A stretch of 64,000 nucleotides of DNA from Candidatus Multivorans azotirespirans (GCA_027493095.1 JAPVXD010000198.1:30253-94252); one strand, 5' to 3'. Positions 1 to 64,000 are shown, counted from the stretch's first letter. Program-made: numbers and translations. The notes: a model not told the origin generated them from the sequence alone.

Positions 1-684
1 GTGGGTTTCCAGGACGTAGGCGGCCATCACTCCGGTCGTGTCGTCACGCGTGATGTAGGCGGCGGAGTAGTTGCGCAGGTTGAGGCGGCCCGTCGCTTCC
101 CGCTCCAGTTCCTGCCACAGGCCGGGGGTGCTGCCCTCGCGCATCGGCAGCAGGCGGTCGCTGTTGGGGTCCAGGGAGTAGACCTCCGGCACGAGCCAGT
201 CCACCGGCGCGCCGACCGTCACTGGCCAGGAGATCGCCGCGGTCCGCCGGCCGGCCCCGCGCACGGCGTCCCAGAGCGTGGGGACCTGGATTCCCGATTC
301 GTGCCAGTACCACTCTCCACTCTGGCCCTCGGGTTCGAAGGGCCGGTTGTAGTAGATCCCGTGCCGGGCGGGCAACGCGCCAGTGACGATCGTCGTGTGT
401 GACGGGTAGGTGACCGTAGGAAACACCCCGCGCACGCCCTCGGCGTGTGCGCCGTCGCGCGCCATCTGCTGCATGTTCGGCGCCGGCCAGGAGGAGCCGG
501 GGAGGTAGAAGTCCGGCCGGAGGCCGTCGACAGAGACGAGTACGACGTGATCGGCCCGCGGCTCCGCCTGTGCCGCCAGCGGACTGCTGGCCAGCAAGAG
601 GGAGCAGAGGACGGCGCCGGCGACGGCGGGGAGACCCGGCAGCCCGCGCCGCAGACTGCCGCCCGCGGATGCCGGTCCCACCAC
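1..684 (-). CDS. Type I phosphodiesterase / nucleotide pyrophosphatase (NPP-like, alkaline-phosphatase superfamily); 3' end runs off the window
   Basis: Not in the ORF track because there is no stop inside the window. My own minus-strand translation from GTG at 684 gives VVGPASAGGSLRRGLPGLPAVAGAVLCSLLLASSPLAAQA (signal-peptide-like), then LVSVDGLRPDFY and PTVTYPSHTTIVTGALPARHGIYYN, the metal/nucleophile motifs of NPP enzymes. The frame stays open to base 1. A 6-nt gap separates it from the upstream gene's stop. Confidence 0.7.
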   Translation of the reverse strand, partial: MVGPASAGGSLRRGLPGLPAVAGAVLCSLLLASSPLAAQAEPRADHVVLVSVDGLRPDFYLPGSSWPAPNMQQMARDGAHAEGVRGVFPTVTYPSHTTIVTGALPARHGIYYNRPFEPEGQSGEWYWHESGIQVPTLWDAVRGAGRRTAAISWPVTVGAPVDWLVPEVYSLDPNSDRLLPMREGSTPGLWQELEREATGRLNLRNYSAAYITRDDTTGVMAAYVLETH

Positions 685-690
685 GGGCTC

Positions 691-1518
691 CTAGACGGCA
701 GCCGCGAGCCGGCCGTCGTAGATGCTCTGCCGCATGTCTTCCAGCTTGTCGAGGTAGAGCTGCCTGTACTCGTCGTAGTCGAGGTCGAACGGGGCCTGAC
801 CGCGCTCGAAGCCGGCGAAGGTCTGGTTCGGGCCGTCTTCCGCGAACGGCCGCATCGCCTCGACTTGCGCCTCGAACTGGTCGACCAGGTGCGGATGCTC
901 GGCGAGCAGGCGCTGCAGGACGTACACGCCGAAACCGATGTGGCGGGCCTCGTCGCGCTGGATCAGGCGAATCCCGCGGTTGAGCGCGGGCAACTTGCCC
1001 GTGCGCTCGAAGATCTTGTAGTAGATCGGGTAGCTGGCTTCGGCGCCCACGCCCTCGACGTAGAAGTGGTACAGCATGATGGCGTTCAGCAGCGCCTCGG
1101 GGCTGTCGTCCTCGAACAGCGCGCGCATCGTCGCCGGCAGCCGCGTCGAGAACATGTCGCCATGGAGGTTGGGGTAGGGGATGTCGACCCCGAACCGGCC
1201 CGGCAGCGCCTCGATCAACCAGGTCTCGAAGAACTGGACATGGCGGGCCTCCTCGTACATCTGCGCGGTGACGTACATCTCGTCTTCCAGGCGGCCGTCC
1301 TGGCGGAAGCGGAACTGGAGCGGCGCGAGTTCATGGGTCACGCCGCGCTCGCCGACCCTGAAGCCGGAGATCAGGCGGATCAGCAGATTCCGCTCGTCGT
1401 CCGAGAAGGACATCCAGTCGGACCGCTCCTGCGAGAAGTCGATGTCGGCGGGGTTCCAGGAACGCTCGTGGGAAGCGGTGAAGAGTCGTATTGGCAGCGA
1501 CGAACTGTCGAACGGCAT
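691..1518 (-). CDS. Ferritin-like di-metal carboxylate protein of the ribonucleotide reductase R2 family, most like R2-like ligand-binding oxidase (R2lox)
   Basis: 275-aa ORF with two ExxH metal motifs (MYEEARHVQFF and RDEARHIGFG). The position 4 residues after the first His is Phe, where classical R2 carries the radical Tyr. No RNR alpha subunit is nearby. AAGGAGG RBS lies upstream of the ATG at 1518. Confidence 0.75.
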   Translation of the reverse strand: MPFDSSSLPIRLFTASHERSWNPADIDFSQERSDWMSFSDDERNLLIRLISGFRVGERGVTHELAPLQFRFRQDGRLEDEMYVTAQMYEEARHVQFFETWLIEALPGRFGVDIPYPNLHGDMFSTRLPATMRALFEDDSPEALLNAIMLYHFYVEGVGAEASYPIYYKIFERTGKLPALNRGIRLIQRDEARHIGFGVYVLQRLLAEHPHLVDQFEAQVEAMRPFAEDGPNQTFAGFERGQAPFDLDYDEYRQLYLDKLEDMRQSIYDGRLAAAV

Positions 1519-1570
1519 GGCGAACCTCCTTGACGAGTCGATTGTAGCCGGACCGACCGCGCCGGAGCCG

Positions 1571-2797
1571 TCAGTGTCGGCGGAACGCGCGGATCAGAAG
1601 CACCATGGCGACGGCCATGAGCAGCGAGCCGGCCAGGAGTGGGGCGCCTGGCAACTCGAACGGAGCGGCGTCGGATGTGAAGTAGCTGAACACGCCGCTG
1701 GTGAAGACGAGCGGCGCCGCGATCGCGGAAAGGCTCATCAGCGACGTGAGCGCCCCCTGGATCTTCCCCTGCTCGGTGGGCGCCACCGTGCCGGCGATGA
1801 TCGCCTGGACTGCCGGGCCTGCGATGCCCCCCAGCGATCCGACGAAGATCACCGTGACGAGGATCGGGCCGTTCGGCGCGAGGCCGTAGCCGGCGAAGGC
1901 CAGCGTTCCGATGCCGAAGCCCACCAGCACGGCCCGGCGCTCGCCCAGCCAGGTGACCGCGGGTCGCACCAGGAAGCCCTGGACCAGGGCCGCCGCAACG
2001 CCGACGGCCGCCAGCGCGAGACCGTTCTGGAACTCGTTCCAGCCGTAGCGGTAGCTGGTGTAGAGCACCCAGGACGTCTCCAGGCCGCGTTGTGCGAGCG
2101 CCAGCAGCAGGAAGGCGACCGCCAGGCTGGCGACCAGGGGGTAGGTGCGGAGGTGCACGATGCTCGATACCGGATTCGCCTTGCGGAGTGAGAGGGCGCT
2201 CCGGTTCTCCGGCGCCAGGGACTCGGGCAGCACGAGAAAGCCGTAGAGCGAGTTCAGGAGGCACAGGCCGGCCGCGACGAAGAAGGGCAGCCGCAGGTCG
2301 ATGCCGCCGAGCAGGCCGCCGAAGACCGGTCCCAGTATGAAACCGACGCCGAAGGCGACGTTGACCAGCCCGTAGTTCCGGGCCCGGGTTTCCGGCGTCG
2401 AGATGTCGGCGATGTAGGCGTTCGCCGTCGTGATGCTGGCGCCCATCACGCCGGCGACGATCCGGCCCGCGAACAACCAGCCGAGCGATGGCGCGAAGCC
2501 CATGATCACGTAGTCGACGCCCAGGCCGAACATGGAAAGCAGGAGGATGCGGCGGCGGCCGAAGCGATCGGAAAGCGCGCCGAGGATTGGCGCGCAGACG
2601 AACTGCGCCACGGCGTAGCAGGCGGCTATCGCGCCCACCGCCACGGCGGCGGACGATGTGTCGCCGCCCCTGAACTGCTCGACGAGTTCGGGGAAGACGG
2701 GAATGATCAGGCCGACGCCCAGCATGTCGAGCAGGATCACGGCGAAGATGAAGCCGACGCCGGCCTGGCGGCGGGGAGGTGCGTCTGGTTGAGGCAT
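1571..2797 (-). CDS. MFS transporter (Tet/drug-H+ antiporter-like, 12 TM)
   Basis: Hydrophobic 12-TM-like sequence with MFS loop motifs (LSDRFGRRRILL, GRIVAGVMGA). Start moved to the ATG at 2797 (MPQPDAPPRRQAGVGFIF...), because the 2890 start would overlap the divergent lipoprotein gene. Confidence 0.85.
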   Translation of the reverse strand: MPQPDAPPRRQAGVGFIFAVILLDMLGVGLIIPVFPELVEQFRGGDTSSAAVAVGAIAACYAVAQFVCAPILGALSDRFGRRRILLLSMFGLGVDYVIMGFAPSLGWLFAGRIVAGVMGASITTANAYIADISTPETRARNYGLVNVAFGVGFILGPVFGGLLGGIDLRLPFFVAAGLCLLNSLYGFLVLPESLAPENRSALSLRKANPVSSIVHLRTYPLVASLAVAFLLLALAQRGLETSWVLYTSYRYGWNEFQNGLALAAVGVAAALVQGFLVRPAVTWLGERRAVLVGFGIGTLAFAGYGLAPNGPILVTVIFVGSLGGIAGPAVQAIIAGTVAPTEQGKIQGALTSLMSLSAIAAPLVFTSGVFSYFTSDAAPFELPGAPLLAGSLLMAVAMVLLIRAFRRH

Positions 2798-2848
2798 GGT
2801 CAGGGCGTCGGGAGAGTAGTACGGCTGGCAGGCGTTAGAGTTGACGCC

Positions 2849-3325
2849 ATGAGTCACATGGTCGGAGTATCCCGGTCGAGTCGGCGGCACGCCTTGATGG
2901 CAATGGCCCTGGTTGGAACGCTCGCGGCCTGCGGTCCGTCGGAGGGCCCGCCGCCGGAGCCTCGGCCGGACGTGGACACGTTGCGCGCGTCCTTCATCGC
3001 GCAGATCGAGTCGATCGACCTCGTGGCGGGCCTCGAGACCGACGGCGACGAGGTTCGCTTCGTTCGTCCCGACGGCTCGGGCGAGGACGTCGAGTGGCGC
3101 GTGCGGATCGACTCGCTTGAGGTGGAGTCCGGGGAAGGCGAGGGGGCGCAGGTGCTAGGTCGCGTACGGTCGGCCTGGAGTGCCGACGGCCGCCCGATCA
3201 CGGTCCAGCAGGGCCCTGCGGGGCTTGTGACCGACATGCCTCACTGGCTCCTCGACGCCGGTCTGGCGCCCGCTGAATGCTGGGCGTTGTGGGACGAAGA
3301 AGCGAAGGCGTGGGGCTGGACGTGA
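2849..3325 (+). CDS. Hypothetical lipoprotein
   Basis: MSHMVGVSRSSRRHALMAMALVGTLAAC has a basic n-region, a hydrophobic core and an L-A-A-C lipobox. No recognisable catalytic motif. Confidence 0.55.
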   Translation: MSHMVGVSRSSRRHALMAMALVGTLAACGPSEGPPPEPRPDVDTLRASFIAQIESIDLVAGLETDGDEVRFVRPDGSGEDVEWRVRIDSLEVESGEGEGAQVLGRVRSAWSADGRPITVQQGPAGLVTDMPHWLLDAGLAPAECWALWDEEAKAWGWT

Positions 3326-3408
3326 CGCGGACCGCTGTTGATCCGCGGCTATGATCGAAGGACGCTGCTTTGCATTCCTGGGTTCACCCGCTCTTGGGAG
3401 GTAGTCGG

Positions 3409-4488
3409 ATGAGGAAGAACGAACAGTCGAGAGCCGTGGTGACGATTGGCGCGATGGCCCTGTTGCTCGGGCTCGCCGCCGCCGGCGCGGTCTTGGCGGC
3501 CAACAACAACGCCAAGGACGCGGACTGGGCAATCCCCCGCACCGCTTACGGCCACCCGGACCTCCAGGGCGTGTGGGAGAACAACAACGGCACTCCTCTG
3601 CAGCGCCCCGCCGCCTGGGCGGGCAAGGAGCGTCTGACGGACGAGGAGTTCCAGGAACTGATGGCCGCGGTCGCCGAGGCGACGAACCCCGGCGCGGACG
3701 CCCTGTTCGGCGACCAGCTCGTCCTGGCGGCGATCGAGCGGACGAAGGCGACGTCCTACGACCCGACGACCGGCAACTACAACCAGTTCTGGATCGCTGA
3801 CCGGTACTTCACGAAGCGCACTTCGCTCGTCGTCGACCCGCCCGACGGTCTGGTCCCGCCCCTTACCGAACCGGCGAAGAAGCGCCTCTGCAAGCGGGTG
3901 AAGCACCTGATGGAGCATCCGGCCGACTCCTGGCTCGACCGGCCGATCGCCGAGCGCTGCATCAGCTACGGCGCCCCGTTCATCTTCCCCGGCTACAACA
4001 GCTACCACCAGATCTTCCAGAGCGAGGACCACGTCGTCATTCACCAGGAGATGATCCACGACGCGCGCGTCATTCGGCTGGACGACGAGTCCGCGCTCGA
4101 CGACGACGTGAGGCTCTGGAACGGCGACTCCCGCGGCCACTGGGACGGCGACACCCTGGTCATCGAGACGTCGAACTACTCGAAGAAGAACGACTTCATG
4201 GGCTCCTCGGAGCAGCTGAAGATCACCGAGCGGTTCACGCTGACGGACCCGGAAACCCTGGAGTGGGAGATCACGGTGAACGACCCGGGGACGTGGACAC
4301 AGCCCTGGACGGCGTCGATTCCCCTCAAGCGGACAGAGGACGCGATCTACGAGTACGCCTGTCACGAGGGCAACTACGGGATGGAGGGCATGCTCGCCGG
4401 CGCCCGCGCCGAAGAGGCGGCCAACAAGCCGAAGCAGCTCGATCCGGGCGTCGTGTTTCGGTATCCGGGACTGACCTGCGACTTCTAG
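3409..4488 (+). CDS. Secreted hypothetical protein (unknown family; C-terminal YEYACHEGNY motif)
   Basis: GGGAGG RBS sits 7 nt upstream of the ATG at 3409. Signal-peptide-like N-terminus (AVVTIGAMALLLGLAAAGAVLA). Coding-like composition throughout. Confidence 0.65.
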   Translation: MRKNEQSRAVVTIGAMALLLGLAAAGAVLAANNNAKDADWAIPRTAYGHPDLQGVWENNNGTPLQRPAAWAGKERLTDEEFQELMAAVAEATNPGADALFGDQLVLAAIERTKATSYDPTTGNYNQFWIADRYFTKRTSLVVDPPDGLVPPLTEPAKKRLCKRVKHLMEHPADSWLDRPIAERCISYGAPFIFPGYNSYHQIFQSEDHVVIHQEMIHDARVIRLDDESALDDDVRLWNGDSRGHWDGDTLVIETSNYSKKNDFMGSSEQLKITERFTLTDPETLEWEITVNDPGTWTQPWTASIPLKRTEDAIYEYACHEGNYGMEGMLAGARAEEAANKPKQLDPGVVFRYPGLTCDF

Positions 4489-4502
4489 GATAGGGCGCGA
4501 CT

Positions 4503-4892
4503 TCAGCGAATCGGGCGAATCTCGACCCCAGGCAGGTTCAGCTTCAGCCAGGCCCGGTCAGCCGTGAGCGCAGGAAGACCGTGCGCGGTTGCCGTGGCGA
4601 GACACGCTCGGTCACCGAGCCCCAGGCCTGCCGCGGCTGTTGCAGGGCGAAGCGCCCCGCTGCGGAGTGCCATGTCAGAGTCGAAGGGCAGGATGTCGAC
4701 TCCGAGCGTGGCGAGAGAGTAGGCCACGGCGGGCTGTGACCATCCCTCATGGGTGAGTCGTGCAGCGACCTCTTCCACGTTGACAGCGGACATCGCTGCG
4801 CCGTCGGATAGGGCGCTGAACACCACCTCCGCCCCTGGTTCGCTCTGGATCAGCGCCAGCAGCGCCGACGCGTCCAGAAGAGAGCTAGCCAC
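4503..4892 (-). CDS. vapC: PIN-domain toxin (VapC family)
   Basis: N-terminal LLDASALLAL, plus later acidic residues (NVEEV, GDRACLATA) typical of PIN. The GTG start at 4892 overlaps the upstream antitoxin stop (GTGGCTAG). Confidence 0.75.
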   Translation of the reverse strand: MASSLLDASALLALIQSEPGAEVVFSALSDGAAMSAVNVEEVAARLTHEGWSQPAVAYSLATLGVDILPFDSDMALRSGALRPATAAAGLGLGDRACLATATAHGLPALTADRAWLKLNLPGVEIRPIR

Positions 4893-5178
4893 CGAACTCC
4901 TTCCGAGCCTCAGCCCGGCGCTCGGCGATGAAGGCATCAACCTCGCCGCCCTTGCCGCCGCCGTACTTCCTGGCCAGGGCCTGGACCTTTGCCACAGCGG
5001 CGTCCAGCGCAGCCTCCGCCGTGGTCATCTTGATCGAGTCGCCCTCGAGTGTCAGGACCACCTCCTGGCGTGGCTGGAATCGTAGTGCGGCACGGAAGGG
5101 TGCTGGTACCACGAGCCGGCCGGCTGCGTCCACGACGGTTGATACGGACTCGACGGTTGGTTCCGCGTGTTGTGCCAT
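4885..5178 (-). CDS. vapB: AbrB/MazE/SpoVT-family antitoxin (VapB-like)
   Basis: 97 aa. The GRLVVPAPFRAALRF...VVLTLEGDSIKM segment looks like a swapped-hairpin AbrB fold. It sits directly upstream of, and overlaps, the PIN gene. Confidence 0.75.
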   Translation of the reverse strand: MAQHAEPTVESVSTVVDAAGRLVVPAPFRAALRFQPRQEVVLTLEGDSIKMTTAEAALDAAVAKVQALARKYGGGKGGEVDAFIAERRAEARKEFGG

Positions 5179-5190
5179 AGGGCACGCACT

Positions 5191-5216
5191 CTACCATGAA
5201 GACAAGAGCATGGTAG
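5191..5216. promoter_or_regulatory. Perfect 8-bp inverted repeat (CTACCATG-N10-CATGGTAG) just upstream of vapB; candidate antitoxin operator
   Basis: Read directly: ctaccatg at 5191-5198 and catggtag at 5209-5216, 13 nt from the vapB ATG. A TAGAGT -10-like hexamer on the minus strand overlaps the proximal arm. Confidence 0.35.
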
Positions 5217-5270
5217 TCCGTGTCTTCCTTCCACGAGCGTCCGGCACGGACGAACGGCCGCCAGGCAAGT

Positions 5271-5948
5271 TCAGCCGCTGAGCATCTTCTCCCTGCGCTC
5301 GGCGCGGGTGAACGTGAGGGCGACGATCGCCGCGATCGCGAGGGCGGTGCCGATGCGATTCTGAACGTTCAGCGCGAGCATCTGCGCCGCGTCCGCCTCT
5401 TCCACGGCGAGCGGGTTCCAGAACGGTGAGACGCGGAACGAACCGAACAGCCGGTTGAGGCCGAGGACGCCGATCGTGGCGAGGGAGCCGGCCACGTCGC
5501 TGCGGAACAGGGTCGCGAAGCCCATGGCGGCAACGAGGTAGAAGACGACTCCCTGCGTCGCGCCGTACAGGCCCTGGAGAATCGGGAATTCCGTGAAGAA
5601 GGCATAAGTCACGCCGGCGAGGAGGACCAGGCTGACCAGGAGCATCAGGATCGCGGCGGCGAGCTTGCCGAGCCAGACCCGATGGGCGCCTCCGGGAACG
5701 GTGTAGGCAATCTCGAGGCTGTGCTGATCGAGTTCGCCTGTGATGATCCGGCCGCCCAGGAAGATCGCGAGCACGGCTACCGGTACGCCGATCAGGCTGT
5801 TCTGCGCCGCCGCCGGCTCCAGGGCAGGTCGCATGCCGGCTACCAGCATGAGGGCCTGTACTACGAGCCACACCAGCGGCAGCAAGGGCAGCAGCCAGTA
5901 CCGGCGTCCGCCAAGCAACACCGCCGAGGTGCGAAGCAGCGTGATCAT
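5271..5948 (-). CDS. ABC-2 type transporter permease (about 6 TM)
   Basis: 225-aa polytopic membrane protein. Its ATG overlaps the stop of the upstream NBD-containing ORF (ATGA at 5945-5948). Confidence 0.75.
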   Translation of the reverse strand: MITLLRTSAVLLGGRRYWLLPLLPLVWLVVQALMLVAGMRPALEPAAAQNSLIGVPVAVLAIFLGGRIITGELDQHSLEIAYTVPGGAHRVWLGKLAAAILMLLVSLVLLAGVTYAFFTEFPILQGLYGATQGVVFYLVAAMGFATLFRSDVAGSLATIGVLGLNRLFGSFRVSPFWNPLAVEEADAAQMLALNVQNRIGTALAIAAIVALTFTRAERREKMLSG

Positions 5949-8900
5949 GCCGGCGCCTCAGTACGCACCGCGCGCGCGAGCCACAGGTAACCGTCCTCCA
6001 GCGTAGGCTCGGCGGGGGCGGCCCGCTCGTCCGGGCGGCCGGCGGCGAGTACGCGAAGGCTGCTCGTGCCGTCCGGTTCGGGCTTCTGGTCTGCCAGCAC
6101 GGCGCCCTCGGGCAGCTCGGGCACTTCTTCTTCGCCCGCCGTCCGCCACGACCACACTCTGCCCTCGGCTTCGCGCGACAACGCGGCCGGGTGGCCGTCG
6201 AAGACCATTCGACCGCGGCTCAACACAAGGACGCGATCGCACGCTACCGCCACGTCTTCGACGACGTGGGTCGAGAAGAGCACGATCCGGTCCTTCGCGA
6301 GCCGTGAGAGCAGGTTACGGAAGCGGACCCGCTCGCGGGGGTCGAGGCCGACGGTCGGTTCGTCGACGACGATGATCGGAGGCAACCGGAGCAGCGTGCG
6401 CGCCACCGCAACGCGCTGTCGCATTCCACCCGAGTAGCCGCCGATCTGCTCGTCGGCGCGCTCGTCGAGCCCGACCTCACGCAGCAGCGTCGAAATGCGT
6501 TCGGCCCGTTCCGACGTGTCGATCTGGTAGAGGGCGGCGTAGTACTCGAGGTACTGGCGGGCGGTCAGCCGGGGCGGCAGGCCGGCGTCCTGGGGCAGGT
6601 AGCCGACGTAGCGCGCGAGGCGCGTTCGGACGCTGAGCAACGGAACGCCGCCGAGCGTGATCCGGCCCCGCGTCGAGTCGAGGATTCCAGTCAACTGCCT
6701 GAGCAGCGTCGTCTTGCCGGCGCCGTTCGGGCCGAGCACTCCGACCATGCCGCGTTCGGCCTCGAAGCTCACCGCGGCCAGGGCCTTGACGGTGTCGATC
6801 GGCAGGTCCAGACCGAACACCTTCGTTGCCGCGGCGCGCCAGAGGCGAAGGAGCTGACCACGCCAGCCCCTTGCGCGTCGTCGCCGGGAGGTCCGCTGTT
6901 CCCGGCGCATCGTCTCGAGCCGCGCCGTGCGGCGTCCGAGCTGAACCAGCAGAATGACCGTGGAGACGATGGCCAGCGCGATGAACCCTGCGACTTCAGG
7001 ATCGGCGACCATCTCCGGAACGACCAGCCAGGCGAGAAGCGCCCAGGACAGCAGGGCCGTCAGCACGCCCTCGACGCCGCCCGGTTTCACGCGCCCGAGC
7101 TCGTCGGCGTGGCCCCGGGCGCGTCGGATCTCACGCAGCAGCCGGGAACCGATCAGCAGGATGGCGATCAGGACTCCGAGGATGATCAGGCCGCCGGTCA
7201 TCCGCGCCGCCAGGGCGACGGCGCCGGCGAACAGGAGCAGGAGAGGCAGCAGCCGGTCACGGGCGTCGGCCGGCTCAAAGGCCCGGCCGCCCTGGGCGGC
7301 GACCCGCCTGGCGAAGTCGGCGGTAGCCCGCAGCGCCCGGCGCACCGGGCCGGGGAGGCCGTACGTCTTGCGCAGGTGGCGGACGACGAGCTTTGGTGGG
7401 CCGGCGGCCGTTTCCGGCTCGGGCGACGGCGGCTTCGGCAGCAGCCACACGGTGAGGCCGAGCAGCGCTCCGGCGATCAGCACCGTGGTCGTGATCTGCC
7501 AGAACATCGACTCGATCACGCCGAACGCGAACAGAGGCGCGGTCGTCGCGATGACGGCGCCGAGCCAGGTCAGCACGACCCAGGGGCCGACGCGGCTGAA
7601 CAGTTCGTCGAGGCGTCGCAGGAAGACGAAGCCGACCGGGATGACGAGCAACGTCAGCAGGGTCGCGGTCAGCAGGCCACCGATCACGAGCGTCGCAAAG
7701 GGCGGCCAGATCTCGTTCTCGCGCCCGGTCGCGATGGACAGGGGCGCCAGCGCCGCGACCGTCGTGGCGGACGTCATCAGGACCGGGCGCGCTCGCTCGC
7801 GGACGGCGGCGAGGGCGGCCGCGCCGGCGCTCCAGCCGGCGCCCAGCGTGTGCTGCTGCATTCGGTCGACGAGCAGGACGGCCGGGTTGATCGCCAACCC
7901 GAGCAGAACCAGTGCTCCGAGCAGAGCCATCGCCTCGAAGCCGATGCCGGTCAGGACCAGGGCCCAGACCGAGCCGAGCAGCGCGAGGGGAAGGGCGATC
8001 AGGACGAGGATTGGCAGCGTCATCGACTCGAACGTCACCGCCAGGACGAGGAAGACCAGAAGAACGACCGGCACCACGATGCGCCGGAACCAGTTCGTGC
8101 TCTCCCCGGAGCGGTCGAGCGCGATGGTCGTGCCCGCGGGCCGGTGGATGCTGGCGATCGCCTCGTCCAGGCTCCGGTCGAAGGCGTCGCGCGCCGGGCC
8201 CCGCCGCGGCACGTCCGGCGACAGGGTGTAGAAGACCTCCCGTTCGCGGACGCCGTTGTGGTGGGTGATGACCGGGGAAGGCGGCGCCTGCCGCACCTGC
8301 GCCAGGGCGGCGACCGGCAGGACTCCGGCCCCGGTCGAGACGCGGAGCCGCTGCAGCCCGCTGAGCGACACGTCGCGGTCGAGGCTGCTGTCGTTCGGGG
8401 GCTCGGCCTCGTCGCGCCGCTCCTCCGACCGTTGGACGACGATCGGCAACTCCCGCCCGCTGTCAAGCGGATAGCCGGTGTTGATCCTGGTCCCTTCGCG
8501 TCCGGCCAGATTCAGCATCGGCAGTACCTCGTCCAGGAGCACGCCGAACGTGTCGAAGGCGCGCCGGTTCGGACTCACGTGGAGTTCGTCGGGCCCTGGG
8601 CGTACCGCCGGATAGGCGCCTGCGATGCCCTCGATCTCCCGTAAACGCTCGGTGACCTGGGCCGCGAGGTCCGTCAACTGTTCGTTGTCGTTGCCGGAAA
8701 GGACGACCCGGGATGGGCCGCCGCCGAGCAGTTCCTGGGCGCCGCCGCCTCTGCCGCCTCCGCCGCCTCCACGTCCTCCCGGGCCTTCGCCCTCGCCCGG
8801 ATTGAGGAGTTCGGCGCCGGCGCGCCGGGCCGGGGGACGCAGCAGCTGCCGTACGCGTCTGGCCGTCAGCCCCTCAGGTCGCTCGTCTTCCTCCACCAGG

Positions 8901-10762
8901 TGGACGGTGAGCGATCCTCCCTCTTCCCGGATCATGCTCTCGACGCGGTCGACGCCCTCGACTTCCTGAATCGTCTCGAGACGTTCAAAGACGCGGACGG
9001 CGGAGTCGAGGCTTCCGCGGCCCTCGGGCAGGCGGACGGAGAGTTGGACCTGATCGGCGATAGGCGCCTGGCCCGGTCCGCTCGAAGCGACCAGGAACAG
9101 GGCGGCGATGACGCTCAGGACGACGGCCGTGACGACACCCGTGATCCAGCTCGCCGGCCGGCGCAGGGCGGAGGCAAGCACGCCCGCGAACAGAATCCGC
9201 GTGGGGTCGGGCGGCACCAGTCCGCCGAAGCGTTCGCGGCGTTGACGCAGCTTGGTCAACCGTCGAATCGCGGCCGGTGCCGCGAGATGCCGCGCCAGCA
9301 GGGGCACCAGTCCGATCGCCACCAGGAGGGAGCCGAACAGCGGCAGCAGGATGGCCAGCGACAGGAGCGCGATCAGGTTCTGGATCAGGGACGACTCCAG
9401 GTCGACGATGACGGCGGGCAGGAAGACGATCGCCGTCGTTACGGAAGCGGCGACGATGGCGCGGCCCGTACGCCGGATGCCCCCGGCCGCGGCGTCGTCG
9501 GGACTCCTGCCGCGTTCCAGACGGCGCTGGACGGACTCGAACACGACGACGCTGTTGTCCACGATGAGTCCGACGCCGATGGCCAGCCCGAAGAGCGTGA
9601 ACAGGTTGAGCGACAGACCGGCCACGTAGAGGAAGGAGAGAGCCACCGCCAGACTGACCGGCACGGCGACCGCGACCACGGCAACCGCGCGCCACTGGCG
9701 GAGGAAGAGGAACAGGACCAGGAGCGCGATTCCGAAACCCGAGAGACCGAGGTTCCGCAGTCGGTCGATCTGCGTTTCGACCAGGTCGGCGGCGTCGAAG
9801 CTCGGGAGCAGGCGGATGCCGAGGGGAGTGAACTCCTCGTTGATCTCATCGATCCGGCGGCGCAGATCGCGACCGAGCCGCACCAGATTGGCGCCTTCCT
9901 CCTGGAACACCATGACGCCGACCGACGGCTCGCCGTTGACCCGGTACAGCATCTGACGGCGGCCCGAGCCGATCTCGACGTCGGCCACGTGGCGAACCAG
10001 GACGGGAAGGTCGGGGACCACCCGGACCTCGCCCATCGACACCGGGCCGGCTGGCCGGCCGTCGAGCATCACCGCCGTCCGCCCTGCCTCGTCCTCCAGG
10101 CTGCCGAGGTAGCGGAGGCGTCCCGCCGCACCGCGCACCGCCGCGGTCACCTGCTCCGTCGTCACGCCGAGCGCGGCACAGCGGTTCGGGTCGACCCACA
10201 CGGTCAGCTGGCGCGAGGCGCCGCCGCCCAGCATCGCCTGGCTGACCCCCGGCACCGCGGCCAGCCGGGGCGTGATCATCTCGTCGACCAGATCGTACAG
10301 TGCATCCTCGTCGTCGGAACCGGTCACCTGCAGGATCATGGCGAAGCTCGAGAAGACACTGGTGTCGTCGGCCTGCACGTCCAGGAAGGCGTCTCGCGGC
10401 TGTGTCCGTGCGAGATCGGCGGCGATGCGGCGCATCTCGAGTTCGCGCACCTTGAGATCGACGCCGCGCTCGAAGCGGACGGTGAAGCTGCCGGCGGCGC
10501 CGCTGACCTCGCCCCAGGTCTCGGCTACCCGGGGCAGTGTCCGGACCCGGGCTTCGAGCGGCATCAGAATCTCCCGCTCGATCGTCTCCGGTTCGCTGCC
10601 CGGGCGGAAGAAACTGACGTAGAGCGAGTCGCCCGTGAGGGCAGGGAACAGTTCGACGGGAAGTCTCTGCCAGGCGAACCCGCCGAGCATGACGAGTGCG
10701 ACGAAGAACATCGTCACCGCCACCGGGCGGCGGATGGCGAGCGTGTCGAGACCGGCTTTCAC
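5945..10762 (-). CDS. RND efflux permease (AcrB-like, about aa 1-1056) fused via 2 extra TM helices to an ABC ATP-binding domain carrying an internal 4-TM-like insertion (aa about 1057-1605)
   Basis: Single uninterrupted 1605-aa ORF.
- N-terminal part has RND hallmarks: AIRRPVAVTMFFVALVMLGG, GLAIGVGLIVDNSVVVFESV, RARPVLMTSATTV.
- C-terminal part has Walker A GPNGAGKTT (6707-6733), signature YSGGM (6422-6436), Walker B IIVVDEP (6356-6376) and H-loop FSTHVV. Confidence 0.85.
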   Translation of the reverse strand: MKAGLDTLAIRRPVAVTMFFVALVMLGGFAWQRLPVELFPALTGDSLYVSFFRPGSEPETIEREILMPLEARVRTLPRVAETWGEVSGAAGSFTVRFERGVDLKVRELEMRRIAADLARTQPRDAFLDVQADDTSVFSSFAMILQVTGSDDEDALYDLVDEMITPRLAAVPGVSQAMLGGGASRQLTVWVDPNRCAALGVTTEQVTAAVRGAAGRLRYLGSLEDEAGRTAVMLDGRPAGPVSMGEVRVVPDLPVLVRHVADVEIGSGRRQMLYRVNGEPSVGVMVFQEEGANLVRLGRDLRRRIDEINEEFTPLGIRLLPSFDAADLVETQIDRLRNLGLSGFGIALLVLFLFLRQWRAVAVVAVAVPVSLAVALSFLYVAGLSLNLFTLFGLAIGVGLIVDNSVVVFESVQRRLERGRSPDDAAAGGIRRTGRAIVAASVTTAIVFLPAVIVDLESSLIQNLIALLSLAILLPLFGSLLVAIGLVPLLARHLAAPAAIRRLTKLRQRRERFGGLVPPDPTRILFAGVLASALRRPASWITGVVTAVVLSVIAALFLVASSGPGQAPIADQVQLSVRLPEGRGSLDSAVRVFERLETIQEVEGVDRVESMIREEGGSLTVHLVEEDERPEGLTARRVRQLLRPPARRAGAELLNPGEGEGPGGRGGGGGGRGGGAQELLGGGPSRVVLSGNDNEQLTDLAAQVTERLREIEGIAGAYPAVRPGPDELHVSPNRRAFDTFGVLLDEVLPMLNLAGREGTRINTGYPLDSGRELPIVVQRSEERRDEAEPPNDSSLDRDVSLSGLQRLRVSTGAGVLPVAALAQVRQAPPSPVITHHNGVREREVFYTLSPDVPRRGPARDAFDRSLDEAIASIHRPAGTTIALDRSGESTNWFRRIVVPVVLLVFLVLAVTFESMTLPILVLIALPLALLGSVWALVLTGIGFEAMALLGALVLLGLAINPAVLLVDRMQQHTLGAGWSAGAAALAAVRERARPVLMTSATTVAALAPLSIATGRENEIWPPFATLVIGGLLTATLLTLLVIPVGFVFLRRLDELFSRVGPWVVLTWLGAVIATTAPLFAFGVIESMFWQITTTVLIAGALLGLTVWLLPKPPSPEPETAAGPPKLVVRHLRKTYGLPGPVRRALRATADFARRVAAQGGRAFEPADARDRLLPLLLLFAGAVALAARMTGGLIILGVLIAILLIGSRLLREIRRARGHADELGRVKPGGVEGVLTALLSWALLAWLVVPEMVADPEVAGFIALAIVSTVILLVQLGRRTARLETMRREQRTSRRRRARGWRGQLLRLWRAAATKVFGLDLPIDTVKALAAVSFEAERGMVGVLGPNGAGKTTLLRQLTGILDSTRGRITLGGVPLLSVRTRLARYVGYLPQDAGLPPRLTARQYLEYYAALYQIDTSERAERISTLLREVGLDERADEQIGGYSGGMRQRVAVARTLLRLPPIIVVDEPTVGLDPRERVRFRNLLSRLAKDRIVLFSTHVVEDVAVACDRVLVLSRGRMVFDGHPAALSREAEGRVWSWRTAGEEEVPELPEGAVLADQKPEPDGTSSLRVLAAGRPDERAAPAEPTLEDGYLWLARAVRTEAPA

Positions 10763-10775
10763 GGCGCGTTCCGGT

Positions 10776-13700
10776 TCAGGCGTCCGCGGTCCGCCGGCGG
10801 CGCCGGGTCAGCCTCAGCGAGTCGAGAATCAGGTACAGGCAGGGCAGCACGAGCAACGAGCCCACCGTCGAGGTCACGATGCCGCCGATGATCGTGTAGG
10901 CCATCGGGCTGCGCAGTTCGGCCGCCTCGCCGGCGCCGACCGCGAGCGGCAGAAGAACGAGCACCGTGGTGAGCGTCGTCATCAGGATCGGCCGTAGCCG
11001 GATCGCGGCGGCCCGGGCCAGGGCGGCTCGCCGCTCGATGCCCGCGGCCATCAGCCGCCGCGCCGTGGCGATCAGGAGGACGGCGTCGTTCACTGCGACA
11101 CCCGCGAGCACGATCAGCCCGAGCAGGGCCATCACGCCGACCGGCCTGCCCATCGGCCCCAGCGTGCAGGCGACGCCGAGCAGGGCGAGGGGGATCGAGA
11201 ACAGCACGGTGAGCGGTTGCAGGAGGGACTCGAACGTTCCGGCGAGCACCATCAGGACGAGAACGATGGCCAGGATGCCCGCGAGTCGCAGTTCGGAGGT
11301 GGCGCGCAGACGTTCCTCCTCTTCGCCGGCCAGGCGCACGATCAGGCCGGGGGGAAGCTCTGTCGCCGAGATCGCGTCGTTCGCCGCGGCGATGGCACGT
11401 GGATAGTCGCTGCCCTCGGCGATTCTGGCGGTCACCTGCGCCACCCGCCGCTGGTCACGACGAAAGACCTCGCGCGCTCCCTCAGTCGGCACGAAGCGCG
11501 CGACCTGGCCGAGGACGAGATCGGCTCCGGCGCTGCTCGTGAAGCGCAGTCCGGCGAGCTCCTCGGGCCGGGGTTGGGGCAGGGAGAGAACGACGTGGCG
11601 TTCCTCGTCGCCGACCGACAGGAGCGTGACCCTGCGGCCGTCGAGCGCGGACTGGAGCACGCGGGCGATCGTCTCGAGATCGACCCCCAGGCCGTCGGCC
11701 ATCGCCCGGTCGAGTTCGATCCGCAGTTCGGGCGGGCCGCCCTCGAAGGACGAACGCACGTTCCAGAGTTCGCCATGGCCGGCAAGCGCGTCGCGGAGGC
11801 TGGTTGCCGCGGCCCGCAGATCGGGGAGCGACTGACCGGCGATCTCGACCACGATGGGCGGCCCGGACGAGCCCAGGGCTTCGGCGAGCGCCGAGGTTCC
11901 GACCTCCCATTCGATCTGGGTGTCGGGCAGATCGGTGAAGTTCGGAGACAGCGCGCCCACGAGCTGGCTGCCGGTGGGACCCTCGGCTGACAGGCGTACC
12001 AGGAGCCGGGCGGTGTTCTCCTCGGTCAGTTCAGTCGTGACCAGCCGGTCGTCCTCCGGCAGCCGCCCGACCTCGGCCTGAATCGCTTCGAGGTGCTCGC
12101 CGGCGGCCTGACGCACCGCCTCTTCGAGCGTGGATACCGCGGCCGCGGTCGCTTCGACGCGTTGGCCCGGTGGCCCGACCATGCGCACCGAGAACTGTCG
12201 CGGGTCGGCCGGCGGAAGGAGTTCGCTGCCCAGACCGAGCAGGACGTTCACCGCGGCCGCGGCGGCGAGCACGGCGGCGCCGACGACGAGCCAGCGCAGG
12301 CGGAGGAGGAACAGGACGAGTCGCTCCAGCGCACCGAAGGCCCAGCCGAGGGGACGCGCCTCGCTGTCGTCCGGATCGGCCGGCGGCGTGACGTCGGCAG
12401 CGTGTTCCGCCTCTGCGACCCCGGCCGCCGGTCTGGCCCGCGGCAGGAACCAGCGCGACAGGGCCGGAATCAGCATCAGCGCGACGGCGAGCGACGCGGC
12501 CAGCGAGGCGGTGACGGTGAAGGCGATGCCCTCGATCAGGCGTGCGGCCAGTCCCTGCACGAAGAGGACGGGCAGGAAGACGACGCAGGTGGTCAGCGTC
12601 GAGGCGGCGATCGCCCCGGCGACTTCGCCGGTACCGCGGGCGGAGCTCTCAGCCGCCGAAGCGCCGGGACGGTGGCGCCGGTGGATGCTCTCGACGACGA
12701 CGATCGCGTTGTCCACCAGCATGCCGGCGCCGAGTGCCAGTCCGGCCAGGGTGATGATGTTGAGCGAATGGTCCCAGAGCCGCATCGCGAACAGGGCGAC
12801 GAAGAGGGAGACGGGCACGGCGGAAGCGACGACCACGGTCGGACCGAGCGAGCGCAGGAACAGGGCCAGGACGACGACGGCCAGGGCGATGCCGACCAGG
12901 GCCGCGTTCTGCAGGTCGGCCATCGCATCCTCGACCAGGGCGGCGTCGTCGTTGACCATCGACACCTGGACGCGGGGCAGGTCGAGTTCGAGGTTCTCGA
13001 GCGCCGCGCGAACGGTCCGCGAGACCTCGACCGTGTTCGCGCCGGCCTCCTTGAACACCTGCAGGCCGACGCCCTCCTGGCCGTCGACTCGTACCAGGTG
13101 GTCGATCTCCCCGTGGACGACTTCGACCTCGGCGACGTCGGAAACGCGGATGGGCTGGCGGACCTGCTCGCCGCCCGACCCCGCCTGGGTGCGGTAGCGG
13201 ATGACGACTCGCTCCACGTCCCGCGGGTTGCGGAAACGGGAGATGCCGCGGACCAGGAAGACCTGGCCGCGATCCTCCAGGGTGCCGGCGTCGATGTCGA
13301 CGTTCTCGGCCACCAGGCGCTGCTCCAGTTGGCTCAAGGTCACGCCGAACGCCTGCAGGCGGTAGCGGTCGACCCGCACGCGGACCTCCAGGTCGCGGCC
13401 ACCTAGAACGCGCACCTCGGCGACGTCGGCGAGCTGCTCCATCGCCGGCGCCACCTGGCGTCGTGCCAGGCGCCGGAGTTCGGCGAGATCGGGGCCGCCC
13501 GGTTCGGAGGCCAGCCCCAGGGTCATGACCGGCGACTGCCTCGGGTCGAGCTGGCGGACCAGGACCTCGTCGACTTCGGGGTCGGCCGCGACCGGGTTGA
13601 TCGCCTTTTGGACTTCGATCAGCGCCAGGTCCATGTCGGCTTCCCAGTCGAAACGCACGGTGGCGATCAGCCGGCCGGTCCGGGCGACCTGCTGTACTTC

Positions 13701-13958
13701 GCGGATGCCGCGCACGGTGAAGAGGCGCTGTTCGACCTGTTCGCCGTAGAGCCGCTCCATCTCCGTCGGGGGCCGGTCGCCGGATCGCACCGCAACCACG
13801 ATCGTCGGCGAGCGCAGGTCGGGGAGAAGGTCGATCGGCAGTTCGCGCCACGACATCCAGCCCACGAGGGCGAACGCCAGCGCGGTGACCGTGACCGCTA
13901 CCGGTCGGCGGGCGGCGAGGCGGGCCGGGCCGGAACCTCCACCGGGAGCAGCGATCAC
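10776..13958 (-). CDS. RND efflux permease (AcrB/AcrD/AcrF family)
   Basis: 1060 aa. RND hallmarks: RRPVAVTVTALAFALVGW, GLALGAGMLVDNAIVVVESI, IRLRPILMTTLTTVL. GGGAGG RBS lies 10 nt upstream of the GTG at 13958. Confidence 0.9.
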   Translation of the reverse strand: MIAAPGGGSGPARLAARRPVAVTVTALAFALVGWMSWRELPIDLLPDLRSPTIVVAVRSGDRPPTEMERLYGEQVEQRLFTVRGIREVQQVARTGRLIATVRFDWEADMDLALIEVQKAINPVAADPEVDEVLVRQLDPRQSPVMTLGLASEPGGPDLAELRRLARRQVAPAMEQLADVAEVRVLGGRDLEVRVRVDRYRLQAFGVTLSQLEQRLVAENVDIDAGTLEDRGQVFLVRGISRFRNPRDVERVVIRYRTQAGSGGEQVRQPIRVSDVAEVEVVHGEIDHLVRVDGQEGVGLQVFKEAGANTVEVSRTVRAALENLELDLPRVQVSMVNDDAALVEDAMADLQNAALVGIALAVVVLALFLRSLGPTVVVASAVPVSLFVALFAMRLWDHSLNIITLAGLALGAGMLVDNAIVVVESIHRRHRPGASAAESSARGTGEVAGAIAASTLTTCVVFLPVLFVQGLAARLIEGIAFTVTASLAASLAVALMLIPALSRWFLPRARPAAGVAEAEHAADVTPPADPDDSEARPLGWAFGALERLVLFLLRLRWLVVGAAVLAAAAAVNVLLGLGSELLPPADPRQFSVRMVGPPGQRVEATAAAVSTLEEAVRQAAGEHLEAIQAEVGRLPEDDRLVTTELTEENTARLLVRLSAEGPTGSQLVGALSPNFTDLPDTQIEWEVGTSALAEALGSSGPPIVVEIAGQSLPDLRAAATSLRDALAGHGELWNVRSSFEGGPPELRIELDRAMADGLGVDLETIARVLQSALDGRRVTLLSVGDEERHVVLSLPQPRPEELAGLRFTSSAGADLVLGQVARFVPTEGAREVFRRDQRRVAQVTARIAEGSDYPRAIAAANDAISATELPPGLIVRLAGEEEERLRATSELRLAGILAIVLVLMVLAGTFESLLQPLTVLFSIPLALLGVACTLGPMGRPVGVMALLGLIVLAGVAVNDAVLLIATARRLMAAGIERRAALARAAAIRLRPILMTTLTTVLVLLPLAVGAGEAAELRSPMAYTIIGGIVTSTVGSLLVLPCLYLILDSLRLTRRRRRTADA

Positions 13959-13985
13959 GGTTGCCCGACCTCCCGGCGGGCGGCG

Positions 13986-15059
13986 CTAGCCGGACACCCG
14001 GACGCGTGTGCCGTCGGTCAGGGTTTCGAGTCCGCGCACAACGATCCGCTCGCCGATCTCGAGCCCCTGGCGGACTTCCGCGATCTCGTCGTCGCCGAGA
14101 CCGAGCACCACCTCGCGCCGCACGGCACGCTGACCGTCGAGCACGAACACGACCCGCCGGCCGCCGCGCTCGGTGACCGCTTCGCGGGGGATGACGGGCA
14201 CGGCGTTCCGTTGTTCCACGACCAGGGTCACCTCGACGAACATGCCGGGCCGCAGCAGGCCTCCAGGATTGTTGATCGCCACTTCGGCGCGGAAGGTGTG
14301 GGTTGTCGGATCGACTTCGGGGGACAGGCGGACGACCGCACCCTCGAAGGTGATGTCTTCCCAGGCGAAGTGTCGGAGCCGTCCCTTCTGGCCGGGGTGG
14401 ACCCGTGCGAGTTCCGGGCCCACAAGGTCGATGTCGGCCACGAGAGAGTCAACCGGGGCGATCCGCGCGACCTGGAACCCCGGCGACACGAGCTGGCCGT
14501 CCGCGATCGGCATGCCGCTCGTGTCGCGGGCAAGCTCCATCAGCACGCCCCCGATCGGGGTCAGCATTCTGGCGCGGTCTTCCGTCAGCAGGCTCTGCTC
14601 CCAGGTCGCCTTGGCGTCTTCGAGCGCGGTCTCGGCCCGGCGCAACTCCTCGGCGGCGATCAGTTCCTGCTGGAACAGCCGGGCGCGGGCGTCCCGCTCG
14701 GCGAGAGCGCCCTGGTAGGCCTGGTGCGTCGCCCCGACCCGGGCCGCGAGTCGCGCATCTTCGCCCGTGACTTCCGCGATCATCTGGTCGGGGACCACGC
14801 GATCGCCCTCGGCGAGCCGACTGCCGTTGTTGTTCCGCCCGATCTGGAGCCGACCCGGTGTCTCGACCTGGAGCACGATGCTCTCCGCGGCGCGCAGGGT
14901 GCCGGTGGCGACAATCAGGTCCTCCACATCGCCGGTCCGGACCTCGGCGGCGCTGACGGGGACCAGGAAGTCGACGGTGTCCGTGGTGCCTGCCGCGTCG
15001 CAACCCAGGACGAGCACGCAAGCGGCTGCCGCCGCGCCCAGCCACTGCCGCGCGCTCAC
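13986..15059 (-). CDS. Efflux periplasmic adaptor (membrane fusion protein, HlyD/AcrA family), lipoprotein
   Basis: Start trimmed to the GTG at 15059, which overlaps the upstream stop (GTGA). N-terminus VSARQWLGAAAAACVLVLGC has a lipobox. The rest shows the usual MFP layout: a coiled-coil hairpin region (AERDARARLFQQELIAAEELRRAETALEDAK), then lipoyl and beta-barrel regions. Confidence 0.85.
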   Translation of the reverse strand: MSARQWLGAAAAACVLVLGCDAAGTTDTVDFLVPVSAAEVRTGDVEDLIVATGTLRAAESIVLQVETPGRLQIGRNNNGSRLAEGDRVVPDQMIAEVTGEDARLAARVGATHQAYQGALAERDARARLFQQELIAAEELRRAETALEDAKATWEQSLLTEDRARMLTPIGGVLMELARDTSGMPIADGQLVSPGFQVARIAPVDSLVADIDLVGPELARVHPGQKGRLRHFAWEDITFEGAVVRLSPEVDPTTHTFRAEVAINNPGGLLRPGMFVEVTLVVEQRNAVPVIPREAVTERGGRRVVFVLDGQRAVRREVVLGLGDDEIAEVRQGLEIGERIVVRGLETLTDGTRVRVSG

Positions 15060-18000
15060 GGCGCCCCGCCTCCGCCGGTCGGGTCGGCGCCGGCGCCGTT
15101 GTCGAGGCGCACGAAGCGCACGGCGTCGGCAGCCACGACGTTGCCGGTCGTGTCGTTGCTCAGTTCGAGTTCCACTGTCCCCGGGGCGAGATCGAAGTCG
15201 CCCAGCACGGCCCAGCCGATGCCCGCTCCCTGGGCGTCGAAGTCGATGGGACGGGAGCTCCCGGCGTTTCTGAGTTCCAGGTCGTAGGTGCCGAGGTTCA
15301 GGCCGAAACTGACGTTGACCTGCACGCCGTCCCCGCCGTCGCGCGGGCGATCGCCTTCGTTTCCGATCCGCACTTCCCGCCTCACCTGGCCGCCGCCCGG
15401 CACCGGTGACAGGGAGGGTACGTGCATCTCCACCCGCCAGCGCCCGGCTTCGGGCAGTTGGGCAGTGTAGGTGGCGCGGCGGCCTCCGTCGCCCTGCGCG
15501 ATGAGCGCGGTGGTCCGGCGGTAGCGTCCCCAACTCGAAGGCTGTTCGTACCGGGACCAGTCAGCCGGAGTGCCGCCGAAGATCGAGTAGACGGGCAGGC
15601 CCTGGTCGGTTTCGAGCGTGGGGGCGAAGATGCCGGCAAGGCCGCCCTGGAGCCGCATGCCGTTCGCCTCGGCTTCGTCCGTTTCGACCGAGAAGCCGGG
15701 ATCCAGGTCGTCGACCACGATGGTGCCGGCGCCGCCATCGAGGAACGCCGGCGTCCAGTCGGCCGGCCGGACGCCGCGGAGCGGTTCACTGTCCGAGATC
15801 GCCTCGTCGTCGAGCCGGGGCAACTCGATGGAGAACTCACGGCGGTTCAGGGACAGGTACGGGGATGCGAGCATGGTCCCCGGCGGTCGGGACGTGACGA
15901 GTCCGAACTCGACCGTCGTGTGCCCGGGGATGAGGACCGGCTCGCTCGAGTCCCAGCGCGCGCCGCCGGGGGCACGGACGGCGTAGCGGAGCCGGAACAG
16001 GCCGGGCGCCGCCTCGCCGTTGCGGACGAACAGCCGGGTCTGGTACTGCGGCCCGCCCTGGTCGTCGTCCGGCAGGCGTTCCAGCTGCGCCGGGGAAACG
16101 AGGAAACCCGGCAGGTCCGTCTGGTGCAGGAAGTCGCCGACGAGACCGGGCAGATCGACACCCGCTTCCTCGGCGGCGCTGTGAAGATCGGCGGCGGTGA
16201 AGGTCGAACCCCGATGATCGCGCAGCAGGTTGGCGATCATCGCGGCGGTGCGCTCCCGCCCGGCGCCGTCGAGTATCGCCGTGGCCAGGGCGGAAGTCTT
16301 GAGGTAGAGCGCGTTCACGGCTTGCTTCGGGTTCTCCTCCACGTCCATGTCGGTCAGGGAGCTGCTGAGAACCGCGTCCCAGACACCGGGTCGGTCCGTG
16401 AGGGCCTTGACGATGCCACTGGCGGCCGAGCCGCCGCCGGCCGCGAACTGGCCGGTGAACCCCCCCTGCATCACGTTCGCCATCGTCCAGCCGAACTCGC
16501 GGTCGAACAGGTGAGCGGAGAAGTACGACTCGCCGCCGTTCACCAACTGGTTCACCAGGTTGTGGCACAGCGCTTCCAGCGCCAGGGCCTCCGGGCCTCG
16601 TGCGCCGGTCTGATACAGGAAGACATTGCGGATGCCGCCGGCCTCCAGGTTGCCGCCGGAGTAGTCGAGGCGGAAGAACTGCTGGAGCCCGTTCGCTTTC
16701 GCCCTGGGCAACCCGCCTTCCTCGTCCTCGAACCGCTCCGGATTGCGGAACCGGAACTCGAAGCGTGCGGTCGGCAGGCTGCTCTCGCTGATCAGCAGCA
16801 TGCCGGGCGGGGCGCGCTCGGTGTCCATTCGCCAGCCGCCGCCGTAGGAACGGAGCGTCCAGGGGACCTCGACGAGGCTGAACTGCCTGTAGGGATAGGG
16901 CATCCCCAGTTCGCGGGCGGTGGCGAAGCGGTCGGCGGCGACCTTCTCGATTTCGGCCCGGGCGTCGGCGAAGAAGTCCAGGTTGCGCAGGTGGTTCGGG
17001 TGGAACAGGAGTTCGACTTCGACTCCTTCGACCTGTGTCGTCCGGCGGTCGAATCTGCCCGCGACCAGCATGACCTCAGGCACCGGGCCGGCGGGCGCGA
17101 ATCGCTGGCTTTCGCCCGTGAGCTCGGCCATGCCCGGTCCCGCGACCGTCCAGCCGGAAGGGGTTCTGACCTCGAGGTCAAGCTCGAAGAAGTCCCGCGA
17201 GCGCCGTCGCGGGTCATCGGCGCCGACGGACGCGCCCGGACGTGGGAGCCACGCGAGAGATGCGGGGAGCGCGACGTGGCCGCGTTCGACGGAACCGCTC
17301 AGGCTGCCGAGCATGACGATCTGCGCGTCCTGCCACTCGCCGGTGTTGTAGTCGATCGCCGAATCCAGATAGGCGAAGCGGAGGTCGGGCCGTCCGCTCG
17401 CGCGCACCCGGATCCCGGTGACCTGGCCTGCCGGTGGCGTCGAGCCGAGGTGGACGTCGAGCAAACCGTTCTCGTGTTCGAAGTCGAGCGCCTCACCGGC
17501 AGCGTTCCAGACGCCCTCCACCCGCAGGCCTGGATTCAGGCTGAACATGGCTCCGGAACCGGTCGCGGGCAGGAAGTGGACTTCGAGGTCGAGGGCGAGC
17601 CGCCCGCCTCGTTCGATGCCGACCGAGCCCCGGATCGTCTGAAGGTCGACGATCGCTTCGGCACGCCGTTCCTCGTGTGCGGCGCGCCAGGCGTCCCTTT
17701 CGGCGATCTGGTTGCCGCTCCACGTGATCGCCGTGAAGATGAGGACGGCGCCGGCGGCCAGGCCCGCGCCGCCGGCAACCCCCCACAGGCGGCGCTTCGC
17801 GTCGTCGAGACGGGGGTGGATGGCGACCGCGGTGGCCAGCAGGCCCGCCGCGAGCAGGGCGAAGCTGCCCCGGTTCACGAAGTTGAAAGCGGTCCAGATC
17901 TGGGGCGCGACTTCCGAGATGTTGCTGATGAAGCCGCCGTTCAGGGCAAGCGGCGGCAGGAGGTAGACCGGGATTCTGAACGTCAGGAAGGTGCTGCCGG

Positions 18001-24829: not shown

Positions 24830-25216
24830 TCAGGGCTCTGCGACCTCTGGTGACTCGTCCCGTGCCGTGCGAATGAAGTCGCGATCGAATGTGAGCATCG
24901 TCTCGCAGTGAGCGGCGACGCCAAGATGCAGGGCATCCGCGAAGTCCATGCCCTTCGCCGCCCGGTCGAGCGCCTCGACTAGCAGGTTCGGGCTCTCCAC
25001 CGTGACACCCGGCAGTCCCGAGAAGGCCCGCAAGGCCGAGGCGGCATCCTCGGCGGCAAGGCCGTAAACGCTGCGCAGGACCCACTCGCACTCAAGGAGG
25101 ACGGTCGTGCTCACGAAGACGTTCCCCGTCTCGACTACATTTCTCGCCCTGGCGGCTTGTTCCGGATCGTCGCCGGTCAGGTAGCGAACGACGACGTTGG
25201 TGTCAATCGCCCGCAT
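24830..25216 (-). CDS. vapC: PIN-domain toxin (VapC family)
   Basis: MRAIDTNVVVRYL N-terminus, plus the ...LLECEWVL... and ...TFDRDF... acidic residue pattern of PIN nucleases. Confidence 0.85.
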   Translation of the reverse strand: MRAIDTNVVVRYLTGDDPEQAARARNVVETGNVFVSTTVLLECEWVLRSVYGLAAEDAASALRAFSGLPGVTVESPNLLVEALDRAAKGMDFADALHLGVAAHCETMLTFDRDFIRTARDESPEVAEP

Positions 25217-25478
25217 GCCGTCGCCTGGCCTCGGCCAGGACGCCTTCCCGCATCTCCTGGGGGGACTTCGGTGGGCCGTCGTAGGCCACGCTGCCGAACA
25301 CGTCCTCGGGCCGGGTCTCGGGAAGCACGGGCTCGGGCTTGAGCAGGACGCCGTCGGGCGTGTTCTCCACGACGAGGCGCGTTCCGGCTGCCCAGCGCAG
25401 CTCCCGGCGAATCGCCTTGGGCAGGATCACCTGCCCCTTGGTCGAGAGTTTTGTGGTCAGTGGTTCGGGCGTGAGCAT
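25203..25478 (-). CDS. AbrB/MazE/SpoVT-family antitoxin
   Basis: Trimmed from the 338-aa track ORF to the ATG at 25478, which is preceded by a GGAGGAGG RBS. LSTKGQVILPKAIRRELRWAAGTRLVVE is a SpoVT/AbrB motif. The 14-nt overlap with the PIN gene is consistent with a TA pair. Confidence 0.8.
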   Translation of the reverse strand: MLTPEPLTTKLSTKGQVILPKAIRRELRWAAGTRLVVENTPDGVLLKPEPVLPETRPEDVFGSVAYDGPPKSPQEMREGVLAEARRRHAGD

Positions 25479-25613
25479 CGGTGGATCCCCTCCTCCATGC
25501 GGGTAAGGCGAAAGTAAGATACACCGTTCCGTGCGTGCAGCCAAGTACGGAGGTCCGCGGGCGCCGCGGCGGGAGCGCGCGGACGAGCGGCCGGCGGCGG
25601 TAGAGTCAGGTCC

Positions 25614-25997
25614 ATGAGCCAGACGCCTTCGCTCCGACGTCCTGCCGTCGTACGGCGCGCCAACGACGCGCCGGCAAACCAGGTTGAGCTGGGCACGGCG
25701 ACGACGACCCAGGTCCTGCTGGGCGCCGCCGACGACGCGCCGCACTTCGCGATGCGGCGGTTCCGCATGGAGGACGGCGGCGGCATGCCGCTGCACACGA
25801 ACCAGGTGGAGCACGAGCAGTACGTGCTCCGGGGCCGAGCCCGCATCGTGCTGGGCGACGAGACGGTCGAGGTCGGCGCCGACGACGTGCTGCTCATTCC
25901 CGCGGGTCTGCCGCACTCCTACGAAGTGATCGAGGCGCCGTTCGAGTTCCTCTGCCTGGTGCCCAACCGGCCGGACCGGATCGACCTGGTCGGCTGA
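25614..25997 (+). CDS. Cupin domain protein
   Basis: GGGMPLHTNQVEHEQYVLRG ... LLIPAGLPHSY are the two cupin motifs. Confidence 0.8.
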   Translation: MSQTPSLRRPAVVRRANDAPANQVELGTATTTQVLLGAADDAPHFAMRRFRMEDGGGMPLHTNQVEHEQYVLRGRARIVLGDETVEVGADDVLLIPAGLPHSYEVIEAPFEFLCLVPNRPDRIDLVG

Positions 25998-25999
25998 GA

Positions 26000-27421
26000 G
26001 TGAAACCGCGCCGCCGTCCCCCGGCCGTGCTCCGCGCGGCGGGAGTCTTGCTGACGGCGGCCCTCGCAACCGAACCTGCGGGCGTCGCGCTGGCGGCCGA
26101 CGGCGAGACCCTGCCGCCCGACCTCCGCACGCGCACGGACGGCATCGACTGGCCCGGTTTCCTCGGCCCGAACCGCGATTCGAAGTCGCCCGAGACCGGC
26201 ATCCGAACCGACTGGGCAAGCGATCCGCCGCCGCTGCTCTGGCACCTCGAACTGGGCGAGGGGTACGCCGCGCCGTCGGTTGCCCGTGGGCGGCTCTTCT
26301 ACTTCACCCGTTTTGGCGACCGGGCGCGTCTGGTCGCGGTCCGCGCCGATACCGGCAAGGAACTCTGGCGCTCGGAGTACCCAACGGACTATGAGGACTA
26401 CTACGGCTACGACGGAGGGCCGCGCACGGCGCCCCTGGTCGACGGCGCGCGGGTCTACTCGGTCGGAGCGGACGGAGTTCTACGTTGCCACCGCGTGCTC
26501 GACGGCGCCGTGCTGTGGGAGTTCGACACCCACGCGGAGTACGGCGTCCAGCAGAACTTCTTCGGCGTCGCCAGTTCGCCCTGGATCGAGGACGATCTGC
26601 TGATCGTCGCGGTCGGCGGCAGTCCGGCCGGCGCCCCGAACATCCACAGCGGTGCGGTCGAGCCGAACGGCACGGCCCTGGTCGCCTTCGACAAGCGAAC
26701 GGGCGAGGAGCGCTACCGGGTTGGCGACGACCTGGCCAGCTACGCGAGCCCCGTGGTGATCGACTTCGACGGCAGGCGCCGGGGCTTCCACTTCGCCCGC
26801 TCCGGCCTCATCCTCTTCGACCCGAAAGACGGCCGGGAGATCGACGGCTTCGGCTGGAGGGCGCGCCGGCTGACCAGCGTGAACGCCGCGAACCCGGTCG
26901 TGGTCGGCAACCGGGTGCTGCTCACCGAGTCCTACGAGAAGGGCGCGGTACTGCTCGAGTACGGCGACGGGAAGGGCGGCGAGACCGGCTTCCGATCGAT
27001 CTGGCAGGACGGTCCGCGCGACCAGTCGATCGCCGCCCACTGGAACACACCCGTCTACCACGAGGGGATCGTCTACGTCTCGAGCGGTGAGAAGTCGCCG
27101 AACGCCGAGCTGCGGGCGGTCGACTGGGCGACCGGCGAGGTCCACTGGAGCCAGCCCCGCCTCGCCCGCACCCAGTTGCTTTATGTCGACGACCACTTCG
27201 TCGTGCACAGCGAGGTCGGCGATCTGCTGCTCATCCGGGCGACCCCCGAGAGCTACCAGCAGGTCGCGCACATTCGTCTGCGGGCCGAAGTCGACGGCCG
27301 CACCGTCGATCTGCTGCGATATCCGGCCTGGGCGGCGCCGGTGCTGTCCCACGGCGTGCTCTACGTGCGTGGCCGAAGCCGGCTGGCCGCGCTGGAACTC
27401 ATCCCGCCGCCAGCCCCGTGA
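26000..27421 (+). CDS. Secreted PQQ-like beta-propeller repeat protein (BamB-like fold)
   Basis: Signal peptide, WPGFLGPNRDS, and repeated ...G.l..ld..tG...W motifs. Confidence 0.8.
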   Translation: MKPRRRPPAVLRAAGVLLTAALATEPAGVALAADGETLPPDLRTRTDGIDWPGFLGPNRDSKSPETGIRTDWASDPPPLLWHLELGEGYAAPSVARGRLFYFTRFGDRARLVAVRADTGKELWRSEYPTDYEDYYGYDGGPRTAPLVDGARVYSVGADGVLRCHRVLDGAVLWEFDTHAEYGVQQNFFGVASSPWIEDDLLIVAVGGSPAGAPNIHSGAVEPNGTALVAFDKRTGEERYRVGDDLASYASPVVIDFDGRRRGFHFARSGLILFDPKDGREIDGFGWRARRLTSVNAANPVVVGNRVLLTESYEKGAVLLEYGDGKGGETGFRSIWQDGPRDQSIAAHWNTPVYHEGIVYVSSGEKSPNAELRAVDWATGEVHWSQPRLARTQLLYVDDHFVVHSEVGDLLLIRATPESYQQVAHIRLRAEVDGRTVDLLRYPAWAAPVLSHGVLYVRGRSRLAALELIPPPAP

Positions 27422-30400
27422 CGGATCTACTACCGGCGTCGATCCTGGTTTCGAGCTCCGCCGGGGCTCGCTTGGCGGAGGCGGGAAAGAGACTCCGCGA
27501 GTGTCTGGAAACGGGCGACGAGGTTCTGCTCCTGGGACCGTCCCGCGGCGCCGCGGACGACCTGTTGCGAGGCTTGACAGGCACTGGCGACGGTCTCCTG
27601 GGCGTTCACGCGATGTCGTTCCACCAGTGGGCGCTCCAGGCCGCCGCGCTCGACCTGGCCGCCCGCGATCTTCGCCCCATCACACCGCTCGGAACCGAGG
27701 CCATAGCGGCCCGCGCGGCGCGGTTGGCTGCCGCCGAGGGGAAACTGGAGCGCCTGTCGCCGGTCGCCGGCATGCCGGGCTTCGCCCGTTCGCTGGCGGC
27801 GACGCTCGACGAACTGCGGTCGGCCGGCGTTTCGCCGTCAACCCTGGCCGGGGATGAGGGTACGCGGGACCTGGGCCGCCTGCTCGAGCGCTTTGCCGAC
27901 GAGATGAAGCGATTCGGGCTTGCCGACCGGTCCGCCGTCCTCAAGCTGGCCGCGGCGGCGCTCGGGGAGGGGCGGGCGATCGTGCCGCCGCGCTCGATCT
28001 GGCTGGACCTCTCGGTGCGCAGCCGCGCCCAGGCCGACCTGTTGAGGGCACTTGCCGGGCGTAGCCGGGAGGTCGTGGCGACCGTCGCCGCGGGTGACGG
28101 CGAGTCGCTTGAGTGGCTGACCTCGGCGCTGGGCGCCGAGGCCGTAGCGAACGTCGACCAGGATACGGACGGCGAGGCGGGGACAGTGCTTGGCCGCGTA
28201 CAACGTTTCGCGTTCGAGACGGGCGTGGACGTGGAGGGGACGCCTCCGGCGGAGCCGCCACCGCCAGGTGGAGGGCCGCCGTCCGTCGACCTGTTCTCGG
28301 CCGCCGGAGAGGGCCAGGAGTGCGTGGAGATCGCGCGCCGCATCCGTCGTGCCGCGGCCGACGGGCTCGCCTTTGACCGCATCGCGATCCTCGTGCGGCA
28401 GCCCACGGCCTACCTGCCCCTCATCGAAGATGCACTTGGCCGGGCCAGCGTTCCGGCCTACGTCACGCGAGGCTCGCTTCGCCCCAACCCGGCCGGCCGC
28501 GCTTTCCTGGCCCTGCTCGCCTGCGCCGGTGAACGGCTCTCGGCGAGCCGGTTCGCGGAGTATCTGTCGCTCGGCCAGACGCCGGAGCCGGCGGCGGACG
28601 GTGCGCCGCCGAAGGTTGACGAGGTGCCCTGGGTGGAACCAGCCGGTGAGCAGCTCGTGCTGAAGTCACCGGAAGCGACGAATCCGGAGTTCACGGTTGT
28701 CGACGCAGACGATGCCGGCGAATCCGACGAAGACGCGGCGCCCGCCGGCGCTCTCCGGGCCCCTGCGCGGTGGGAACGGCTTCTGGTGGACGCCGCCGTG
28801 GTGGGTGGCGCCGGGCGCTGGCGGAAGCGACTGGAGGGACTCGACGCCGAGTTCCGGCTGCGGCTGCGCGAAGTCGAGGAGGAGAACGAGGGCCACAGGG
28901 GCTACCTCGAGCGTCAGATCGCGCGTCTCGGCACGCTCCAGAGCTTCGCACTGCCCCTGGTGGGGTTTCTGGACGGTCTGCCGGAGAGTGCCGATTGGGG
29001 TGTGTGGCTCGACCGTCTCGGCGAGCTGGCGACGATGGCGCTGCGGCGCCCGCAGTCCGTGCTTGAAGTCCTGGCGGAACTGCGGCCGCTCTCGGAGGTC
29101 GACGAAGTCGGCCTCCCCGAGGTCGAGCGCGTACTCGCCGAGCGCCTCAGGTTCAGGTGGCGCGAACCGCCGAAGCGTCGCTATGGGCGCGTCTTCGTGG
29201 GTGTGGCGGAGGAGGCGGCCGGACGTTCCTTCGATCTTGTGTTCGTGCCGGGCCTGGCCGAGGGAGTCTTCCCGCGGCGGTCCGGCGAGGACGCCCTGCT
29301 GCTCGATGATCGGCGGCGAGCCCTGAGCGGAGCGGGCTACCGCCTGGCGGTCGACGTCGACCGCACCCGCCGGGAACAACTCCTGCTCCGCCTGGCCGCC
29401 GGCGCGGCGGCTCATACGCTGGTTGCCTCGTACCCACGAGTCGATCTCGTGCAGGGTCGGGCCCGAGTGCCGTCGCTGTACGCCCTCGACCTGCTGCGGG
29501 CGGCCGAGGGTCGGTTGCCCGACCTCGACACCCTCGGCCGGCGGGCCGCGGCCGCCGGCGCCGCGATCGTCGGCTGGCCGGCGCCCGCCAACCCGGACGA
29601 GGCGATCGACGAAGCGGAGTTCGACCTCGCCATGCTCCAGCCGCTGCTCGGCGGTGGACTGTCGGACGCTGAACGCCGGGGCAGGGCGCGGTTCCTGCTG
29701 TCCTCGAACGAGCACCTTGCGCGGGCGCTACGGGCCCGGGCCAGACGCTGGCGCAAGGGCTGGTTTCCGGTCGACGGCCTGGTGGACGTGGGTGACGAGG
29801 CCCGGGAAGTCCTGTCCCGCCATCGCGTCGGGGCCCGCTCCTACTCGCCGACGGCGCTGCAGAACTTCGCCGCCTGTCCCTACCGGTTCTTCCTTGGAGC
29901 GGTGCTACGCCTGTACCCGCGCGACGAACTCGTGCAACTGGAGCAGTTGGATCCCCTGACCCGCGGCAGCATCTTTCACGAGATCCAGTTCCGGCTGTTC
30001 GGCGCCCTCCGCGAGGCGGAGTTCTTGCCGGTGACATCCGCAAGGCTCGAGGAAGCGTTCAGCGTGCTGGACGCTGTGCTGGAGGAAGCCGAACGCGACT
30101 TCCGGGACCAGCTGGCGCCGCCGATCGAGCGCGTATGGCAGGCCGAGTTCGAAGGCCTTCGCGGGGACCTTCGCGGTTGGCTGCGCCAGGTGGCGGAGGA
30201 GGGCGGCCTGTGGACGCCGGTCCACGCCGAACTCGGGTTCGGCCTGGCGCGGTCGCGCGATCGGGACCCGCGGAGCGTTCGGGAAGCCGCCCCGGTCCTG
30301 GAGGTTGCGCGGCTCCGAGGGTCGATCGACCTGGTCGAAGCGGACAGCGCCGGTCGCCTGCGGGTGACGGACCACAAGACCGGCGGCGCGCGCCACGCCG

Positions 30401-30756
30401 GCACGTCTCTCGTGATCGGCGGCGGCAAAGTGCTGCAGCCGGTCCTCTACAGCCTGGCGGCCGAGGCCGTGCTCGGCCGGGACGTCGTCTCGGGCCGGCT
30501 CTTCTACTGCACGCAGCGCGGCGGTTACAGCCTTGTCTCCGTCCCGCTCGACGAGCGAAGCCGCGGCGCGGTCCGCAGGATGCTGGCCACCGTCGACGGC
30601 GCGCTCGAGGAGGGCTTTCTGCCCGCGGCGCCCGGCAAGGACGAGTGCCGGTACTGCGACTACCGCCCGGTGTGCGGCCCGTACGAGGACCTGCGCGTCG
30701 CCCGCAAGCAGAAGAGTCGGCTCGGAGCGCTCAACGACTTGAGGCTCGAACCATGA
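27418..30756 (+). CDS. addB: AddB-like helicase-nuclease subunit (PD-(D/E)xK nuclease with Fe-S cysteine staple)
   Basis: C-terminal nuclease region: LQNFAACPYRFF, IDLVE...VTDHKTG, CRYCDYRPVCG (1+3 Cys). The N-terminal ATPase-like region has a degenerate P-loop (LLLGPSRGAAD). The GTG overlaps the upstream stop. Confidence 0.75.
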   Translation: MTDLLPASILVSSSAGARLAEAGKRLRECLETGDEVLLLGPSRGAADDLLRGLTGTGDGLLGVHAMSFHQWALQAAALDLAARDLRPITPLGTEAIAARAARLAAAEGKLERLSPVAGMPGFARSLAATLDELRSAGVSPSTLAGDEGTRDLGRLLERFADEMKRFGLADRSAVLKLAAAALGEGRAIVPPRSIWLDLSVRSRAQADLLRALAGRSREVVATVAAGDGESLEWLTSALGAEAVANVDQDTDGEAGTVLGRVQRFAFETGVDVEGTPPAEPPPPGGGPPSVDLFSAAGEGQECVEIARRIRRAAADGLAFDRIAILVRQPTAYLPLIEDALGRASVPAYVTRGSLRPNPAGRAFLALLACAGERLSASRFAEYLSLGQTPEPAADGAPPKVDEVPWVEPAGEQLVLKSPEATNPEFTVVDADDAGESDEDAAPAGALRAPARWERLLVDAAVVGGAGRWRKRLEGLDAEFRLRLREVEEENEGHRGYLERQIARLGTLQSFALPLVGFLDGLPESADWGVWLDRLGELATMALRRPQSVLEVLAELRPLSEVDEVGLPEVERVLAERLRFRWREPPKRRYGRVFVGVAEEAAGRSFDLVFVPGLAEGVFPRRSGEDALLLDDRRRALSGAGYRLAVDVDRTRREQLLLRLAAGAAAHTLVASYPRVDLVQGRARVPSLYALDLLRAAEGRLPDLDTLGRRAAAAGAAIVGWPAPANPDEAIDEAEFDLAMLQPLLGGGLSDAERRGRARFLLSSNEHLARALRARARRWRKGWFPVDGLVDVGDEAREVLSRHRVGARSYSPTALQNFAACPYRFFLGAVLRLYPRDELVQLEQLDPLTRGSIFHEIQFRLFGALREAEFLPVTSARLEEAFSVLDAVLEEAERDFRDQLAPPIERVWQAEFEGLRGDLRGWLRQVAEEGGLWTPVHAELGFGLARSRDRDPRSVREAAPVLEVARLRGSIDLVEADSAGRLRVTDHKTGGARHAGTSLVIGGGKVLQPVLYSLAAEAVLGRDVVSGRLFYCTQRGGYSLVSVPLDERSRGAVRRMLATVDGALEEGFLPAAPGKDECRYCDYRPVCGPYEDLRVARKQKSRLGALNDLRLEP

Positions 30757-33700
30757 CCGGCCAGGCCGCGCCGCCACTCGCGGACGAAACCGCCCGCCGG
30801 CGGATCCGGGAGGCGCTGGGTGAGAGCCAACTCGTCGAGGCGGCCGCCGGCACCGGCAAGACGACCGTGCTCGTCGAGCGGCTGGTGGCCCTCCTGGAGC
30901 AGGGCCTGGGCACCGTCGACGGGCTGGCGGCCGTCACCTTCACGCGCAAGGCCGCGGGCGAACTGAAGCTACGCCTGCGCGAGGAACTGGACAGGAGGCT
31001 GGTCGAGCTGCGCGCCGCGGGCGTTGCCGACGGGCGCACCCAGAACCTGGAGGCGGCGATCTCGCGCCTGGAGGAGGCGTCGATCGGTACGATCCACTCG
31101 CTTTGCGCCGAGATCCTCCGGGAACGGCCGGTCGAAGCCGGCGTCGATCCGGGCTTCGGCGAACTGGCCGAGGACGAGGCGCCGCGTCTCTTCAACCGCG
31201 CCTTCCGGAGCTGGATCGAGGAGCAACTCGAATCGATGCCGCCCGGTCTGCGCCGGGAACTGGCGCGGCTCACGGCCGGGCCGTGGTCACCGCGGCAGCC
31301 GCCGCTGGACCGGTTGCGCGACACCGCTCTTCGACTGGTCGAATGGCGCGATTTCCCGTCGAGTTGGCGGCGGCCGGACTTCGACCGCGAAGCGCAACTC
31401 GGGGATCTCGCGACGCGCGTGGAGCGTCTCGCCGACCTCGTGCGGCACGGGCGGCGCGGCGACATCCTGCGGCGCGGCCTCGACCGGGTCGTCGAGCTGG
31501 CGGCCTGGATCGCCCGGGCGCGGGAGCTGGGCGCCTCGAAGCCGGACGGCGGTGGCGTGGAAGCGGACGGCGGCGAGGCGGTTCAGGATCAACTGGAGGC
31601 ACGGCTCGTCGAGCTGCGGCGTCGTCTGAGCGGCTATGGCGCTCCCCGCAAGGGTCGCGGCGGCTTCGCGGAGGGTGTCGCGCGGGACCAGGTGTGGGAG
31701 TTCTGGCGGCGGCTGGCGGAGCGGCTGGAGCAGTTCGTGGAGGCGGCCGACGCGGATCTCGCGGCGTTGCTCCGCGACGAGCTGGCCGGTGCGGTCGAGC
31801 GTTACGAAGAGGCAAAGAACTCTCTCGGCAAGCTGGACTTCCATGACCTCCTGATCAAGGCTCGGGACCTGCTGCGTTCTGACGGCACGGTCCGAGCCCA
31901 CCTTCAGCGGCGCTACAGCCATCTGTTCATCGACGAGTTCCAGGACACGGATCCGCTTCAGGCGGAGATCCTGCTTCTGCTGGCCGCCGACAGTCCCGAA
32001 CCGTGCGACTGGAGGGAGGTGCGGCCGGCAGCAGGCAAGCTCTTCGTCGTCGGCGATCCGAAGCAGTCGATCTATCGCTTCCGCCGCGCCGACGTGGTGC
32101 TTTACCACGACGTCAAGGAGATGCTCGCCGGCCGCGGCGTCGAGGTCCTCCACCTGACGACCAGCTTCCGGTCGGTCGGGCCGATCCAGCGAGCCGTGAA
32201 CGCTGCTTTCGCGCCGCTGATGACCGGCGACCATCAAGCCGGCAGCGCGGACTACATCGCCCTCGGCGAGCACCGCGAATCGATCGCCGGCCAGCCCGCC
32301 GTGATCGCCTTGCCGGCACCCAGACCGTACGGATCCCGCAACCTGAGCAATCGGGAGATCGAGGCGTGCCAGCCGTATGCCACGGTCGAGTTCGTGCGCT
32401 GGCTGATCGAAGACAGCGGGTTCGAGGTCGAGGTTCCGGACCCGGACCGGCCCGGACAGCGCATGCGGTCGCGGATCCGGCCCCGGGACGTCTGCCTCCT
32501 CTTCCGCCGGTTCCTGAGCTGGAACCGGGACACGTCCCGCGAGTACGTTCGGGGACTGGAGGCCGTGGGCATTCCCCATCTCCTGCTCGGCGCCCGCTCC
32601 TTCCACGAGCGGGAAGAGGTGGAGGCGCTGCGGTCGGCACTGAAGGCGGTGGAGTGGCCGGATGACGATCTCTCCGTCTACGCGACGTTGCGGGGAGGGC
32701 TGTTCGCGTTCGACGACGAGTTGCTGCTGCTGTTCAAGGCCCGCTACGGCACCTGGCATCCGCTTCAGGGCCCGCGGCGAGCACGCGAGGACGGCGAACC
32801 ACCCGAGGAGTTCCGGTCCGTGGTCGAGGTGCTGGACTTCCTCGCCGAGCTCCACCGCCGGCGGAACTATCGGCCGATCGTGCGCACCGTGCAGGAAGTA
32901 CTGGCCAGGCCCCGGGCCCAGGCGTCGATGGCGTTGCGGCCGGCTGGCAACCAGGTGCTGGGCAACGCGCAGCGGGTGTGCGATCTCGCCCGCCGCTACG
33001 AGCTCGCGGGCGGCCGCTCCTTCCGCGGTTTCGTCGAGCAGTTGGACGAGGAGGCCGAACGGCCGGCGAGCACGCAGGCCCCGGTGGTCGAGGAGGACGC
33101 GGAGGGCGTGCGGATCATGACGGTCCACACCGCGAAGGGGCTGGAATTCCCGGTCGTCATCCTCGCCGATATGACGGCCGGCCTGTCCCGCGGCGCCGAA
33201 CGGACCGTGCGCCCGGAGGACGGCCTGTGCGCGATGAGGCTCCTCGGCCTGTCACCTCAGGAGCTGCTGGACGCGAAGGAGATCGAGGACCGGCGAGAGG
33301 AGGCGGAGGGCGTGCGGGTCGCCTACGTGGCGGCGACTCGCGCCCGCGACCTGCTCGTCGTGCCGGCGGTCGGCGACGCGCAACGGAAGGGTTGGGTCCA
33401 GTGTCTGAACGATGCGGTCTACCCGCCGGCGGAGCAGTGGCGGCAGTCCGAGCCGGCGGAGGGCTGTCCGGCGTTCGGCGAGCGCACTGTCGCCAGGCGT
33501 CCACACGACTACGAGAATCAGCCCGAGACGTCGGTCCGGCCGGGCCGCCACAGTTTCCCGGGCGTCGCGGGCGAGGCCGGTGACACGGGCTACGACGTCG
33601 TCTGGTGGGACGCCGAGTTGCTCGACGGGAAACCGCCGGCGAGCTACGGTCTGCTGGGCGAGGATCTGCTGGTTGAAGCCGGCGACGACGCGAACCGCGA

Positions 33701-34334
33701 ACGATTCGAAGGCTGGCAGCGCCATGGTGAGGAGCTGGTTGCCCGTGGCTCGGAGCCGAGCGTGTCGCCCGTAGCGGTCACCGAGCTCGACTTCGAACCG
33801 CCGGGTGACCCTGTCGACGTCGTGATCGAGGAACTGCCGCGGTCAGGCGACCGGCCCGGCGGGAAGCGCTTCGGCAGTCTCGTTCACACCGTGCTGCGCG
33901 ACGTCCCGCTGTCAGGCAAAGCGGAGCGGATCGGGGATCTGGCACGGCTTCACGGCGCTCTGCTCGGCTCGACGGCCGCCGAGGTGACGGCGGCGGAGGC
34001 TGTGGTGACGGCGGCGCTTGCCAGCCCGGCCGCTGAAGCCGCCCGGACGTCGCAACGAGTGCTGCGCGAGACACCTTTTCTCCTGCCCCTGGACGGCGAG
34101 GCGGAGCACCGGATCGTCGAGGGCGCGATCGACCTCGCCCACGTCGACGATGAGGGCGGTTGGATCGTCGTTGACTGGAAGACCGATCTCGGCGATCTCG
34201 ACGCCCCCGCCGGGGCTACCGGCGGCAACGGCGTCTCCCGCGGTGAGCGCTACCGCCGGCAGGTCCGCTGGTACTGCTTTGCGCTGGAGCAGTTGACCGG
34301 CAGCCCGGCTTCGGGCCGGCTGGTGTTGCTCTAG
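30753..34334 (+). CDS. addA: AddA/UvrD-family helicase with C-terminal PD-(D/E)xK nuclease
   Basis: Start trimmed to the ATG at 30753 (ATGA overlap with addB). Walker A AAAGTGKTTVL, IDEFQDTDP, VVGDPKQSIYRFRRAD, TVHTAKGLEFP, and nuclease motif GAIDLAHVDDEGGWIVVDWKTD. Confidence 0.85.
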   Translation: MTGQAAPPLADETARRRIREALGESQLVEAAAGTGKTTVLVERLVALLEQGLGTVDGLAAVTFTRKAAGELKLRLREELDRRLVELRAAGVADGRTQNLEAAISRLEEASIGTIHSLCAEILRERPVEAGVDPGFGELAEDEAPRLFNRAFRSWIEEQLESMPPGLRRELARLTAGPWSPRQPPLDRLRDTALRLVEWRDFPSSWRRPDFDREAQLGDLATRVERLADLVRHGRRGDILRRGLDRVVELAAWIARARELGASKPDGGGVEADGGEAVQDQLEARLVELRRRLSGYGAPRKGRGGFAEGVARDQVWEFWRRLAERLEQFVEAADADLAALLRDELAGAVERYEEAKNSLGKLDFHDLLIKARDLLRSDGTVRAHLQRRYSHLFIDEFQDTDPLQAEILLLLAADSPEPCDWREVRPAAGKLFVVGDPKQSIYRFRRADVVLYHDVKEMLAGRGVEVLHLTTSFRSVGPIQRAVNAAFAPLMTGDHQAGSADYIALGEHRESIAGQPAVIALPAPRPYGSRNLSNREIEACQPYATVEFVRWLIEDSGFEVEVPDPDRPGQRMRSRIRPRDVCLLFRRFLSWNRDTSREYVRGLEAVGIPHLLLGARSFHEREEVEALRSALKAVEWPDDDLSVYATLRGGLFAFDDELLLLFKARYGTWHPLQGPRRAREDGEPPEEFRSVVEVLDFLAELHRRRNYRPIVRTVQEVLARPRAQASMALRPAGNQVLGNAQRVCDLARRYELAGGRSFRGFVEQLDEEAERPASTQAPVVEEDAEGVRIMTVHTAKGLEFPVVILADMTAGLSRGAERTVRPEDGLCAMRLLGLSPQELLDAKEIEDRREEAEGVRVAYVAATRARDLLVVPAVGDAQRKGWVQCLNDAVYPPAEQWRQSEPAEGCPAFGERTVARRPHDYENQPETSVRPGRHSFPGVAGEAGDTGYDVVWWDAELLDGKPPASYGLLGEDLLVEAGDDANRERFEGWQRHGEELVARGSEPSVSPVAVTELDFEPPGDPVDVVIEELPRSGDRPGGKRFGSLVHTVLRDVPLSGKAERIGDLARLHGALLGSTAAEVTAAEAVVTAALASPAAEAARTSQRVLRETPFLLPLDGEAEHRIVEGAIDLAHVDDEGGWIVVDWKTDLGDLDAPAGATGGNGVSRGERYRRQVRWYCFALEQLTGSPASGRLVLL

Positions 34335-34341
34335 CTGGGGA

Positions 34342-35475
34342 CTAGACCACCTCGCCGATGTAGCGCTCCCGCGCCAGCCGCCAGAACACGACCAGGAAAG
34401 CGGTCAGCGGAATCGCCAGGATCATGCCGGCGATGCCGTTGAGCGCCGAGCCCCAGAAGAAGACCGCGACGATGATCGCCATCGGGTGAAGGCCGGTACG
34501 GTCGCCCATGATCCGCGGCGTCAGCACGTAGGCCTCGATCAACTGGACGAGCGCGAAAACGACGAGCACCCAGATGACGAGGTTGAGCCCGCCGCCCTCC
34601 TGCCAGTAGCCGATCGGCAGCGCCACAGCGAGGCCGACGATGCTCCCGAGGTACGGAATGATGTTCAGGAAGCCGAGCGCAAGACCGAGGACCAGTCCAT
34701 AGCGCAGCCCGGCGATGGAGAAGCCGATGGCGAACAGCGCTCCCTGGAGGAAGGCGACGACGAGCTGGCCGCGGAAGAACGCCACCAGGATGTCGATGAA
34801 CTCCTGAATCAGGTAGACGACGTCCTCGCGGGTCCTCGGCTTGAGGAAGGGGAAGAGGTGGTCCAGCTTGCGGAAGCGGTCGGGGTCGATGATCAGGAAG
34901 AAGCAGAGGTAGACCGGCAGGACGGCCCAGGCGAACAGGGAGGCGAGGCCGGCTCCGATGCCCTGGAGGACATCCAGAGTGGTGTCGCCGACGGCGCCGA
35001 AGCCGGGTAGAAGACTGGTCAGGTCCATGTCCTCTACCGCGTCGCGGACCCGGCTCCCGAGGGGATTGGTCTCCATGAACTCGTTGAACGCCGGCAAGGT
35101 CTCGGCTACCCAATCCACCACGCGATCCGATGCTTCGGGAAGCGCGTCGATCAACCCCGTCATCTGTGACGCTGCCAGTGCGCCGAAGAACCAGGCGAAG
35201 CCGGCTACGGGCAGCAGCAGGGACAGCAGCACCGCGGCCACTGCCAGAATCTTCGGGAACCGCAGCCGCTCGTTCAAGAGCTCGTAGTAGGGCCGGAGTA
35301 CGAACGCGAGAACCGCCGCGACCGCCAGCGGCAGGAAGACGTTCGAGAAGGCCGCGAAGAAACTGCCGATGGCCCAGAACAGCGCGACGACCGCGGCCAG
35401 GATGACGGCGGCCGCGGCAATCGTCGCGGCGGCGGCTACGGTGGCGCGTTGGCGTTCGGAGAGTTCGATCTGCAC
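34342..35475 (-). CDS. AI-2E family transporter (PerM/YhhT-like)
   Basis: Polytopic 377 aa with the family's C-terminal ...FFWGSALNGIAGMILAIPLTA motif. Confidence 0.85.
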   Translation of the reverse strand: MQIELSERQRATVAAAATIAAAAVILAAVVALFWAIGSFFAAFSNVFLPLAVAAVLAFVLRPYYELLNERLRFPKILAVAAVLLSLLLPVAGFAWFFGALAASQMTGLIDALPEASDRVVDWVAETLPAFNEFMETNPLGSRVRDAVEDMDLTSLLPGFGAVGDTTLDVLQGIGAGLASLFAWAVLPVYLCFFLIIDPDRFRKLDHLFPFLKPRTREDVVYLIQEFIDILVAFFRGQLVVAFLQGALFAIGFSIAGLRYGLVLGLALGFLNIIPYLGSIVGLAVALPIGYWQEGGGLNLVIWVLVVFALVQLIEAYVLTPRIMGDRTGLHPMAIIVAVFFWGSALNGIAGMILAIPLTAFLVVFWRLARERYIGEVV

Positions 35476-35540
35476 GGGCGGTTCGTCCCGGCCGGGACGC
35501 TACCACCGGGAATCGACTCCGGGGTGGATACCATCGCGCC

Positions 35541-36833
35541 ATGGCTGCGAAGCGGCGATTCCAGACCGTCAAGGGCATGCACGACCTGGTGGGGAAGGCC
35601 CCTGTCTTTGCGTTCGTGGAGGAGAAGGTGCGAGAGGTGTTCTCCCTCTACGGGTACGACGAGGTGCGGACTCCGGTCGTGGAGGAGACGGAGCTGTTCG
35701 TGCGCGGCGTCGGCGAAGGCAGCGAGATCGTCGGCAAGCAGATGTACACCTTCGACGACAAGAAGGGTCGCAGCCTGACGCTCCGTCCGGAAGGCACGGC
35801 GCCGATCGCGCGGGCCTACCTGCAGAACAACTGGGCGTTGGGAGCGCAGCCGGTCAAGGTCTTCTACATGGGACCGTACTTTCGCTACGAGCGCCCCCAG
35901 GAGGGTCGCTACCGTCAGTTCCATCAGATCGGCGCGGAGTTGATCGGGGATCCCGGGCCCTACAGCGACGTCGAATTGCTCGTCATGCTGCTGCGCTTCC
36001 TGGGGGAGCTGGGATTCGAGGACCTGGAGGTGGGCCTGAACTCGGTAGGCGATGTGGAATGCCGGCAGCGTTACTCCCAGCGTCTGCGGGAGTTCCTCGA
36101 ACCGTACCGTGACGACCTGGGCCCGGACAGCCGGCGACGCCTGGAGACGAATCCCCTCCGCATCCTGGACACGAAGGCGCCGAGGGAGCGGGACCTCCTG
36201 GAAGGAGTACCACGACTTCGCGACGAGTTGGGCGGCCCGGCTCGCGAGCACTTCCAGGTCGTCTGCGACGAGCTCGGCCGGTTCGGCATCGACTTCCAGA
36301 TCGACGATCGGCTGGTGCGCGGCCTCGACTACTACACGCGGACCGTGTTCGAGATCACGTCCACCGCCCTGGGTGCCCAGAACGCGATCCTGGGAGGTGG
36401 CCGCTATGACGGTCTGATCGCCGAGCTCGGCGGGCCGAGCGTGCCCGGAATCGGTTTCGCGATCGGTCAGGACCGGCTGGTCGACCTGGTCCTGAAGATT
36501 CCCGGAGCCCGTCAGCTTCTGAACGCCGAGGACCACCGTCGGAGGCCCGTGTGCGTGATTCCGATTGGCGGTTCGTACCGCCGGCATGGCATGGAACTGG
36601 CGCAGGAGTTGCGCGCCGCCGGCATCCCCGCGATCTGTGAGTTCGATTCTCTCCGGTCTCTGAAGGCGCGACTGAAGCAGGCGGCCCGCCACGACTGCCG
36701 GTGGGTCGTCCTCTTTGGCGAGGAGGAAGACAAGAACCGGGAGGTCGTCCTGAGGGACTTCCACGAGGGCAGCCAGGAGACGATTCCGCGGGACGGGTTC
36801 GCGGCCGCGGTGGCGGCGAGAATTTCCGCCTGA
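35541..36833 (+). CDS. hisS: Histidine--tRNA ligase
   Basis: VKGMHD, class II motifs, LRPEGTAPIARAY, RYERPQEGRYRQFHQIG, GGGRYDGL. Confidence 0.95.
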   Translation: MAAKRRFQTVKGMHDLVGKAPVFAFVEEKVREVFSLYGYDEVRTPVVEETELFVRGVGEGSEIVGKQMYTFDDKKGRSLTLRPEGTAPIARAYLQNNWALGAQPVKVFYMGPYFRYERPQEGRYRQFHQIGAELIGDPGPYSDVELLVMLLRFLGELGFEDLEVGLNSVGDVECRQRYSQRLREFLEPYRDDLGPDSRRRLETNPLRILDTKAPRERDLLEGVPRLRDELGGPAREHFQVVCDELGRFGIDFQIDDRLVRGLDYYTRTVFEITSTALGAQNAILGGGRYDGLIAELGGPSVPGIGFAIGQDRLVDLVLKIPGARQLLNAEDHRRRPVCVIPIGGSYRRHGMELAQELRAAGIPAICEFDSLRSLKARLKQAARHDCRWVVLFGEEEDKNREVVLRDFHEGSQETIPRDGFAAAVAARISA

Positions 36834-36889
36834 GTTGTGCGAGGATCGGCGGTTCGAGCCGGCAGCGGCTCGCCACGAGGAACACGCAC

Positions 36890-38650
<1,761 letters not shown>

Positions 38651-38669
38651 GAACGCGAAGGAGGTCGGC

Positions 38670-39839
38670 ATGGTGGACTCCGTTCCGGACGCGCCGCGTC
38701 GCCTGACCCTCGCGCACCCTCGCGGCGTGAGCGACATCCTGGTCGGGCCGGGTCTCCTGGCTTCGGCCGGGGGCGGCGCGCTGAGCGAGGTAGCGGAGTG
38801 GTGCCGGGGCCGGACCGTGTTTCTGGTGACCAGCGAGGTCCCGGACCGCCACTGCGGCGCCGCGGCGAGGAACCTGCTCGAGCCGGCCGCACGGGTCGAG
38901 ACTCTCGAGGTGCCGGAGGGCGAGGCGGCGAAGACGGTGGAGTGCGCCGTCTCCGTCTGGCAGCGAATGCTCGATCGCGGCGGCAAGCGGGACAGCCGTC
39001 TCGTCACGCTCGGCGGTGGCGCCGTCGGCGATCTCGGAGGCTTCGCCGCGGCGTGCTTCCTGCGTGGCGTCGACTACATGCAGATCCCGACGACACTGCT
39101 GGCACAGGTCGATGCGTCGGTCGGCGGAAAGACCGGGGTCGACCTGGCCGGCGGCAAGAACACGGTCGGGGCGTTCCATCATCCGCGCTTCGTGCTGGCG
39201 GACATCGACTGCCTGCGGAGCCTGCCGGCCGAGGAGCTTCGAGCCGGCCTGTTCGAAGTGGTCAAGATGGCGGCTCTGCTCGACCTCGATCTGCTGGCGC
39301 TGGTCGAGGAGTCGCTGGATCGTCTGCTCGCCGTGGACGCCGAGGTGTTGACGCCGGTCGTTGCGGCCTCCATCCGGGCCAAGCTGGGCGTGGTCGAAGC
39401 GGATCTCGAGGAAGGCGACCGCCGCCGTCTGCTCAACTTCGGACACACGCTGGGGCATGCGATCGAGTCGGAGTTCGGCTATCGCGGACTACGCCACGGC
39501 GACGCGGTCGGCCACGGGATGAGGTTCGCCCTCCGCCTCGCGCTGCGCCGCGGGCTGGATGGGGACTTCGCGGCGCGGCTGCGTCGCGTGATCGACCGGC
39601 TCGGACCGCCGGCGCTCGAGGAGGTCGAGCGGGAACTCGGCGTGCGTCTCGACGCGGCCCGGTTGATCGAGGCGATGGGCCGGGACAAGAAGGCCCGCGA
39701 GAGCGGTCTGGTGTGGGTTCTGCCGGCGGCGCCGGGACGGGGCGAGATCGTCCCCGGCCTCGATCCGGCGCTGGTGCGGAGCGAACTCGAGGCCTTCCTC
39801 GACCTGTCGCGCGCTCCGGCAGGCGGGGGTTCGCCGTGA
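38670..39839 (+). CDS. aroB: 3-dehydroquinate synthase
   Basis: GGGAVGDLGGFAAA, IPTTLLAQVDASVGGKTGVD, GKNTVGAFHHP, HTLGHAIE. AAGGAGG RBS. Confidence 0.9.
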   Translation: MVDSVPDAPRRLTLAHPRGVSDILVGPGLLASAGGGALSEVAEWCRGRTVFLVTSEVPDRHCGAAARNLLEPAARVETLEVPEGEAAKTVECAVSVWQRMLDRGGKRDSRLVTLGGGAVGDLGGFAAACFLRGVDYMQIPTTLLAQVDASVGGKTGVDLAGGKNTVGAFHHPRFVLADIDCLRSLPAEELRAGLFEVVKMAALLDLDLLALVEESLDRLLAVDAEVLTPVVAASIRAKLGVVEADLEEGDRRRLLNFGHTLGHAIESEFGYRGLRHGDAVGHGMRFALRLALRRGLDGDFAARLRRVIDRLGPPALEEVERELGVRLDAARLIEAMGRDKKARESGLVWVLPAAPGRGEIVPGLDPALVRSELEAFLDLSRAPAGGGSP

Positions 39840-40822
39840 GTGCTGACCTCGGCGGCGGAGTAGTCCTGCAACGGTCCGGGGACGAACTCCGATCGGGCGG
39901 GCTGTGGAATCGGCTGCGTCGGGGTCTCGGTCGTACCCGGAAGGGGCTTTCCGGCCGGATCGGCGCCGTGCTCGGAAACGCGCAGCGGATCGACGAGGGG
40001 GTTCTGGAGCAACTCGAGGAGACCCTGATCGAGGCCGATCTCGGGGTCGAGACGTCTCTGGAGCTCGTCGACCGCCTCCGGTCCGCGGTCCGCACCGGAT
40101 CCGTCGCGCGAGGCGATGAGGTCGGGCTTCGGCAGTTGCTGGTCGACGAGGTGGCGGTGCTGCTCCTCGACGCGCCGCGCGCCGAGTGGCCGCCTCCGCC
40201 GCGGATCACCCTGCTGGTCGGCGTCAACGGCTCGGGCAAGACGACCTCCGCAGCCAAGCTGGCCCACGCTTCCCTGGCGCGCGGCGAGCGGGTGCTGTTC
40301 GCGGCGGCGGACACCTTCCGGGCGGCCGCGGCCGAGCAGCTCCAGGTCTGGGGCGAGCGGCTCGGAGTCGAGGTGGTGCGCCGTCCGTCGGGAGGCGATC
40401 CGGCAGCGCTCGTGTTCGATGCCGTGCAGGCCGCCGGGGCCCGCGGCGCGGACCACCTGATCGTCGACACGGCGGGCCGGCTTCACACCCGCGGCCAACT
40501 GATGGACGAACTGGCGAAGGTGCATCGGGTGGCGCGGCGGGCATCGGCGGAAGCCGAGGGCCGCACCTGGCGGGTGAGCAACCTCCTCGTCGTCGACGCC
40601 GGAACCGGACACAACGCCCTGGTGCAGGCGCGGGAGTTCGGCGCCGCCGCCCCGCTCGACGCCGTCTTCCTGGCCAAGATCGACGGCACCGCCAAGGGCG
40701 GCATGGCGGTGGCGATCGCGCGCGACCTGCGCTTGCCCGTCGCCTGGCTGGGCGTAGGCGAGGCGGTCGAGGACATGGTCGACTTCGATCCACGGTCGTT
40801 CGCGGCCGCCCTGTTCGGATGA
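39836..40822 (+). CDS. ftsY: Signal recognition particle receptor FtsY
   Basis: The GTG at 39836 overlaps the aroB stop. GVNGSGKTTSAAKLA, DTFRAAA, DTAGRLH, AKIDGTAKGG. Confidence 0.9.
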   Translation: MSADLGGGVVLQRSGDELRSGGLWNRLRRGLGRTRKGLSGRIGAVLGNAQRIDEGVLEQLEETLIEADLGVETSLELVDRLRSAVRTGSVARGDEVGLRQLLVDEVAVLLLDAPRAEWPPPPRITLLVGVNGSGKTTSAAKLAHASLARGERVLFAAADTFRAAAAEQLQVWGERLGVEVVRRPSGGDPAALVFDAVQAAGARGADHLIVDTAGRLHTRGQLMDELAKVHRVARRASAEAEGRTWRVSNLLVVDAGTGHNALVQAREFGAAAPLDAVFLAKIDGTAKGGMAVAIARDLRLPVAWLGVGEAVEDMVDFDPRSFAAALFG

Positions 40823-41988
40823 GCGAAGAGGCGGAATTCAGCCCGAGCGACGAGCGGGCGATGGCGCGCGCGTTGACTTTGGCGCGTCGCGGGCGCTACA
40901 CCGTGGCGCCGAACCCGCTGGTTGGGGCCGTGGTCACGAACGGCGTCGAAATCGTCGGCGAGGGTTGGCACCGTCGGGCGGGCGGAGAGCACGCGGAGGC
41001 GGCGGCGCTGCGAGTCGCAGGAAACGCGGCGCTGGACGGCACGCTGTACGTGAGCCTAGAGCCCTGCAACCATCACGGGCGCACGCCGCCCTGCGCCGAC
41101 CGGGTCATCGAATCCGGCATCAAGCGCGTGGTCTATGCCCACCGCGATCCGAACCCGGAGGTCACGGGCGGCGGCGGGGACAGGCTTCGGGCCATGGGCG
41201 TCCGGGTCGAGGGCGGGCTGCTTGCCGGCCAGGCCGTGGAGATGAACGTTCCGTTCCTGACCCGAGTCGTGCACCGGCGGCCGGCGGTGACGCTCAAGTG
41301 GGCGATGAGCCTGGACGGACGGATCGCGACGGCGACCGGCGACAGCCAGTGGATCTCGTCGGAAGAGGGCAGGAAGTGGGCGCTCGAACAGCGGGAGGAG
41401 CACCAGGCGATCGTCGTCGGCAGCGGCACCGCGCTGGCCGACGATCCACGGCTGAACCGGAGGCTGCGTCGGGCCGAGGGGCCGATCCTGCGGGTAGTGC
41501 TCGATCGGCGGCTGCGAGTGTCGCCCACGGCGCGGATGTTCGAGGTCGAGGGGCCCGTCGTCATCTGTACCGCGGCTCCGCGGGAGCTCGGCTCCTCGAC
41601 GTCGGCGGACGCTCGGGATTGGGCGACGCGGCGCGACCGGCTGCGCCGCGCCGGCGCCGAGGTGGTGGCCCTTTCCGCCGTGGAGCCGGCTGGTGTGCTG
41701 GAAGACCTCTTCGACCGTGGCGTCTCCAACGTGCTGGTCGAGGGTGGAGGGGAGATACTCGCCGCCTTTTCCGGGTCCGGGCTGTGGGATCGGGCGGCGG
41801 TCTGCTGCGCGCCGGTTCTGATCGGCGGCGCGACGGCCCCCGGTCCTCTGGGCGGCGAGGGACCGCGGCGGCTGGCCGACGCCTTGCGCCTGGACGAACT
41901 GCGAGTCAGCAGGCGCGGATCGGACGTGATTCTCTTAGGCTACAGGCAGGGATGTTTACCGGAATTGTCACGGAGCGTGGGCGGGTAG
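40819..41988 (+). CDS. ribD: Bifunctional riboflavin biosynthesis deaminase/reductase RibD
   Basis: ATGA overlap with ftsY. HAEAAAL, YVSLEPCNHHGRTPPC, and a C-terminal reductase domain. Confidence 0.9.
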   Translation: MSEEAEFSPSDERAMARALTLARRGRYTVAPNPLVGAVVTNGVEIVGEGWHRRAGGEHAEAAALRVAGNAALDGTLYVSLEPCNHHGRTPPCADRVIESGIKRVVYAHRDPNPEVTGGGGDRLRAMGVRVEGGLLAGQAVEMNVPFLTRVVHRRPAVTLKWAMSLDGRIATATGDSQWISSEEGRKWALEQREEHQAIVVGSGTALADDPRLNRRLRRAEGPILRVVLDRRLRVSPTARMFEVEGPVVICTAAPRELGSSTSADARDWATRRDRLRRAGAEVVALSAVEPAGVLEDLFDRGVSNVLVEGGGEILAAFSGSGLWDRAAVCCAPVLIGGATAPGPLGGEGPRRLADALRLDELRVSRRGSDVILLGYRQGCLPELSRSVGG

Positions 41989-42587
41989 TCGAGGCGGCCG
42001 GGGTGTCCGACCGGGGGGGCGCGCGCCTGGTCGTCGGACACTCGGCGGCGCTGGCCGCGAAGCTCGATCTGGGCGCCAGCATCGCCATAGCGGGCGTGTG
42101 TCTGACCGTGGTGGAGCAGGACGAGGTGGATGGAGCCGCGCGAACCGTGTTCGATCTGTCCCCGGAGACGCTGAGCCGAACGACGCTCGGCGCGTTGCGC
42201 GCCGGCGACGACGTGAATCTCGAGCCGCCGCTCTCGGCCGGGGACCCGTTGGGCGGCCACTGGGTCCAGGGGCACGTCGACACGACGACCCGGGTAACGC
42301 GCGTGGAGGAGCAGGGGGACCACCGCGTCGTCACGTTCAACGTTCCGGCCGGACTGGAGACGGGAGTCGTGCTCAAGGGCAGCATCACGATCGACGGCGT
42401 GAGCCTGACCGTCGCGGCGCTCGAGGAACGGACCTTCGACGTGGCGCTGATCCCGCACACCCTCGAGGTGACGACCCTTGGCGGTCTGAAGCCGGGCGAC
42501 CGGGTGAACGTCGAGGGCGACGTCCTCGCCCGCTACGTCCAGAAGGCGGTGGAGGCGGCGGTCGCCGCCGCGCTCGAGTCGAAGTAG
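41952..42587 (+). CDS. ribE: Riboflavin synthase (alpha chain)
   Basis: MFTGIV start at 41952, and the duplicated GxSIAxxGVCLTV / GSITIDGVSLTV lumazine-binding repeats. Confidence 0.9.
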   Translation: MFTGIVTERGRVVEAAGVSDRGGARLVVGHSAALAAKLDLGASIAIAGVCLTVVEQDEVDGAARTVFDLSPETLSRTTLGALRAGDDVNLEPPLSAGDPLGGHWVQGHVDTTTRVTRVEEQGDHRVVTFNVPAGLETGVVLKGSITIDGVSLTVAALEERTFDVALIPHTLEVTTLGGLKPGDRVNVEGDVLARYVQKAVEAAVAAALESK

Positions 42588-42591
42588 TCAA

Positions 42592-43581
42592 GTGACGTCC
42601 CTCACGCTTCGAGAGCACGTCGCCGAACCCGCGAATCTCTGGATCCGTCACAGTTTCTCCCGCTGGCCGGCGGCCGGTGAGGACGACTTCTGGTGCGATC
42701 TGGCTACCGGCAGCCTGCGATCGTCCGGTGCTGCGGCGGATGCGGCGTCCGTCGATGCAGCGGACGCAGTCGAGCTGCTCCACTCAGTGACCGATGTCGT
42801 CTACGTTCCGCCGGTTGCGGCTGAACACGGGCCACTCCGTTCGAGCATCATCGAAGCCGCAGCAGCCATGGGCGCCCCCCTCCTGGTCCAGGTCGTATGC
42901 GATCGCCTGGCGGGCACCGCGGCCGCCGACCTGCCGCCCAACGCCACCGTGGTGCTCGACCTGCTCGACAGCCTGGTTTGCCAGGCCGCAGCGCTGCGAG
43001 AGGAGTTCAGGGAGAACCGCCAGCCGAGCCTCCCGTTCGCTCCGGCGCCGCTCCAGGACGCGACCCTGGTCTGGCCGCTGATCTCTGGCTGGACTGATCA
43101 ACCAGAGGTTCTGGGCCCGGCCACGGTCCGCTTCGCGGCAGCGGGAGCCCGCCGAGTCGTCCCGCGCTCGCTCGAACTGGACGCCCGCGACCGGCGCCTG
43201 CTCGCCGAACGCCTCCAGACGACCTGGCCGGAGGCATTCGACGCCCTCTTTCACGGCGGGGAGTCTGTTCCAGACACGGCGGCCTTCCGAAGTGTCGCCG
43301 AAGCCGCCGGTCTCGAACATCGCCTGCCACGGCCACTGCCCGCACCCCCGCTCCCGGAACGACTCCGCCTTGCGCGTGAACTCGCGGGTCACCTGATCGA
43401 ACTCGGTGACGCTGCCGTCACCGGGGGCGACGCCTACTACCGTGCCGCCCGTTTCCTCGACCAGGACGAAGTCGACATCGAAGCAGCCGCCCGCGAAGGC
43501 AACCTCGGCGTCCTGCCGTGGCTCGAGGATCCGGTCAGGCAGGCGGTGGAGCAGTGGCTGACCGCACGGCGAGGAGACTGA
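42592..43581 (+). CDS. Hypothetical protein (no confident family assignment)
   Basis: 329-aa ORF starting at a GTG 4 nt after the ribE stop. Composition is coding-like and no catalytic motif is recognised. Confidence 0.5.
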
Positions 43582-43630
43582 CGCCCGGTGCACCTGGTCG
43601 TCTTCGACGGCGTGCTGGCCCTGACGGCTC

Positions 43631-45118
<1,488 letters not shown>

Positions 45119-45121
45119 GGC

Positions 45122-45994
45122 TCAGCTCGACTCCACGTTCCAGAAGACGTCGTCCACGAACAGGTCGGAGATGAGGCGGGCGACGCCGGAGGAGGCTCTG
45201 CCGCCGATCCGCAGCACGTCCTGATGGTCGACCGCGTCGTCCACGAGCCCCACGCCCATGTTCGTGACCAGCGAGAAGCCGAGCACGCGGAGTCCCATGT
45301 GGCGGGCGGCGATCACTTCGAGCACGGTCGACATGCCGACCAGGTCGGCGCCCAGCGTGCGGTATGCGCGGATCTCGGCGGGGGTCTCGAAGGACGGTCC
45401 GAGCAGGCCGGCGTAGACACCCTCGCCTACCGGGATCCCGGCCTGTTCTCCGAGTGCCGCGAAGCGGCGGCGCAGGCCGGCGTCGTAGGCGTCCGCCAGG
45501 TCGGGGAACTGCGGCCCCCACGCGGCCGGCAGCTGGCCCCTGAGCGGGTTCAGACCGGTCAGGTTGATGTGGTCGGAGATGGCCGCGATCGAGCCGGGCG
45601 GCAGGTCCGCCCGCAGCGAACCGGCGGCGTTCGTGACGACCAGCGACCGGGCGCCGAGGAGGGCGCTGAGCCGCACCAGGTAGACGACCTGGGCCGGCGT
45701 GTAGCCCTGGTAGGCGTGCAAGCGGCCGCGGCTGTAGAGGACCAGTCGGCCGTTGGCCGTCCGCACGAGTTCGGCGGTCACGGCGTGGCCCTCGATCGCC
45801 TCGACATCGAAGGGGAACAGGTGGGAGAAGGGCCATGGACCCGCCGCCGGCTCGCCGAGATCGAGGCTCAGGCCTGAGCCGGTGACGAGGAGGGCCTCCG
45901 GCGTCGGGATTCCGGCCTCCAGCCAGCGCCGCCGGCTCTCCTCGAGTTCGGCCGCGAGACTCCTGTCCGGGCCGGTATCCTTGTGTCCATTCAC
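45122..45994 (-). CDS. Purine nucleoside phosphorylase (PNP/MTAP family)
   Basis: Only the 3' part of the 898-aa track ORF is plausible. LVTGSGL, RGRLHAYQGY, TNAAGSL, GPSFETPAE, LGADLVGMSTV. The start is uncertain: GTG at 45994 or ATG at 46042. Confidence 0.8.
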   Translation of the reverse strand: MNGHKDTGPDRSLAAELEESRRRWLEAGIPTPEALLVTGSGLSLDLGEPAAGPWPFSHLFPFDVEAIEGHAVTAELVRTANGRLVLYSRGRLHAYQGYTPAQVVYLVRLSALLGARSLVVTNAAGSLRADLPPGSIAAISDHINLTGLNPLRGQLPAAWGPQFPDLADAYDAGLRRRFAALGEQAGIPVGEGVYAGLLGPSFETPAEIRAYRTLGADLVGMSTVLEVIAARHMGLRVLGFSLVTNMGVGLVDDAVDHQDVLRIGGRASSGVARLISDLFVDDVFWNVESS

Positions 45995-46057
45995 GGCGTT
46001 CTCTCGCGTCGCCCGCTCCAGGCTTGGAGTGCGGCAGACCATATCCTGAGGAGTTCG

Positions 46058-46603
46058 ATGACCGAAGATGGCATACCGCGCGAGTTGATCTCGAGGGAAG
46101 TGCTCGACCGCAGGGTCGGCGAGCTGGCCGACGAGATCGAGAGGGACTACGCCGACAGCGAGGAGTTGCTCTGTGTCGGTGTGCTGAAGGGATCCGTCTT
46201 CTTCATGTCCGACCTCCTGCAGCGCCTGTCCCGGCCGCTCGTCGTCGACTTCTTCCAGACCTCGAGCTATCGGGGCGAGACGACGTCGCCCGGAGAGGTG
46301 CGGATCCGCCGCGATCTCGATCACTCCCTGGCCGGTCGGGACGTTCTGCTCATCGAGGACATCGTGGACACCGGCTACACGATGCGGACGATCATGGCGC
46401 TGATGGGGTTCAGGGGCGCGCGATCCGTGCGGCTCTGCGTCCTGCTCGACAAGGCCTGCAAGCGGGAGACGCCCGTTCAGATCCACTATCGCGGCTTCGA
46501 GGTGGACGACGTGTTCGTCGTCGGCTACGGCCTCGACTACGACGATCGCTACCGCAACCTGCCCTACATCGGCGTGCTGGAAGAGCCGGGAGCCTCGGAG
46601 TAG
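46058..46603 (+). CDS. hpt: Hypoxanthine phosphoribosyltransferase
   Basis: GAGGAG RBS upstream of the ATG at 46058. LKGSVFFMSDL and the PRPP motif VLLIEDIVDTGYT. Confidence 0.9.
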   Translation: MTEDGIPRELISREVLDRRVGELADEIERDYADSEELLCVGVLKGSVFFMSDLLQRLSRPLVVDFFQTSSYRGETTSPGEVRIRRDLDHSLAGRDVLLIEDIVDTGYTMRTIMALMGFRGARSVRLCVLLDKACKRETPVQIHYRGFEVDDVFVVGYGLDYDDRYRNLPYIGVLEEPGASE

Positions 46604-46633
46604 GCTGGCACTCTTTGGGCTGAAGGCGTCGCC

Positions 46634-47851
46634 GTGGGGTTCGTCTGGCACATAGCCGTCAGGTACTTCCGCTCCACCCGCGCGGACGCGCACATCCGGG
46701 CGCTGTCCACCCTGACGGCGGGCGGCCTGGCGGTGGGTACCGCGGCGCTGGTGCTGGCGCTGGCGGCCCTTGCCGGCTTCCAGAACCTCCTGCTGGAAGA
46801 CCTCGCGCGGCATACGCCGGCACTCCAGATCGAGCTCGGAGGTGGAAGCGTCCCCGGAAGTGGCCTCGAAGGTGGGGCAACGACGGAGCCGCTCCGGGGC
46901 CTGGCCGAACTGGCGGCTGCGACGGACGGCGTCGCCGGCGTCCAGGAGTTGCTCTACGCGCGAGGCTGGCTGGCCGATGACGACCGTCCGTTCGCGGTCG
47001 AGGTGCTGGGTTACGAGAAGACACCGCCGCCGTGGATTCCGGTCCAGGGGGAGGCGACCCCAGGACTGATCGTGCCCGTCTCCGTGGCGCTGCGGATGGG
47101 GCTGGCGGTGGGCGACATGGTGCGCGTCGTCTCGCCTCGCCCCGGGCTCACGCCGATCGGACCCCAGCCGCGGACGCGGATGCTGCCGGTCGATCTGATC
47201 TACAGGTCGGACCGGGCCGAGGACACGGACGATCCGGTGCTGGTGCCGCTCGACCAGGCCTCCGCCCTGTTCGCGCGCGGCGACAGGCGACTGGACCTGA
47301 CGCTTGCACCGGAGGCGGATCCGGAGCGGATCGGCGGCTTCCTGCGTCAGGGAATCGATCCTTCCGTGGCGACGGTCACCACCTGGAGGGAGGCCAACCG
47401 GGCTCTCCTCTTCGTGCTGCGCCTCGAGAAGGGTCTCGTGTTCTCGGCGGTGGCGTTGATCGTCGTGGTCGCCTCGTTCGCCCTGCTCGCGGCGCTGTCG
47501 ATGGTGCTTTCGAGCAAGCGCGCCGAGGTCGGCGTGCTGGCGGCAATGGGTGCGCCGCCGGCCCGGTTGCAACGGGTGTTCCTGCTGCTCGGCGCGCTGC
47601 TGTCGGTGGGCGGCGCCGGCTTCGGCGGCGCGGCCGGCGCGGGGCTCGCGGCGTTTCTCGACCGTTACCGCGTGATCTCCACGCCGTCGGACGTGTACGT
47701 CGTGGACTACGTGCCCTTCCTGGTCAGGGGGACGGACGTGTTCGTCGTGCTGGTCGTGACCGTCCTGTTCACCGCCGCGGCCGCGGTGATCGGGGCGCGC
47801 AAGGCGAGCCTTCTTCACCCGGTCGAGGCGATGCGGAGCGCGCGCACATGA
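46634..47851 (+). CDS. lolC: Lipoprotein-releasing system permease (LolC/LolE, FtsX family)
   Basis: IAVRYFRS N-terminus, a large periplasmic loop, and a C-terminal FtsX 3-TM block. Followed by lolD with an ATGA overlap. Confidence 0.8.
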   Translation: MGFVWHIAVRYFRSTRADAHIRALSTLTAGGLAVGTAALVLALAALAGFQNLLLEDLARHTPALQIELGGGSVPGSGLEGGATTEPLRGLAELAAATDGVAGVQELLYARGWLADDDRPFAVEVLGYEKTPPPWIPVQGEATPGLIVPVSVALRMGLAVGDMVRVVSPRPGLTPIGPQPRTRMLPVDLIYRSDRAEDTDDPVLVPLDQASALFARGDRRLDLTLAPEADPERIGGFLRQGIDPSVATVTTWREANRALLFVLRLEKGLVFSAVALIVVVASFALLAALSMVLSSKRAEVGVLAAMGAPPARLQRVFLLLGALLSVGGAGFGGAAGAGLAAFLDRYRVISTPSDVYVVDYVPFLVRGTDVFVVLVVTVLFTAAAAVIGARKASLLHPVEAMRSART

Positions 47852-48522
47852 TCGAGGCCGCCGGGGTCACCAAGGCCTACCAGGACGGCGCTGTCCGACG
47901 GCAGGTGCTGCGCGGCGTGGACCTGGAGGTCCCGCGCGGCGAGACGGCAGCCATCGTCGGTCCTTCCGGCTCGGGCAAGTCGACGCTGCTCAACATCCTG
48001 GGCGCGCTCGATACCCCGGACGCGGGTTCGGTTCGGGTCGACGGCGTCGACCTCACCGCGTCCAGGCCGTCGGCCCTGGCGGGCTTTCGCAACCGGTCCC
48101 TCGGTTTCGTCTTCCAGTTCCATCAACTGCTGCCGGACTTCACCGCGCTCGAGAACGTGATGATGCCGGGGCGGATCGCGGGCCGCCCGAGCTCGTCTCT
48201 CGGCGACCAGGCGCTCACGCTCCTGGACCAGGTCGGCCTCGCCGACCGCCCCGACGCCTTCCCGCAGCAGCTTTCCGGCGGCGAACGGCAGCGGATCGCG
48301 ATCTGCCGCGCCCTGGTGCTGGAACCGGCGGTGCTGCTGGCCGACGAACCGACCGGCAACCTGGATGCGCGGAGCGGCGAGCAGGTCCTCGAGCTCCTGG
48401 ACACGCTGAGGAGGCGCCGGGACACGACGATGGTGCTGGTGACGCACAACCCGGAAGTGGCGAAGCGCTGCGGCAGGATGCTTCGTCTCGACGGTGGCCG
48501 TCTGACGGCGCTGGGCGAATAA
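47848..48522 (+). CDS. lolD: Lipoprotein-releasing system ATP-binding protein LolD
   Basis: GPSGSGKSTLL, LSGGERQR, LLADEPTGNLD, VTHN. Confidence 0.85.
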   Translation: MIEAAGVTKAYQDGAVRRQVLRGVDLEVPRGETAAIVGPSGSGKSTLLNILGALDTPDAGSVRVDGVDLTASRPSALAGFRNRSLGFVFQFHQLLPDFTALENVMMPGRIAGRPSSSLGDQALTLLDQVGLADRPDAFPQQLSGGERQRIAICRALVLEPAVLLADEPTGNLDARSGEQVLELLDTLRRRRDTTMVLVTHNPEVAKRCGRMLRLDGGRLTALGE

Positions 48523-48532
48523 ACTCTAGGCC

Positions 48533-51001
48533 GTGTTCGAGAAGTACAACGAGAAGTCGCGCCGCGCACTCTTCTTCGCCCGCTACGAGGCGAGCAAACT
48601 GGGAAGTCGGGTCATCGAGTCGGAGCACATCCTGCTCGGCATCCTGCGCGAGGGAGAGGAGTCGATCATCGAGCTCTTCCAGCGCCTCCAGGTCAAGCCG
48701 GAGGATCTCCGCCGCGAGATAGAGGGCGAGCGAGTGTTCGTCGAGCGCATCTCGTCGACCGCCGAGCTGCCGTTGTCGGAGGAGTCGAAGAGGATACTGG
48801 CCCACGCCTCGCACGAGGCGGAGAGCATGGTTCATGCCGCGGTCGGCTCCGAGCATCTGTTGATCGGCATCATGCGGGTCGACGGCTGTCTGGCCCAGCG
48901 CGTTCTCGCGGAGCGCGGACTCGAGGTTGCGACGGTGCGCGAACAGGTCGCAACCATCGCTCGCGAGCGCGCCAGCAGGCGCGGCAAACAGGAGTTGCCC
49001 TTCCTGACGGAGTTCGGCCGCGACCTGACCGCGCTCGCGCAGCAGGACCAGTTCGACCCCCTGATCGGCCGCGAACAGGAAGTCGGTCGTATCGTCCAGA
49101 TCCTCGCGCGACGGACGAAGAACAACCCCATCCTGCTCGGGGAACCGGGGGTGGGCAAGACGGCCATCGTCGAGGGACTGGCGCAACGGGTGTCTCAAGG
49201 CCGCGTGCCGAAGTTCCTCGGGCGCAAGCGGATCGTCGCGCTCGACCTGTCCCTGATCGTGGCCGGCACGAAGTACAGGGGGCAGTTCGAAGAGCGCCTG
49301 AAGGGCATTCTCAAGGAGCTCGAGGAAGGCGAGGACGTGCTCGTCTTCATCGACGAGATCCACGCTCTGGTCGGAGCCGGTTCGGCCGAGGGTTCCCTCG
49401 ACGCCGCGAACATCCTGAAGCCCGCCCTGTCGCGGGGCGACATCGCGTGCATCGGCGCCACGACCCTGCGCGAGTACCGCCGGCACATCGAGAAGGACCG
49501 CTCCCTGCTGCGGCGGTTCCAGGCGGTACAGATCAAGCCGCCCTCCGCGGACGAGACCTACGACATCCTGGTCGGCCTGAAGGAGCGTTACCAGGGTTTC
49601 CACAACGTCGCCTACGACGACGCCGCGCTGCGCGCCGCGATCGCCGGTTCCAACCGCTACATCCCCGACCGTCATCAGCCCGACAAGTCGATCGACGTGA
49701 TCGACGAAGCCGGCGCCCGGGTCAAGCTGCGCCGGGTACGGGATACCAGGCAGGCGCGGCGGATCGAGCAGGAGATCCGGGAAGTGGTGGCCGAGATGAA
49801 GGCGGCGATCTCGGACAAGGACTTCGACCGCGCCGTCCGCTTCCGAGAGCGCGAGATCGAACTCCGGGAAGATCTCGAGAGCATCGAGCAGTTGCATGAC
49901 CAGGACGTTGAGGATCAGGTCGTGACCGCTCAGGACGTGGAGGAGGTGATCGCCTCCTGGACAGGGGTGCCGGTGGCTGCCGTGCGTGGCGACGAGGCGA
50001 AGCGGCTGATGAAGATGGAGGACGTTCTGCGTCGCCGGATCGTCGGCCAGGATCGGGCGATCCGGTCGATCAGCCGCGCCATCCGCCGGTCGCGGCTCGG
50101 CGTTTCCGATCCCCGTCGTCCGGTCGGTTCGTTCGTCTTCCTGGGCCCGAGCGGTGTCGGCAAGACGGAGGTCGCCCGGCGCCTCGCCGAGTTCCTGTTC
50201 GGCAGCCAGACCGCTCTCATGCGTTTCGACATGAGCGAGTACATGGAGAAGTACTCGGCCTCCAAGCTGATCGGTTCGCCGCCGGGCTACGTCGGCTACG
50301 AGGAGGGCGGCCAGTTGACGGAGCGGGTTCGGCGCCAGCCTTACTCCCTGATCCTCTTCGACGAGATTGAGAAGGCGCACCCGGACATCATGAACCTGTT
50401 GCTTCAGATCCTGGAGGAAGGCAGTCTGACCGACGCCTACGGCAACTACGTCGATTTCCGGCACGCCCTGGTGCTGCTGACGTCCAACCTGGGCAGCAAG
50501 CTGGTGCTCAAGGGTGGACGCGTGGGCTTTGGCGGGGCGTCTTCGGCAGGAGACTCTTCCCCAGAGGGGGACTTCGGGCGCGTCAGGGAAGAGATCGAAG
50601 CGGAGTTGCGCCGCAGCTTCAGCCCCGAATTCATCAACCGCATCGACGAGACGATCGTGTTCAATCCGCTGGGCCGGGAGGAGCTGCGCGCGATCACGTG
50701 CCTCCTGCTTTCCGACGTGAACGAGACGCTTGCCGAGCGCGGTCTGACCGTCGAGGTGACCAGTGAAGCGCGGGAATGGCTGCTGGAGCAGGCAGGCATC
50801 GATCCGTCGACCGGGGCCCGTCCGTTGCGGCGCACGATCCAGCGTTACGTCCAGGATGCGGTGTCGGACCTGCTGATCCAGCGAACCGGCGATTCCGTCG
50901 AACGCATCCGTGTGGATCTCGCGCGGGACGAACTGGTCCTGGAGGTCGTTCAAGACGCCGCCCCGACCGTTGAGGAGGAACCTGCTCTTGCGGAATCCTG
51001 A
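48533..51001 (+). CDS. clpC: ATP-dependent Clp protease ATP-binding subunit ClpC-like (class I Clp/Hsp100)
   Basis: Clp_N repeats, two AAA+ modules ([18 protein letters not shown]), and a UVR-like linker ([17 protein letters not shown]). Confidence 0.9.
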
Positions 51002-53723
51002 TCGAAAGGTTTTGCGACGGCTGGCATGGCCGGGGGCGCTGGTCGCCGCCTTCCTGCTGGCCGTGCCGGCCGCCGGCCAGTTGTTGGTCGGCCAGCCGAT
51101 CGTGTCGGTGGAGTACGCCGGCGTCGAGACGCTGAGCGAAGACAGCCTGAGCTACTACCTGGATATCGAAACCGGGAAGCCCTGGGATCCCGGCCGCGTG
51201 AACGACCGGATCAAGGATCTCTGGGAGCGCAAGCTGATCGATGACATCTCGATCGCGGCCGAGGCGCAGGGCGAAGGCGTGCTGGTCCGGGTGACGGTCG
51301 TGGAAAGGCCGCTCCTGGTCTCGCTCGAGTACGACGGTCTGAAGAAGGTGAAACGGAGCGACATCGGCGACATGACGGACCGGGAGCGGATCTCGGTCTT
51401 CGAGGGCCTGCCGCTGGACCTGGGCGAACTGGCGCGCCTCGAAGAGGCGATCAAGAAGCTCTACGAGGAGCGCGGCTTCCGGTTCGCGGGTATCCACGTC
51501 GAGATCCAGGACGCGGGTCTGGGCGAGAAGCGGGTGCTGATCACCGTCGACGAGGGCGGGAGGGTCAAGATCGGCCAGGTCGATTTCGAGGGCAACGAGG
51601 TGTTCTCCGCCGGCCGCCTGCGCCGCCAGATGGAGAAGACGAAGAAGTCGAACCTCCTGACCCGGATCCGCAAGCGCGACGTGTTCAACTCGGCGACGGT
51701 CCAGGAGGACCTCGACAAGGTCAAGGGCCTGTACCGCCAGTTCGGCTACAAGGACGTCGAGGTCGGCGAGCCCGAGCTCGACGTGATCGAGCGGAAGCCG
51801 AACGCCGATCGCATCGAGGACCGCAAACGGCAGCTCGCCCTGGTGATTCCGATCGAGGAGGGCCCGCGCTGGAAGCTGGGCGAGGTCCAGGTCGAGGGGG
51901 CCGAGGTTCTGCCCGAGGGTCTGCTGGTCGCGATGTTCAAGGATCCAAAAGGGGGCTGGCTGCGCTCGGACGTCATCGACGAGGGTGTCGAGCAGGTCGG
52001 GGAGCTGTATCGGAACAGCGGTTACATCTTCGCCGACGTGAAGATGGAGGTCATCGAGCGCGATGACCTGATTGCCGACATCCTGGTGACGGTCGAGGAG
52101 AACGACCAGTTCCGGATCGGGCGGATGGAGTTCACCGGCAACGACCGGACGCGTGACCGGGTGCTCCGCCGCCAGATGCTGCTCAAGGAAGGCGACGTCT
52201 TTAACTCGGGCATGCTGCGCACCAGCCTGTTGCGGCTCAGCCAGCTCGAGTACTACGTGGTCAACGAGGACGATCCGGTCGAGGTCGACTACGACACGGA
52301 CGACAAGCAGGTCGACATCACCGTCAAGGGCACGGAGACCGGCCAGACCGAGGTCCAGTTCGGCGGCGGCTACAGCGAGCTCGACGGCTTCTTCGTCCAG
52401 TCGGCGTTGCGCACCCGCAACTTCCTGGGCCGCGGCGAGACCGTCGGCGTGTCGATCCAGACGGGCCGCTACCGCGACATCTTCGATGTCTCGTACTACA
52501 TGCCCTGGGTCAAGGACCGTCCCCAGAACTTCGGGATTCAGCTCTTCAACCGGGACACGGACTTCGACCTCCTGATCGACCAGCGCTACCGAAGCAAGGA
52601 GGCCGGCGGCGTCCTGAGCTACGGCCGCTCGTTCCGTCGCTGGGAACTCGTGCAGTTGGCCTACAGCAACATGGACATCGAGAGCTACCAGTCGCAGACG
52701 TTCTACTTCTTCGACAACCCGGAACAGAGCGACGACCCGATGAGCGACACGTTCGAGCAGGCGTTCGAGTTCAACCGCCGCTCGGTCACGGCCACCTACC
52801 AGTTCGACAGTCACAACAGCCGTCTCGAGCCGACCCAGGGCAAGCGCCTGGTCGCATCCCTCGAGTACGCCGGCGGCCCCCTTGGCGGCGAGTCCTTCTT
52901 CATCCGCCCGTCGCTGAACGCGGCGATCACCGTGCCGCTGACGAACCGCGGGCTGCGGACGGTGGGGCGGGCGAACATCCAGCTCGGCTACATCCAGCCG
53001 TTCGGGGAAGACGGCGCGGGCAACGTGCGCGAGTTGTTCTTCCTCGACCGCTACCTGCTGGGCGGCGAGAACAGCCTCCGCGGCTTCGCGTTCCGTTCCA
53101 TCTGGGTGCGTGATCCGGAAACCGGCCGCACTCTTCTCGACCGGAACGGCTTCCCCCAGGGCGGCAACAAGAGCGTGGTGATCAACCTCGAGCACCACAC
53201 CCTGGTCAACGGTCCTTTCCGCGTCGTGACCTTCTTCGACGCCGGCAATGTCTACGGCGACGACCAGGACGTCGACTTCAACCACATGCGCATGTCGGCC
53301 GGAATCGAGCTTCGGGTCAACGTGCCCATCCTTGGAGCTCCGCTCCGCTTCATCTACGCTACGAACCTGAATCCGCTGGACAACCTCGGAGGCGTCGACC
53401 GGGAGCGGTTCAACGATGGTCGGCTGACCTTTGCCGAGGACCGTCTGGCCGAAATGGAGAAGCAGCTCGAGGACATGACGATCGACCTGCGGCGCGCCCA
53501 GGACGACGCGAACCGCGAAATGCAGAAGGTGCAGGGCGAGAGGTTCGGCGAGATCGAACAGGCGGTACTGCCGATCATCTCCCAGGTCGGCCGGGAGTTC
53601 GGCTACACGGCGATCTTCAACAAGTTCCAGGGGGGCCTGCTGTTCGCCGCCGACGCTGCGGACATCACGAACCTGATCATCGAGCGCTACAACGCCGCGT
53701 ACCCGGCCACTCCCGCGGAGTAG
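50988..53723 (+). CDS. bamA: Outer membrane protein assembly factor BamA with a C-terminal Skp/OmpH-like extension
   Basis: GAGGAGG RBS lies 9 nt upstream of the TTG at 50988. POTRA repeats and an Omp85 barrel ending ...ERFNDGRLTF (about 53432). A further 96 aa follow that resemble the C-terminal half of Skp. Confidence 0.85.
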   Translation: MRNPDRKVLRRLAWPGALVAAFLLAVPAAGQLLVGQPIVSVEYAGVETLSEDSLSYYLDIETGKPWDPGRVNDRIKDLWERKLIDDISIAAEAQGEGVLVRVTVVERPLLVSLEYDGLKKVKRSDIGDMTDRERISVFEGLPLDLGELARLEEAIKKLYEERGFRFAGIHVEIQDAGLGEKRVLITVDEGGRVKIGQVDFEGNEVFSAGRLRRQMEKTKKSNLLTRIRKRDVFNSATVQEDLDKVKGLYRQFGYKDVEVGEPELDVIERKPNADRIEDRKRQLALVIPIEEGPRWKLGEVQVEGAEVLPEGLLVAMFKDPKGGWLRSDVIDEGVEQVGELYRNSGYIFADVKMEVIERDDLIADILVTVEENDQFRIGRMEFTGNDRTRDRVLRRQMLLKEGDVFNSGMLRTSLLRLSQLEYYVVNEDDPVEVDYDTDDKQVDITVKGTETGQTEVQFGGGYSELDGFFVQSALRTRNFLGRGETVGVSIQTGRYRDIFDVSYYMPWVKDRPQNFGIQLFNRDTDFDLLIDQRYRSKEAGGVLSYGRSFRRWELVQLAYSNMDIESYQSQTFYFFDNPEQSDDPMSDTFEQAFEFNRRSVTATYQFDSHNSRLEPTQGKRLVASLEYAGGPLGGESFFIRPSLNAAITVPLTNRGLRTVGRANIQLGYIQPFGEDGAGNVRELFFLDRYLLGGENSLRGFAFRSIWVRDPETGRTLLDRNGFPQGGNKSVVINLEHHTLVNGPFRVVTFFDAGNVYGDDQDVDFNHMRMSAGIELRVNVPILGAPLRFIYATNLNPLDNLGGVDRERFNDGRLTFAEDRLAEMEKQLEDMTIDLRRAQDDANREMQKVQGERFGEIEQAVLPIISQVGREFGYTAIFNKFQGGLLFAADAADITNLIIERYNAAYPATPAE

Positions 53724-53774
53724 CCCGCGAGTAGCGCGGCGACTGGGTGCGCCGGCGTCCCCGCCGGCATGTAA

Positions 53775-53796
53775 CCGCGGGTCTTCTGACCCGCGG
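53775..53796. terminator. Perfect 9-bp hairpin between convergent bamA and the beta-propeller gene (candidate bidirectional terminator)
   Basis: ccgcgggtc-ttct-gacccgcgg, read directly. There is no clear U-tract. Confidence 0.4.
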
Positions 53797-53833
53797 ACAA
53801 CACGCGCCGCGGAGCGGCGACCGCTTTGCCGCG

Positions 53834-55219
53834 CTACTCGCTGCTGCGGATGCTGTAAAGCTTCGACCGGGTGCGAATCAGCAGCCGGTCGCCAGCGACC
53901 GCCGGCGACGCCATCGCCATCTCGTCGAGGCTGTTGGTGTGGAGCACTTCGTACTCCGAGCCGGCGCGGATCACATAGGTGTCGCCCTGCTCGCTCAGCG
54001 CGAACACGCGGTCGTTGTAGGCCCAGGGAGATGAGGTGAAGCTGGCGCCGCCGCGGGGCGCCACGCGCTTCCGGCCGTACACCGGTTCGCCGGTCAGCGC
54101 GTCGTACGCCTCGAAGAAGCCGCGGTCCAGCAGGCTGTAGTAGACGCCCTTGTAGACCAGCGGCGACGTGTTGTAGTTGCCTGCCTTGGGCTGGTGCCAG
54201 GCGACGAACTCGCTCTCCGTCGCGTCACCTTCCAGGGTGATGTCGCCCAGCGCCCCCGGACGGATGGCGAAGACCGGCCGACGCTGATCCTGGAAGTAGC
54301 CGGAGTTGACGTAGATCATGTTGTGAGCCGCGAACGGCGTCGCAATGGCCGCCCAGGACATGCGGCCGTCCATCTCCCACAGCAGTTGGCCGTCCAGGCC
54401 GTACGAGCGGATCCGGTTCTTGCCGCTGGTGACGATCTCGGTGCGGGCTTCGTTGGACCATACGAAGGGCGTTGCCCAGCTCGACACCTCTTCCCGACTC
54501 GTGCGCCAGCGCTGTTCGCCGGTGTGCTTGTCGAGCGCGGCGATCCAGGACTCTTCCTCGTTGTCGTAGAGGATGATCAGCAGGTCGTCGTGCAGCACGG
54601 GCGAGGAGGCGGAGCCGTAGTCCCACATGGTCGGGCGGTAGGGCGTGTCGAAGCTCCACACGGACTCGCCTTCCATCGTGAAGGCGTAGACGCCGAGGTC
54701 GCCAAAGCGCGCATAGACACGTTCGCCGTCGGTCGTCGGCGTCTCCGAGGCGTAGGTCTGCTTCTGGTGGCGCGGGAACTCGGGTATGCCGGCCTTGACC
54801 GAGCGCTCCCACAGCACCTCGCCCGTGGCCAGGTCCAGGCAGTACACGAGCCAGTCGTGCTGCGCCTGCGGCGGTTCACTGCGCCCGCGGGCGGCGTAGA
54901 GACCGGCCTGTGGACGCTCGAACTCGCCTTCGGAAACCGCGGTCGTCAGGTACACCCGATTGCCCCATACGATCGGGCTGGACCAGCCGAGCCCGGGGAT
55001 CTCGACGACCCACTCGACATTCTCGGTCTGGCTCCAGCGATCCGGCAGGGCGGGGTTGTCGGCGACGGCCGGGTTCATGCCCGGGCCGCGGAACTGGGGC
55101 CAGTTGTCGGACGCGGCTGCCCCGCCGGCGCAGAGCGCGGCGCAAGCGAGGGCGGCGAGGATGACGGCGAGATTGGGCCTGGAGTGGTGGCGGTGCAGGT
55201 GCGATGTCGCGTTGCTCAT
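53834..55219 (-). CDS. Secreted PQQ-like beta-propeller repeat protein
   Basis: Signal peptide, then NWPQFRGPGMN. Repeated propeller blades. Paralogous in style to 26000-27421. Confidence 0.8.
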   Translation of the reverse strand: MSNATSHLHRHHSRPNLAVILAALACAALCAGGAAASDNWPQFRGPGMNPAVADNPALPDRWSQTENVEWVVEIPGLGWSSPIVWGNRVYLTTAVSEGEFERPQAGLYAARGRSEPPQAQHDWLVYCLDLATGEVLWERSVKAGIPEFPRHQKQTYASETPTTDGERVYARFGDLGVYAFTMEGESVWSFDTPYRPTMWDYGSASSPVLHDDLLIILYDNEEESWIAALDKHTGEQRWRTSREEVSSWATPFVWSNEARTEIVTSGKNRIRSYGLDGQLLWEMDGRMSWAAIATPFAAHNMIYVNSGYFQDQRRPVFAIRPGALGDITLEGDATESEFVAWHQPKAGNYNTSPLVYKGVYYSLLDRGFFEAYDALTGEPVYGRKRVAPRGGASFTSSPWAYNDRVFALSEQGDTYVIRAGSEYEVLHTNSLDEMAMASPAVAGDRLLIRTRSKLYSIRSSE

Positions 55220-55295
55220 CGAGATCGGATCTCCCGGTCACTGGAAGGGGTCAGAGGTTGGGGTCGTGCGGCATGGTATCCGGTAGGCTCGCTCC

Positions 55296-56132
55296 GTGAC
55301 CCACCGCCTCGCCGATCTTGCCGCGATGGTTGGAGCTGACCTCGAGGGCGATCCGGATCGGCCGATCGACGGCATCGCCCGGGTCGACCCCGCCGCCCGC
55401 GTCGACGCTTTCGCGGTGGTCGGCGAGGGCTCGACGCTCGGCCCGGGCGTGGTCATCGGCGCCCACTCGGTGGTGGGCCGGGGCTGCCGCCTGGGCGCAG
55501 GCACCGTGCTCCATCCCCATGTCGTGGTCTACGACGGTGCCCGCGTCGGCGAGCGGGTGGTCGTTCACTCCGGTGTCGTTCTGGGCGCCGACGGTTTCGG
55601 GTTCGCGGAGGGCGCGGAAGGAGCGGCCCAGGTCAAGCTGCCTCAGGTCGGCGTCGTCGTGATCGAGGACGACGTGGAGATCGGCGCCAACTCCGCGGTG
55701 GACCGGGCCACCTTCGACACCACCACGATCGGTCGCGGAACGAAGATCGACAACCTGGTGCAGATCGGCCACAACGCGCAGATCGGCCAGGGATGCATCC
55801 TCTGCGGTCAGGCCGGCGTGTCCGGCAGCAGCCGCATCGGTGATCGGGTGCTTCTGGCGGGGCAGGTAGGCGTCGCCGGTCACTTCAGGATCGGCGACGG
55901 CGTGCAGGTGGCGGCCAAGTCGGCGGTGTTCCAGGAGGTCGAGGAGGACCAGCGTGTCGCGGGCATTCCCGCCGTACCAATCGCGGCCTGGCGCCGGCGT
56001 AACGCGCTACAGTCGCGCCTGCCGGCGATGCGCAGCGCGCTCAGGGCGCTCGAGCGACGTGTGGGGGAACTCGAATCGGCGGGTCGCGATGGCCGCAACG
56101 ATTCGGCGGCGGACGGGGGAGACGAGACGTGA
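55296..56132 (+). CDS. lpxD: UDP-3-O-acylglucosamine N-acyltransferase LpxD, unusually short (278 aa)
   Basis: LADLAAMVGADLEGD N-terminus, left-handed beta-helix hexapeptide repeats, GADGFGF, IGHNAQIG, and a C-terminal helix. An in-frame stop upstream of 55296 precludes a longer N-terminus. Confidence 0.8.
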   Translation: MTHRLADLAAMVGADLEGDPDRPIDGIARVDPAARVDAFAVVGEGSTLGPGVVIGAHSVVGRGCRLGAGTVLHPHVVVYDGARVGERVVVHSGVVLGADGFGFAEGAEGAAQVKLPQVGVVVIEDDVEIGANSAVDRATFDTTTIGRGTKIDNLVQIGHNAQIGQGCILCGQAGVSGSSRIGDRVLLAGQVGVAGHFRIGDGVQVAAKSAVFQEVEEDQRVAGIPAVPIAAWRRRNALQSRLPAMRSALRALERRVGELESAGRDGRNDSAADGGDET

Positions 56133-56614
56133 GCAAGGAACGGGAGGAGATCGACGGCGCCGCCGTGAGTGCGCCGCTCGGACCGTTCGACTCGCGCTGG
56201 ATCGCGAGCGTACTGCCGCACCGCTACCCGATCCTCCTGGTCGACCGGGTGCTGGAGCTGGTGCCGGGGAAGCGGGTGGTGGCGATCAAGAACGTGACCC
56301 GGAACGAGCCGTTCTTCGACGGCCACTTCCCGGGGAATCCGATCATGCCCGGAGTCCTGGTGATCGAGGCGATGGCGCAGACGGCGGGCCTGCTGCTGCT
56401 GCACGAGATCGAGGACCGGGACCGCCGGGTTCTCTTCTTTTCCGGGATCGAGCGGGCCCGCTTCCGCCGTCCCGTCGTTCCCGGCGATCAACTGCGGATG
56501 GAAGTGGAGTCGCTTCGCCTGCGCACCGTCCACTCCCGCTTCCGGGGCCGGGCCACGGTCGACGGGGAGCTGGCGGTGGAGGCGGTCTGCACCTCCACGA
56601 TGGTGGCGCCCTGA
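56129..56614 (+). CDS. fabZ: 3-hydroxyacyl-ACP dehydratase FabZ
   Basis: LPHRYPILLVDRV, FFDGHFPGNPIMPGVLVIEAMAQ. Confidence 0.9.
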   Translation: MSKEREEIDGAAVSAPLGPFDSRWIASVLPHRYPILLVDRVLELVPGKRVVAIKNVTRNEPFFDGHFPGNPIMPGVLVIEAMAQTAGLLLLHEIEDRDRRVLFFSGIERARFRRPVVPGDQLRMEVESLRLRTVHSRFRGRATVDGELAVEAVCTSTMVAP

Positions 56615-56639
56615 AGGACCGCGGACCGCGGCGCGGCTC

Positions 56640-57452
56640 ATGACGGCGAGGATCCACGACACGGCGATCGTCGATCGCTCGGCCGAGCTGGGCGACGGCG
56701 TGGTCGTCGGCGCCTACGCGGTGATCGGGTCCGGCGTTCAGATCGGCGACGACACGGAGATCAGCTCGCACGCGACGATCCTCGGCGACACGGTCATGGG
56801 ACGGGCCAACCGGGTCTTCCCCTACGCCGCGATCGGATTCGACCCGCAGGACCTCAAGTACGAGGGCGAGTCGAGCCGGCTCGTGATCGGCGACGGCAAC
56901 CAGTTCCGCGAGTTCTCGACGATCAACCGGGGTACCGCGTTCGGCGGCGGCATCACGCGGATCGGCGACGACAACCTGTTCATGACGCAGACCCACGTCG
57001 GCCACGACAGTCAGGTCGGCAGCCGAACGGTGTTCACGAACGGCGGCACCCTGGCCGGCCACGTGGAGGTCGAGGACGACGCCACGATCGGTGCCTTCTC
57101 GGCGGTCCACCAGTTCTGTCGGGTGGGTCGGCATGCCTACATCGGCGGCTACTCCGTGATCACGATGGACGCGCTGCCGTTCTGCATCACGGTGGGGATC
57201 AAGCCGGCCTGCATGGGCGTGAACCGCATCGGACTCGAGCGCAAGGGCAAGTCGGCGGAGGACATCCGATCGATCGAGAGGGCCGTGCGGGTGCTCACCC
57301 GCTCGCGGAGGAACACGACCCAGGCGCTGGAGGAGCTCGACGCCGAGCATGCCGGCCACGCGGACGTCGATGCCCTGATCGCCTTCATCAGGAGTTCCGA
57401 CCGGGGCTTCATCCGCTCGGCGCGGCGCGGTTCCCGCGGCGCCCGCTCGTGA
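56640..57452 (+). CDS. lpxA: Acyl-ACP--UDP-N-acetylglucosamine O-acyltransferase LpxA
   Basis: IHDTAIVD start, hexapeptide repeats, GDDNLFMTQTHVGHD, GLERKG. Confidence 0.9.
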   Translation: MTARIHDTAIVDRSAELGDGVVVGAYAVIGSGVQIGDDTEISSHATILGDTVMGRANRVFPYAAIGFDPQDLKYEGESSRLVIGDGNQFREFSTINRGTAFGGGITRIGDDNLFMTQTHVGHDSQVGSRTVFTNGGTLAGHVEVEDDATIGAFSAVHQFCRVGRHAYIGGYSVITMDALPFCITVGIKPACMGVNRIGLERKGKSAEDIRSIERAVRVLTRSRRNTTQALEELDAEHAGHADVDALIAFIRSSDRGFIRSARRGSRGARS

Positions 57453-57468
57453 AGGACGGGAGTTCGCC

Positions 57469-58455
57469 CTGAGCGCGGAAGCTCAGGTTCGGGCCGCCGT
57501 CGTCGGCGCCGGCGCGATGGGACGCCACCACGTCCGTCTGCTGTCTCGCCTGCTGGGGCCCGACTCGGTGTTCGTGGTCGACGCGGATCCGGCGCGGGCG
57601 GAACACGCCGCGCTCGAGCATGGGGCGTCGGTCGCGGCCGGGATCGACGAGGTCCTGAACGCGGTGGACGTCGCCGTCGTCGCCGTGCCGACGGTCGACC
57701 ACCTGGAGGTTTCGGCGCGTCTGATCGAGGCCGATGTTCACGTGCTGGTGGAGAAGCCGATCGCGGCGGATCTCGACCTGGCGGATGCCATGATCGCGGC
57801 GGCTGCGTCGCGCGGCGTCGTCCTGGCGGTGGGGCATGTCGAGTTCTACAATCCGGCCGTTCAGCAAGTGCTGGCGCTGGGGCTCGAGCCCCGCTTCGTC
57901 GAAGTCGAACGGATGTCGCCGTTCAGCCCGCGCAGCCTGGATGTGGACGTTGTCCTTGACCTGATGATTCACGACCTGCAGATCCTCCACGCCCTCGACC
58001 CGAGTCCGGTGCGAGAGGTGCGGGCCGTGGGGATCGACGTCCTTTCGGACCGGGTCGACATCGCCGACGCGCGGATCGAACTCGAGTCCGGTTGCGTGGC
58101 GAACCTGACCGCTTCCCGCGTCTCGGCCGACCGCGTGCGCCAGTTGCGGGTCTTCTTCGAGGATCGCTACTTCTCGCTCGACTACCAGAAGCAGACGGTG
58201 CGGGGGGCGCGGCGCGTGCGCGGTGAAGAGAACGCGCCCGGCGGAGACTCCGTGTCCGCCGGCGGGCCGGCGGGCCGGATCCTCGCCGCCGATCTCGAGG
58301 TCGACGGCGGCGAGCCGCTGCGGCTCGAGCTCGAGGGGTTTCTCGACCGCTGTGCCGGCGGCGGGGCGCCGTTCGTCGACGGCGCGGCGGGCCGGCGGGC
58401 GCTGGAGACGGCCCTGCTCGTGAACTCGACGATAGCCGGGAGCGCCGGCGCATGA
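57469..58455 (+). CDS. Gfo/Idh/MocA family oxidoreductase (possibly GnnA-like, given its position after lpxA); probable CTG start
   Basis: The Rossmann motif AAVVGAGAMGRHH is encoded upstream of the first ATG (57517). The only start-like codon after the in-frame stop at 57376-57378 is the CTG at 57469, which has GGAG 6 nt upstream. Confidence 0.65.
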   Translation: MSAEAQVRAAVVGAGAMGRHHVRLLSRLLGPDSVFVVDADPARAEHAALEHGASVAAGIDEVLNAVDVAVVAVPTVDHLEVSARLIEADVHVLVEKPIAADLDLADAMIAAAASRGVVLAVGHVEFYNPAVQQVLALGLEPRFVEVERMSPFSPRSLDVDVVLDLMIHDLQILHALDPSPVREVRAVGIDVLSDRVDIADARIELESGCVANLTASRVSADRVRQLRVFFEDRYFSLDYQKQTVRGARRVRGEENAPGGDSVSAGGPAGRILAADLEVDGGEPLRLELEGFLDRCAGGGAPFVDGAAGRRALETALLVNSTIAGSAGA

Positions 58456-59345
58456 GCGTTGACACTTACCCGATCGGGATCATCGGCGGCTCCGGTCTCT
58501 ACGGCATGGAGGAGCTCGACGTTCACGAGGAACGGGCGATCGCGACGCCGTTCGGAAGTCCGTCGGAGGTCTTCGTGCTCGGTGAACTCAGGGGCCGCCC
58601 CGTCGCCTTCCTGGCCCGGCACGGCCGCGGTCACCGCATCCTGCCCAGCGAACTGAACTTCCGCGCCAACATTTTTGCCTTCAAGAGCCTGGGCGTGGAG
58701 CGGCTGATCTCGCTCTCCGCGGTCGGCTCGCTGCGGCGGCGCTACCAGCCGACCCACATCGTGGTGCCGGACCAGTTCATCGACCGCACGCGGCACCGTC
58801 CGGATACTTTCTTCGGTAACGGGCTGGCGGCCCACGTCGCCTTCGCCGATCCGATCTGTCCGCTGCTGATGGAGGTCTGCGCCGACCAGGCGGCCGCGGC
58901 CGGCGCGGTGGTCCATCGCGGCGGAATCTACGTGTGCATGGAGGGGCCTCAGTTCTCGACTCGCGCCGAGTCCTTCATGCACAGGAGTTGGGGCGCGGAC
59001 GTGATCGGAATGACGAACCTGCAGGAGGCCAAGCTCGCCCGCGAGGCGGAGATCTGCTACGCGACCCTGGCCCTCATTACGGACTACGACTGCTGGCACG
59101 AGGAGGAAGAGGACGTGACGGTCGAGGCCGTGCTCGCGGTCCTGCGGCAGAACGCGCGCACCGCCCAGGCCGCGGTTGCCAGGATCGTCGAGTCCTTGCC
59201 GGAAGAGCGCCGGCCCGGAGCGTGTCCCTGCATCAATGCGCTGGAGCACGCCCTGATCACCGATCCGGCGGTCGTTCCGGCGTCCGTTCTGCGCGATCTG
59301 GCGCCGATTGTCGGTCGCCTACTCGGCAACGGTCGCGACCGATGA
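58452..59345 (+). CDS. mtnP: S-methyl-5'-thioadenosine phosphorylase
   Basis: IGIIGGSGLY, FLARHGRGH, MEGPQFST, VIGMTN. Confidence 0.9.
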   Translation: MSVDTYPIGIIGGSGLYGMEELDVHEERAIATPFGSPSEVFVLGELRGRPVAFLARHGRGHRILPSELNFRANIFAFKSLGVERLISLSAVGSLRRRYQPTHIVVPDQFIDRTRHRPDTFFGNGLAAHVAFADPICPLLMEVCADQAAAAGAVVHRGGIYVCMEGPQFSTRAESFMHRSWGADVIGMTNLQEAKLAREAEICYATLALITDYDCWHEEEEDVTVEAVLAVLRQNARTAQAAVARIVESLPEERRPGACPCINALEHALITDPAVVPASVLRDLAPIVGRLLGNGRDR

Positions 59346-60124
59346 GTGCCGCCAGACTTCTCCTGACGAATGACGACGGCGTTGACGCGCCGGGTCTGCG
59401 CAGCCTCGCCGCGGCGCTCGACGGAGCGTCGACCGCCAGGGGACCGATCACCTACGATGTGGTGGCCCCGGAGCGCGAGCAAAGCGGTTGCAGCCAGGCG
59501 CTGACCCTGTTCCGGCCGCTGCGCGCGAAGCGGGTGCGGGAGGGCTGGTTCGCGGTGGACGGGACGCCCTCCGATTGCGTCAACCTGGCGGTTCACTCGC
59601 TGCTGGAGCAGCGTCCCGATCTGCTCGTGTCGGGGGTCAACATGGGGGTCAACCTGGGTGACGACGTGACCCACAGCGGCACGGTGGGCGCGGCGCTCGA
59701 GGGACGGCTCGCAGGCGTGCCGGCAGTCGCGTTCTCCCAGGAGTACCGGAAGGCCCGCCGCGCCGACATGGAACGCGCCGCGGCGCTGGCCGCCCGGGCG
59801 ATCGTCTCGCTCGTCGAGCAGGGAATTCCCGAGCGCCTGCTGCTCAACGTGAACTTCCCGTTCGACCCGCCCCGCGGGGTCAGGGTCGCGCGACTCGGCC
59901 GGCGGCCCTACCGCAACACGGTCGTCGAACAGGCGGATCCGCGGGGCGGCACGATGTACTGGATCGTCGGCAAGCCGGACCCGGAGCGCCGGCAAGACAC
60001 GGATGCGGCCGCGATCAGGGACGGCTTCATCTCGATCACGCCGCTTACCGCCGACCTGACCGACGGCGAGTCGCTCGACGCCGGCGACGGATTTCTGCCT
60101 GGTCTCGCGGGAGCCCTGGGTTGA
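59342..60124 (+). CDS. surE: 5'/3'-nucleotidase SurE
   Basis: ATGA overlap with mtnP. LLLTNDDGVDAPGL, SGVNMGVNLG, HSGTVGAA. Confidence 0.9.
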   Translation: MSAARLLLTNDDGVDAPGLRSLAAALDGASTARGPITYDVVAPEREQSGCSQALTLFRPLRAKRVREGWFAVDGTPSDCVNLAVHSLLEQRPDLLVSGVNMGVNLGDDVTHSGTVGAALEGRLAGVPAVAFSQEYRKARRADMERAAALAARAIVSLVEQGIPERLLLNVNFPFDPPRGVRVARLGRRPYRNTVVEQADPRGGTMYWIVGKPDPERRQDTDAAAIRDGFISITPLTADLTDGESLDAGDGFLPGLAGALG

Positions 60125-60810
60125 AGACGGAAACGGCCGGTCCGGGCGGTGGATACCCCTACGCCCGCCGCCGCATGGTGGCGAACCTGGTCGAACGCGG
60201 CGGTCTGCGGGACGAGCGGGTGATCGCCGCTTTCGAGCGGGTGCCGCGCCACCTGTTCGTGCCCGAGCATCTGGTCAATGACGCGTATGGCGACCACGCG
60301 CTACCGATCGGTTGCGAGCAGACGATCTCCCAGCCCTACGTGGTGGCGCGCATGACCGAGGATCTGGGCGTGCGGGAGGACGACTCCGTGCTGGAGATCG
60401 GCACCGGCTCCGGCTACCAGACGGCGATCCTCGCTTTGCTGGCGCACCGGATCTACAGCATTGAGCGGGTGGGCCGGTTGGCGCGCGAGGCGATCGGCCG
60501 GATCCAGGCCCTCGAGCTGCCGAACGTCAAGGTTCAGGTCTTCGACGGCACGGTCGGCTGGAGCGCCGAAGCCCCATTCGACCGGATCCTCGTGGCCGCC
60601 GCCGCGCCGCGAGTTCCGGACTCACTCCTCGAACAACTGGCGCCGGGCGGGCGTCTTGTGATCCCTGAGGGCGACCGCCACGAACAGCGCCTGGTCGCCT
60701 ACGAGAAGCACGACAACGGCACCGTCGCTCGCGAGCTCGGCGAAGCGGTGCGCTTCGTGCCGCTGATCGGCCGTCACGGTTGGAAGACGAAGGCCGAGGC
60801 GGCCCAGTAA
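60121..60810 (+). CDS. pcm: Protein-L-isoaspartate O-methyltransferase
   Basis: VPRHLFVP, TISQPYVVA, VLEIGTGSGYQTA. The TTG at 60121 overlaps the surE stop; the alternative start is the ATG at 60175. Confidence 0.9.
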   Translation: MKTETAGPGGGYPYARRRMVANLVERGGLRDERVIAAFERVPRHLFVPEHLVNDAYGDHALPIGCEQTISQPYVVARMTEDLGVREDDSVLEIGTGSGYQTAILALLAHRIYSIERVGRLAREAIGRIQALELPNVKVQVFDGTVGWSAEAPFDRILVAAAAPRVPDSLLEQLAPGGRLVIPEGDRHEQRLVAYEKHDNGTVARELGEAVRFVPLIGRHGWKTKAEAAQ

Positions 60811-60825
60811 CGCGGAGGGGCGGAC

Positions 60826-61377
60826 ATGAGGGATGATCCGGCCGGGGCCAAGGATCCGGCGAAGTGGCTGAAGGAACGGATCCGCGAAGTTCCCGACTTT
60901 CCGAAACCGGGCATTCTGTACAAGGACATCACGACGCTGCTCAAGGACCCGGCGGCGCTGCGCGAGACCGCCGACCGGCTCGCGGAGCGGTTCGCCGGCC
61001 GGCGCATCGAGCAGGTGGTGGGAATCGAGGCGCGGGGCTTCATCTTCGGTCCCCTCGTGGCGAACCGGCTGAACGTGGGTTTCGTGCCCGTGCGCAAACC
61101 GGGGAAGCTGCCGGCCGAGACGGCTTCGCGCAGCTACGAGCTCGAGTACGGCCGCGACACCCTGGAGGTGCATCTCGACGGCGTCGCCGGTGGCGAGCGC
61201 GTCGTCCTGGTCGACGACCTGCTGGCGACGGGCGGCACCGCGAAGGCGGCGGCGGAGCTCATCGAGTCCGTCGGCGGAACGGTCGACGCGATCGGATTCG
61301 TCGTCGAGTTGACCTACCTGGACGGCCGCCGCCGGCTCGATGGATACGACGTGGTTGAATCCCTGGTCCGATACTGA
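60826..61377 (+). CDS. apt: Adenine phosphoribosyltransferase
   Basis: [12 protein letters not shown], and the PRPP motif [14 protein letters not shown]. Confidence 0.9.
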
Positions 61378-61412
61378 GATCCTTCGACGGTCGTCGCGGC
61401 GGCGGTTCCAGA

Positions 61413-61489
61413 GCGCCTGTAGCTCAGCCGGATAGAGCGGCGGATTCCTAATCCGCAGGTCGGAGGTTCGAGTCCTCCCAGGCGCACCA
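61413..61489 (+). tRNA. tRNA-Arg (anticodon CCT), CCA encoded
   Basis: Folded by hand. Acceptor stem GCGCCTG/CAGGCGC, D arm GCTC-AGCCGGATA-GAGC, anticodon arm GCGGA-TTCCTAA-TCCGC, variable loop AGGTC, T arm GGAGG-TTCGAGT-CCTCC, discriminator A, then CCA. Confidence 0.9.
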
Positions 61490-61510
61490 CAAACGCGCCG
61501 CGCCTCGCTA

Positions 61511-61696
61511 CTACTCTTCGATCTCGCGCTTGGGCTTGTCCTCGGCCTCGTCCTCGTCCGGTCCCTTCAGGCCCTGCTTGAAGTTGCGGATGCCGCTGCC
61601 CAGGCCGCCCGCCAGCTTCGGAATGCGGCTGGCGCCGAAGATCAGGACGACGATCGCGAGAACGATCAGGAGTTCGCCGAATCCCAGGGTGGGCAT
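61511..61696 (-). CDS. tatA: Twin-arginine translocase subunit TatA/TatE
   Basis: Trimmed to MPTLGFGELLIVLAIVVLIFGASRIPKLAGGLGSGIRNFK... (61 aa). This is the classic TatA TM-hinge-amphipathic helix layout. Confidence 0.85.
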   Translation of the reverse strand: MPTLGFGELLIVLAIVVLIFGASRIPKLAGGLGSGIRNFKQGLKGPDEDEAEDKPKREIEE

Positions 61697-61796
61697 CTTG
61701 AGTGCTCCAGTGGTTTGTTTAGCCGGCCCCCTTCGCTGCCGGGGCCGTTGGCCAAGTCTGCCACACGGTCGCTCGAGTCGCGGGCATGCCGTTCTG

Positions 61797-61920
61797 GCTT
61801 GCATGGAACCGGCCGCCCGACAAGGAGCCGGCCTTGCGGCCGGCGCGTCTCCCTGGCCGCCTTCGGCGGCAGCCGGCGGGGACGCCGGCGCACCCAGTGG
61901 GCGGCCAGTTCCATGCAAGC
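61797..61920. repeat. 124-nt structured intergenic element: 21-nt inverted repeat arms (20/21 match) enclosing three GC hairpins and the reverse-complement copy of the 27-mer repeat
   Basis: Read directly: gcttgcatggaaccggccgcc at 61797-61817 pairs with ggcggccagttccatgcaagc at 61900-61920. The 27-mer lies at 61872-61898. Confidence 0.7.
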
Positions 61921-61947
61921 CCGCGCTGCGAAGACGCAGCGCGGGCT
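61918..61947. other. Perfect 13-bp stem / 4-nt loop hairpin about 30 nt upstream of the YfgM-like gene
   Basis: agcccgcgctgcg-aaga-cgcagcgcgggct, read directly. No U-tract, and no gene terminates into it, so its role is unclear. Confidence 0.5.
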
Positions 61948-61979
61948 GCTAGGGTTCGCCGCGTCGGAGGAGATGCGGA

Positions 61980-62828
61980 ATGAGCCGGTTGACACGAGAC
62001 GAGATACGGCGCGACGAGGTTCGGGAGGCTGTCTTTTCGGCTTCCACGTGGTTCGCGGAGCATGTTCGACAGATCCTGATGGGCGTCGTCGCGGTGATCG
62101 CCGTGGTCGTCGGAGCCGTGCTGTTCCTGAACTACCAGGATGGCCGGGAGAAGGAGGCCAGCTACCAGCTCAGCGCGGCCCTGAAGGTCTACCGGGCGCC
62201 GATCGACGCGCCGGCGACGGACGCAATCGACGACCTGTTCGGTACGCCTCCCGACAGCGCCCCGGAGGAAAGCGTCGTGGAAGAGGCGGAGGCGCCGGAT
62301 GCCGGGAGCGAAACCGGCGGCAACGGCCTGAGCTTCGCCTCGGAGGCGGAGCGGCGCTCGGCGGCGAGGACGGAACTCGAGGCCGTGAGGGAGAGCTACG
62401 GCTCGACCTCGTCCGGCCGGCTGGCTTCCGTCTACCTCGGGCAGATCGCGGCGGCTGAAGGGGATACCGCGAAGGCGCGGGAGCTGTGGACGAGTTACCT
62501 GGAGGCCGCCGGCCGCGATCACGCGATCGCCATCGGCGTGCAGTTGAACCTCTACAGCCTGGATCGGGCCGAGGGGCGGGGCGAGGAACTGGCCGCCACG
62601 CTGCGCGGCGCGGTGGCGGCCGAATCGTCGCCGCTGCCGAAGGACGCCCTGCTGTTCGAGTTGGCCGCCACCCTGGCGCAACTCGGCGACGAAGAGGGTG
62701 CCCGGGAGACCTTCCAGCGGGTGGTCAACGAGTTCCCGGACAGCGGCTACGCGATCCGCGCCCGGCAGCAGCTCGGAGCTCGCCGCCTTCCTGATGGCCG
62801 CCGCGATGCGAGGGCTCGACCGGGATGA
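61980..62828 (+). CDS. YfgM-like membrane-anchored TPR-like protein; the C-terminal 17 codons or so overlap the phosphorylase reading frame
   Basis: GGAGG RBS lies 9 nt upstream. There is an N-terminal cytoplasmic segment, one TM (ILMGVVAVIAVVVGAVLFL), then a helical-repeat periplasmic domain ending ...EFPDSGYAIRARQQLG. Confidence 0.7.
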   Translation: MSRLTRDEIRRDEVREAVFSASTWFAEHVRQILMGVVAVIAVVVGAVLFLNYQDGREKEASYQLSAALKVYRAPIDAPATDAIDDLFGTPPDSAPEESVVEEAEAPDAGSETGGNGLSFASEAERRSAARTELEAVRESYGSTSSGRLASVYLGQIAAAEGDTAKARELWTSYLEAAGRDHAIAIGVQLNLYSLDRAEGRGEELAATLRGAVAAESSPLPKDALLFELAATLAQLGDEEGARETFQRVVNEFPDSGYAIRARQQLGARRLPDGRRDARARPG

Positions 62829-63930
62829 AACGCGGGAGCTGACCCTGGCGATGCTCGAGTCCGGCGACCAGTGGGCCCTGGCGAAGGACTTCGGTCCCCT
62901 GGTCGACAAGCACTCCACCGGCGGCGTCGGCGACACGGTCAGTCTGATCGCTTTGCCGCTGCTGGCCTCCTGCGGCGTACCGGCGGCCAAGCTGACGGGC
63001 CGGGCCCTGGGGCACAGCGGCGGCACCGCCGACAAGCTCGAGAGCATCCCCGGCGTCCGCCTGGAGCTCGACCGCGCCGGCACCCTCGACCTGCTGGACC
63101 GCTTCGGCATGGCGATCGGCATCGCCACCGCCGGCATCGCACCCGCCGACAAACGTCTTTACGGCCTGCGGGATCGCACCTCGACCGTGAGTTCCATTCC
63201 CCTCGTCGTCGGCAGCATTCTGTCCAAGAAACTGGCGCTCGGAGCGTCCGGGATCGTGTTCGACGTGAAGAGCGGTAACGGCGCCTTCTTCCCCGACGCG
63301 CGCGACACGCGCTCGCTGGCCTCGAGCCTCGTCGAGATCAGCGCCGCTTGCGGCACGCCGGCCGACTACGTCCTGAGCGACATGAACCAGCCCCTGGGTC
63401 GCTGGGTTGGCCACGCGGCCGAAGTGAGGGAAGCGCTGGATTGCCTCGCCGGCGACGGCGACCCGCGGTTGCTCGAGGTGGTGACCGCGATCTGCGGCAA
63501 GGCTGCCCGCCTGGTAGGAAAGAAACTCCTGCCGCGGGAGATCGAGGCTGCGATCGCTTCCGGCGACGCCCGGCAGAAGCTCCTCGACTGGGCCGACGCG
63601 CAGGGCGCCAGGTCCGGCTGGGTCGACTCCCTCGACCTGGCGCCGGTCGAAGCCGTCGTCACCGCCTCCGGGTCGGGGTTCCTCGCAGCCGTCGACTGCC
63701 GCCGTATCGGCAACGCCTTCGCCAACGCGTGCCGCCCGAACCGGGACCCGAACAGCATCGACCACGCCGTCGCGCTCCGCTACGACGTCCGGCTTGGCCA
63801 GAAAGTGGAACGCGGCCAGGAACTGGCGCGCCTCTACGTGCGCCGCGATCCTGAACCGCTGCAGCGCGAGGTCGCCGCGGCGCTCGTCATCGGTGACCAG
63901 ATCGAAGCGCCCCCGCCGGTAGTGGAGTAG
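62794..63930 (+). CDS. Thymidine / pyrimidine-nucleoside phosphorylase family protein, N-terminally truncated relative to the family (possible pseudogene)
   Basis: DKHSTGGVGD, GRALGHSGGTADKLESIPG, IAPADKRLYGLRD, SIPLVVGSILSKKLA. Homology begins at SELAAFLMAAAMRGL (62776), which corresponds to about residue 35 of E. coli DeoA. The first in-frame ATG within the homologous region is at 62794. Confidence 0.65.
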   Translation: MAAAMRGLDRDETRELTLAMLESGDQWALAKDFGPLVDKHSTGGVGDTVSLIALPLLASCGVPAAKLTGRALGHSGGTADKLESIPGVRLELDRAGTLDLLDRFGMAIGIATAGIAPADKRLYGLRDRTSTVSSIPLVVGSILSKKLALGASGIVFDVKSGNGAFFPDARDTRSLASSLVEISAACGTPADYVLSDMNQPLGRWVGHAAEVREALDCLAGDGDPRLLEVVTAICGKAARLVGKKLLPREIEAAIASGDARQKLLDWADAQGARSGWVDSLDLAPVEAVVTASGSGFLAAVDCRRIGNAFANACRPNRDPNSIDHAVALRYDVRLGQKVERGQELARLYVRRDPEPLQREVAAALVIGDQIEAPPPVVE

Positions 63931-64000
63931 CGGGGAACCGACGACGGGTGTCACTCGCCTCGCTACACTGCCGCCGGTGAAGGCTTCGATTCTCGCGGTC

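Follow-up and report, generated by a model that had tools for sequence, protein, structure and literature searches.

RND pumps are powered by an ion gradient and ABC pumps by ATP, and the two count as distinct solutions to the problem of efflux; RND pumps of the AcrB kind are trimers, and ABC nucleotide-binding domains (NBDs) act as dimers. Among the described systems closest to the locus analysed here, MdtABC is encoded by two adjacent RND paralogues and one adaptor gene and forms an MdtB2C heterotrimer, MacB belongs to the type VII ABC proteins and has an FtsX-like 4-TM domain and a periplasmic domain of its own, and the E. coli ABC-2 exporters YbhGFSR and RbbA-YhhJ-YhiI are encoded together with a periplasmic adaptor (MFP). 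In two-step efflux, single-component inner-membrane pumps cooperate with AcrAB-TolC, the partners being separate and unlinked; to our knowledge, cooperation between inner-membrane pumps and RND pumps has so far been inferred only genetically. We also know of no type V ABC system that has been described as tethered to a secondary transporter.

The window, i.e. the whole stretch of 64,000 nucleotides from Candidatus Multivorans azotirespirans (JAPVXD010000198.1:30253-94252), belongs to a genome of 70% GC in which long shadow ORFs are frequent. It holds a cluster of six genes on the minus strand, one of which encodes an RND permease joined to an ABC ATPase; the genes of the cluster and the parts of the fusion protein (residue numbers are those of the fusion) are given below.

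18586 to 19572, minus strand: free ABC ATPase, 328 aa, paralogue of the fused NBD (37% identity)
15056 to 18589, minus strand: large ABC-2 permease, 1177 aa, with a NosY/GldF-like N-terminus and Golvesin_C at the end
13986 to 15059, minus strand: periplasmic adaptor (MFP; HlyD_D23; RND_mfp family TIGR01730, E 2.5e-46)
10776 to 13958, minus strand: RND1, unfused RND paralogue, 1060 aa (Pfam, NCBIfam)
5945 to 10762, minus strand: RND::ABC fusion gene (ORF translation; Pfam ACR_tran and ABC_tran)
7595 to 10762, minus strand: RND permease module of the fusion, residues 1-1056 (ACR_tran; PDB alignment; AcrB-referenced alignment)
7442 to 7585, minus strand: TM13 (1060-1079) and TM14 (1086-1107) (hydropathy scan; AF2 helices with pLDDT above 90)
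7358 to 7393, minus strand: displaced NBD strand beta1 and A-loop, residues 1124-1135 (conservation; AF2; splice test)
6794 to 7348, minus strand: insertion inside the NBD, residues 1139-1323 (hydropathy and positive-inside pattern; AF2 secondary structure)
6143 to 6793, minus strand: ABC NBD core, residues 1324-1540 (ABC_tran; NCBIfam; Foldseek)
6710 to 6733, minus strand: Walker A, GPNGAGKT, residues 1344-1351
6422 to 6436, minus strand: signature, YSGGM, residues 1443-1447
6356 to 6376, minus strand: Walker B, IIVVDEP, residues 1463-1469, with catalytic E1468
Residues 1496-1500, minus strand: H-loop, FSTHV
5948 to 6142, minus strand: C-terminal beta-rich NBD domain, residues 1541-1605, ending TLEDGYLWL (AF2 strands)
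5271 to 5948, minus strand: small type V (ABC-2) permease, 225 aa, its start codon overlapping the stop of the fusion (ATGA)

Like MdtABC, the locus has an adaptor gene followed by two paralogous RND genes, and the best equivalog-level NCBIfam matches of both RND proteins are MdtC and MdtB, at scores far below the cut-offs. Unlike in MdtABC, an ABC ATPase and six additional TM helices are attached to the second paralogue, Asn/Asn stand in place of D408/K940, and the RND1 protein and the fused RND module share 31% identity. With the type V systems (NosDFY, Wzm-Wzt, PmtCD, DrrAB, GldAFG and ABCG/ABCA), the locus shares the NBD subfamily, the C-terminal domain, a 6-TM type V permease and the order of an ATPase gene followed by a permease gene with overlapping stop and start, whereas here an RND pump ends in the NBD, and a 4-TM insertion parts the beta1 strand of this domain from its core. 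As in MacAB-TolC, an ABC ATPase and a periplasmic adaptor occur in the context of envelope-spanning efflux, and mechanotransmission is a plausible analogy; however, the MacB domain has no counterpart here (FtsX and MacB_PCD gave no match in the fusion or the small permease), and a full RND makes up the periplasmic machinery. YbhGFSR and RbbA-YhhJ-YhiI likewise combine ABC-2 ATPase and permease genes with a HlyD-family adaptor in one operon, and RbbA is among the NCBIfam matches, but these exporters have neither an RND component nor a fusion to one. The logic proposed below is that of two-step efflux, i.e. movement of the substrate to the periplasm or outer leaflet followed by removal through RND, with the difference that both steps would be hard-wired in one polypeptide.

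The initial annotation had described an uninterrupted ORF of 1605 aa at 5945-10762 comprising a full RND permease and a canonical ABC ATPase, and had argued against accidental read-through. Translation of the window bears this out: the ORF starts with GTG and is free of stop codons throughout, and Pfam recognizes both domains (ACR_tran, E 1e-144; ABC_tran, E 3e-27). In a genome of such GC content, long ORFs are easy to obtain, and some of the database homologues look split, as would be expected if an indel or a lost stop had merged two genes in this contig only. Such an artefact is extremely improbable. Full-length domain matches and conserved orthologues place the ORF far beyond chance, and intact orthologues with the identical in-frame junction occur in dozens of independent short- and long-read assemblies from several genera, including closed contigs. 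The split forms are confined to long-read contigs of 2x and 6x coverage with overlapping or gapped gene calls; on these grounds, the two apparent stand-alone NBDs considered as natural split forms (P0043 and P0114) were rejected and taken as frameshift artefacts. The linker, moreover, is kept at the protein level.

Eight full-length orthologues of 1528-1612 aa have the linker after a complete RND, intact members being L002 (1612 aa), L083-86 (1589 aa) and P0123, P0125, P0127, P0131, P0138 and P0142 (1528-1601 aa). One cluster contains at least 13 members of the same length (1597 aa) from different NCBI, ENA and Logan assemblies, and the 1589-aa version lies on closed contigs of 3.7-4.6 Mb. The carriers of intact orthologues belong to Acidobacteriota (Holophagales, Thermoanaerobaculia and UBA4820) and to marine Gammaproteobacteria (OM182 and Pseudomonadales). 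Among the 120 best homologues of the C-terminal 601 aa, more than 60 combine PF00873 with PF00005, down to 45% identity; the fusion matches among these 120 are fragments (none longer than about 1007 aa), the full-length members coming from the representative-sequence search and the loci. An exhaustive phmmer search of 1.84 billion representatives with the linker gave 33 matches, and every one that is long enough has RND sequence ahead of the linker, which comes at about residue 1030 in the matches of 1270-1601 aa. In a scan of the genome collection by C-terminal alignment, with a generic Walker A peptide as the pattern, the true relatives among the matches listed were L002 and L005. The artefact is already effectively refuted, and the RND-ABC fusion is a genuine single protein that is selectively maintained.

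The RND module is a member of the RND superfamily of the AcrB/AcrD/AcrF type (PF00873) over its full length, with a hydropathy pattern that fits 12 TM helices and two large periplasmic loops. The solved RND structure 8f3e_A aligns in a single stretch (residues 9-1052), and the ACR_tran match of the L002 orthologue runs in one stretch over model positions 7-1020 of 1021. Compared with E. coli AcrB, the TM4 Asp (D402, equivalent to D407) and the TM11 Arg (R990, equivalent to R971) are retained and are invariant in 15 of 15 RND sequences, whereas D408 is changed to N403 and K940 to N959; the fused module lacks the complete HAE-1 proton relay set (D407/D408, K940, R971). RND1, like all 15 family sequences, has the same Asn/Asn change, and DD/K is kept in all five top solved RND homologues with printed alignments. 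The TM10 Asp is absent from the fused module (NPA) and present in RND1 of the window and of L002 (NDA).

Loss of the D408/K940 pair and of the TM10 Asp, together with the covalent link, would fit an RND pump driven or gated by ATP, in which NBD dimerisation acts on the RND TM domain by way of TM13-18 and/or the small permease, and the proton cycle is replaced or gated by mechanotransmission as in MacB, LolCDE and NosDFY. We consider this unlikely. The invariant D407 and R971 equivalents in the fused module are hard to explain without ion coupling, and the D408N/K940N change is common to RND1, which is unfused and has no ATPase of its own, so that it is characteristic of the clade and did not result from the fusion; RND1 of L005 likewise lacks the TM10 Asp. 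From its sequence, the RND module probably still uses protons; given that both RND paralogues lack D408/K940, proton coupling is an assumption.

Two helices had been reported to follow TM12 of the RND module. Both exist (TM13 and TM14) and bring the chain back to the cytoplasm, and the topology is internally consistent as claimed; however, hydropathy and AF2 place six extra TM helices after TM12, for a total of 18 in the protein. W1088, in TM14, is invariant. TM14 is followed by KLVVRHLRKTYG (residues 1124-1135), which carries the A-loop tyrosine and is alignable, with the junction and the linker, across the family, its K, Y, G and P being invariant. In the AF2 model, a beta-strand occupies model positions 76-85 (residues 1125-1134; pLDDT 93-97), and when KLVVRHLRKTYG is spliced onto the NBD, the NCBIfam matches begin at model positions 2-5 instead of 15-19 and gain 1.4-2.3 bits. 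Between this beta1/A-loop segment and beta2 (about residue 1325) lie about 185 residues with four TM helices, in place of the contiguous ABC fold in which beta1/A-loop directly precedes beta2/Walker A; the insertion consists of an amphipathic helix, the four TM helices (TM15-18, residues 1164-1288) and an Arg-rich helix. It is found in all long-linker orthologues and is absent from the L005 lineage, which lacks TM13-18 and whose NBD is interrupted at this point by a soluble insert of about 45 aa. The idea that TM13-18 are a degenerate ABC-2 TMD found no support, hhalign against the small-permease profile giving a probability of 0.35%. The AF2 model of residues 1050-1605 (pLDDT 90.8, pTM 0.83) suggests that the TM bundle and the NBD may form one unit, connected through the beta1-beta2 turn and not through the usual TMD-coupling groove.

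A conserved, membrane-embedded linker could serve for force transmission in an ATP-driven RND pump, but fusions of the L005 type lack any TM linker for that purpose. The linker is also the least conserved part of the protein (18-46% identity vs 58-70% for the NBD) and exists in two different designs, and the genes of both transport systems are neighbours in a conserved operon, where fusion by loss of a stop codon is easy. These features are compatible with mere co-assembly, whereby independent transporters were fused for co-localisation or equal expression, with no hand-off and no energetic coupling. That explanation appears doubtful to us: the fusion is kept in two phyla, down to about 33% linker identity and with no natural split found, the fusion and the small permease remain an invariant minimal unit even without the rest of the operon, and the structure that has been maintained is an elaborate one, with a split NBD and a six-TM linker that contains invariant residues.

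The ABC ATPase has the complete motif set (Walker A, Q-loop, signature, Walker B with the catalytic Glu, D-loop and H-loop), and Walker A, YSGGM, Walker B and the H-loop lie where they had been annotated. Across 73 sequences, there is no variation at the Walker A Lys, Q-loop Gln, SGG, Walker B Asp-Glu and H-loop His, which indicates that the ATPase is under selection; such invariance would also be expected of an ATP-driven RND pump. The best NCBIfam matches of the NBD are GldA (E 5e-50), DrrA (E 3e-48) and NodI, all scoring below the equivalog cut-offs and thus defining the subfamily only, with no named orthologue, and the Foldseek matches are TM_1403 (4yer), NosF (7osf_B) and LptB. The C-terminal beta-rich domain can be aligned to the corresponding parts at the C-termini of TM_1403 and NosF and is present also in the free ATPase paralogue (there PTLEEGYL), and the NBD is therefore of the ABC-2 type (DrrA/GldA/NodI/NosF subfamily, C-terminal domain present). 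That the closest structures include NosF, which serves as NBD in a mechanotransducing ABC-2 system, speaks for ATP drive of the RND module; the constant presence of a type V permease, a conventional NBD partner, speaks against it.

That permease has the type V fold (an N-terminal interfacial helix and six TM helices) and co-occurs strictly with the fusion: at 6 of 6 loci its start overlaps the fusion stop, and the permeases are orthologous (30-75% identity). In L089, the fusion and the small permease are the only genes of the system, RND1, the adaptor and an OEP gene not being nearby, and these two therefore represent the minimal unit. Most loci contain, in addition to the fusion, a lipoprotein adaptor, a second RND paralogue, a free ATPase paralogue and a giant ABC-2 permease. 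The six-gene cluster, including the adaptor and two RND paralogues, is present in the window, L001 and L090, and the last five of its genes are visible in L002, which is cut at the upstream end. RND1 lies upstream of the fusion also in L001, L002, L083-86, L088 and L090; the large ABC-2 permease, with about 880 extracytoplasmic residues, is kept in L001 and L090, its C-terminal end being visible in L002; and the free ATPase is kept in L001 and L090. The adaptor ORF extends to 15533, with the likely start at a GTG near 15059 followed by a lipobox (LVLGC), and the adaptor is likely a lipoprotein by this reading of its N-terminus. The operon in the window contains no outer-membrane factor gene, and in L005 an OEP gene directly follows the fusion. 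A 498-aa ORF at 19774-21270 on the minus strand was rejected as an outer-membrane factor (no Pfam match, implausible sequence) and is probably the antisense shadow of a plus-strand gene. In the promoter and terminator scan, counts were at background level.

The initial annotation had viewed the protein as a proton-motive-force pump coupled to an ATPase. The fusion itself stands, but with a dedicated ABC-2 permease encoded directly downstream, the likelier arrangement is an RND pump with a tethered ABC exporter module. We give an even chance to a hybrid ABC/RND exporter with the fusion as its keystone subunit, in which an ABC-2 module is permanently tethered to the RND pump. The NBD, anchored in the membrane by its own helices, would pair with the translationally coupled small type V permease to form an ATP-driven exporter or flippase, which would take up a substrate, presumably amphipathic or lipid-like, in the cytoplasm or inner leaflet and deliver it to the outer leaflet or periplasm. 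The attached RND module may then capture the substrate on the periplasmic side, from which RND pumps load, and, probably still proton-driven, would expel it by way of the adaptor and an outer-membrane channel whose gene lies elsewhere. If one RND1 and two fusions assembled into an MdtB2C-like heterotrimer, the NBDs would number two, exactly what the ABC dimer requires; this 1:2 arrangement is not general, given that L089 has neither RND1 nor the adaptor nearby.

The initial annotation had also considered the architecture undescribed, and a search of the openly available full-text literature likewise found no description of an RND-ABC fusion, papers on ABC-2 exporters with an MFP supplying background only; the proteins themselves are already public, labelled "hypothetical" or with generic names. 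The RND-ABC architecture appears new to the literature covered and is built from known classes, its function being what we infer. As a conserved covalent fusion, it is Rosetta-stone evidence that the RND and ABC classes can act as one machine, and the sequences are suggestive of a drug or lipid exporter that may use both cellular energy sources in a single machine. A dual-energy or ATP-powered RND pump proper, in which the tethered NBD dimer would drive or gate the RND cycle via the linker and the small permease, seems to us rather improbable; if true, this would be the first case of an RND transporter with coupling to a primary energy source. The four-helix membrane insertion that splits the ABC domain is an unusual variation on a highly conserved protein fold. 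The two-gene minimal form offers a compact system in which to ask whether substrate passes directly from ABC to RND and whether ATP gates the RND cycle, and it also poses the question of how a dimeric engine matches a normally trimeric pump. The carriers are uncultured Acidobacteriota of the marine or sponge type and Gammaproteobacteria of the OM182 type, and in these niches the system may matter for the export of lipids or natural products.

The fusion ORF (5945..10762, minus strand) runs for 1605 codons with no interruption, as the initial annotation had claimed, and its GTG start sits 13 nt past the stop codon of the preceding gene. It encodes a full AcrB-type RND domain (Pfam ACR_tran, E 1e-144), with residues 9-1052 of the fusion aligning in a single stretch with the solved RND chain 8f3e_A, followed by an ABC_tran domain at residues 1330-1470 (E 3e-27). 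At a genome GC content of ~70%, shadow ORFs of great length are plentiful; this ORF is not one of them because the domain matches span its whole length. The ABC motifs had been placed correctly in every case. In the fused RND periplasmic domain, a glycine-rich insert, GEGEGPGGRGGGGGGRGGG, occupies residues 656-674 (window ~8740-8797), and a similar Gly run is also present in the homologous protein P0072.

ABC motifs of the fused NBD
6710-6733, minus strand: Walker A
6422-6436, minus strand: YSGGM signature
6356-6376, minus strand: Walker B
minus strand: H-loop, present

When the C-terminal 601 residues were used as the query, PF00873 and PF00005 occurred together in more than 60 of the best 120 homologues, with identity dropping to ~45% and with Holophagales, Thermoanaerobaculia, Polarisedimenticolaceae, other Acidobacteriota and Gammaproteobacteria named as sources; these matches are fragments, because the database apparently lacks proteins much longer than ~1000 aa. 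Across the family, the alignment runs from the junction through the hydrophobic linker into the ABC domain, and intact full-length fusions were found elsewhere.

Intact full-length fusions
L002 locus, Pseudomonadales MAG from station ALOHA: 1612 aa
Two nearly closed contigs of 3.7 and 4.6 Mb: 1589 aa
Acidobacteriota UBA4820 contig: 1568 aa
Logan assembly: 1601 aa

In an exhaustive phmmer search of 1.84 billion representatives, the linker alone (residues 1050-1335) matched just 33 proteins; RND sequence precedes it in every sufficiently long match, and in matches of 1270-1601 aa it begins at ~residue 1030. A 26-member cluster has at least 13 listed members of 1597 aa from different NCBI, ENA and Logan assemblies, including MAV27084.1, a 'hypothetical protein' of a Gammaproteobacterium. 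Two apparent stand-alone ATPases lie on long-read contigs of 2x and 6x coverage with overlapping or gapped gene calls and are therefore read as frameshift errors. The conserved junction and the intact orthologues in independent assemblies bear out the earlier statement that the ORF is no accidental read-through, and an artefact is very improbable. The RND-ABC fusion family is rare, real and represented in two phyla.

Past RND TM12, hydropathy analysis identifies six hydrophobic helices in the fusion; the initial annotation had recognized helices here and counted two. Each cytoplasmic turn of these helices carries Arg/Lys-rich loops. For residues 1050-1605, an alignment of 73 homologues yielded a high-confidence AlphaFold2 model (mean pLDDT 90.8, pTM 0.83), in which the order is TM13, TM14, a beta-strand, an amphipathic helix, TM15 to TM18, a helix, the NBD and a beta-rich C-terminal domain. 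The modelled strand consists of ten residues (1125-1134, pLDDT 93-97), and its sequence, KLVVRHLRKTYG, looks like the NBD strand beta1 that bears the A-loop tyrosine. This reading is supported by the invariance of K1132, Y1134, G1135 and G1138 in nine full-length proteins, and by the contiguous NBD being matched by NCBIfam NBD models just from model positions 14-19 on. With the beta1 segment spliced to residue 1324, the GldA, LptB, PhnC and ECF models reach positions 2-5, a gain of 1.4-2.3 bits. Thus, the displaced strand implies an interruption in the beta1-beta2 turn, where the fused NBD is split by ~185 residues with four TM helices; the beta1-beta2 pairing itself we infer. Identity to the window protein (leaving out the L083 locus, which is of the window's own lineage) is 58-70% in the NBD, 38-53% in the RND module, 35-53% in the beta1 region and 25-46% in the extra helices. 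No profile similarity was detected between TM13-18 and the small permease encoded downstream.

The short-linker fusion of the L005 locus (1437 aa, uncultured bacterium) joins the same NBD subfamily to RND without the extra TM helices, its insert at the beta1-beta2 turn being soluble and ~45 residues long. What both lineages share is therefore the RND-NBD link, the six helices being a lineage-specific elaboration. An OEP outer-membrane factor gene directly follows the L005 fusion (L005 11703-13370), and no small permease is found downstream of it. The 922-aa protein encoded before the fusion (L005 4175-6943) has an ABC-2-like N-terminus, a weak match (E 0.018).

The best NCBIfam models of the fused NBD are GldA, DrrA, NodI and RbbA, all under equivalog cut-offs, and its best structural matches are TM_1403 and NosF; this places it in the ABC-2 (type V) exporter subfamily, and its catalytic residues are invariant in 73 of 73 sequences. 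The fusion stop codon overlaps the start of the 225-aa small permease (ATGA), a 4-nt overlap found in all six loci checked. At least 877 homologues of this protein were found, many tagged PF12679, and its AF2 model has pLDDT 77; between loci the small permeases are orthologous (30-75% identity), and that of the L089 locus clears the Pfam ABC2_membrane_2 cut-off. L089 contains the fusion and small permease alone, with neither adaptor nor second RND nearby, and these two genes are the minimal unit. The window has a single small permease copy (5271-5948). In two closely related closed genomes the fusion is followed by four paralogues in tandem (L083 6711-10687; L085 8416-12392), with lengths of 230, 230, 230 and 228 aa and 66-75% identity to that copy; these may be alternative specificity subunits serving one NBD.

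The window and the L001 and L090 loci share the gene order free ABC ATPase, giant ABC-2 permease, MFP, RND1, fusion and small permease; in L002 the last five genes are visible, the contig beginning within the giant permease. L001, L002 and L090 all conserve the giant permease ahead of the adaptor.

Cluster genes preceding the fusion
Gene 1: free ABC ATPase, paralogous to the fused NBD through to the C-terminal domain (37% identity)
Gene 2, 15056-18589, minus strand: giant ABC-2 permease (1134-1177 aa, 1177 aa in the window), NosY/GldF-like ABC-2 permease N-terminus, ~880 extracytoplasmic residues, Golvesin_C at the end
Gene 3, 13986-15533 (longest ORF), minus strand: lipoprotein adaptor (MFP)
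Gene 4, 10776-13958, minus strand: RND1, unfused paralogue (31% identity to the RND part of the fusion)

The ~880 extracytoplasmic residues of the window's giant permease gave no family match, and the window's operon has no outer-membrane factor gene. Taken at full length, the MFP ORF would extend ~480 nt into the preceding gene and begin with 158 residues rich in Arg and Pro; a GTG near 15059, followed by a lipoprotein signal ending LVLGC, is likely the true start. Directly downstream of the operon, a PIN-domain gene (4503-4940, minus strand), whose start overlaps by 4 nt an 86-aa ORF without a Pfam match (4937-5197, minus strand), may form with it a VapBC-like toxin-antitoxin pair; the two occupy the site of the extra permease copies in relatives. 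Upstream, the 498-aa ORF at 19774-21270 (minus strand) looks like an antisense shadow of a plus-strand ORF (19789-21267), whose weak cytochrome c, Cu2_monoox_C and EF-hand matches suggest a divergently transcribed redox protein.

Proton-relay residues were read from an alignment of 15 RND sequences, fused and unfused, to E. coli AcrB (from NC_000913). The D407 and R971 equivalents (D402 and R990 in the fusion) are kept in 15/15, K940 is replaced by Asn in 15/15, and D408 is replaced by Asn in all except the L005 fusion, which has Ser. The ion pair has thus given way to two polar residues without charge, Asn and Asn, or Ser and Asn for the L005 fusion. Among the alignments listed, the five best solved homologues of the relay segment all keep DD/K. 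The TM10 motif is 'NPA' in long-linker fused modules, 'NDA' in RND1 of the window and L002, and 'NNA' in L005 RND1.

Altered relay sites in the fusion
9551-9568 and 7880-7897

The two RND paralogues and the relatives examined look like a non-canonical proton-relay clade. Because the buried Asp and Arg are invariant and the unfused RND1 shows the identical pattern, we infer that the fused module is still ion-driven.

To a hybrid machine, in which an RND module, joined by a tether to an ABC exporter or flippase module, takes over its substrate, we give about an even chance. The ATP-driven module would consist of the NBD paired with the small type V permease, and substrate delivered to the outer leaflet or periplasm would be captured immediately and expelled via the adaptor and an outer-membrane channel. 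Less likely, and on a par with each other, are an RND driven or gated by ATP and a fusion that serves co-assembly only. One RND1 and two fusions could, speculatively, form an MdtB2C-like heterotrimer with exactly two NBDs; L089 argues against its being universal.

No description of an RND-ABC fusion was found in the openly accessible full-text literature. The names that databases give to family members are generic ('hypothetical protein', 'ATP-binding cassette domain-containing protein', 'efflux RND transporter permease subunit'). The RND and ABC building blocks are both well known; the same does not hold for joining them covalently, for an NBD split by a membrane insertion or for the conserved operon. 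If ATP did act on the RND cycle, the interest of the fusion would be much higher.

Follow-up and report, generated by a model that had tools for sequence, protein, structure and literature searches.

Two adjacent RND proteins, one of them fused to a C-terminal ABC ATPase, are encoded on the minus strand of the 64,000-nucleotide window (the whole stretch of DNA analysed), and both are devoid of the AcrB-type triad D407-D408/K940, with D-N and N present instead. The relay-site variant is ordinary and has been reported before in pumps of the AcrB type (PMC5719797). What stands out is the architecture of the fusion, in which, among other things, the ATPase domain is split by a membrane insertion. 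The arrangement is probably best understood as two ion-driven RND proteins to which an ABC-2 exporter powered by ATP is tethered, with the ATPase being no substitute for the relay.

Relay residues of the two RND proteins

The fusion ORF (5945-10762, minus strand, as are all features described here) translates into an RND–ABC protein of 1605 aa, the RND part of which (residues 1-1050; 7613..10762) matches Pfam ACR_tran with an E-value of 1.1e-144. The upstream RND permease of 1060 aa (10776..13958) is a full-length member of the AcrB family that matches ACR_tran over residues 13-1045 (E-value 1.4e-199) and has MdtB and ZneA as its best solved relatives. The RND part of the fusion and the upstream RND are 30% identical. 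With scores of 484 and 665.7 bits, respectively, against a cut-off of 28, both belong to PF00873 ACR_tran; neither reaches the cut-off of 1250 bits for NCBIfam RND_permease_1 or RND_permease_2 (376.6 and 534.6 bits).

Both proteins were aligned with E. coli AcrB, MdtB, MdtC and CusA using MAFFT L-INS-i. The residues corresponding to AcrB D407/D408/K940/N941/R971/T978 are D/N/N/P/R/T in the fusion and D/N/N/D/R/T in the upstream RND, and the same assignments came from aligning them with HMMER to MexB and further pumps of known structure. TM4 of the fusion translates as LIVDNSVVVFE (D402-N403, codons at 9554..9559), TM10 as GLAINPAVLLVD (N959-P960, 7883..7888, with the N959 codon at 7888-7886), and TM11 carries R990-A-R-P-V-L-M-T997 (7772..7795). 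The corresponding segments of the upstream RND are MLVDNAIVVVE in TM4 (D416-N417, 12708..12713), GVAVNDAVLLIA in TM10 (11085..11090, N957/D958 being read from 11090 to 11085) and R987...T994 in TM11 (10977..11000). The original prediction that both paralogues are without AcrB D408 and K940 is thereby confirmed, its coordinates being correct throughout and its by-eye alignment being reproduced exactly by MAFFT L-INS-i; it was also right that the TM11 Arg is kept in both proteins and that the TM10 relay position of the fusion is uncharged, the neighbouring residue being uncharged as well (N959-P960).

Ionisable residues were mapped on the 12 aligned TM helices of each protein. No mid-membrane charge was observed in the fusion beyond D402, together with R990/R992 at the N-terminus of TM11, and the placement of other charges at its relay positions by a proper alignment, which was to have counted against the prediction, is not seen. 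The upstream RND has only D416, D958 and R987, of which D958 is a second carboxylate located one residue past the Lys position. The relay of the HME pumps CusA/CzcA (D405/E939/K984) is absent from both proteins, the E939 position being N in each, while at the CusA K984 position the fusion has V and the upstream RND has I. The core ion site of the RND superfamily (the TM4 GxxxD Asp, the TM11 Arg and Thr) is present in both.

Conservation and distribution of the variant site

Conservation was assessed in 117 fusion clusters (53-100% identity) and 120 upstream-RND clusters (64-97%), as well as in species-level genome sets, 71 with the fusion and 62 with the upstream RND, drawn from Acidobacteriota, Desulfobacterota, Gammaproteobacteria and Bacteroidota. 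D402 and N403 of the fusion are each found in all the orthologues (117/117) and genomes (71/71); R990 and T997 are likewise present in 117/117 orthologues, N959 in 116 and P960 in 115 of them, while the T997 position in the genomes is T in 69 and S in 2 of 71. In the upstream RND, D416 and N417 are each invariant (120/120 orthologues, 62/62 genomes), N957 and D958 are retained in 120/120 and 119/120 orthologues, respectively, and the N-D pattern occurs in 62/62 genomes. The equivalents of Asp407, Arg971 and Thr978 are therefore invariant or nearly so in the orthologues and genomes of both proteins. Such invariance or near-invariance of D402, R990 and T997 over four phyla argues that the ion site is under selection and is not decaying, and is the opposite of the expectation for a disused relay. 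D402, N403, N959, R990 and T997 are as strictly kept as the catalytic residues of the ATPase.

The frequency of the D-N/N pattern was surveyed in the 150 cluster representatives (50% identity) nearest to the upstream RND, a part of the whole RND superfamily, of which 145 are complete (29-66% identity). Positions 408/940 are N/N in 109 of the 145 complete representatives, a further 24 have N at 940 with S, F, C, Y, A or T at 408, and only 4 have D/K. A basic residue at 940 is always paired with Asp at 408 (6/6 representatives), so that the loss is a paired one that leaves the charge balanced. The core equivalents are retained almost throughout (D407 and R971 in 144/145 each, T978 in 140/145). 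Asp at position 941, as in the upstream RND, is found in 17/145 representatives, and the D-N/N-P combination is unique to the fusion among the 150; P960 is thus specific to the fusion family and the sole fusion-specific residue of the relay site. A Walker A motif is present in 0/150 representatives, and a Pfam scan of the six long ones detected no ABC domain and a TolC-family OEP domain in four.

The pattern had been tied to the ATPase and taken as a hint of non-classical energy coupling. This part of the prediction is not supported, with N/N in 109/145 relatives and Walker A in 0/150: since about three quarters of the nearest relatives share the absence of the triad without having a Walker A motif, it is no evidence for an ATPase replacing proton power. 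The survey, proposed along with the prediction, finds the pattern to be common among these relatives. Occurrence of D-N/N in characterised PMF-driven pumps was also to have spoken against the prediction; no biochemically characterised pump with the pattern was found, and the objection holds only in the weaker form that most of the uncharacterised stand-alone relatives share it. Among solved structures the pattern is likewise absent, the best PDB matches reading VDD in TM4 and K-N in TM10.

A single acidic residue is found in many AcrB-like pumps, which do not need a basic residue in TM10; D407 is better conserved than D408, and loss of K940 accompanies that of D408 (PMC5719797). Both proteins fall into this single-carboxylate branch, being neutral at 408 and 940 with D407 kept. 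In AcrB, either of the substitutions D408N and K940A is enough to abolish function (PMC5546932); therefore, the variant site must operate somewhat differently.

The fused ATPase and the six-gene operon

The fusion carries approximately 555 extra C-terminal residues beyond the AcrB-like RND. Two extra TM helices, TM13-14 (residues ~1053-1107; 7442..7606; AF2 helices, local 2-40 and 47-68), in which Trp and Gly residues are conserved, link RND TM12 to the ATPase. In the ATPase, the first strand with the A-loop residue Tyr1134 (LVVRHLRKTYG; 7358..7390; AF2 beta-strand, local 86-95) is cut off from Walker A by an insertion of ~177 residues inside the domain (6818..7348), which AF2 models as four TM helices preceded by an amphipathic helix and followed by a cytosolic one (local 100-117, 125-148, 153-176, 190-214, 219-249 and 261-276; mean pLDDT 84.7). 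With the insert spliced out, LVVRHLRKTYG aligns with TVDVQGLRHVYKGG of the stand-alone ATPase paralogue. The ATPase core and C-terminal domain comprise residues 1320-1605 (5948..6805; Pfam ABC_tran E-value 3e-27). The complete set of ABC ATPase motifs is present, namely the A-loop aromatic (Y1134, 117/117 orthologues), Walker A K1350, Q-loop, SGGMRQR signature, Walker B D1467-E1468 and H-loop H1499; the motifs are retained in at least 114 of the 117 orthologues, the catalytic residues in 117/117, and in 71/71 genomes.

The best solved relatives of the fused ATPase are ABCA4/ABCA3/ABCA1, TM_1403 and NosF. By fold the ranking is unchanged, TM_1403 being matched with an E-value of 6e-19, and the isolated MacB ATPase domain ranks 9 (3.7e-16), a match such as ATPase domains generally give. 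Neither an RND-ABC fusion nor a split of A-loop and Walker A by four TM helices was found in the solved entries and the literature searched. The fusion is represented by more than 120 protein clusters of ~1600 aa from independent sources and by 71 intact full-length genomic copies, several of them on complete MAG chromosomes, and its family is present in Tara marine samples.

The six-gene operon is headed by a paralogous ATPase/permease pair. The stand-alone ABC ATPase of 328 aa (18586..19572; Pfam ABC_tran E-value 4.4e-31), DrrA/GldA-like with a C-terminal PTLEEGYL domain, aligns as a co-linear paralogue of the fused ATPase, and a 1177-aa membrane protein (15056..18589), kept in the cassette, combines a GldF-like ABC-2 region at its N-terminus with a large part outside the cytoplasm and a Golvesin_C domain. 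The RND-type periplasmic adaptor (MFP) lipoprotein (13986..15059; NCBIfam RND_mfp 159.8 bits against a cut-off of 94.9; Pfam HlyD_D23) has its real start at the GTG at 15059, overlapping the stop of the gene upstream (GTGA). The upstream RND and the fusion are followed by a six-TM ABC-2 (type V) permease of 225 aa (5271..5948), the start of which overlaps the fusion stop by 4 nt and which is the probable membrane partner of the fused ATPase, in keeping with an ABC-2/type V exporter. The order of the six genes is conserved at 50-58% identity, and in 62 genomes one adaptor gene is followed by both RND genes side by side. Three Pseudomonadales genomes have the fusion without the upstream RND, the D-N/N-P/R/T residues being unchanged, and a two-gene form (fusion and permease alone) exists, with the adaptor and second RND absent nearby.

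Energy coupling and comparison with known systems

The branch of AcrB-like RND permeases to which both proteins belong is large and has received little study; in it the D408/K940 ion pair has been swapped jointly for neutral residues, usually Asn/Asn, with the D407/R971/T978 core kept. A single buried carboxylate, tuned by neighbouring amides and the Arg, would be expected to take up and give off the coupling ion, for which SecDF, with its essential TM4 Asp and TM11 Arg, may serve as an analogy. Both RND proteins are therefore most likely still driven by an ion gradient. The fused ATPase would serve an ABC-2 (type V) exporter as its nucleotide-binding subunit, the permease being the downstream 225-aa protein. 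This exporter would work from the cytoplasm or inner leaflet at the expense of ATP and the RND/adaptor pump from the periplasm or outer leaflet at the expense of the ion gradient, likely resulting in two-step export inside one complex. At the position of AcrB N941, P960 in the fusion and D958 in its partner are real, pair-specific differences. Counted against the tether are three features kept over four phyla, namely the covalent linkage, the splitting of the ATPase domain and the six additional TM helices, which are more than a loose tether requires, and the differing oligomeric states, RND pumps usually being trimers and ABC ATPases dimers. The two-gene form, having neither adaptor nor second RND, is also counted on this side.

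An RND protein driven or gated by ATP, with the ATPase driving or licensing the cycle through TM13-18 packed on the RND membrane domain and the Asp/Arg pair being structural, is unlikely. The intact fusion in 71/71 full-length genomic copies from four phyla, the restriction of Pro960, in the middle of TM10, to the fusion family and the two-gene form without partner RND or adaptor are in its favour, as are the four TM helices that lie between Walker A on one side and the first strand with the A-loop Tyr on the other, through which movements of the membrane domain could control ATP binding. However, the five relay-site residues are conserved as strictly as the catalytic residues of the ATPase, the D-N/N core is the norm among relatives without an ATPase, and a standard ABC-2 permease adjoins the ATPase, so that a conventional use for ATP hydrolysis exists. 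That movements of the RND membrane domain (or the D402/N959-P960 site) could gate ATP binding, or hydrolysis push the RND cycle, is distinctly unlikely; if true, this would be the first RND transporter with a cycle coupled to ATP besides, or in place of, an ion gradient. A mixed trimer resembling MdtB2C, with the upstream RND and its two carboxylates moving ions and the fusion as a non-translocating substrate-binding or scaffold subunit that recruits the ABC module, is quite improbable: the fusion D402 is invariant and the three Pseudomonadales genomes retain the relay residues without an upstream RND, although the RND genes lie side by side after a single adaptor gene in 62 genomes, D and P at the AcrB N941 position are complementary and each essentially invariant, and the upstream RND has MdtB as its nearest relative of known structure.

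The Asn-rich site (Asp, two or three Asn and Thr) presumably resembles carboxylate/amide/hydroxyl cation sites in composition, and it could bind Na+ in place of H+, making the whole D-N/N branch sodium-coupled. One named branch member originates from the soda-lake haloalkaliphile Fuchsiella alkaliacetigena and the fusion family occurs in the Tara marine samples, but identical residues suit proton binding (PMC5719797) and the branch is widespread in sources without habitat indication; sodium coupling is very improbable. Joining of separate RND and ABC genes by a frameshift or misassembly, which would make the relay comparison with an ATPase-bearing protein meaningless, has next to no probability; the gene is split into two ORFs at one locus (L051), but the linker helices are conserved and the independent ~1600-aa clusters and intact genomic copies, several on complete MAG chromosomes, refute it.

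The two RND proteins share with AcrB/MexB (HAE-1) the 12-TM fold with two large periplasmic loops (full-length Pfam ACR_tran in both proteins), the TM4 GxxxD Asp (D407), E414, TM11 R971 and T978, and an RND-type adaptor gene in the operon. They differ in D408 and K940, both replaced by N, and in N941, where the fusion has P and the upstream RND has D, and identity to AcrB/MexB is only 21-24%. The single-carboxylate AcrB-like pumps (Zhang, Liu and Han 2017, PMC5719797) agree with both proteins in having one acidic residue in TM4, no basic residue in TM10 and the paired D408/K940 loss; that variation was drawn from alignments only, and N941P, N941D and an ATPase fusion are not described there. 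SecDF, in which the TM4 Asp and TM11 Arg are essential and the TM10 partner is uncharged (PMC8277102), matches the fusion in its minimal set of charged residues, whereas it is a protein exporter with different periplasmic domains and forms no tripartite pump. SecD/SecF equivalog profiles remain below cut-off (best 54.9 bits against at least 148), and the likeness is limited to the logic of the Asp/Arg relay. E. coli MdtB/MdtC are likewise adjacent RND paralogues after one adaptor gene, but both keep DD/K, are 50% identical to each other as against 30% here, and have no ABC component. An ATPase and a periplasmic adaptor share one efflux operon in MacAB-TolC, as here; MacB, however, is a type VII ABC protein that carries a periplasmic domain of its own and lacks an RND component, whereas the adaptor here is RND-type and the ATPase of the ABC-2 class. 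The MacB architecture (N-terminal ATPase, four TM helices, periplasmic domain) was rejected for the fusion, the ATPase of which is C-terminal and closest to ABCA, TM_1403 and NosF. In contrast to the ABC-2/type V exporters (NosFY, Rv1217c-Rv1218c, GldAFG, DrrAB, ABCA/ABCG), the ATPase here sits behind an RND permease.

Organisation of the operon

Six tightly packed genes on the minus strand constitute the operon (referred to here as the cassette); the G+C content of the window is about 70%. At the head of the operon, 18586-19572 encodes a stand-alone ABC ATPase and 15056-18589 a 1177-aa ABC-2-type membrane protein with a Golvesin_C domain. They are followed by genes for an RND-type periplasmic adaptor lipoprotein (13986-15059), a 1060-aa RND permease (10776-13958; the upstream RND), a 1605-aa fusion in which an ABC ATPase comes after an RND permease (5945-10762) and a 225-aa six-helix membrane protein (5271-5948), which has a 4-nt overlap with the stop of the fusion. 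The adaptor begins at the GTG at 15059, which overlaps the preceding stop (GTGA) and is followed by a lipoprotein signal (LVLGC). A longer adaptor ORF (13986-15533, minus strand), in which about 158 additional codons, rich in Arg and Pro, overlap the preceding gene, is a mechanical call and was rejected in favour of this start. Both strands contain numerous long but spurious ORFs, a reflection of the high G+C content.

The 1177-aa protein carries its ABC-2 membrane region, which is GldF-like, at the N-terminus, and a very large extracytoplasmic part ending in the Golvesin_C domain; it is conserved in second place in the cassette. A PIN-domain protein (4503-4940, minus strand) lies just downstream of the cassette, while an ORF with a MazE-like domain (25203-26219, minus strand) and an AddAB-like nuclease/UvrD helicase pair (27418-34334, plus strand) lie farther away; no outer-membrane factor gene was found adjacent to the cassette. 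The gene order of the cassette is kept at 50-58% identity, Tara marine samples included. Two or three copies occur in some 'Candidatus Multivorans' genomes, in which a single multi-megabase contig holds several distinct permease clusters; the loci L013 and L027 are both on OZ242353.1.

Relay residues of the two RND paralogues

The original prediction held, from an alignment made by eye, that both RND paralogues lack the triad formed in AcrB by D407-D408 (TM4) and K940 (TM10). Its codon coordinates were all exact on re-translation and its alignment was reproduced by MAFFT L-INS-i with AcrB, MdtB, MdtC and CusA of E. coli (K-12 genome), so that the absence of the D408 and K940 residues from both proteins is confirmed. 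AcrB D407 corresponds to D402 of the fusion and D416 of the upstream RND, D408 to N403 and N417, K940 to N959 and N957, N941 to P960 and D958, R971 to R990 and R987, and T978 to T997 and T994, respectively. For the TM4 and TM10-11 segments, HMMER alignments with solved pumps, MexB among them, gave the same register. With the extent of the 12 TM helices taken from the alignment to AcrB, all ionisable residues in them were mapped, and other charges at the relay, which the original prediction had named as a possible refutation, did not emerge. No Asp, Glu, Lys, Arg or His replacing the triad was found in these helices of the fusion, where D402 is the only mid-membrane charge, in addition to R990 and R992 at the N-terminus of TM11; D416, D958 and R987 occur in the upstream RND, with D958 as the only candidate replacement.

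The second periplasmic domain of the fusion includes a Gly-rich low-complexity loop, GEGEGPGGRGGGGGGRGGG (8741-8797, minus strand; residues 656-674), where AcrB has its 669-678 loop. This loop of the fusion differs in length among the orthologues while remaining Gly-rich. The segment corresponding to the AcrB switch-loop is absent from the fusion and the upstream RND alike.

Residues D402, N403, E409, R990, R992, P993 and T997 are invariant in 117 near-full-length orthologues of the fusion (53-100% identity), with N959 present in 116 and P960 in 115 of them. For the upstream RND, 120 orthologues (64-97% identity) all have D416, N417, N957, R987 and T994, and D958 is replaced in a single one. 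In a scan with a single genome for each species, the C-terminal module of the fusion was identified in 238 genomes. The best 80 of these were examined and are all MAGs, belonging to the Acidobacteriota (Holophagales, 'Candidatus Multivorans', Thermoanaerobaculia and Vicinamibacterales), Desulfobacterota, Gammaproteobacteria and Bacteroidota; one Holophagales bin is 99% identical to the window. The gene is a fusion in all 71 loci with a full-length copy, and these intact copies in independent genomic loci rule out its origin by frameshift or misassembly. The relay pattern of the fusion (D-N/N-P/R/T) and the Walker A Lys, Walker B Asp-Glu and H-loop His are identical in 69 of the 71 loci, Thr997 being substituted by Ser in the other two, and the pattern of the upstream RND (D-N/N-D/R/T) was observed in 62 of 62 loci. 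The relay site is thus as tightly conserved as the catalytic residues of the ATPase, which is not the pattern of a disused relay.

Distribution of the relay pattern among relatives

The upstream RND was searched against 1.84 billion cluster representatives, and the best 150 (29-66% identity; the nearest relatives) were retained, of which 145 are complete at the six relay positions. The residues at AcrB positions 408 and 940 are Asn and Asn in 109 of the 145, followed by S/N (14), F/N (4) and C/N (3), with D/K in only four, D/R in two and D/S in three. These counts show directly that the two positions covary, a basic residue at 940 being found exclusively with Asp at 408. The equivalents of D407 and R971 are Asp and Arg in 144 representatives each, and 140 have Thr at the equivalent of T978. 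At position 941, Asn occurs in 125 and Asp in 17; the Asp of the upstream RND thus recurs in about one-ninth of the relatives, and only Pro is peculiar to the fusion family. The named representatives (three of ten looked up) are from the Bacillota, for example Fuchsiella alkaliacetigena (WP_248662139.1).

A Walker A motif was found in none of the 150 representatives, which, as judged from their sequences, are ordinary pumps. A Pfam scan of six of the seven representatives longer than 1300 aa for independent RND-ABC fusions gave no ABC domain, and a TolC-family OEP domain in four. The representatives P0294, P0320, P0378 and P0323 are single D-N/N-N proteins of 1400-1560 aa with this domain at the C-terminus, and are either genuine RND-OMF fusions or the result of read-through in gene calling. 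As most relatives devoid of an ATPase have Asn at both positions, lack of the triad is the rule for this part of the family and is not associated with an ATPase.

The variant is also anticipated in the literature on AcrB-like pumps with a single acidic TM4 residue, where the basic residue on TM10 is dispensable and removal of K940 tends to accompany removal of D408, thereby keeping the protonation ability of the cluster (Zhang, Liu and Han 2017; PMC5719797). In SecDF, the TM4 Asp and the TM11 Arg are both essential and TM10 carries a Tyr (PMC8277102). D407N, D408N, K940A and R971A each abolish the function of AcrB (PMC5546932); the D-N/N site is therefore a co-adapted alternative, and more than just an AcrB mutant that works. 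The best PDB matches have VDD at TM4 and K-N at TM10 without exception; a solved RND pump with VDN at TM4, or with Asn at the K940 position, is not among them. Known PMF-driven pumps sharing the D-N/N pattern had been named as a further possible refutation of the original prediction; most ATPase-free relatives do share it, but the literature yielded no biochemically characterised D-N/N pump.

The fused ATPase and energy coupling

The fused ATPase is a member of the ABC-2/ABCA class: the solved proteins that match it best are ABCA4, ABCA3, ABCA1, TM_1403 and NosF, and GldA and DrrA are its closest NCBIfam models. Its catalytic motifs are all invariant or nearly so among the orthologues. The 225-aa downstream protein is identified as an ABC-2 permease by its 34 orthologues, of which 30 match Pfam ABC2_membrane_2; that of the L078 locus scores above the curated cut-off, and none of the 34 matches a non-ABC-2 family. 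The stand-alone ATPase is paralogous to, and co-linear with, the fused one, with a PTLE(E/D)GYL C-terminal domain common to both, and lies beside the 1177-aa protein with its GldF-like opening. Given these ABC-2-class ATPases and membrane proteins, the operon comprises a complete ABC-2 exporter, probably heterodimeric, beside an RND pump of two paralogues and one adaptor.

The ATPase domain is split (6818-7390, minus strand; fusion residues 1125-1315): the first strand and the A-loop (LVVRHLRKTY1134G, with an invariant Tyr) are followed by an insertion of about 177 residues, and then by the second strand and Walker A. The split is also evident from the alignment with the stand-alone paralogue, which is co-linear once the insert is spliced out. 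An AlphaFold model (mean pLDDT 84.7, confident) places four TM helices within the insertion, and two more TM helices join TM12 of the RND part to the first ATPase strand. A minimal two-gene form (fusion and ABC-2 permease) is found in three Pseudomonadales MAGs (L078, at 6887-12420, L082 and L086), where the fusions are 44-46% identical to that of the window with unchanged relay residues; over a distance of 10 kb, the upstream RND, the adaptor and the second ABC pair are absent, and the neighbouring genes are unrelated.

The original prediction had linked the uncharged TM10 relay of the fusion to its ATPase and to a different energy coupling. The uncharged position stands; the link does not, since the pattern is clade-wide, charge-compensated, already noted and does not track the ATPase, and the interpretation is thus only partly supported. 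In the simplest reading, the ABC-2 module would spend ATP as such modules usually do, and the fusion would keep this module against the RND pump, possibly for export in two steps, from the cytoplasm or the inner leaflet to the periplasm and from there outward. A trimer is the normal state of RND pumps and a dimer that of ABC ATPases; weighed with this, the split ATPase, the linker helices and the minimal form leave a small chance that the ATPase is mechanically coupled to the RND membrane domain, on which the relay residues bear neither way.

The relay finding is modest, and the fusion architecture merits attention of its own. A literature search gave no description of an RND-ABC fusion, nor of a conserved operon covalently joining an ABC-2 exporter to an RND pump with an ATPase split by membrane helices, and the operon would offer a good system for examining how two energy sources combine in one efflux machine. 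The commonest relay type among the sampled relatives, with one Asp and an Asn at the Lys position, is a structural and biochemical gap worth filling. By sequence comparison, the fusion and the upstream RND join the single-carboxylate branch of AcrB-like pumps as new members. The Asp-Asp/Lys triad is a trait of the well-studied proteobacterial pumps rather than of RND pumps generally, and its absence is therefore no ground for inferring a different energy source.

Follow-up and report, generated by a model that had tools for sequence, protein, structure and literature searches.

An apparent BamA-Skp fusion in a “Candidatus Multivorans azotirespirans” contig is a deletion chimera and most likely not a real biological feature

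The 911-aa open reading frame in which bamA of “Candidatus Multivorans azotirespirans” appears to continue into a Skp/OmpH-like chaperone segment is a chimera, made by the loss of 298 nt at 53411|53412 of the window (the whole 64,000-nt stretch analysed here, JAPVXD010000198.1:30253-94252 of GCA_027493095.1). All other copies of the locus retain these 298 nt. The BamA-Skp fusion is thus most likely not a real biological feature. Judging from the sequence comparisons, a wrong contig join or an artefact of gap closure would be the most likely cause, and we consider this explanation probable.

The chimeric frame runs uninterrupted on the plus strand from 50910 to 53723, bamA leading into Skp-like sequence with a C-terminal OmpH match, as the sequence-only reading had described. 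Counted from the GTG at 50910 it is 937 aa long. The true start is likely the TTG at 50988, which corresponds to the start used in sister assemblies and yields the 911-aa product on record as P0121. The bamA-derived part (50988..53411, plus strand) holds codons 1-808 of the normal 819, encoding the signal peptide, the POTRA repeats and the barrel up to ...GGVDRERF. The skp-derived part (53412..53723, plus strand) holds Skp codons 81-183 and the stop codon in the bamA frame, i.e. the arm tip, the returning helix and the C-terminal strands. A scan of 53300-54000 for promoters and terminators found none.

Profile searches recovered both families in this frame. Pfam reported POTRA at 128.9 bits in four stretches together with POTRA_2, and an Omp85 barrel match that stops at profile positions 1-311 of 325. 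On the BamA equivalog model of NCBIfam, TIGR03303 (OM_YaeT), the score was 427.7 bits over profile positions 3-724 of 741, against a curated cut-off of 297.15 bits. OmpH (PF03938) matched residues 844-926 of the 937-aa frame with 49.3 bits (profile positions 59-140 of 141 only) and the 96-aa tail alone with 53.2 bits (profile positions 61-140 of 141), both above the gathering threshold of 32.4 bits, so the proposal that the tail is Skp/OmpH was borne out. The chimera clears the score cut-offs of BamA and OmpH and fails on completeness for both families. A complete 16-strand barrel with a C-terminal F-x-F-x-I-G-x-x-F is absent, since DSFDFSIGTSF is deleted; a full-length OmpH domain is also absent, with the N-terminal body strands and the first arm helix gone; and the skp-derived part has neither a start codon of its own nor a Sec signal peptide. 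A tblastn search of the 64-kb window, using the strain's intact Skp as query, returned residues 77-183 only, at 53400-53720. In agreement with the earlier claim, a separate skp is missing from the window, as are the signal peptide and the N-terminal part of Skp. Other copies of the lost BamA and Skp segments were likewise not found within the window.

The junction was located by comparison with other assemblies of the same strain, namely contigs from JGI 3300009930 (L003, L007, L013), JGI 3300009927 (L008/L011, L014), Logan SRR22392483 (L004/L015, L006, L009, L012) and Logan SRR22392485 (L005, L010). Compared with these four assemblies, at 100.000% identity, the window shows neither substitutions nor small indels, and three deletions are the only differences; the identity covers the window except for 777 nt (31268-32044), where the agreement is one of collinear coordinates on the JGI contig. 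Apparent mismatches and gaps near the junctions were discarded as BLAST over-extension into chance similarity (8 nt, 53404-53411, at the bamA-skp junction). Up to 53411 the window is 100% identical to L003, L008 and L009, and from 53412 onward it matches these contigs within the 3' part of their skp. In all three, bamA encodes 819 aa and skp is a separate gene of 183 aa, and the genes are likewise separate in two assemblies of ~99% identity (L001, L002). A stop codon behind the barrel followed by a normal skp start, which the sequence-only reading had named as evidence against a fusion, is present in every independent assembly. The closest BamA homologue, P0001, is 99% identical and 819 aa long, ends ...GGVDRERFDSFDFSIGTSF, spans the Omp85 profile completely (1-325 of 325) and lies on a contig with a separate 183-aa OmpH gene 22 nt after bamA. 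The intact Skp of the same strain spans positions 1-140 of 141 of the OmpH profile at residues 32-172.

Position 53411 of the window corresponds to position 8424 of L001 and position 53412 to position 8723 in the DNA alignment, so exactly 298 nt are absent from the window, with a microhomology of 1 nt. Of the lost segment, 33 nt are BamA codons 809-819, 3 nt the stop codon, 22 nt the spacer and 240 nt Skp codons 1-80. BamA thereby loses its last 11 residues, DSFDFSIGTSF, which form the final barrel strand, and Skp loses its signal peptide, N-terminal strands and first helix; the Skp start and signal peptide, ATG-MNVKTPGLRTAAATAAVVAGVLMVGPALA, sit inside the deleted stretch. The intact skp is one frame ahead of bamA; since 298 equals 3n+1, the deletion brings what remains of skp into the bamA frame. 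The end of the barrel had been placed at ...ERFNDGRLTF (53432) and likened to the aromatic terminus of E. coli BamA. The junction actually lies 21 nt upstream, and the heptapeptide NDGRLTF is Skp residues 81-87, the real terminal strand being absent. Between the two causes that had been offered, a deletion joining the genes and a lineage-specific fusion, the first holds and the second is refuted. At the 3' end of the frame, an 11-nt tandem duplication (GAGTAGC...GAGTAGC, period 11) occupies 53718-53735 and begins with the final skp codon and its stop; it occurs in the 100%-identical assemblies and not in the 99%-identical L001 and L002, and the contigs of several assemblies break just downstream of it, at 53768-53972.

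Compared with BamA, the chimera shares the signal peptide, the POTRA repeats and the barrel, at 99% identity to the 819-aa protein of sister assemblies, but it is missing the 11-residue terminal strand that pairs with strand 1, and its profile matches end early (311 of 325 and 724 of 741). Its tail corresponds to residues 81-183 of the 183-aa Skp encoded by the same strain, but it has no start codon of its own, no signal peptide and no counterpart of profile positions 1-58; unlike free Skp, it can neither be exported nor assemble the trimer body.

The same arrangement of separate genes prevails among relatives. We compared 40 species-representative genomes, comprising “Candidatus Multivorans” and Thermoanaerobaculia or Holophagales MAGs, and all 40 have a separate skp of 180-190 aa with a signal peptide, contrary to what a fusion shared by the lineage would show in the bamA 3' regions. 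In 39/40 species skp follows 16-124 nt after a BamA ending in DRERF[D/E]SFDFSIG[T/V]SF, and the strand DSFDFSIGTSF is invariant in 38 of the 40, one further species having a single T-to-V change. The 40th genome, L047 (OX638294.1), has an extra ~1.7 kb between bamA and skp, and this insert (~2040-3760) includes an ORF with a zinc-metalloprotease-like motif, HEIGHVLGL. One further candidate, a 1007-codon open frame upstream of skp in L022, was dismissed: BamA ends normally there, and the open frame is just an alternative bamA frame that lacks stops, the DNA being GC-rich.

Database-wide searches gave a consistent picture. None of the 120 best BamA homologues carries an OmpH domain. Searched with HMMER against 1.84 billion representatives, the tail matched almost only stand-alone Skp proteins of 170-200 aa, at about residues 80-183, and there was no Omp85-sized protein with a C-terminal Skp match among the best 150. 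Three other proteins, P0225 (445 aa), P0252 (662 aa) and P0301 (665 aa), match the C-terminal half of Skp only, near their own N-terminus, and may be further chimeras of skp with a downstream gene or gene-call errors. The exact 32-mer across the bamA-skp junction had no matches in collections of genome contigs and metagenome contigs; the metagenome result carries no weight, as a control 40-mer from the JGI contigs L013 and L014 was also missed, those samples not being covered. A literature search on gene fusions of BamA with Skp/OmpH returned work on Skp function and no natural fusion.

Two further deletions affect the same part of the window. The canonical outer-membrane cluster bamA-skp-lpxD-fabZ-lpxA has its gene order in common with the window and all relatives. 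This clade differs from it by an opposite-strand gene for a PQQ-like beta-propeller protein between skp and lpxD (461 aa, 53834-55219, minus strand), which is conserved in L001, L003, L016 and the others examined, and only in this contig do deletions occur in bamA/skp and in lpxD. The lpxD gene (55296..56132, plus strand) has lost 255 nt at 55379|55380, equal to 85 codons in frame, with a 4-nt microhomology (CGCC); the product is 278 aa long compared with 363 aa in the intact protein, and the N-terminal domain PF04613, found by Pfam in the latter, is missing. At the third junction (62776..62777, plus strand), 169 nt are absent out of frame and with no microhomology; they cover the end of a TPR gene, the spacer behind it and 112 nt from the start of a trpD-like gene. 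The JGI contig Ga0131742_100340 (L014) terminates exactly at 62776. All three deletions (298, 255 and 169 nt) are thus clustered within 9.4 kb, between 53.4 and 62.8 kb. A scan of the intact sequence for direct repeats flanking the first and second lost segments found none, the third segment lying outside the scan.

The altered proteins are confined to this contig. In a collection of 15 billion proteins, the fused P0121, the shortened LpxD (P0135) and the TPR protein (P0150) come only from one NCBI contig of 118,067 nt, while unaffected neighbours on that contig (P0165, P0180) are also found in JGI and/or Logan data, namely the PQQ-propeller protein in JGI and Logan and FabZ in Logan. This restriction of the deleted proteins to one contig, with unaffected neighbours found elsewhere, favours an artefact. 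Other features of the window are shared with the JGI assemblies. A 1605-aa ORF on the minus strand (5945-10762) combines two ACR_tran (RND transporter) regions with an ABC_tran ATPase domain according to Pfam, an unusual combination that is identical in JGI contigs and hence not private to the assembly of the window, and a gene pair for a PIN-domain protein and a MazE-like antitoxin on the minus strand (24830-25500; PF01850 and PF04014) is present on the identical JGI contig L007.

The chimeric protein is not expected to function, because the strand that closes the BamA barrel is gone and the Skp piece has neither a signal peptide nor the N-terminal strands that belong to the trimer body; we found no support for function. 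An AlphaFold2 model of the 911-aa product, built on an alignment of 47 BamA homologues, shows confident POTRA domains and barrel strands up to residues 786-793. No strand follows and none is formed by NDGRLTF, and pLDDT stays below 55 for almost all of residues 812-911; we counted this, too, in favour of an artefact. The BamA barrel has 16 strands, the odd-numbered ones running outward. From this topology, a chain ending after strand 15 would exit on the outer face of the barrel instead of into the periplasm. Intact Skp aligns to solved OmpH chains over residues 31-175, and the piece retained here is without half of the trimer body.

Under the preferred explanation, the 298 nt would have been lost while the contig was built, either through a wrong join or because a gap in a stretch difficult to assemble collapsed or was closed incorrectly, and the same process would have produced the neighbouring blunt deletions, the one in lpxD and the one where the TPR and trpD genes meet. 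In the organism, BamA would then have its normal 819 aa and Skp, at 183 aa, would be separate and secreted, as in every other copy. Zero substitutions in 64 kb alongside three large deletions are unlike natural divergence and favour such an artefact. bamA and lpxD are essential in most diderm bacteria, and damage to both, together with the loss of a strand that is invariant or nearly so in 39/40 species, points in the same direction. The blunt junctions (1, 4 and 0 nt of microhomology) and the lack of repeats flanking the first two deletions make slippage or k-mer collapse unlikely and fit an end-to-end join. The other assemblies all break somewhere in this stretch, and repeatedly (49940-50038, 53768-53972, 59753-59851, 61852 and 62776), and are unbroken for >50 kb upstream; these breaks, including the end of L014 at 62776, again favour an artefact. 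In being restricted to one assembly, with identical flanks and with blunt, clustered junctions where other assemblies fragment, the frame resembles ORFs created by MAG misassembly.

Several observations count against an artefact. The window contains no N and thus no visible trace of a scaffold gap, and in this lack of Ns or scaffold marks it differs from ORFs of that kind, the mechanism being one that we infer from sequence. The JGI assemblies cross the first and second junctions without a break, so difficulty of assembly at these two sites is not general. The reading frame survives in two of the three deletions, a weak argument given that at least two in three would be in frame by chance with a probability of ~0.26. 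The end of L014 at the third junction would also be expected from a branch in a de Bruijn graph if reads carrying the deletion exist in that sample.

A different reading, which we regard as unlikely, is that the deletions are real DNA and the product is non-functional. They could represent a recent haplotype of a clonal, sponge-associated Acidobacteriota population, or deletion chimeras that arose during library preparation or amplification, and the assembly would have followed them by chance; carrier cells would not be viable, would form a minority or would be rescued by intact copies. A de Bruijn contig normally requires k-mers in the reads that span the junction, the stop of L014 would fit a graph branch between two alleles, and the 4-nt microhomology at the second junction, together with frame retention in two of the three deletions, is compatible with illegitimate recombination. 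Set against this are the lack of substitutions beside three large deletions within 9.4 kb, the fact that bamA and lpxD were both struck, with a nearly invariant BamA strand lost, and the occurrence of the altered proteins in no other JGI, Logan or ENA assembly despite the presence of the same strain at 100% identity. A partial TrpD, expected from a contig starting at the third junction, is not on record, which tells neither way.

It is very improbable that all three deletions are real in one living symbiont haplotype whose outer-membrane biogenesis is being remodelled or lost. Such cells would have to live with a BamA without its closing strand and with a tethered Skp arm, and with an LpxD without its N-terminal domain, and they would presumably survive by means of a second copy or the host environment. 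Finally, a functional, lineage-specific fusion, with a periplasmic chaperone arm tethered to the barrel and NDGRLTF serving as the last strand, is effectively excluded: the frame is open, the tail exceeds the Pfam threshold for OmpH and GRLTF ends on an aromatic residue, but the fusion is seen in none of the five assemblies of 100% (three) or 99% (two) identity, in none of the 40 related species and in none of the best BamA or tail matches, the conserved FDFSIGTSF motif is gone, the model forms no strand from NDGRLTF and has very low confidence in the tail, the chain would exit on the outer face without strand 16, and the Skp piece is only part of a trimer body.

The finding matters little as biology and serves as a quality flag for one deposited MAG contig with at least three silent deletions of 169-298 nt. 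Together they resulted in a plausible fusion that clears the Pfam cut-offs of its two domains, a shortened LpxD and changes to the TPR and TrpD proteins. Public protein collections already contain these altered products, which could pass for novel domain architectures. Almost certainly, bamA and skp are ordinary and separate in this organism; were the deletions borne out by read data, a symbiont with bamA, skp and lpxD all damaged at once would be a surprise.
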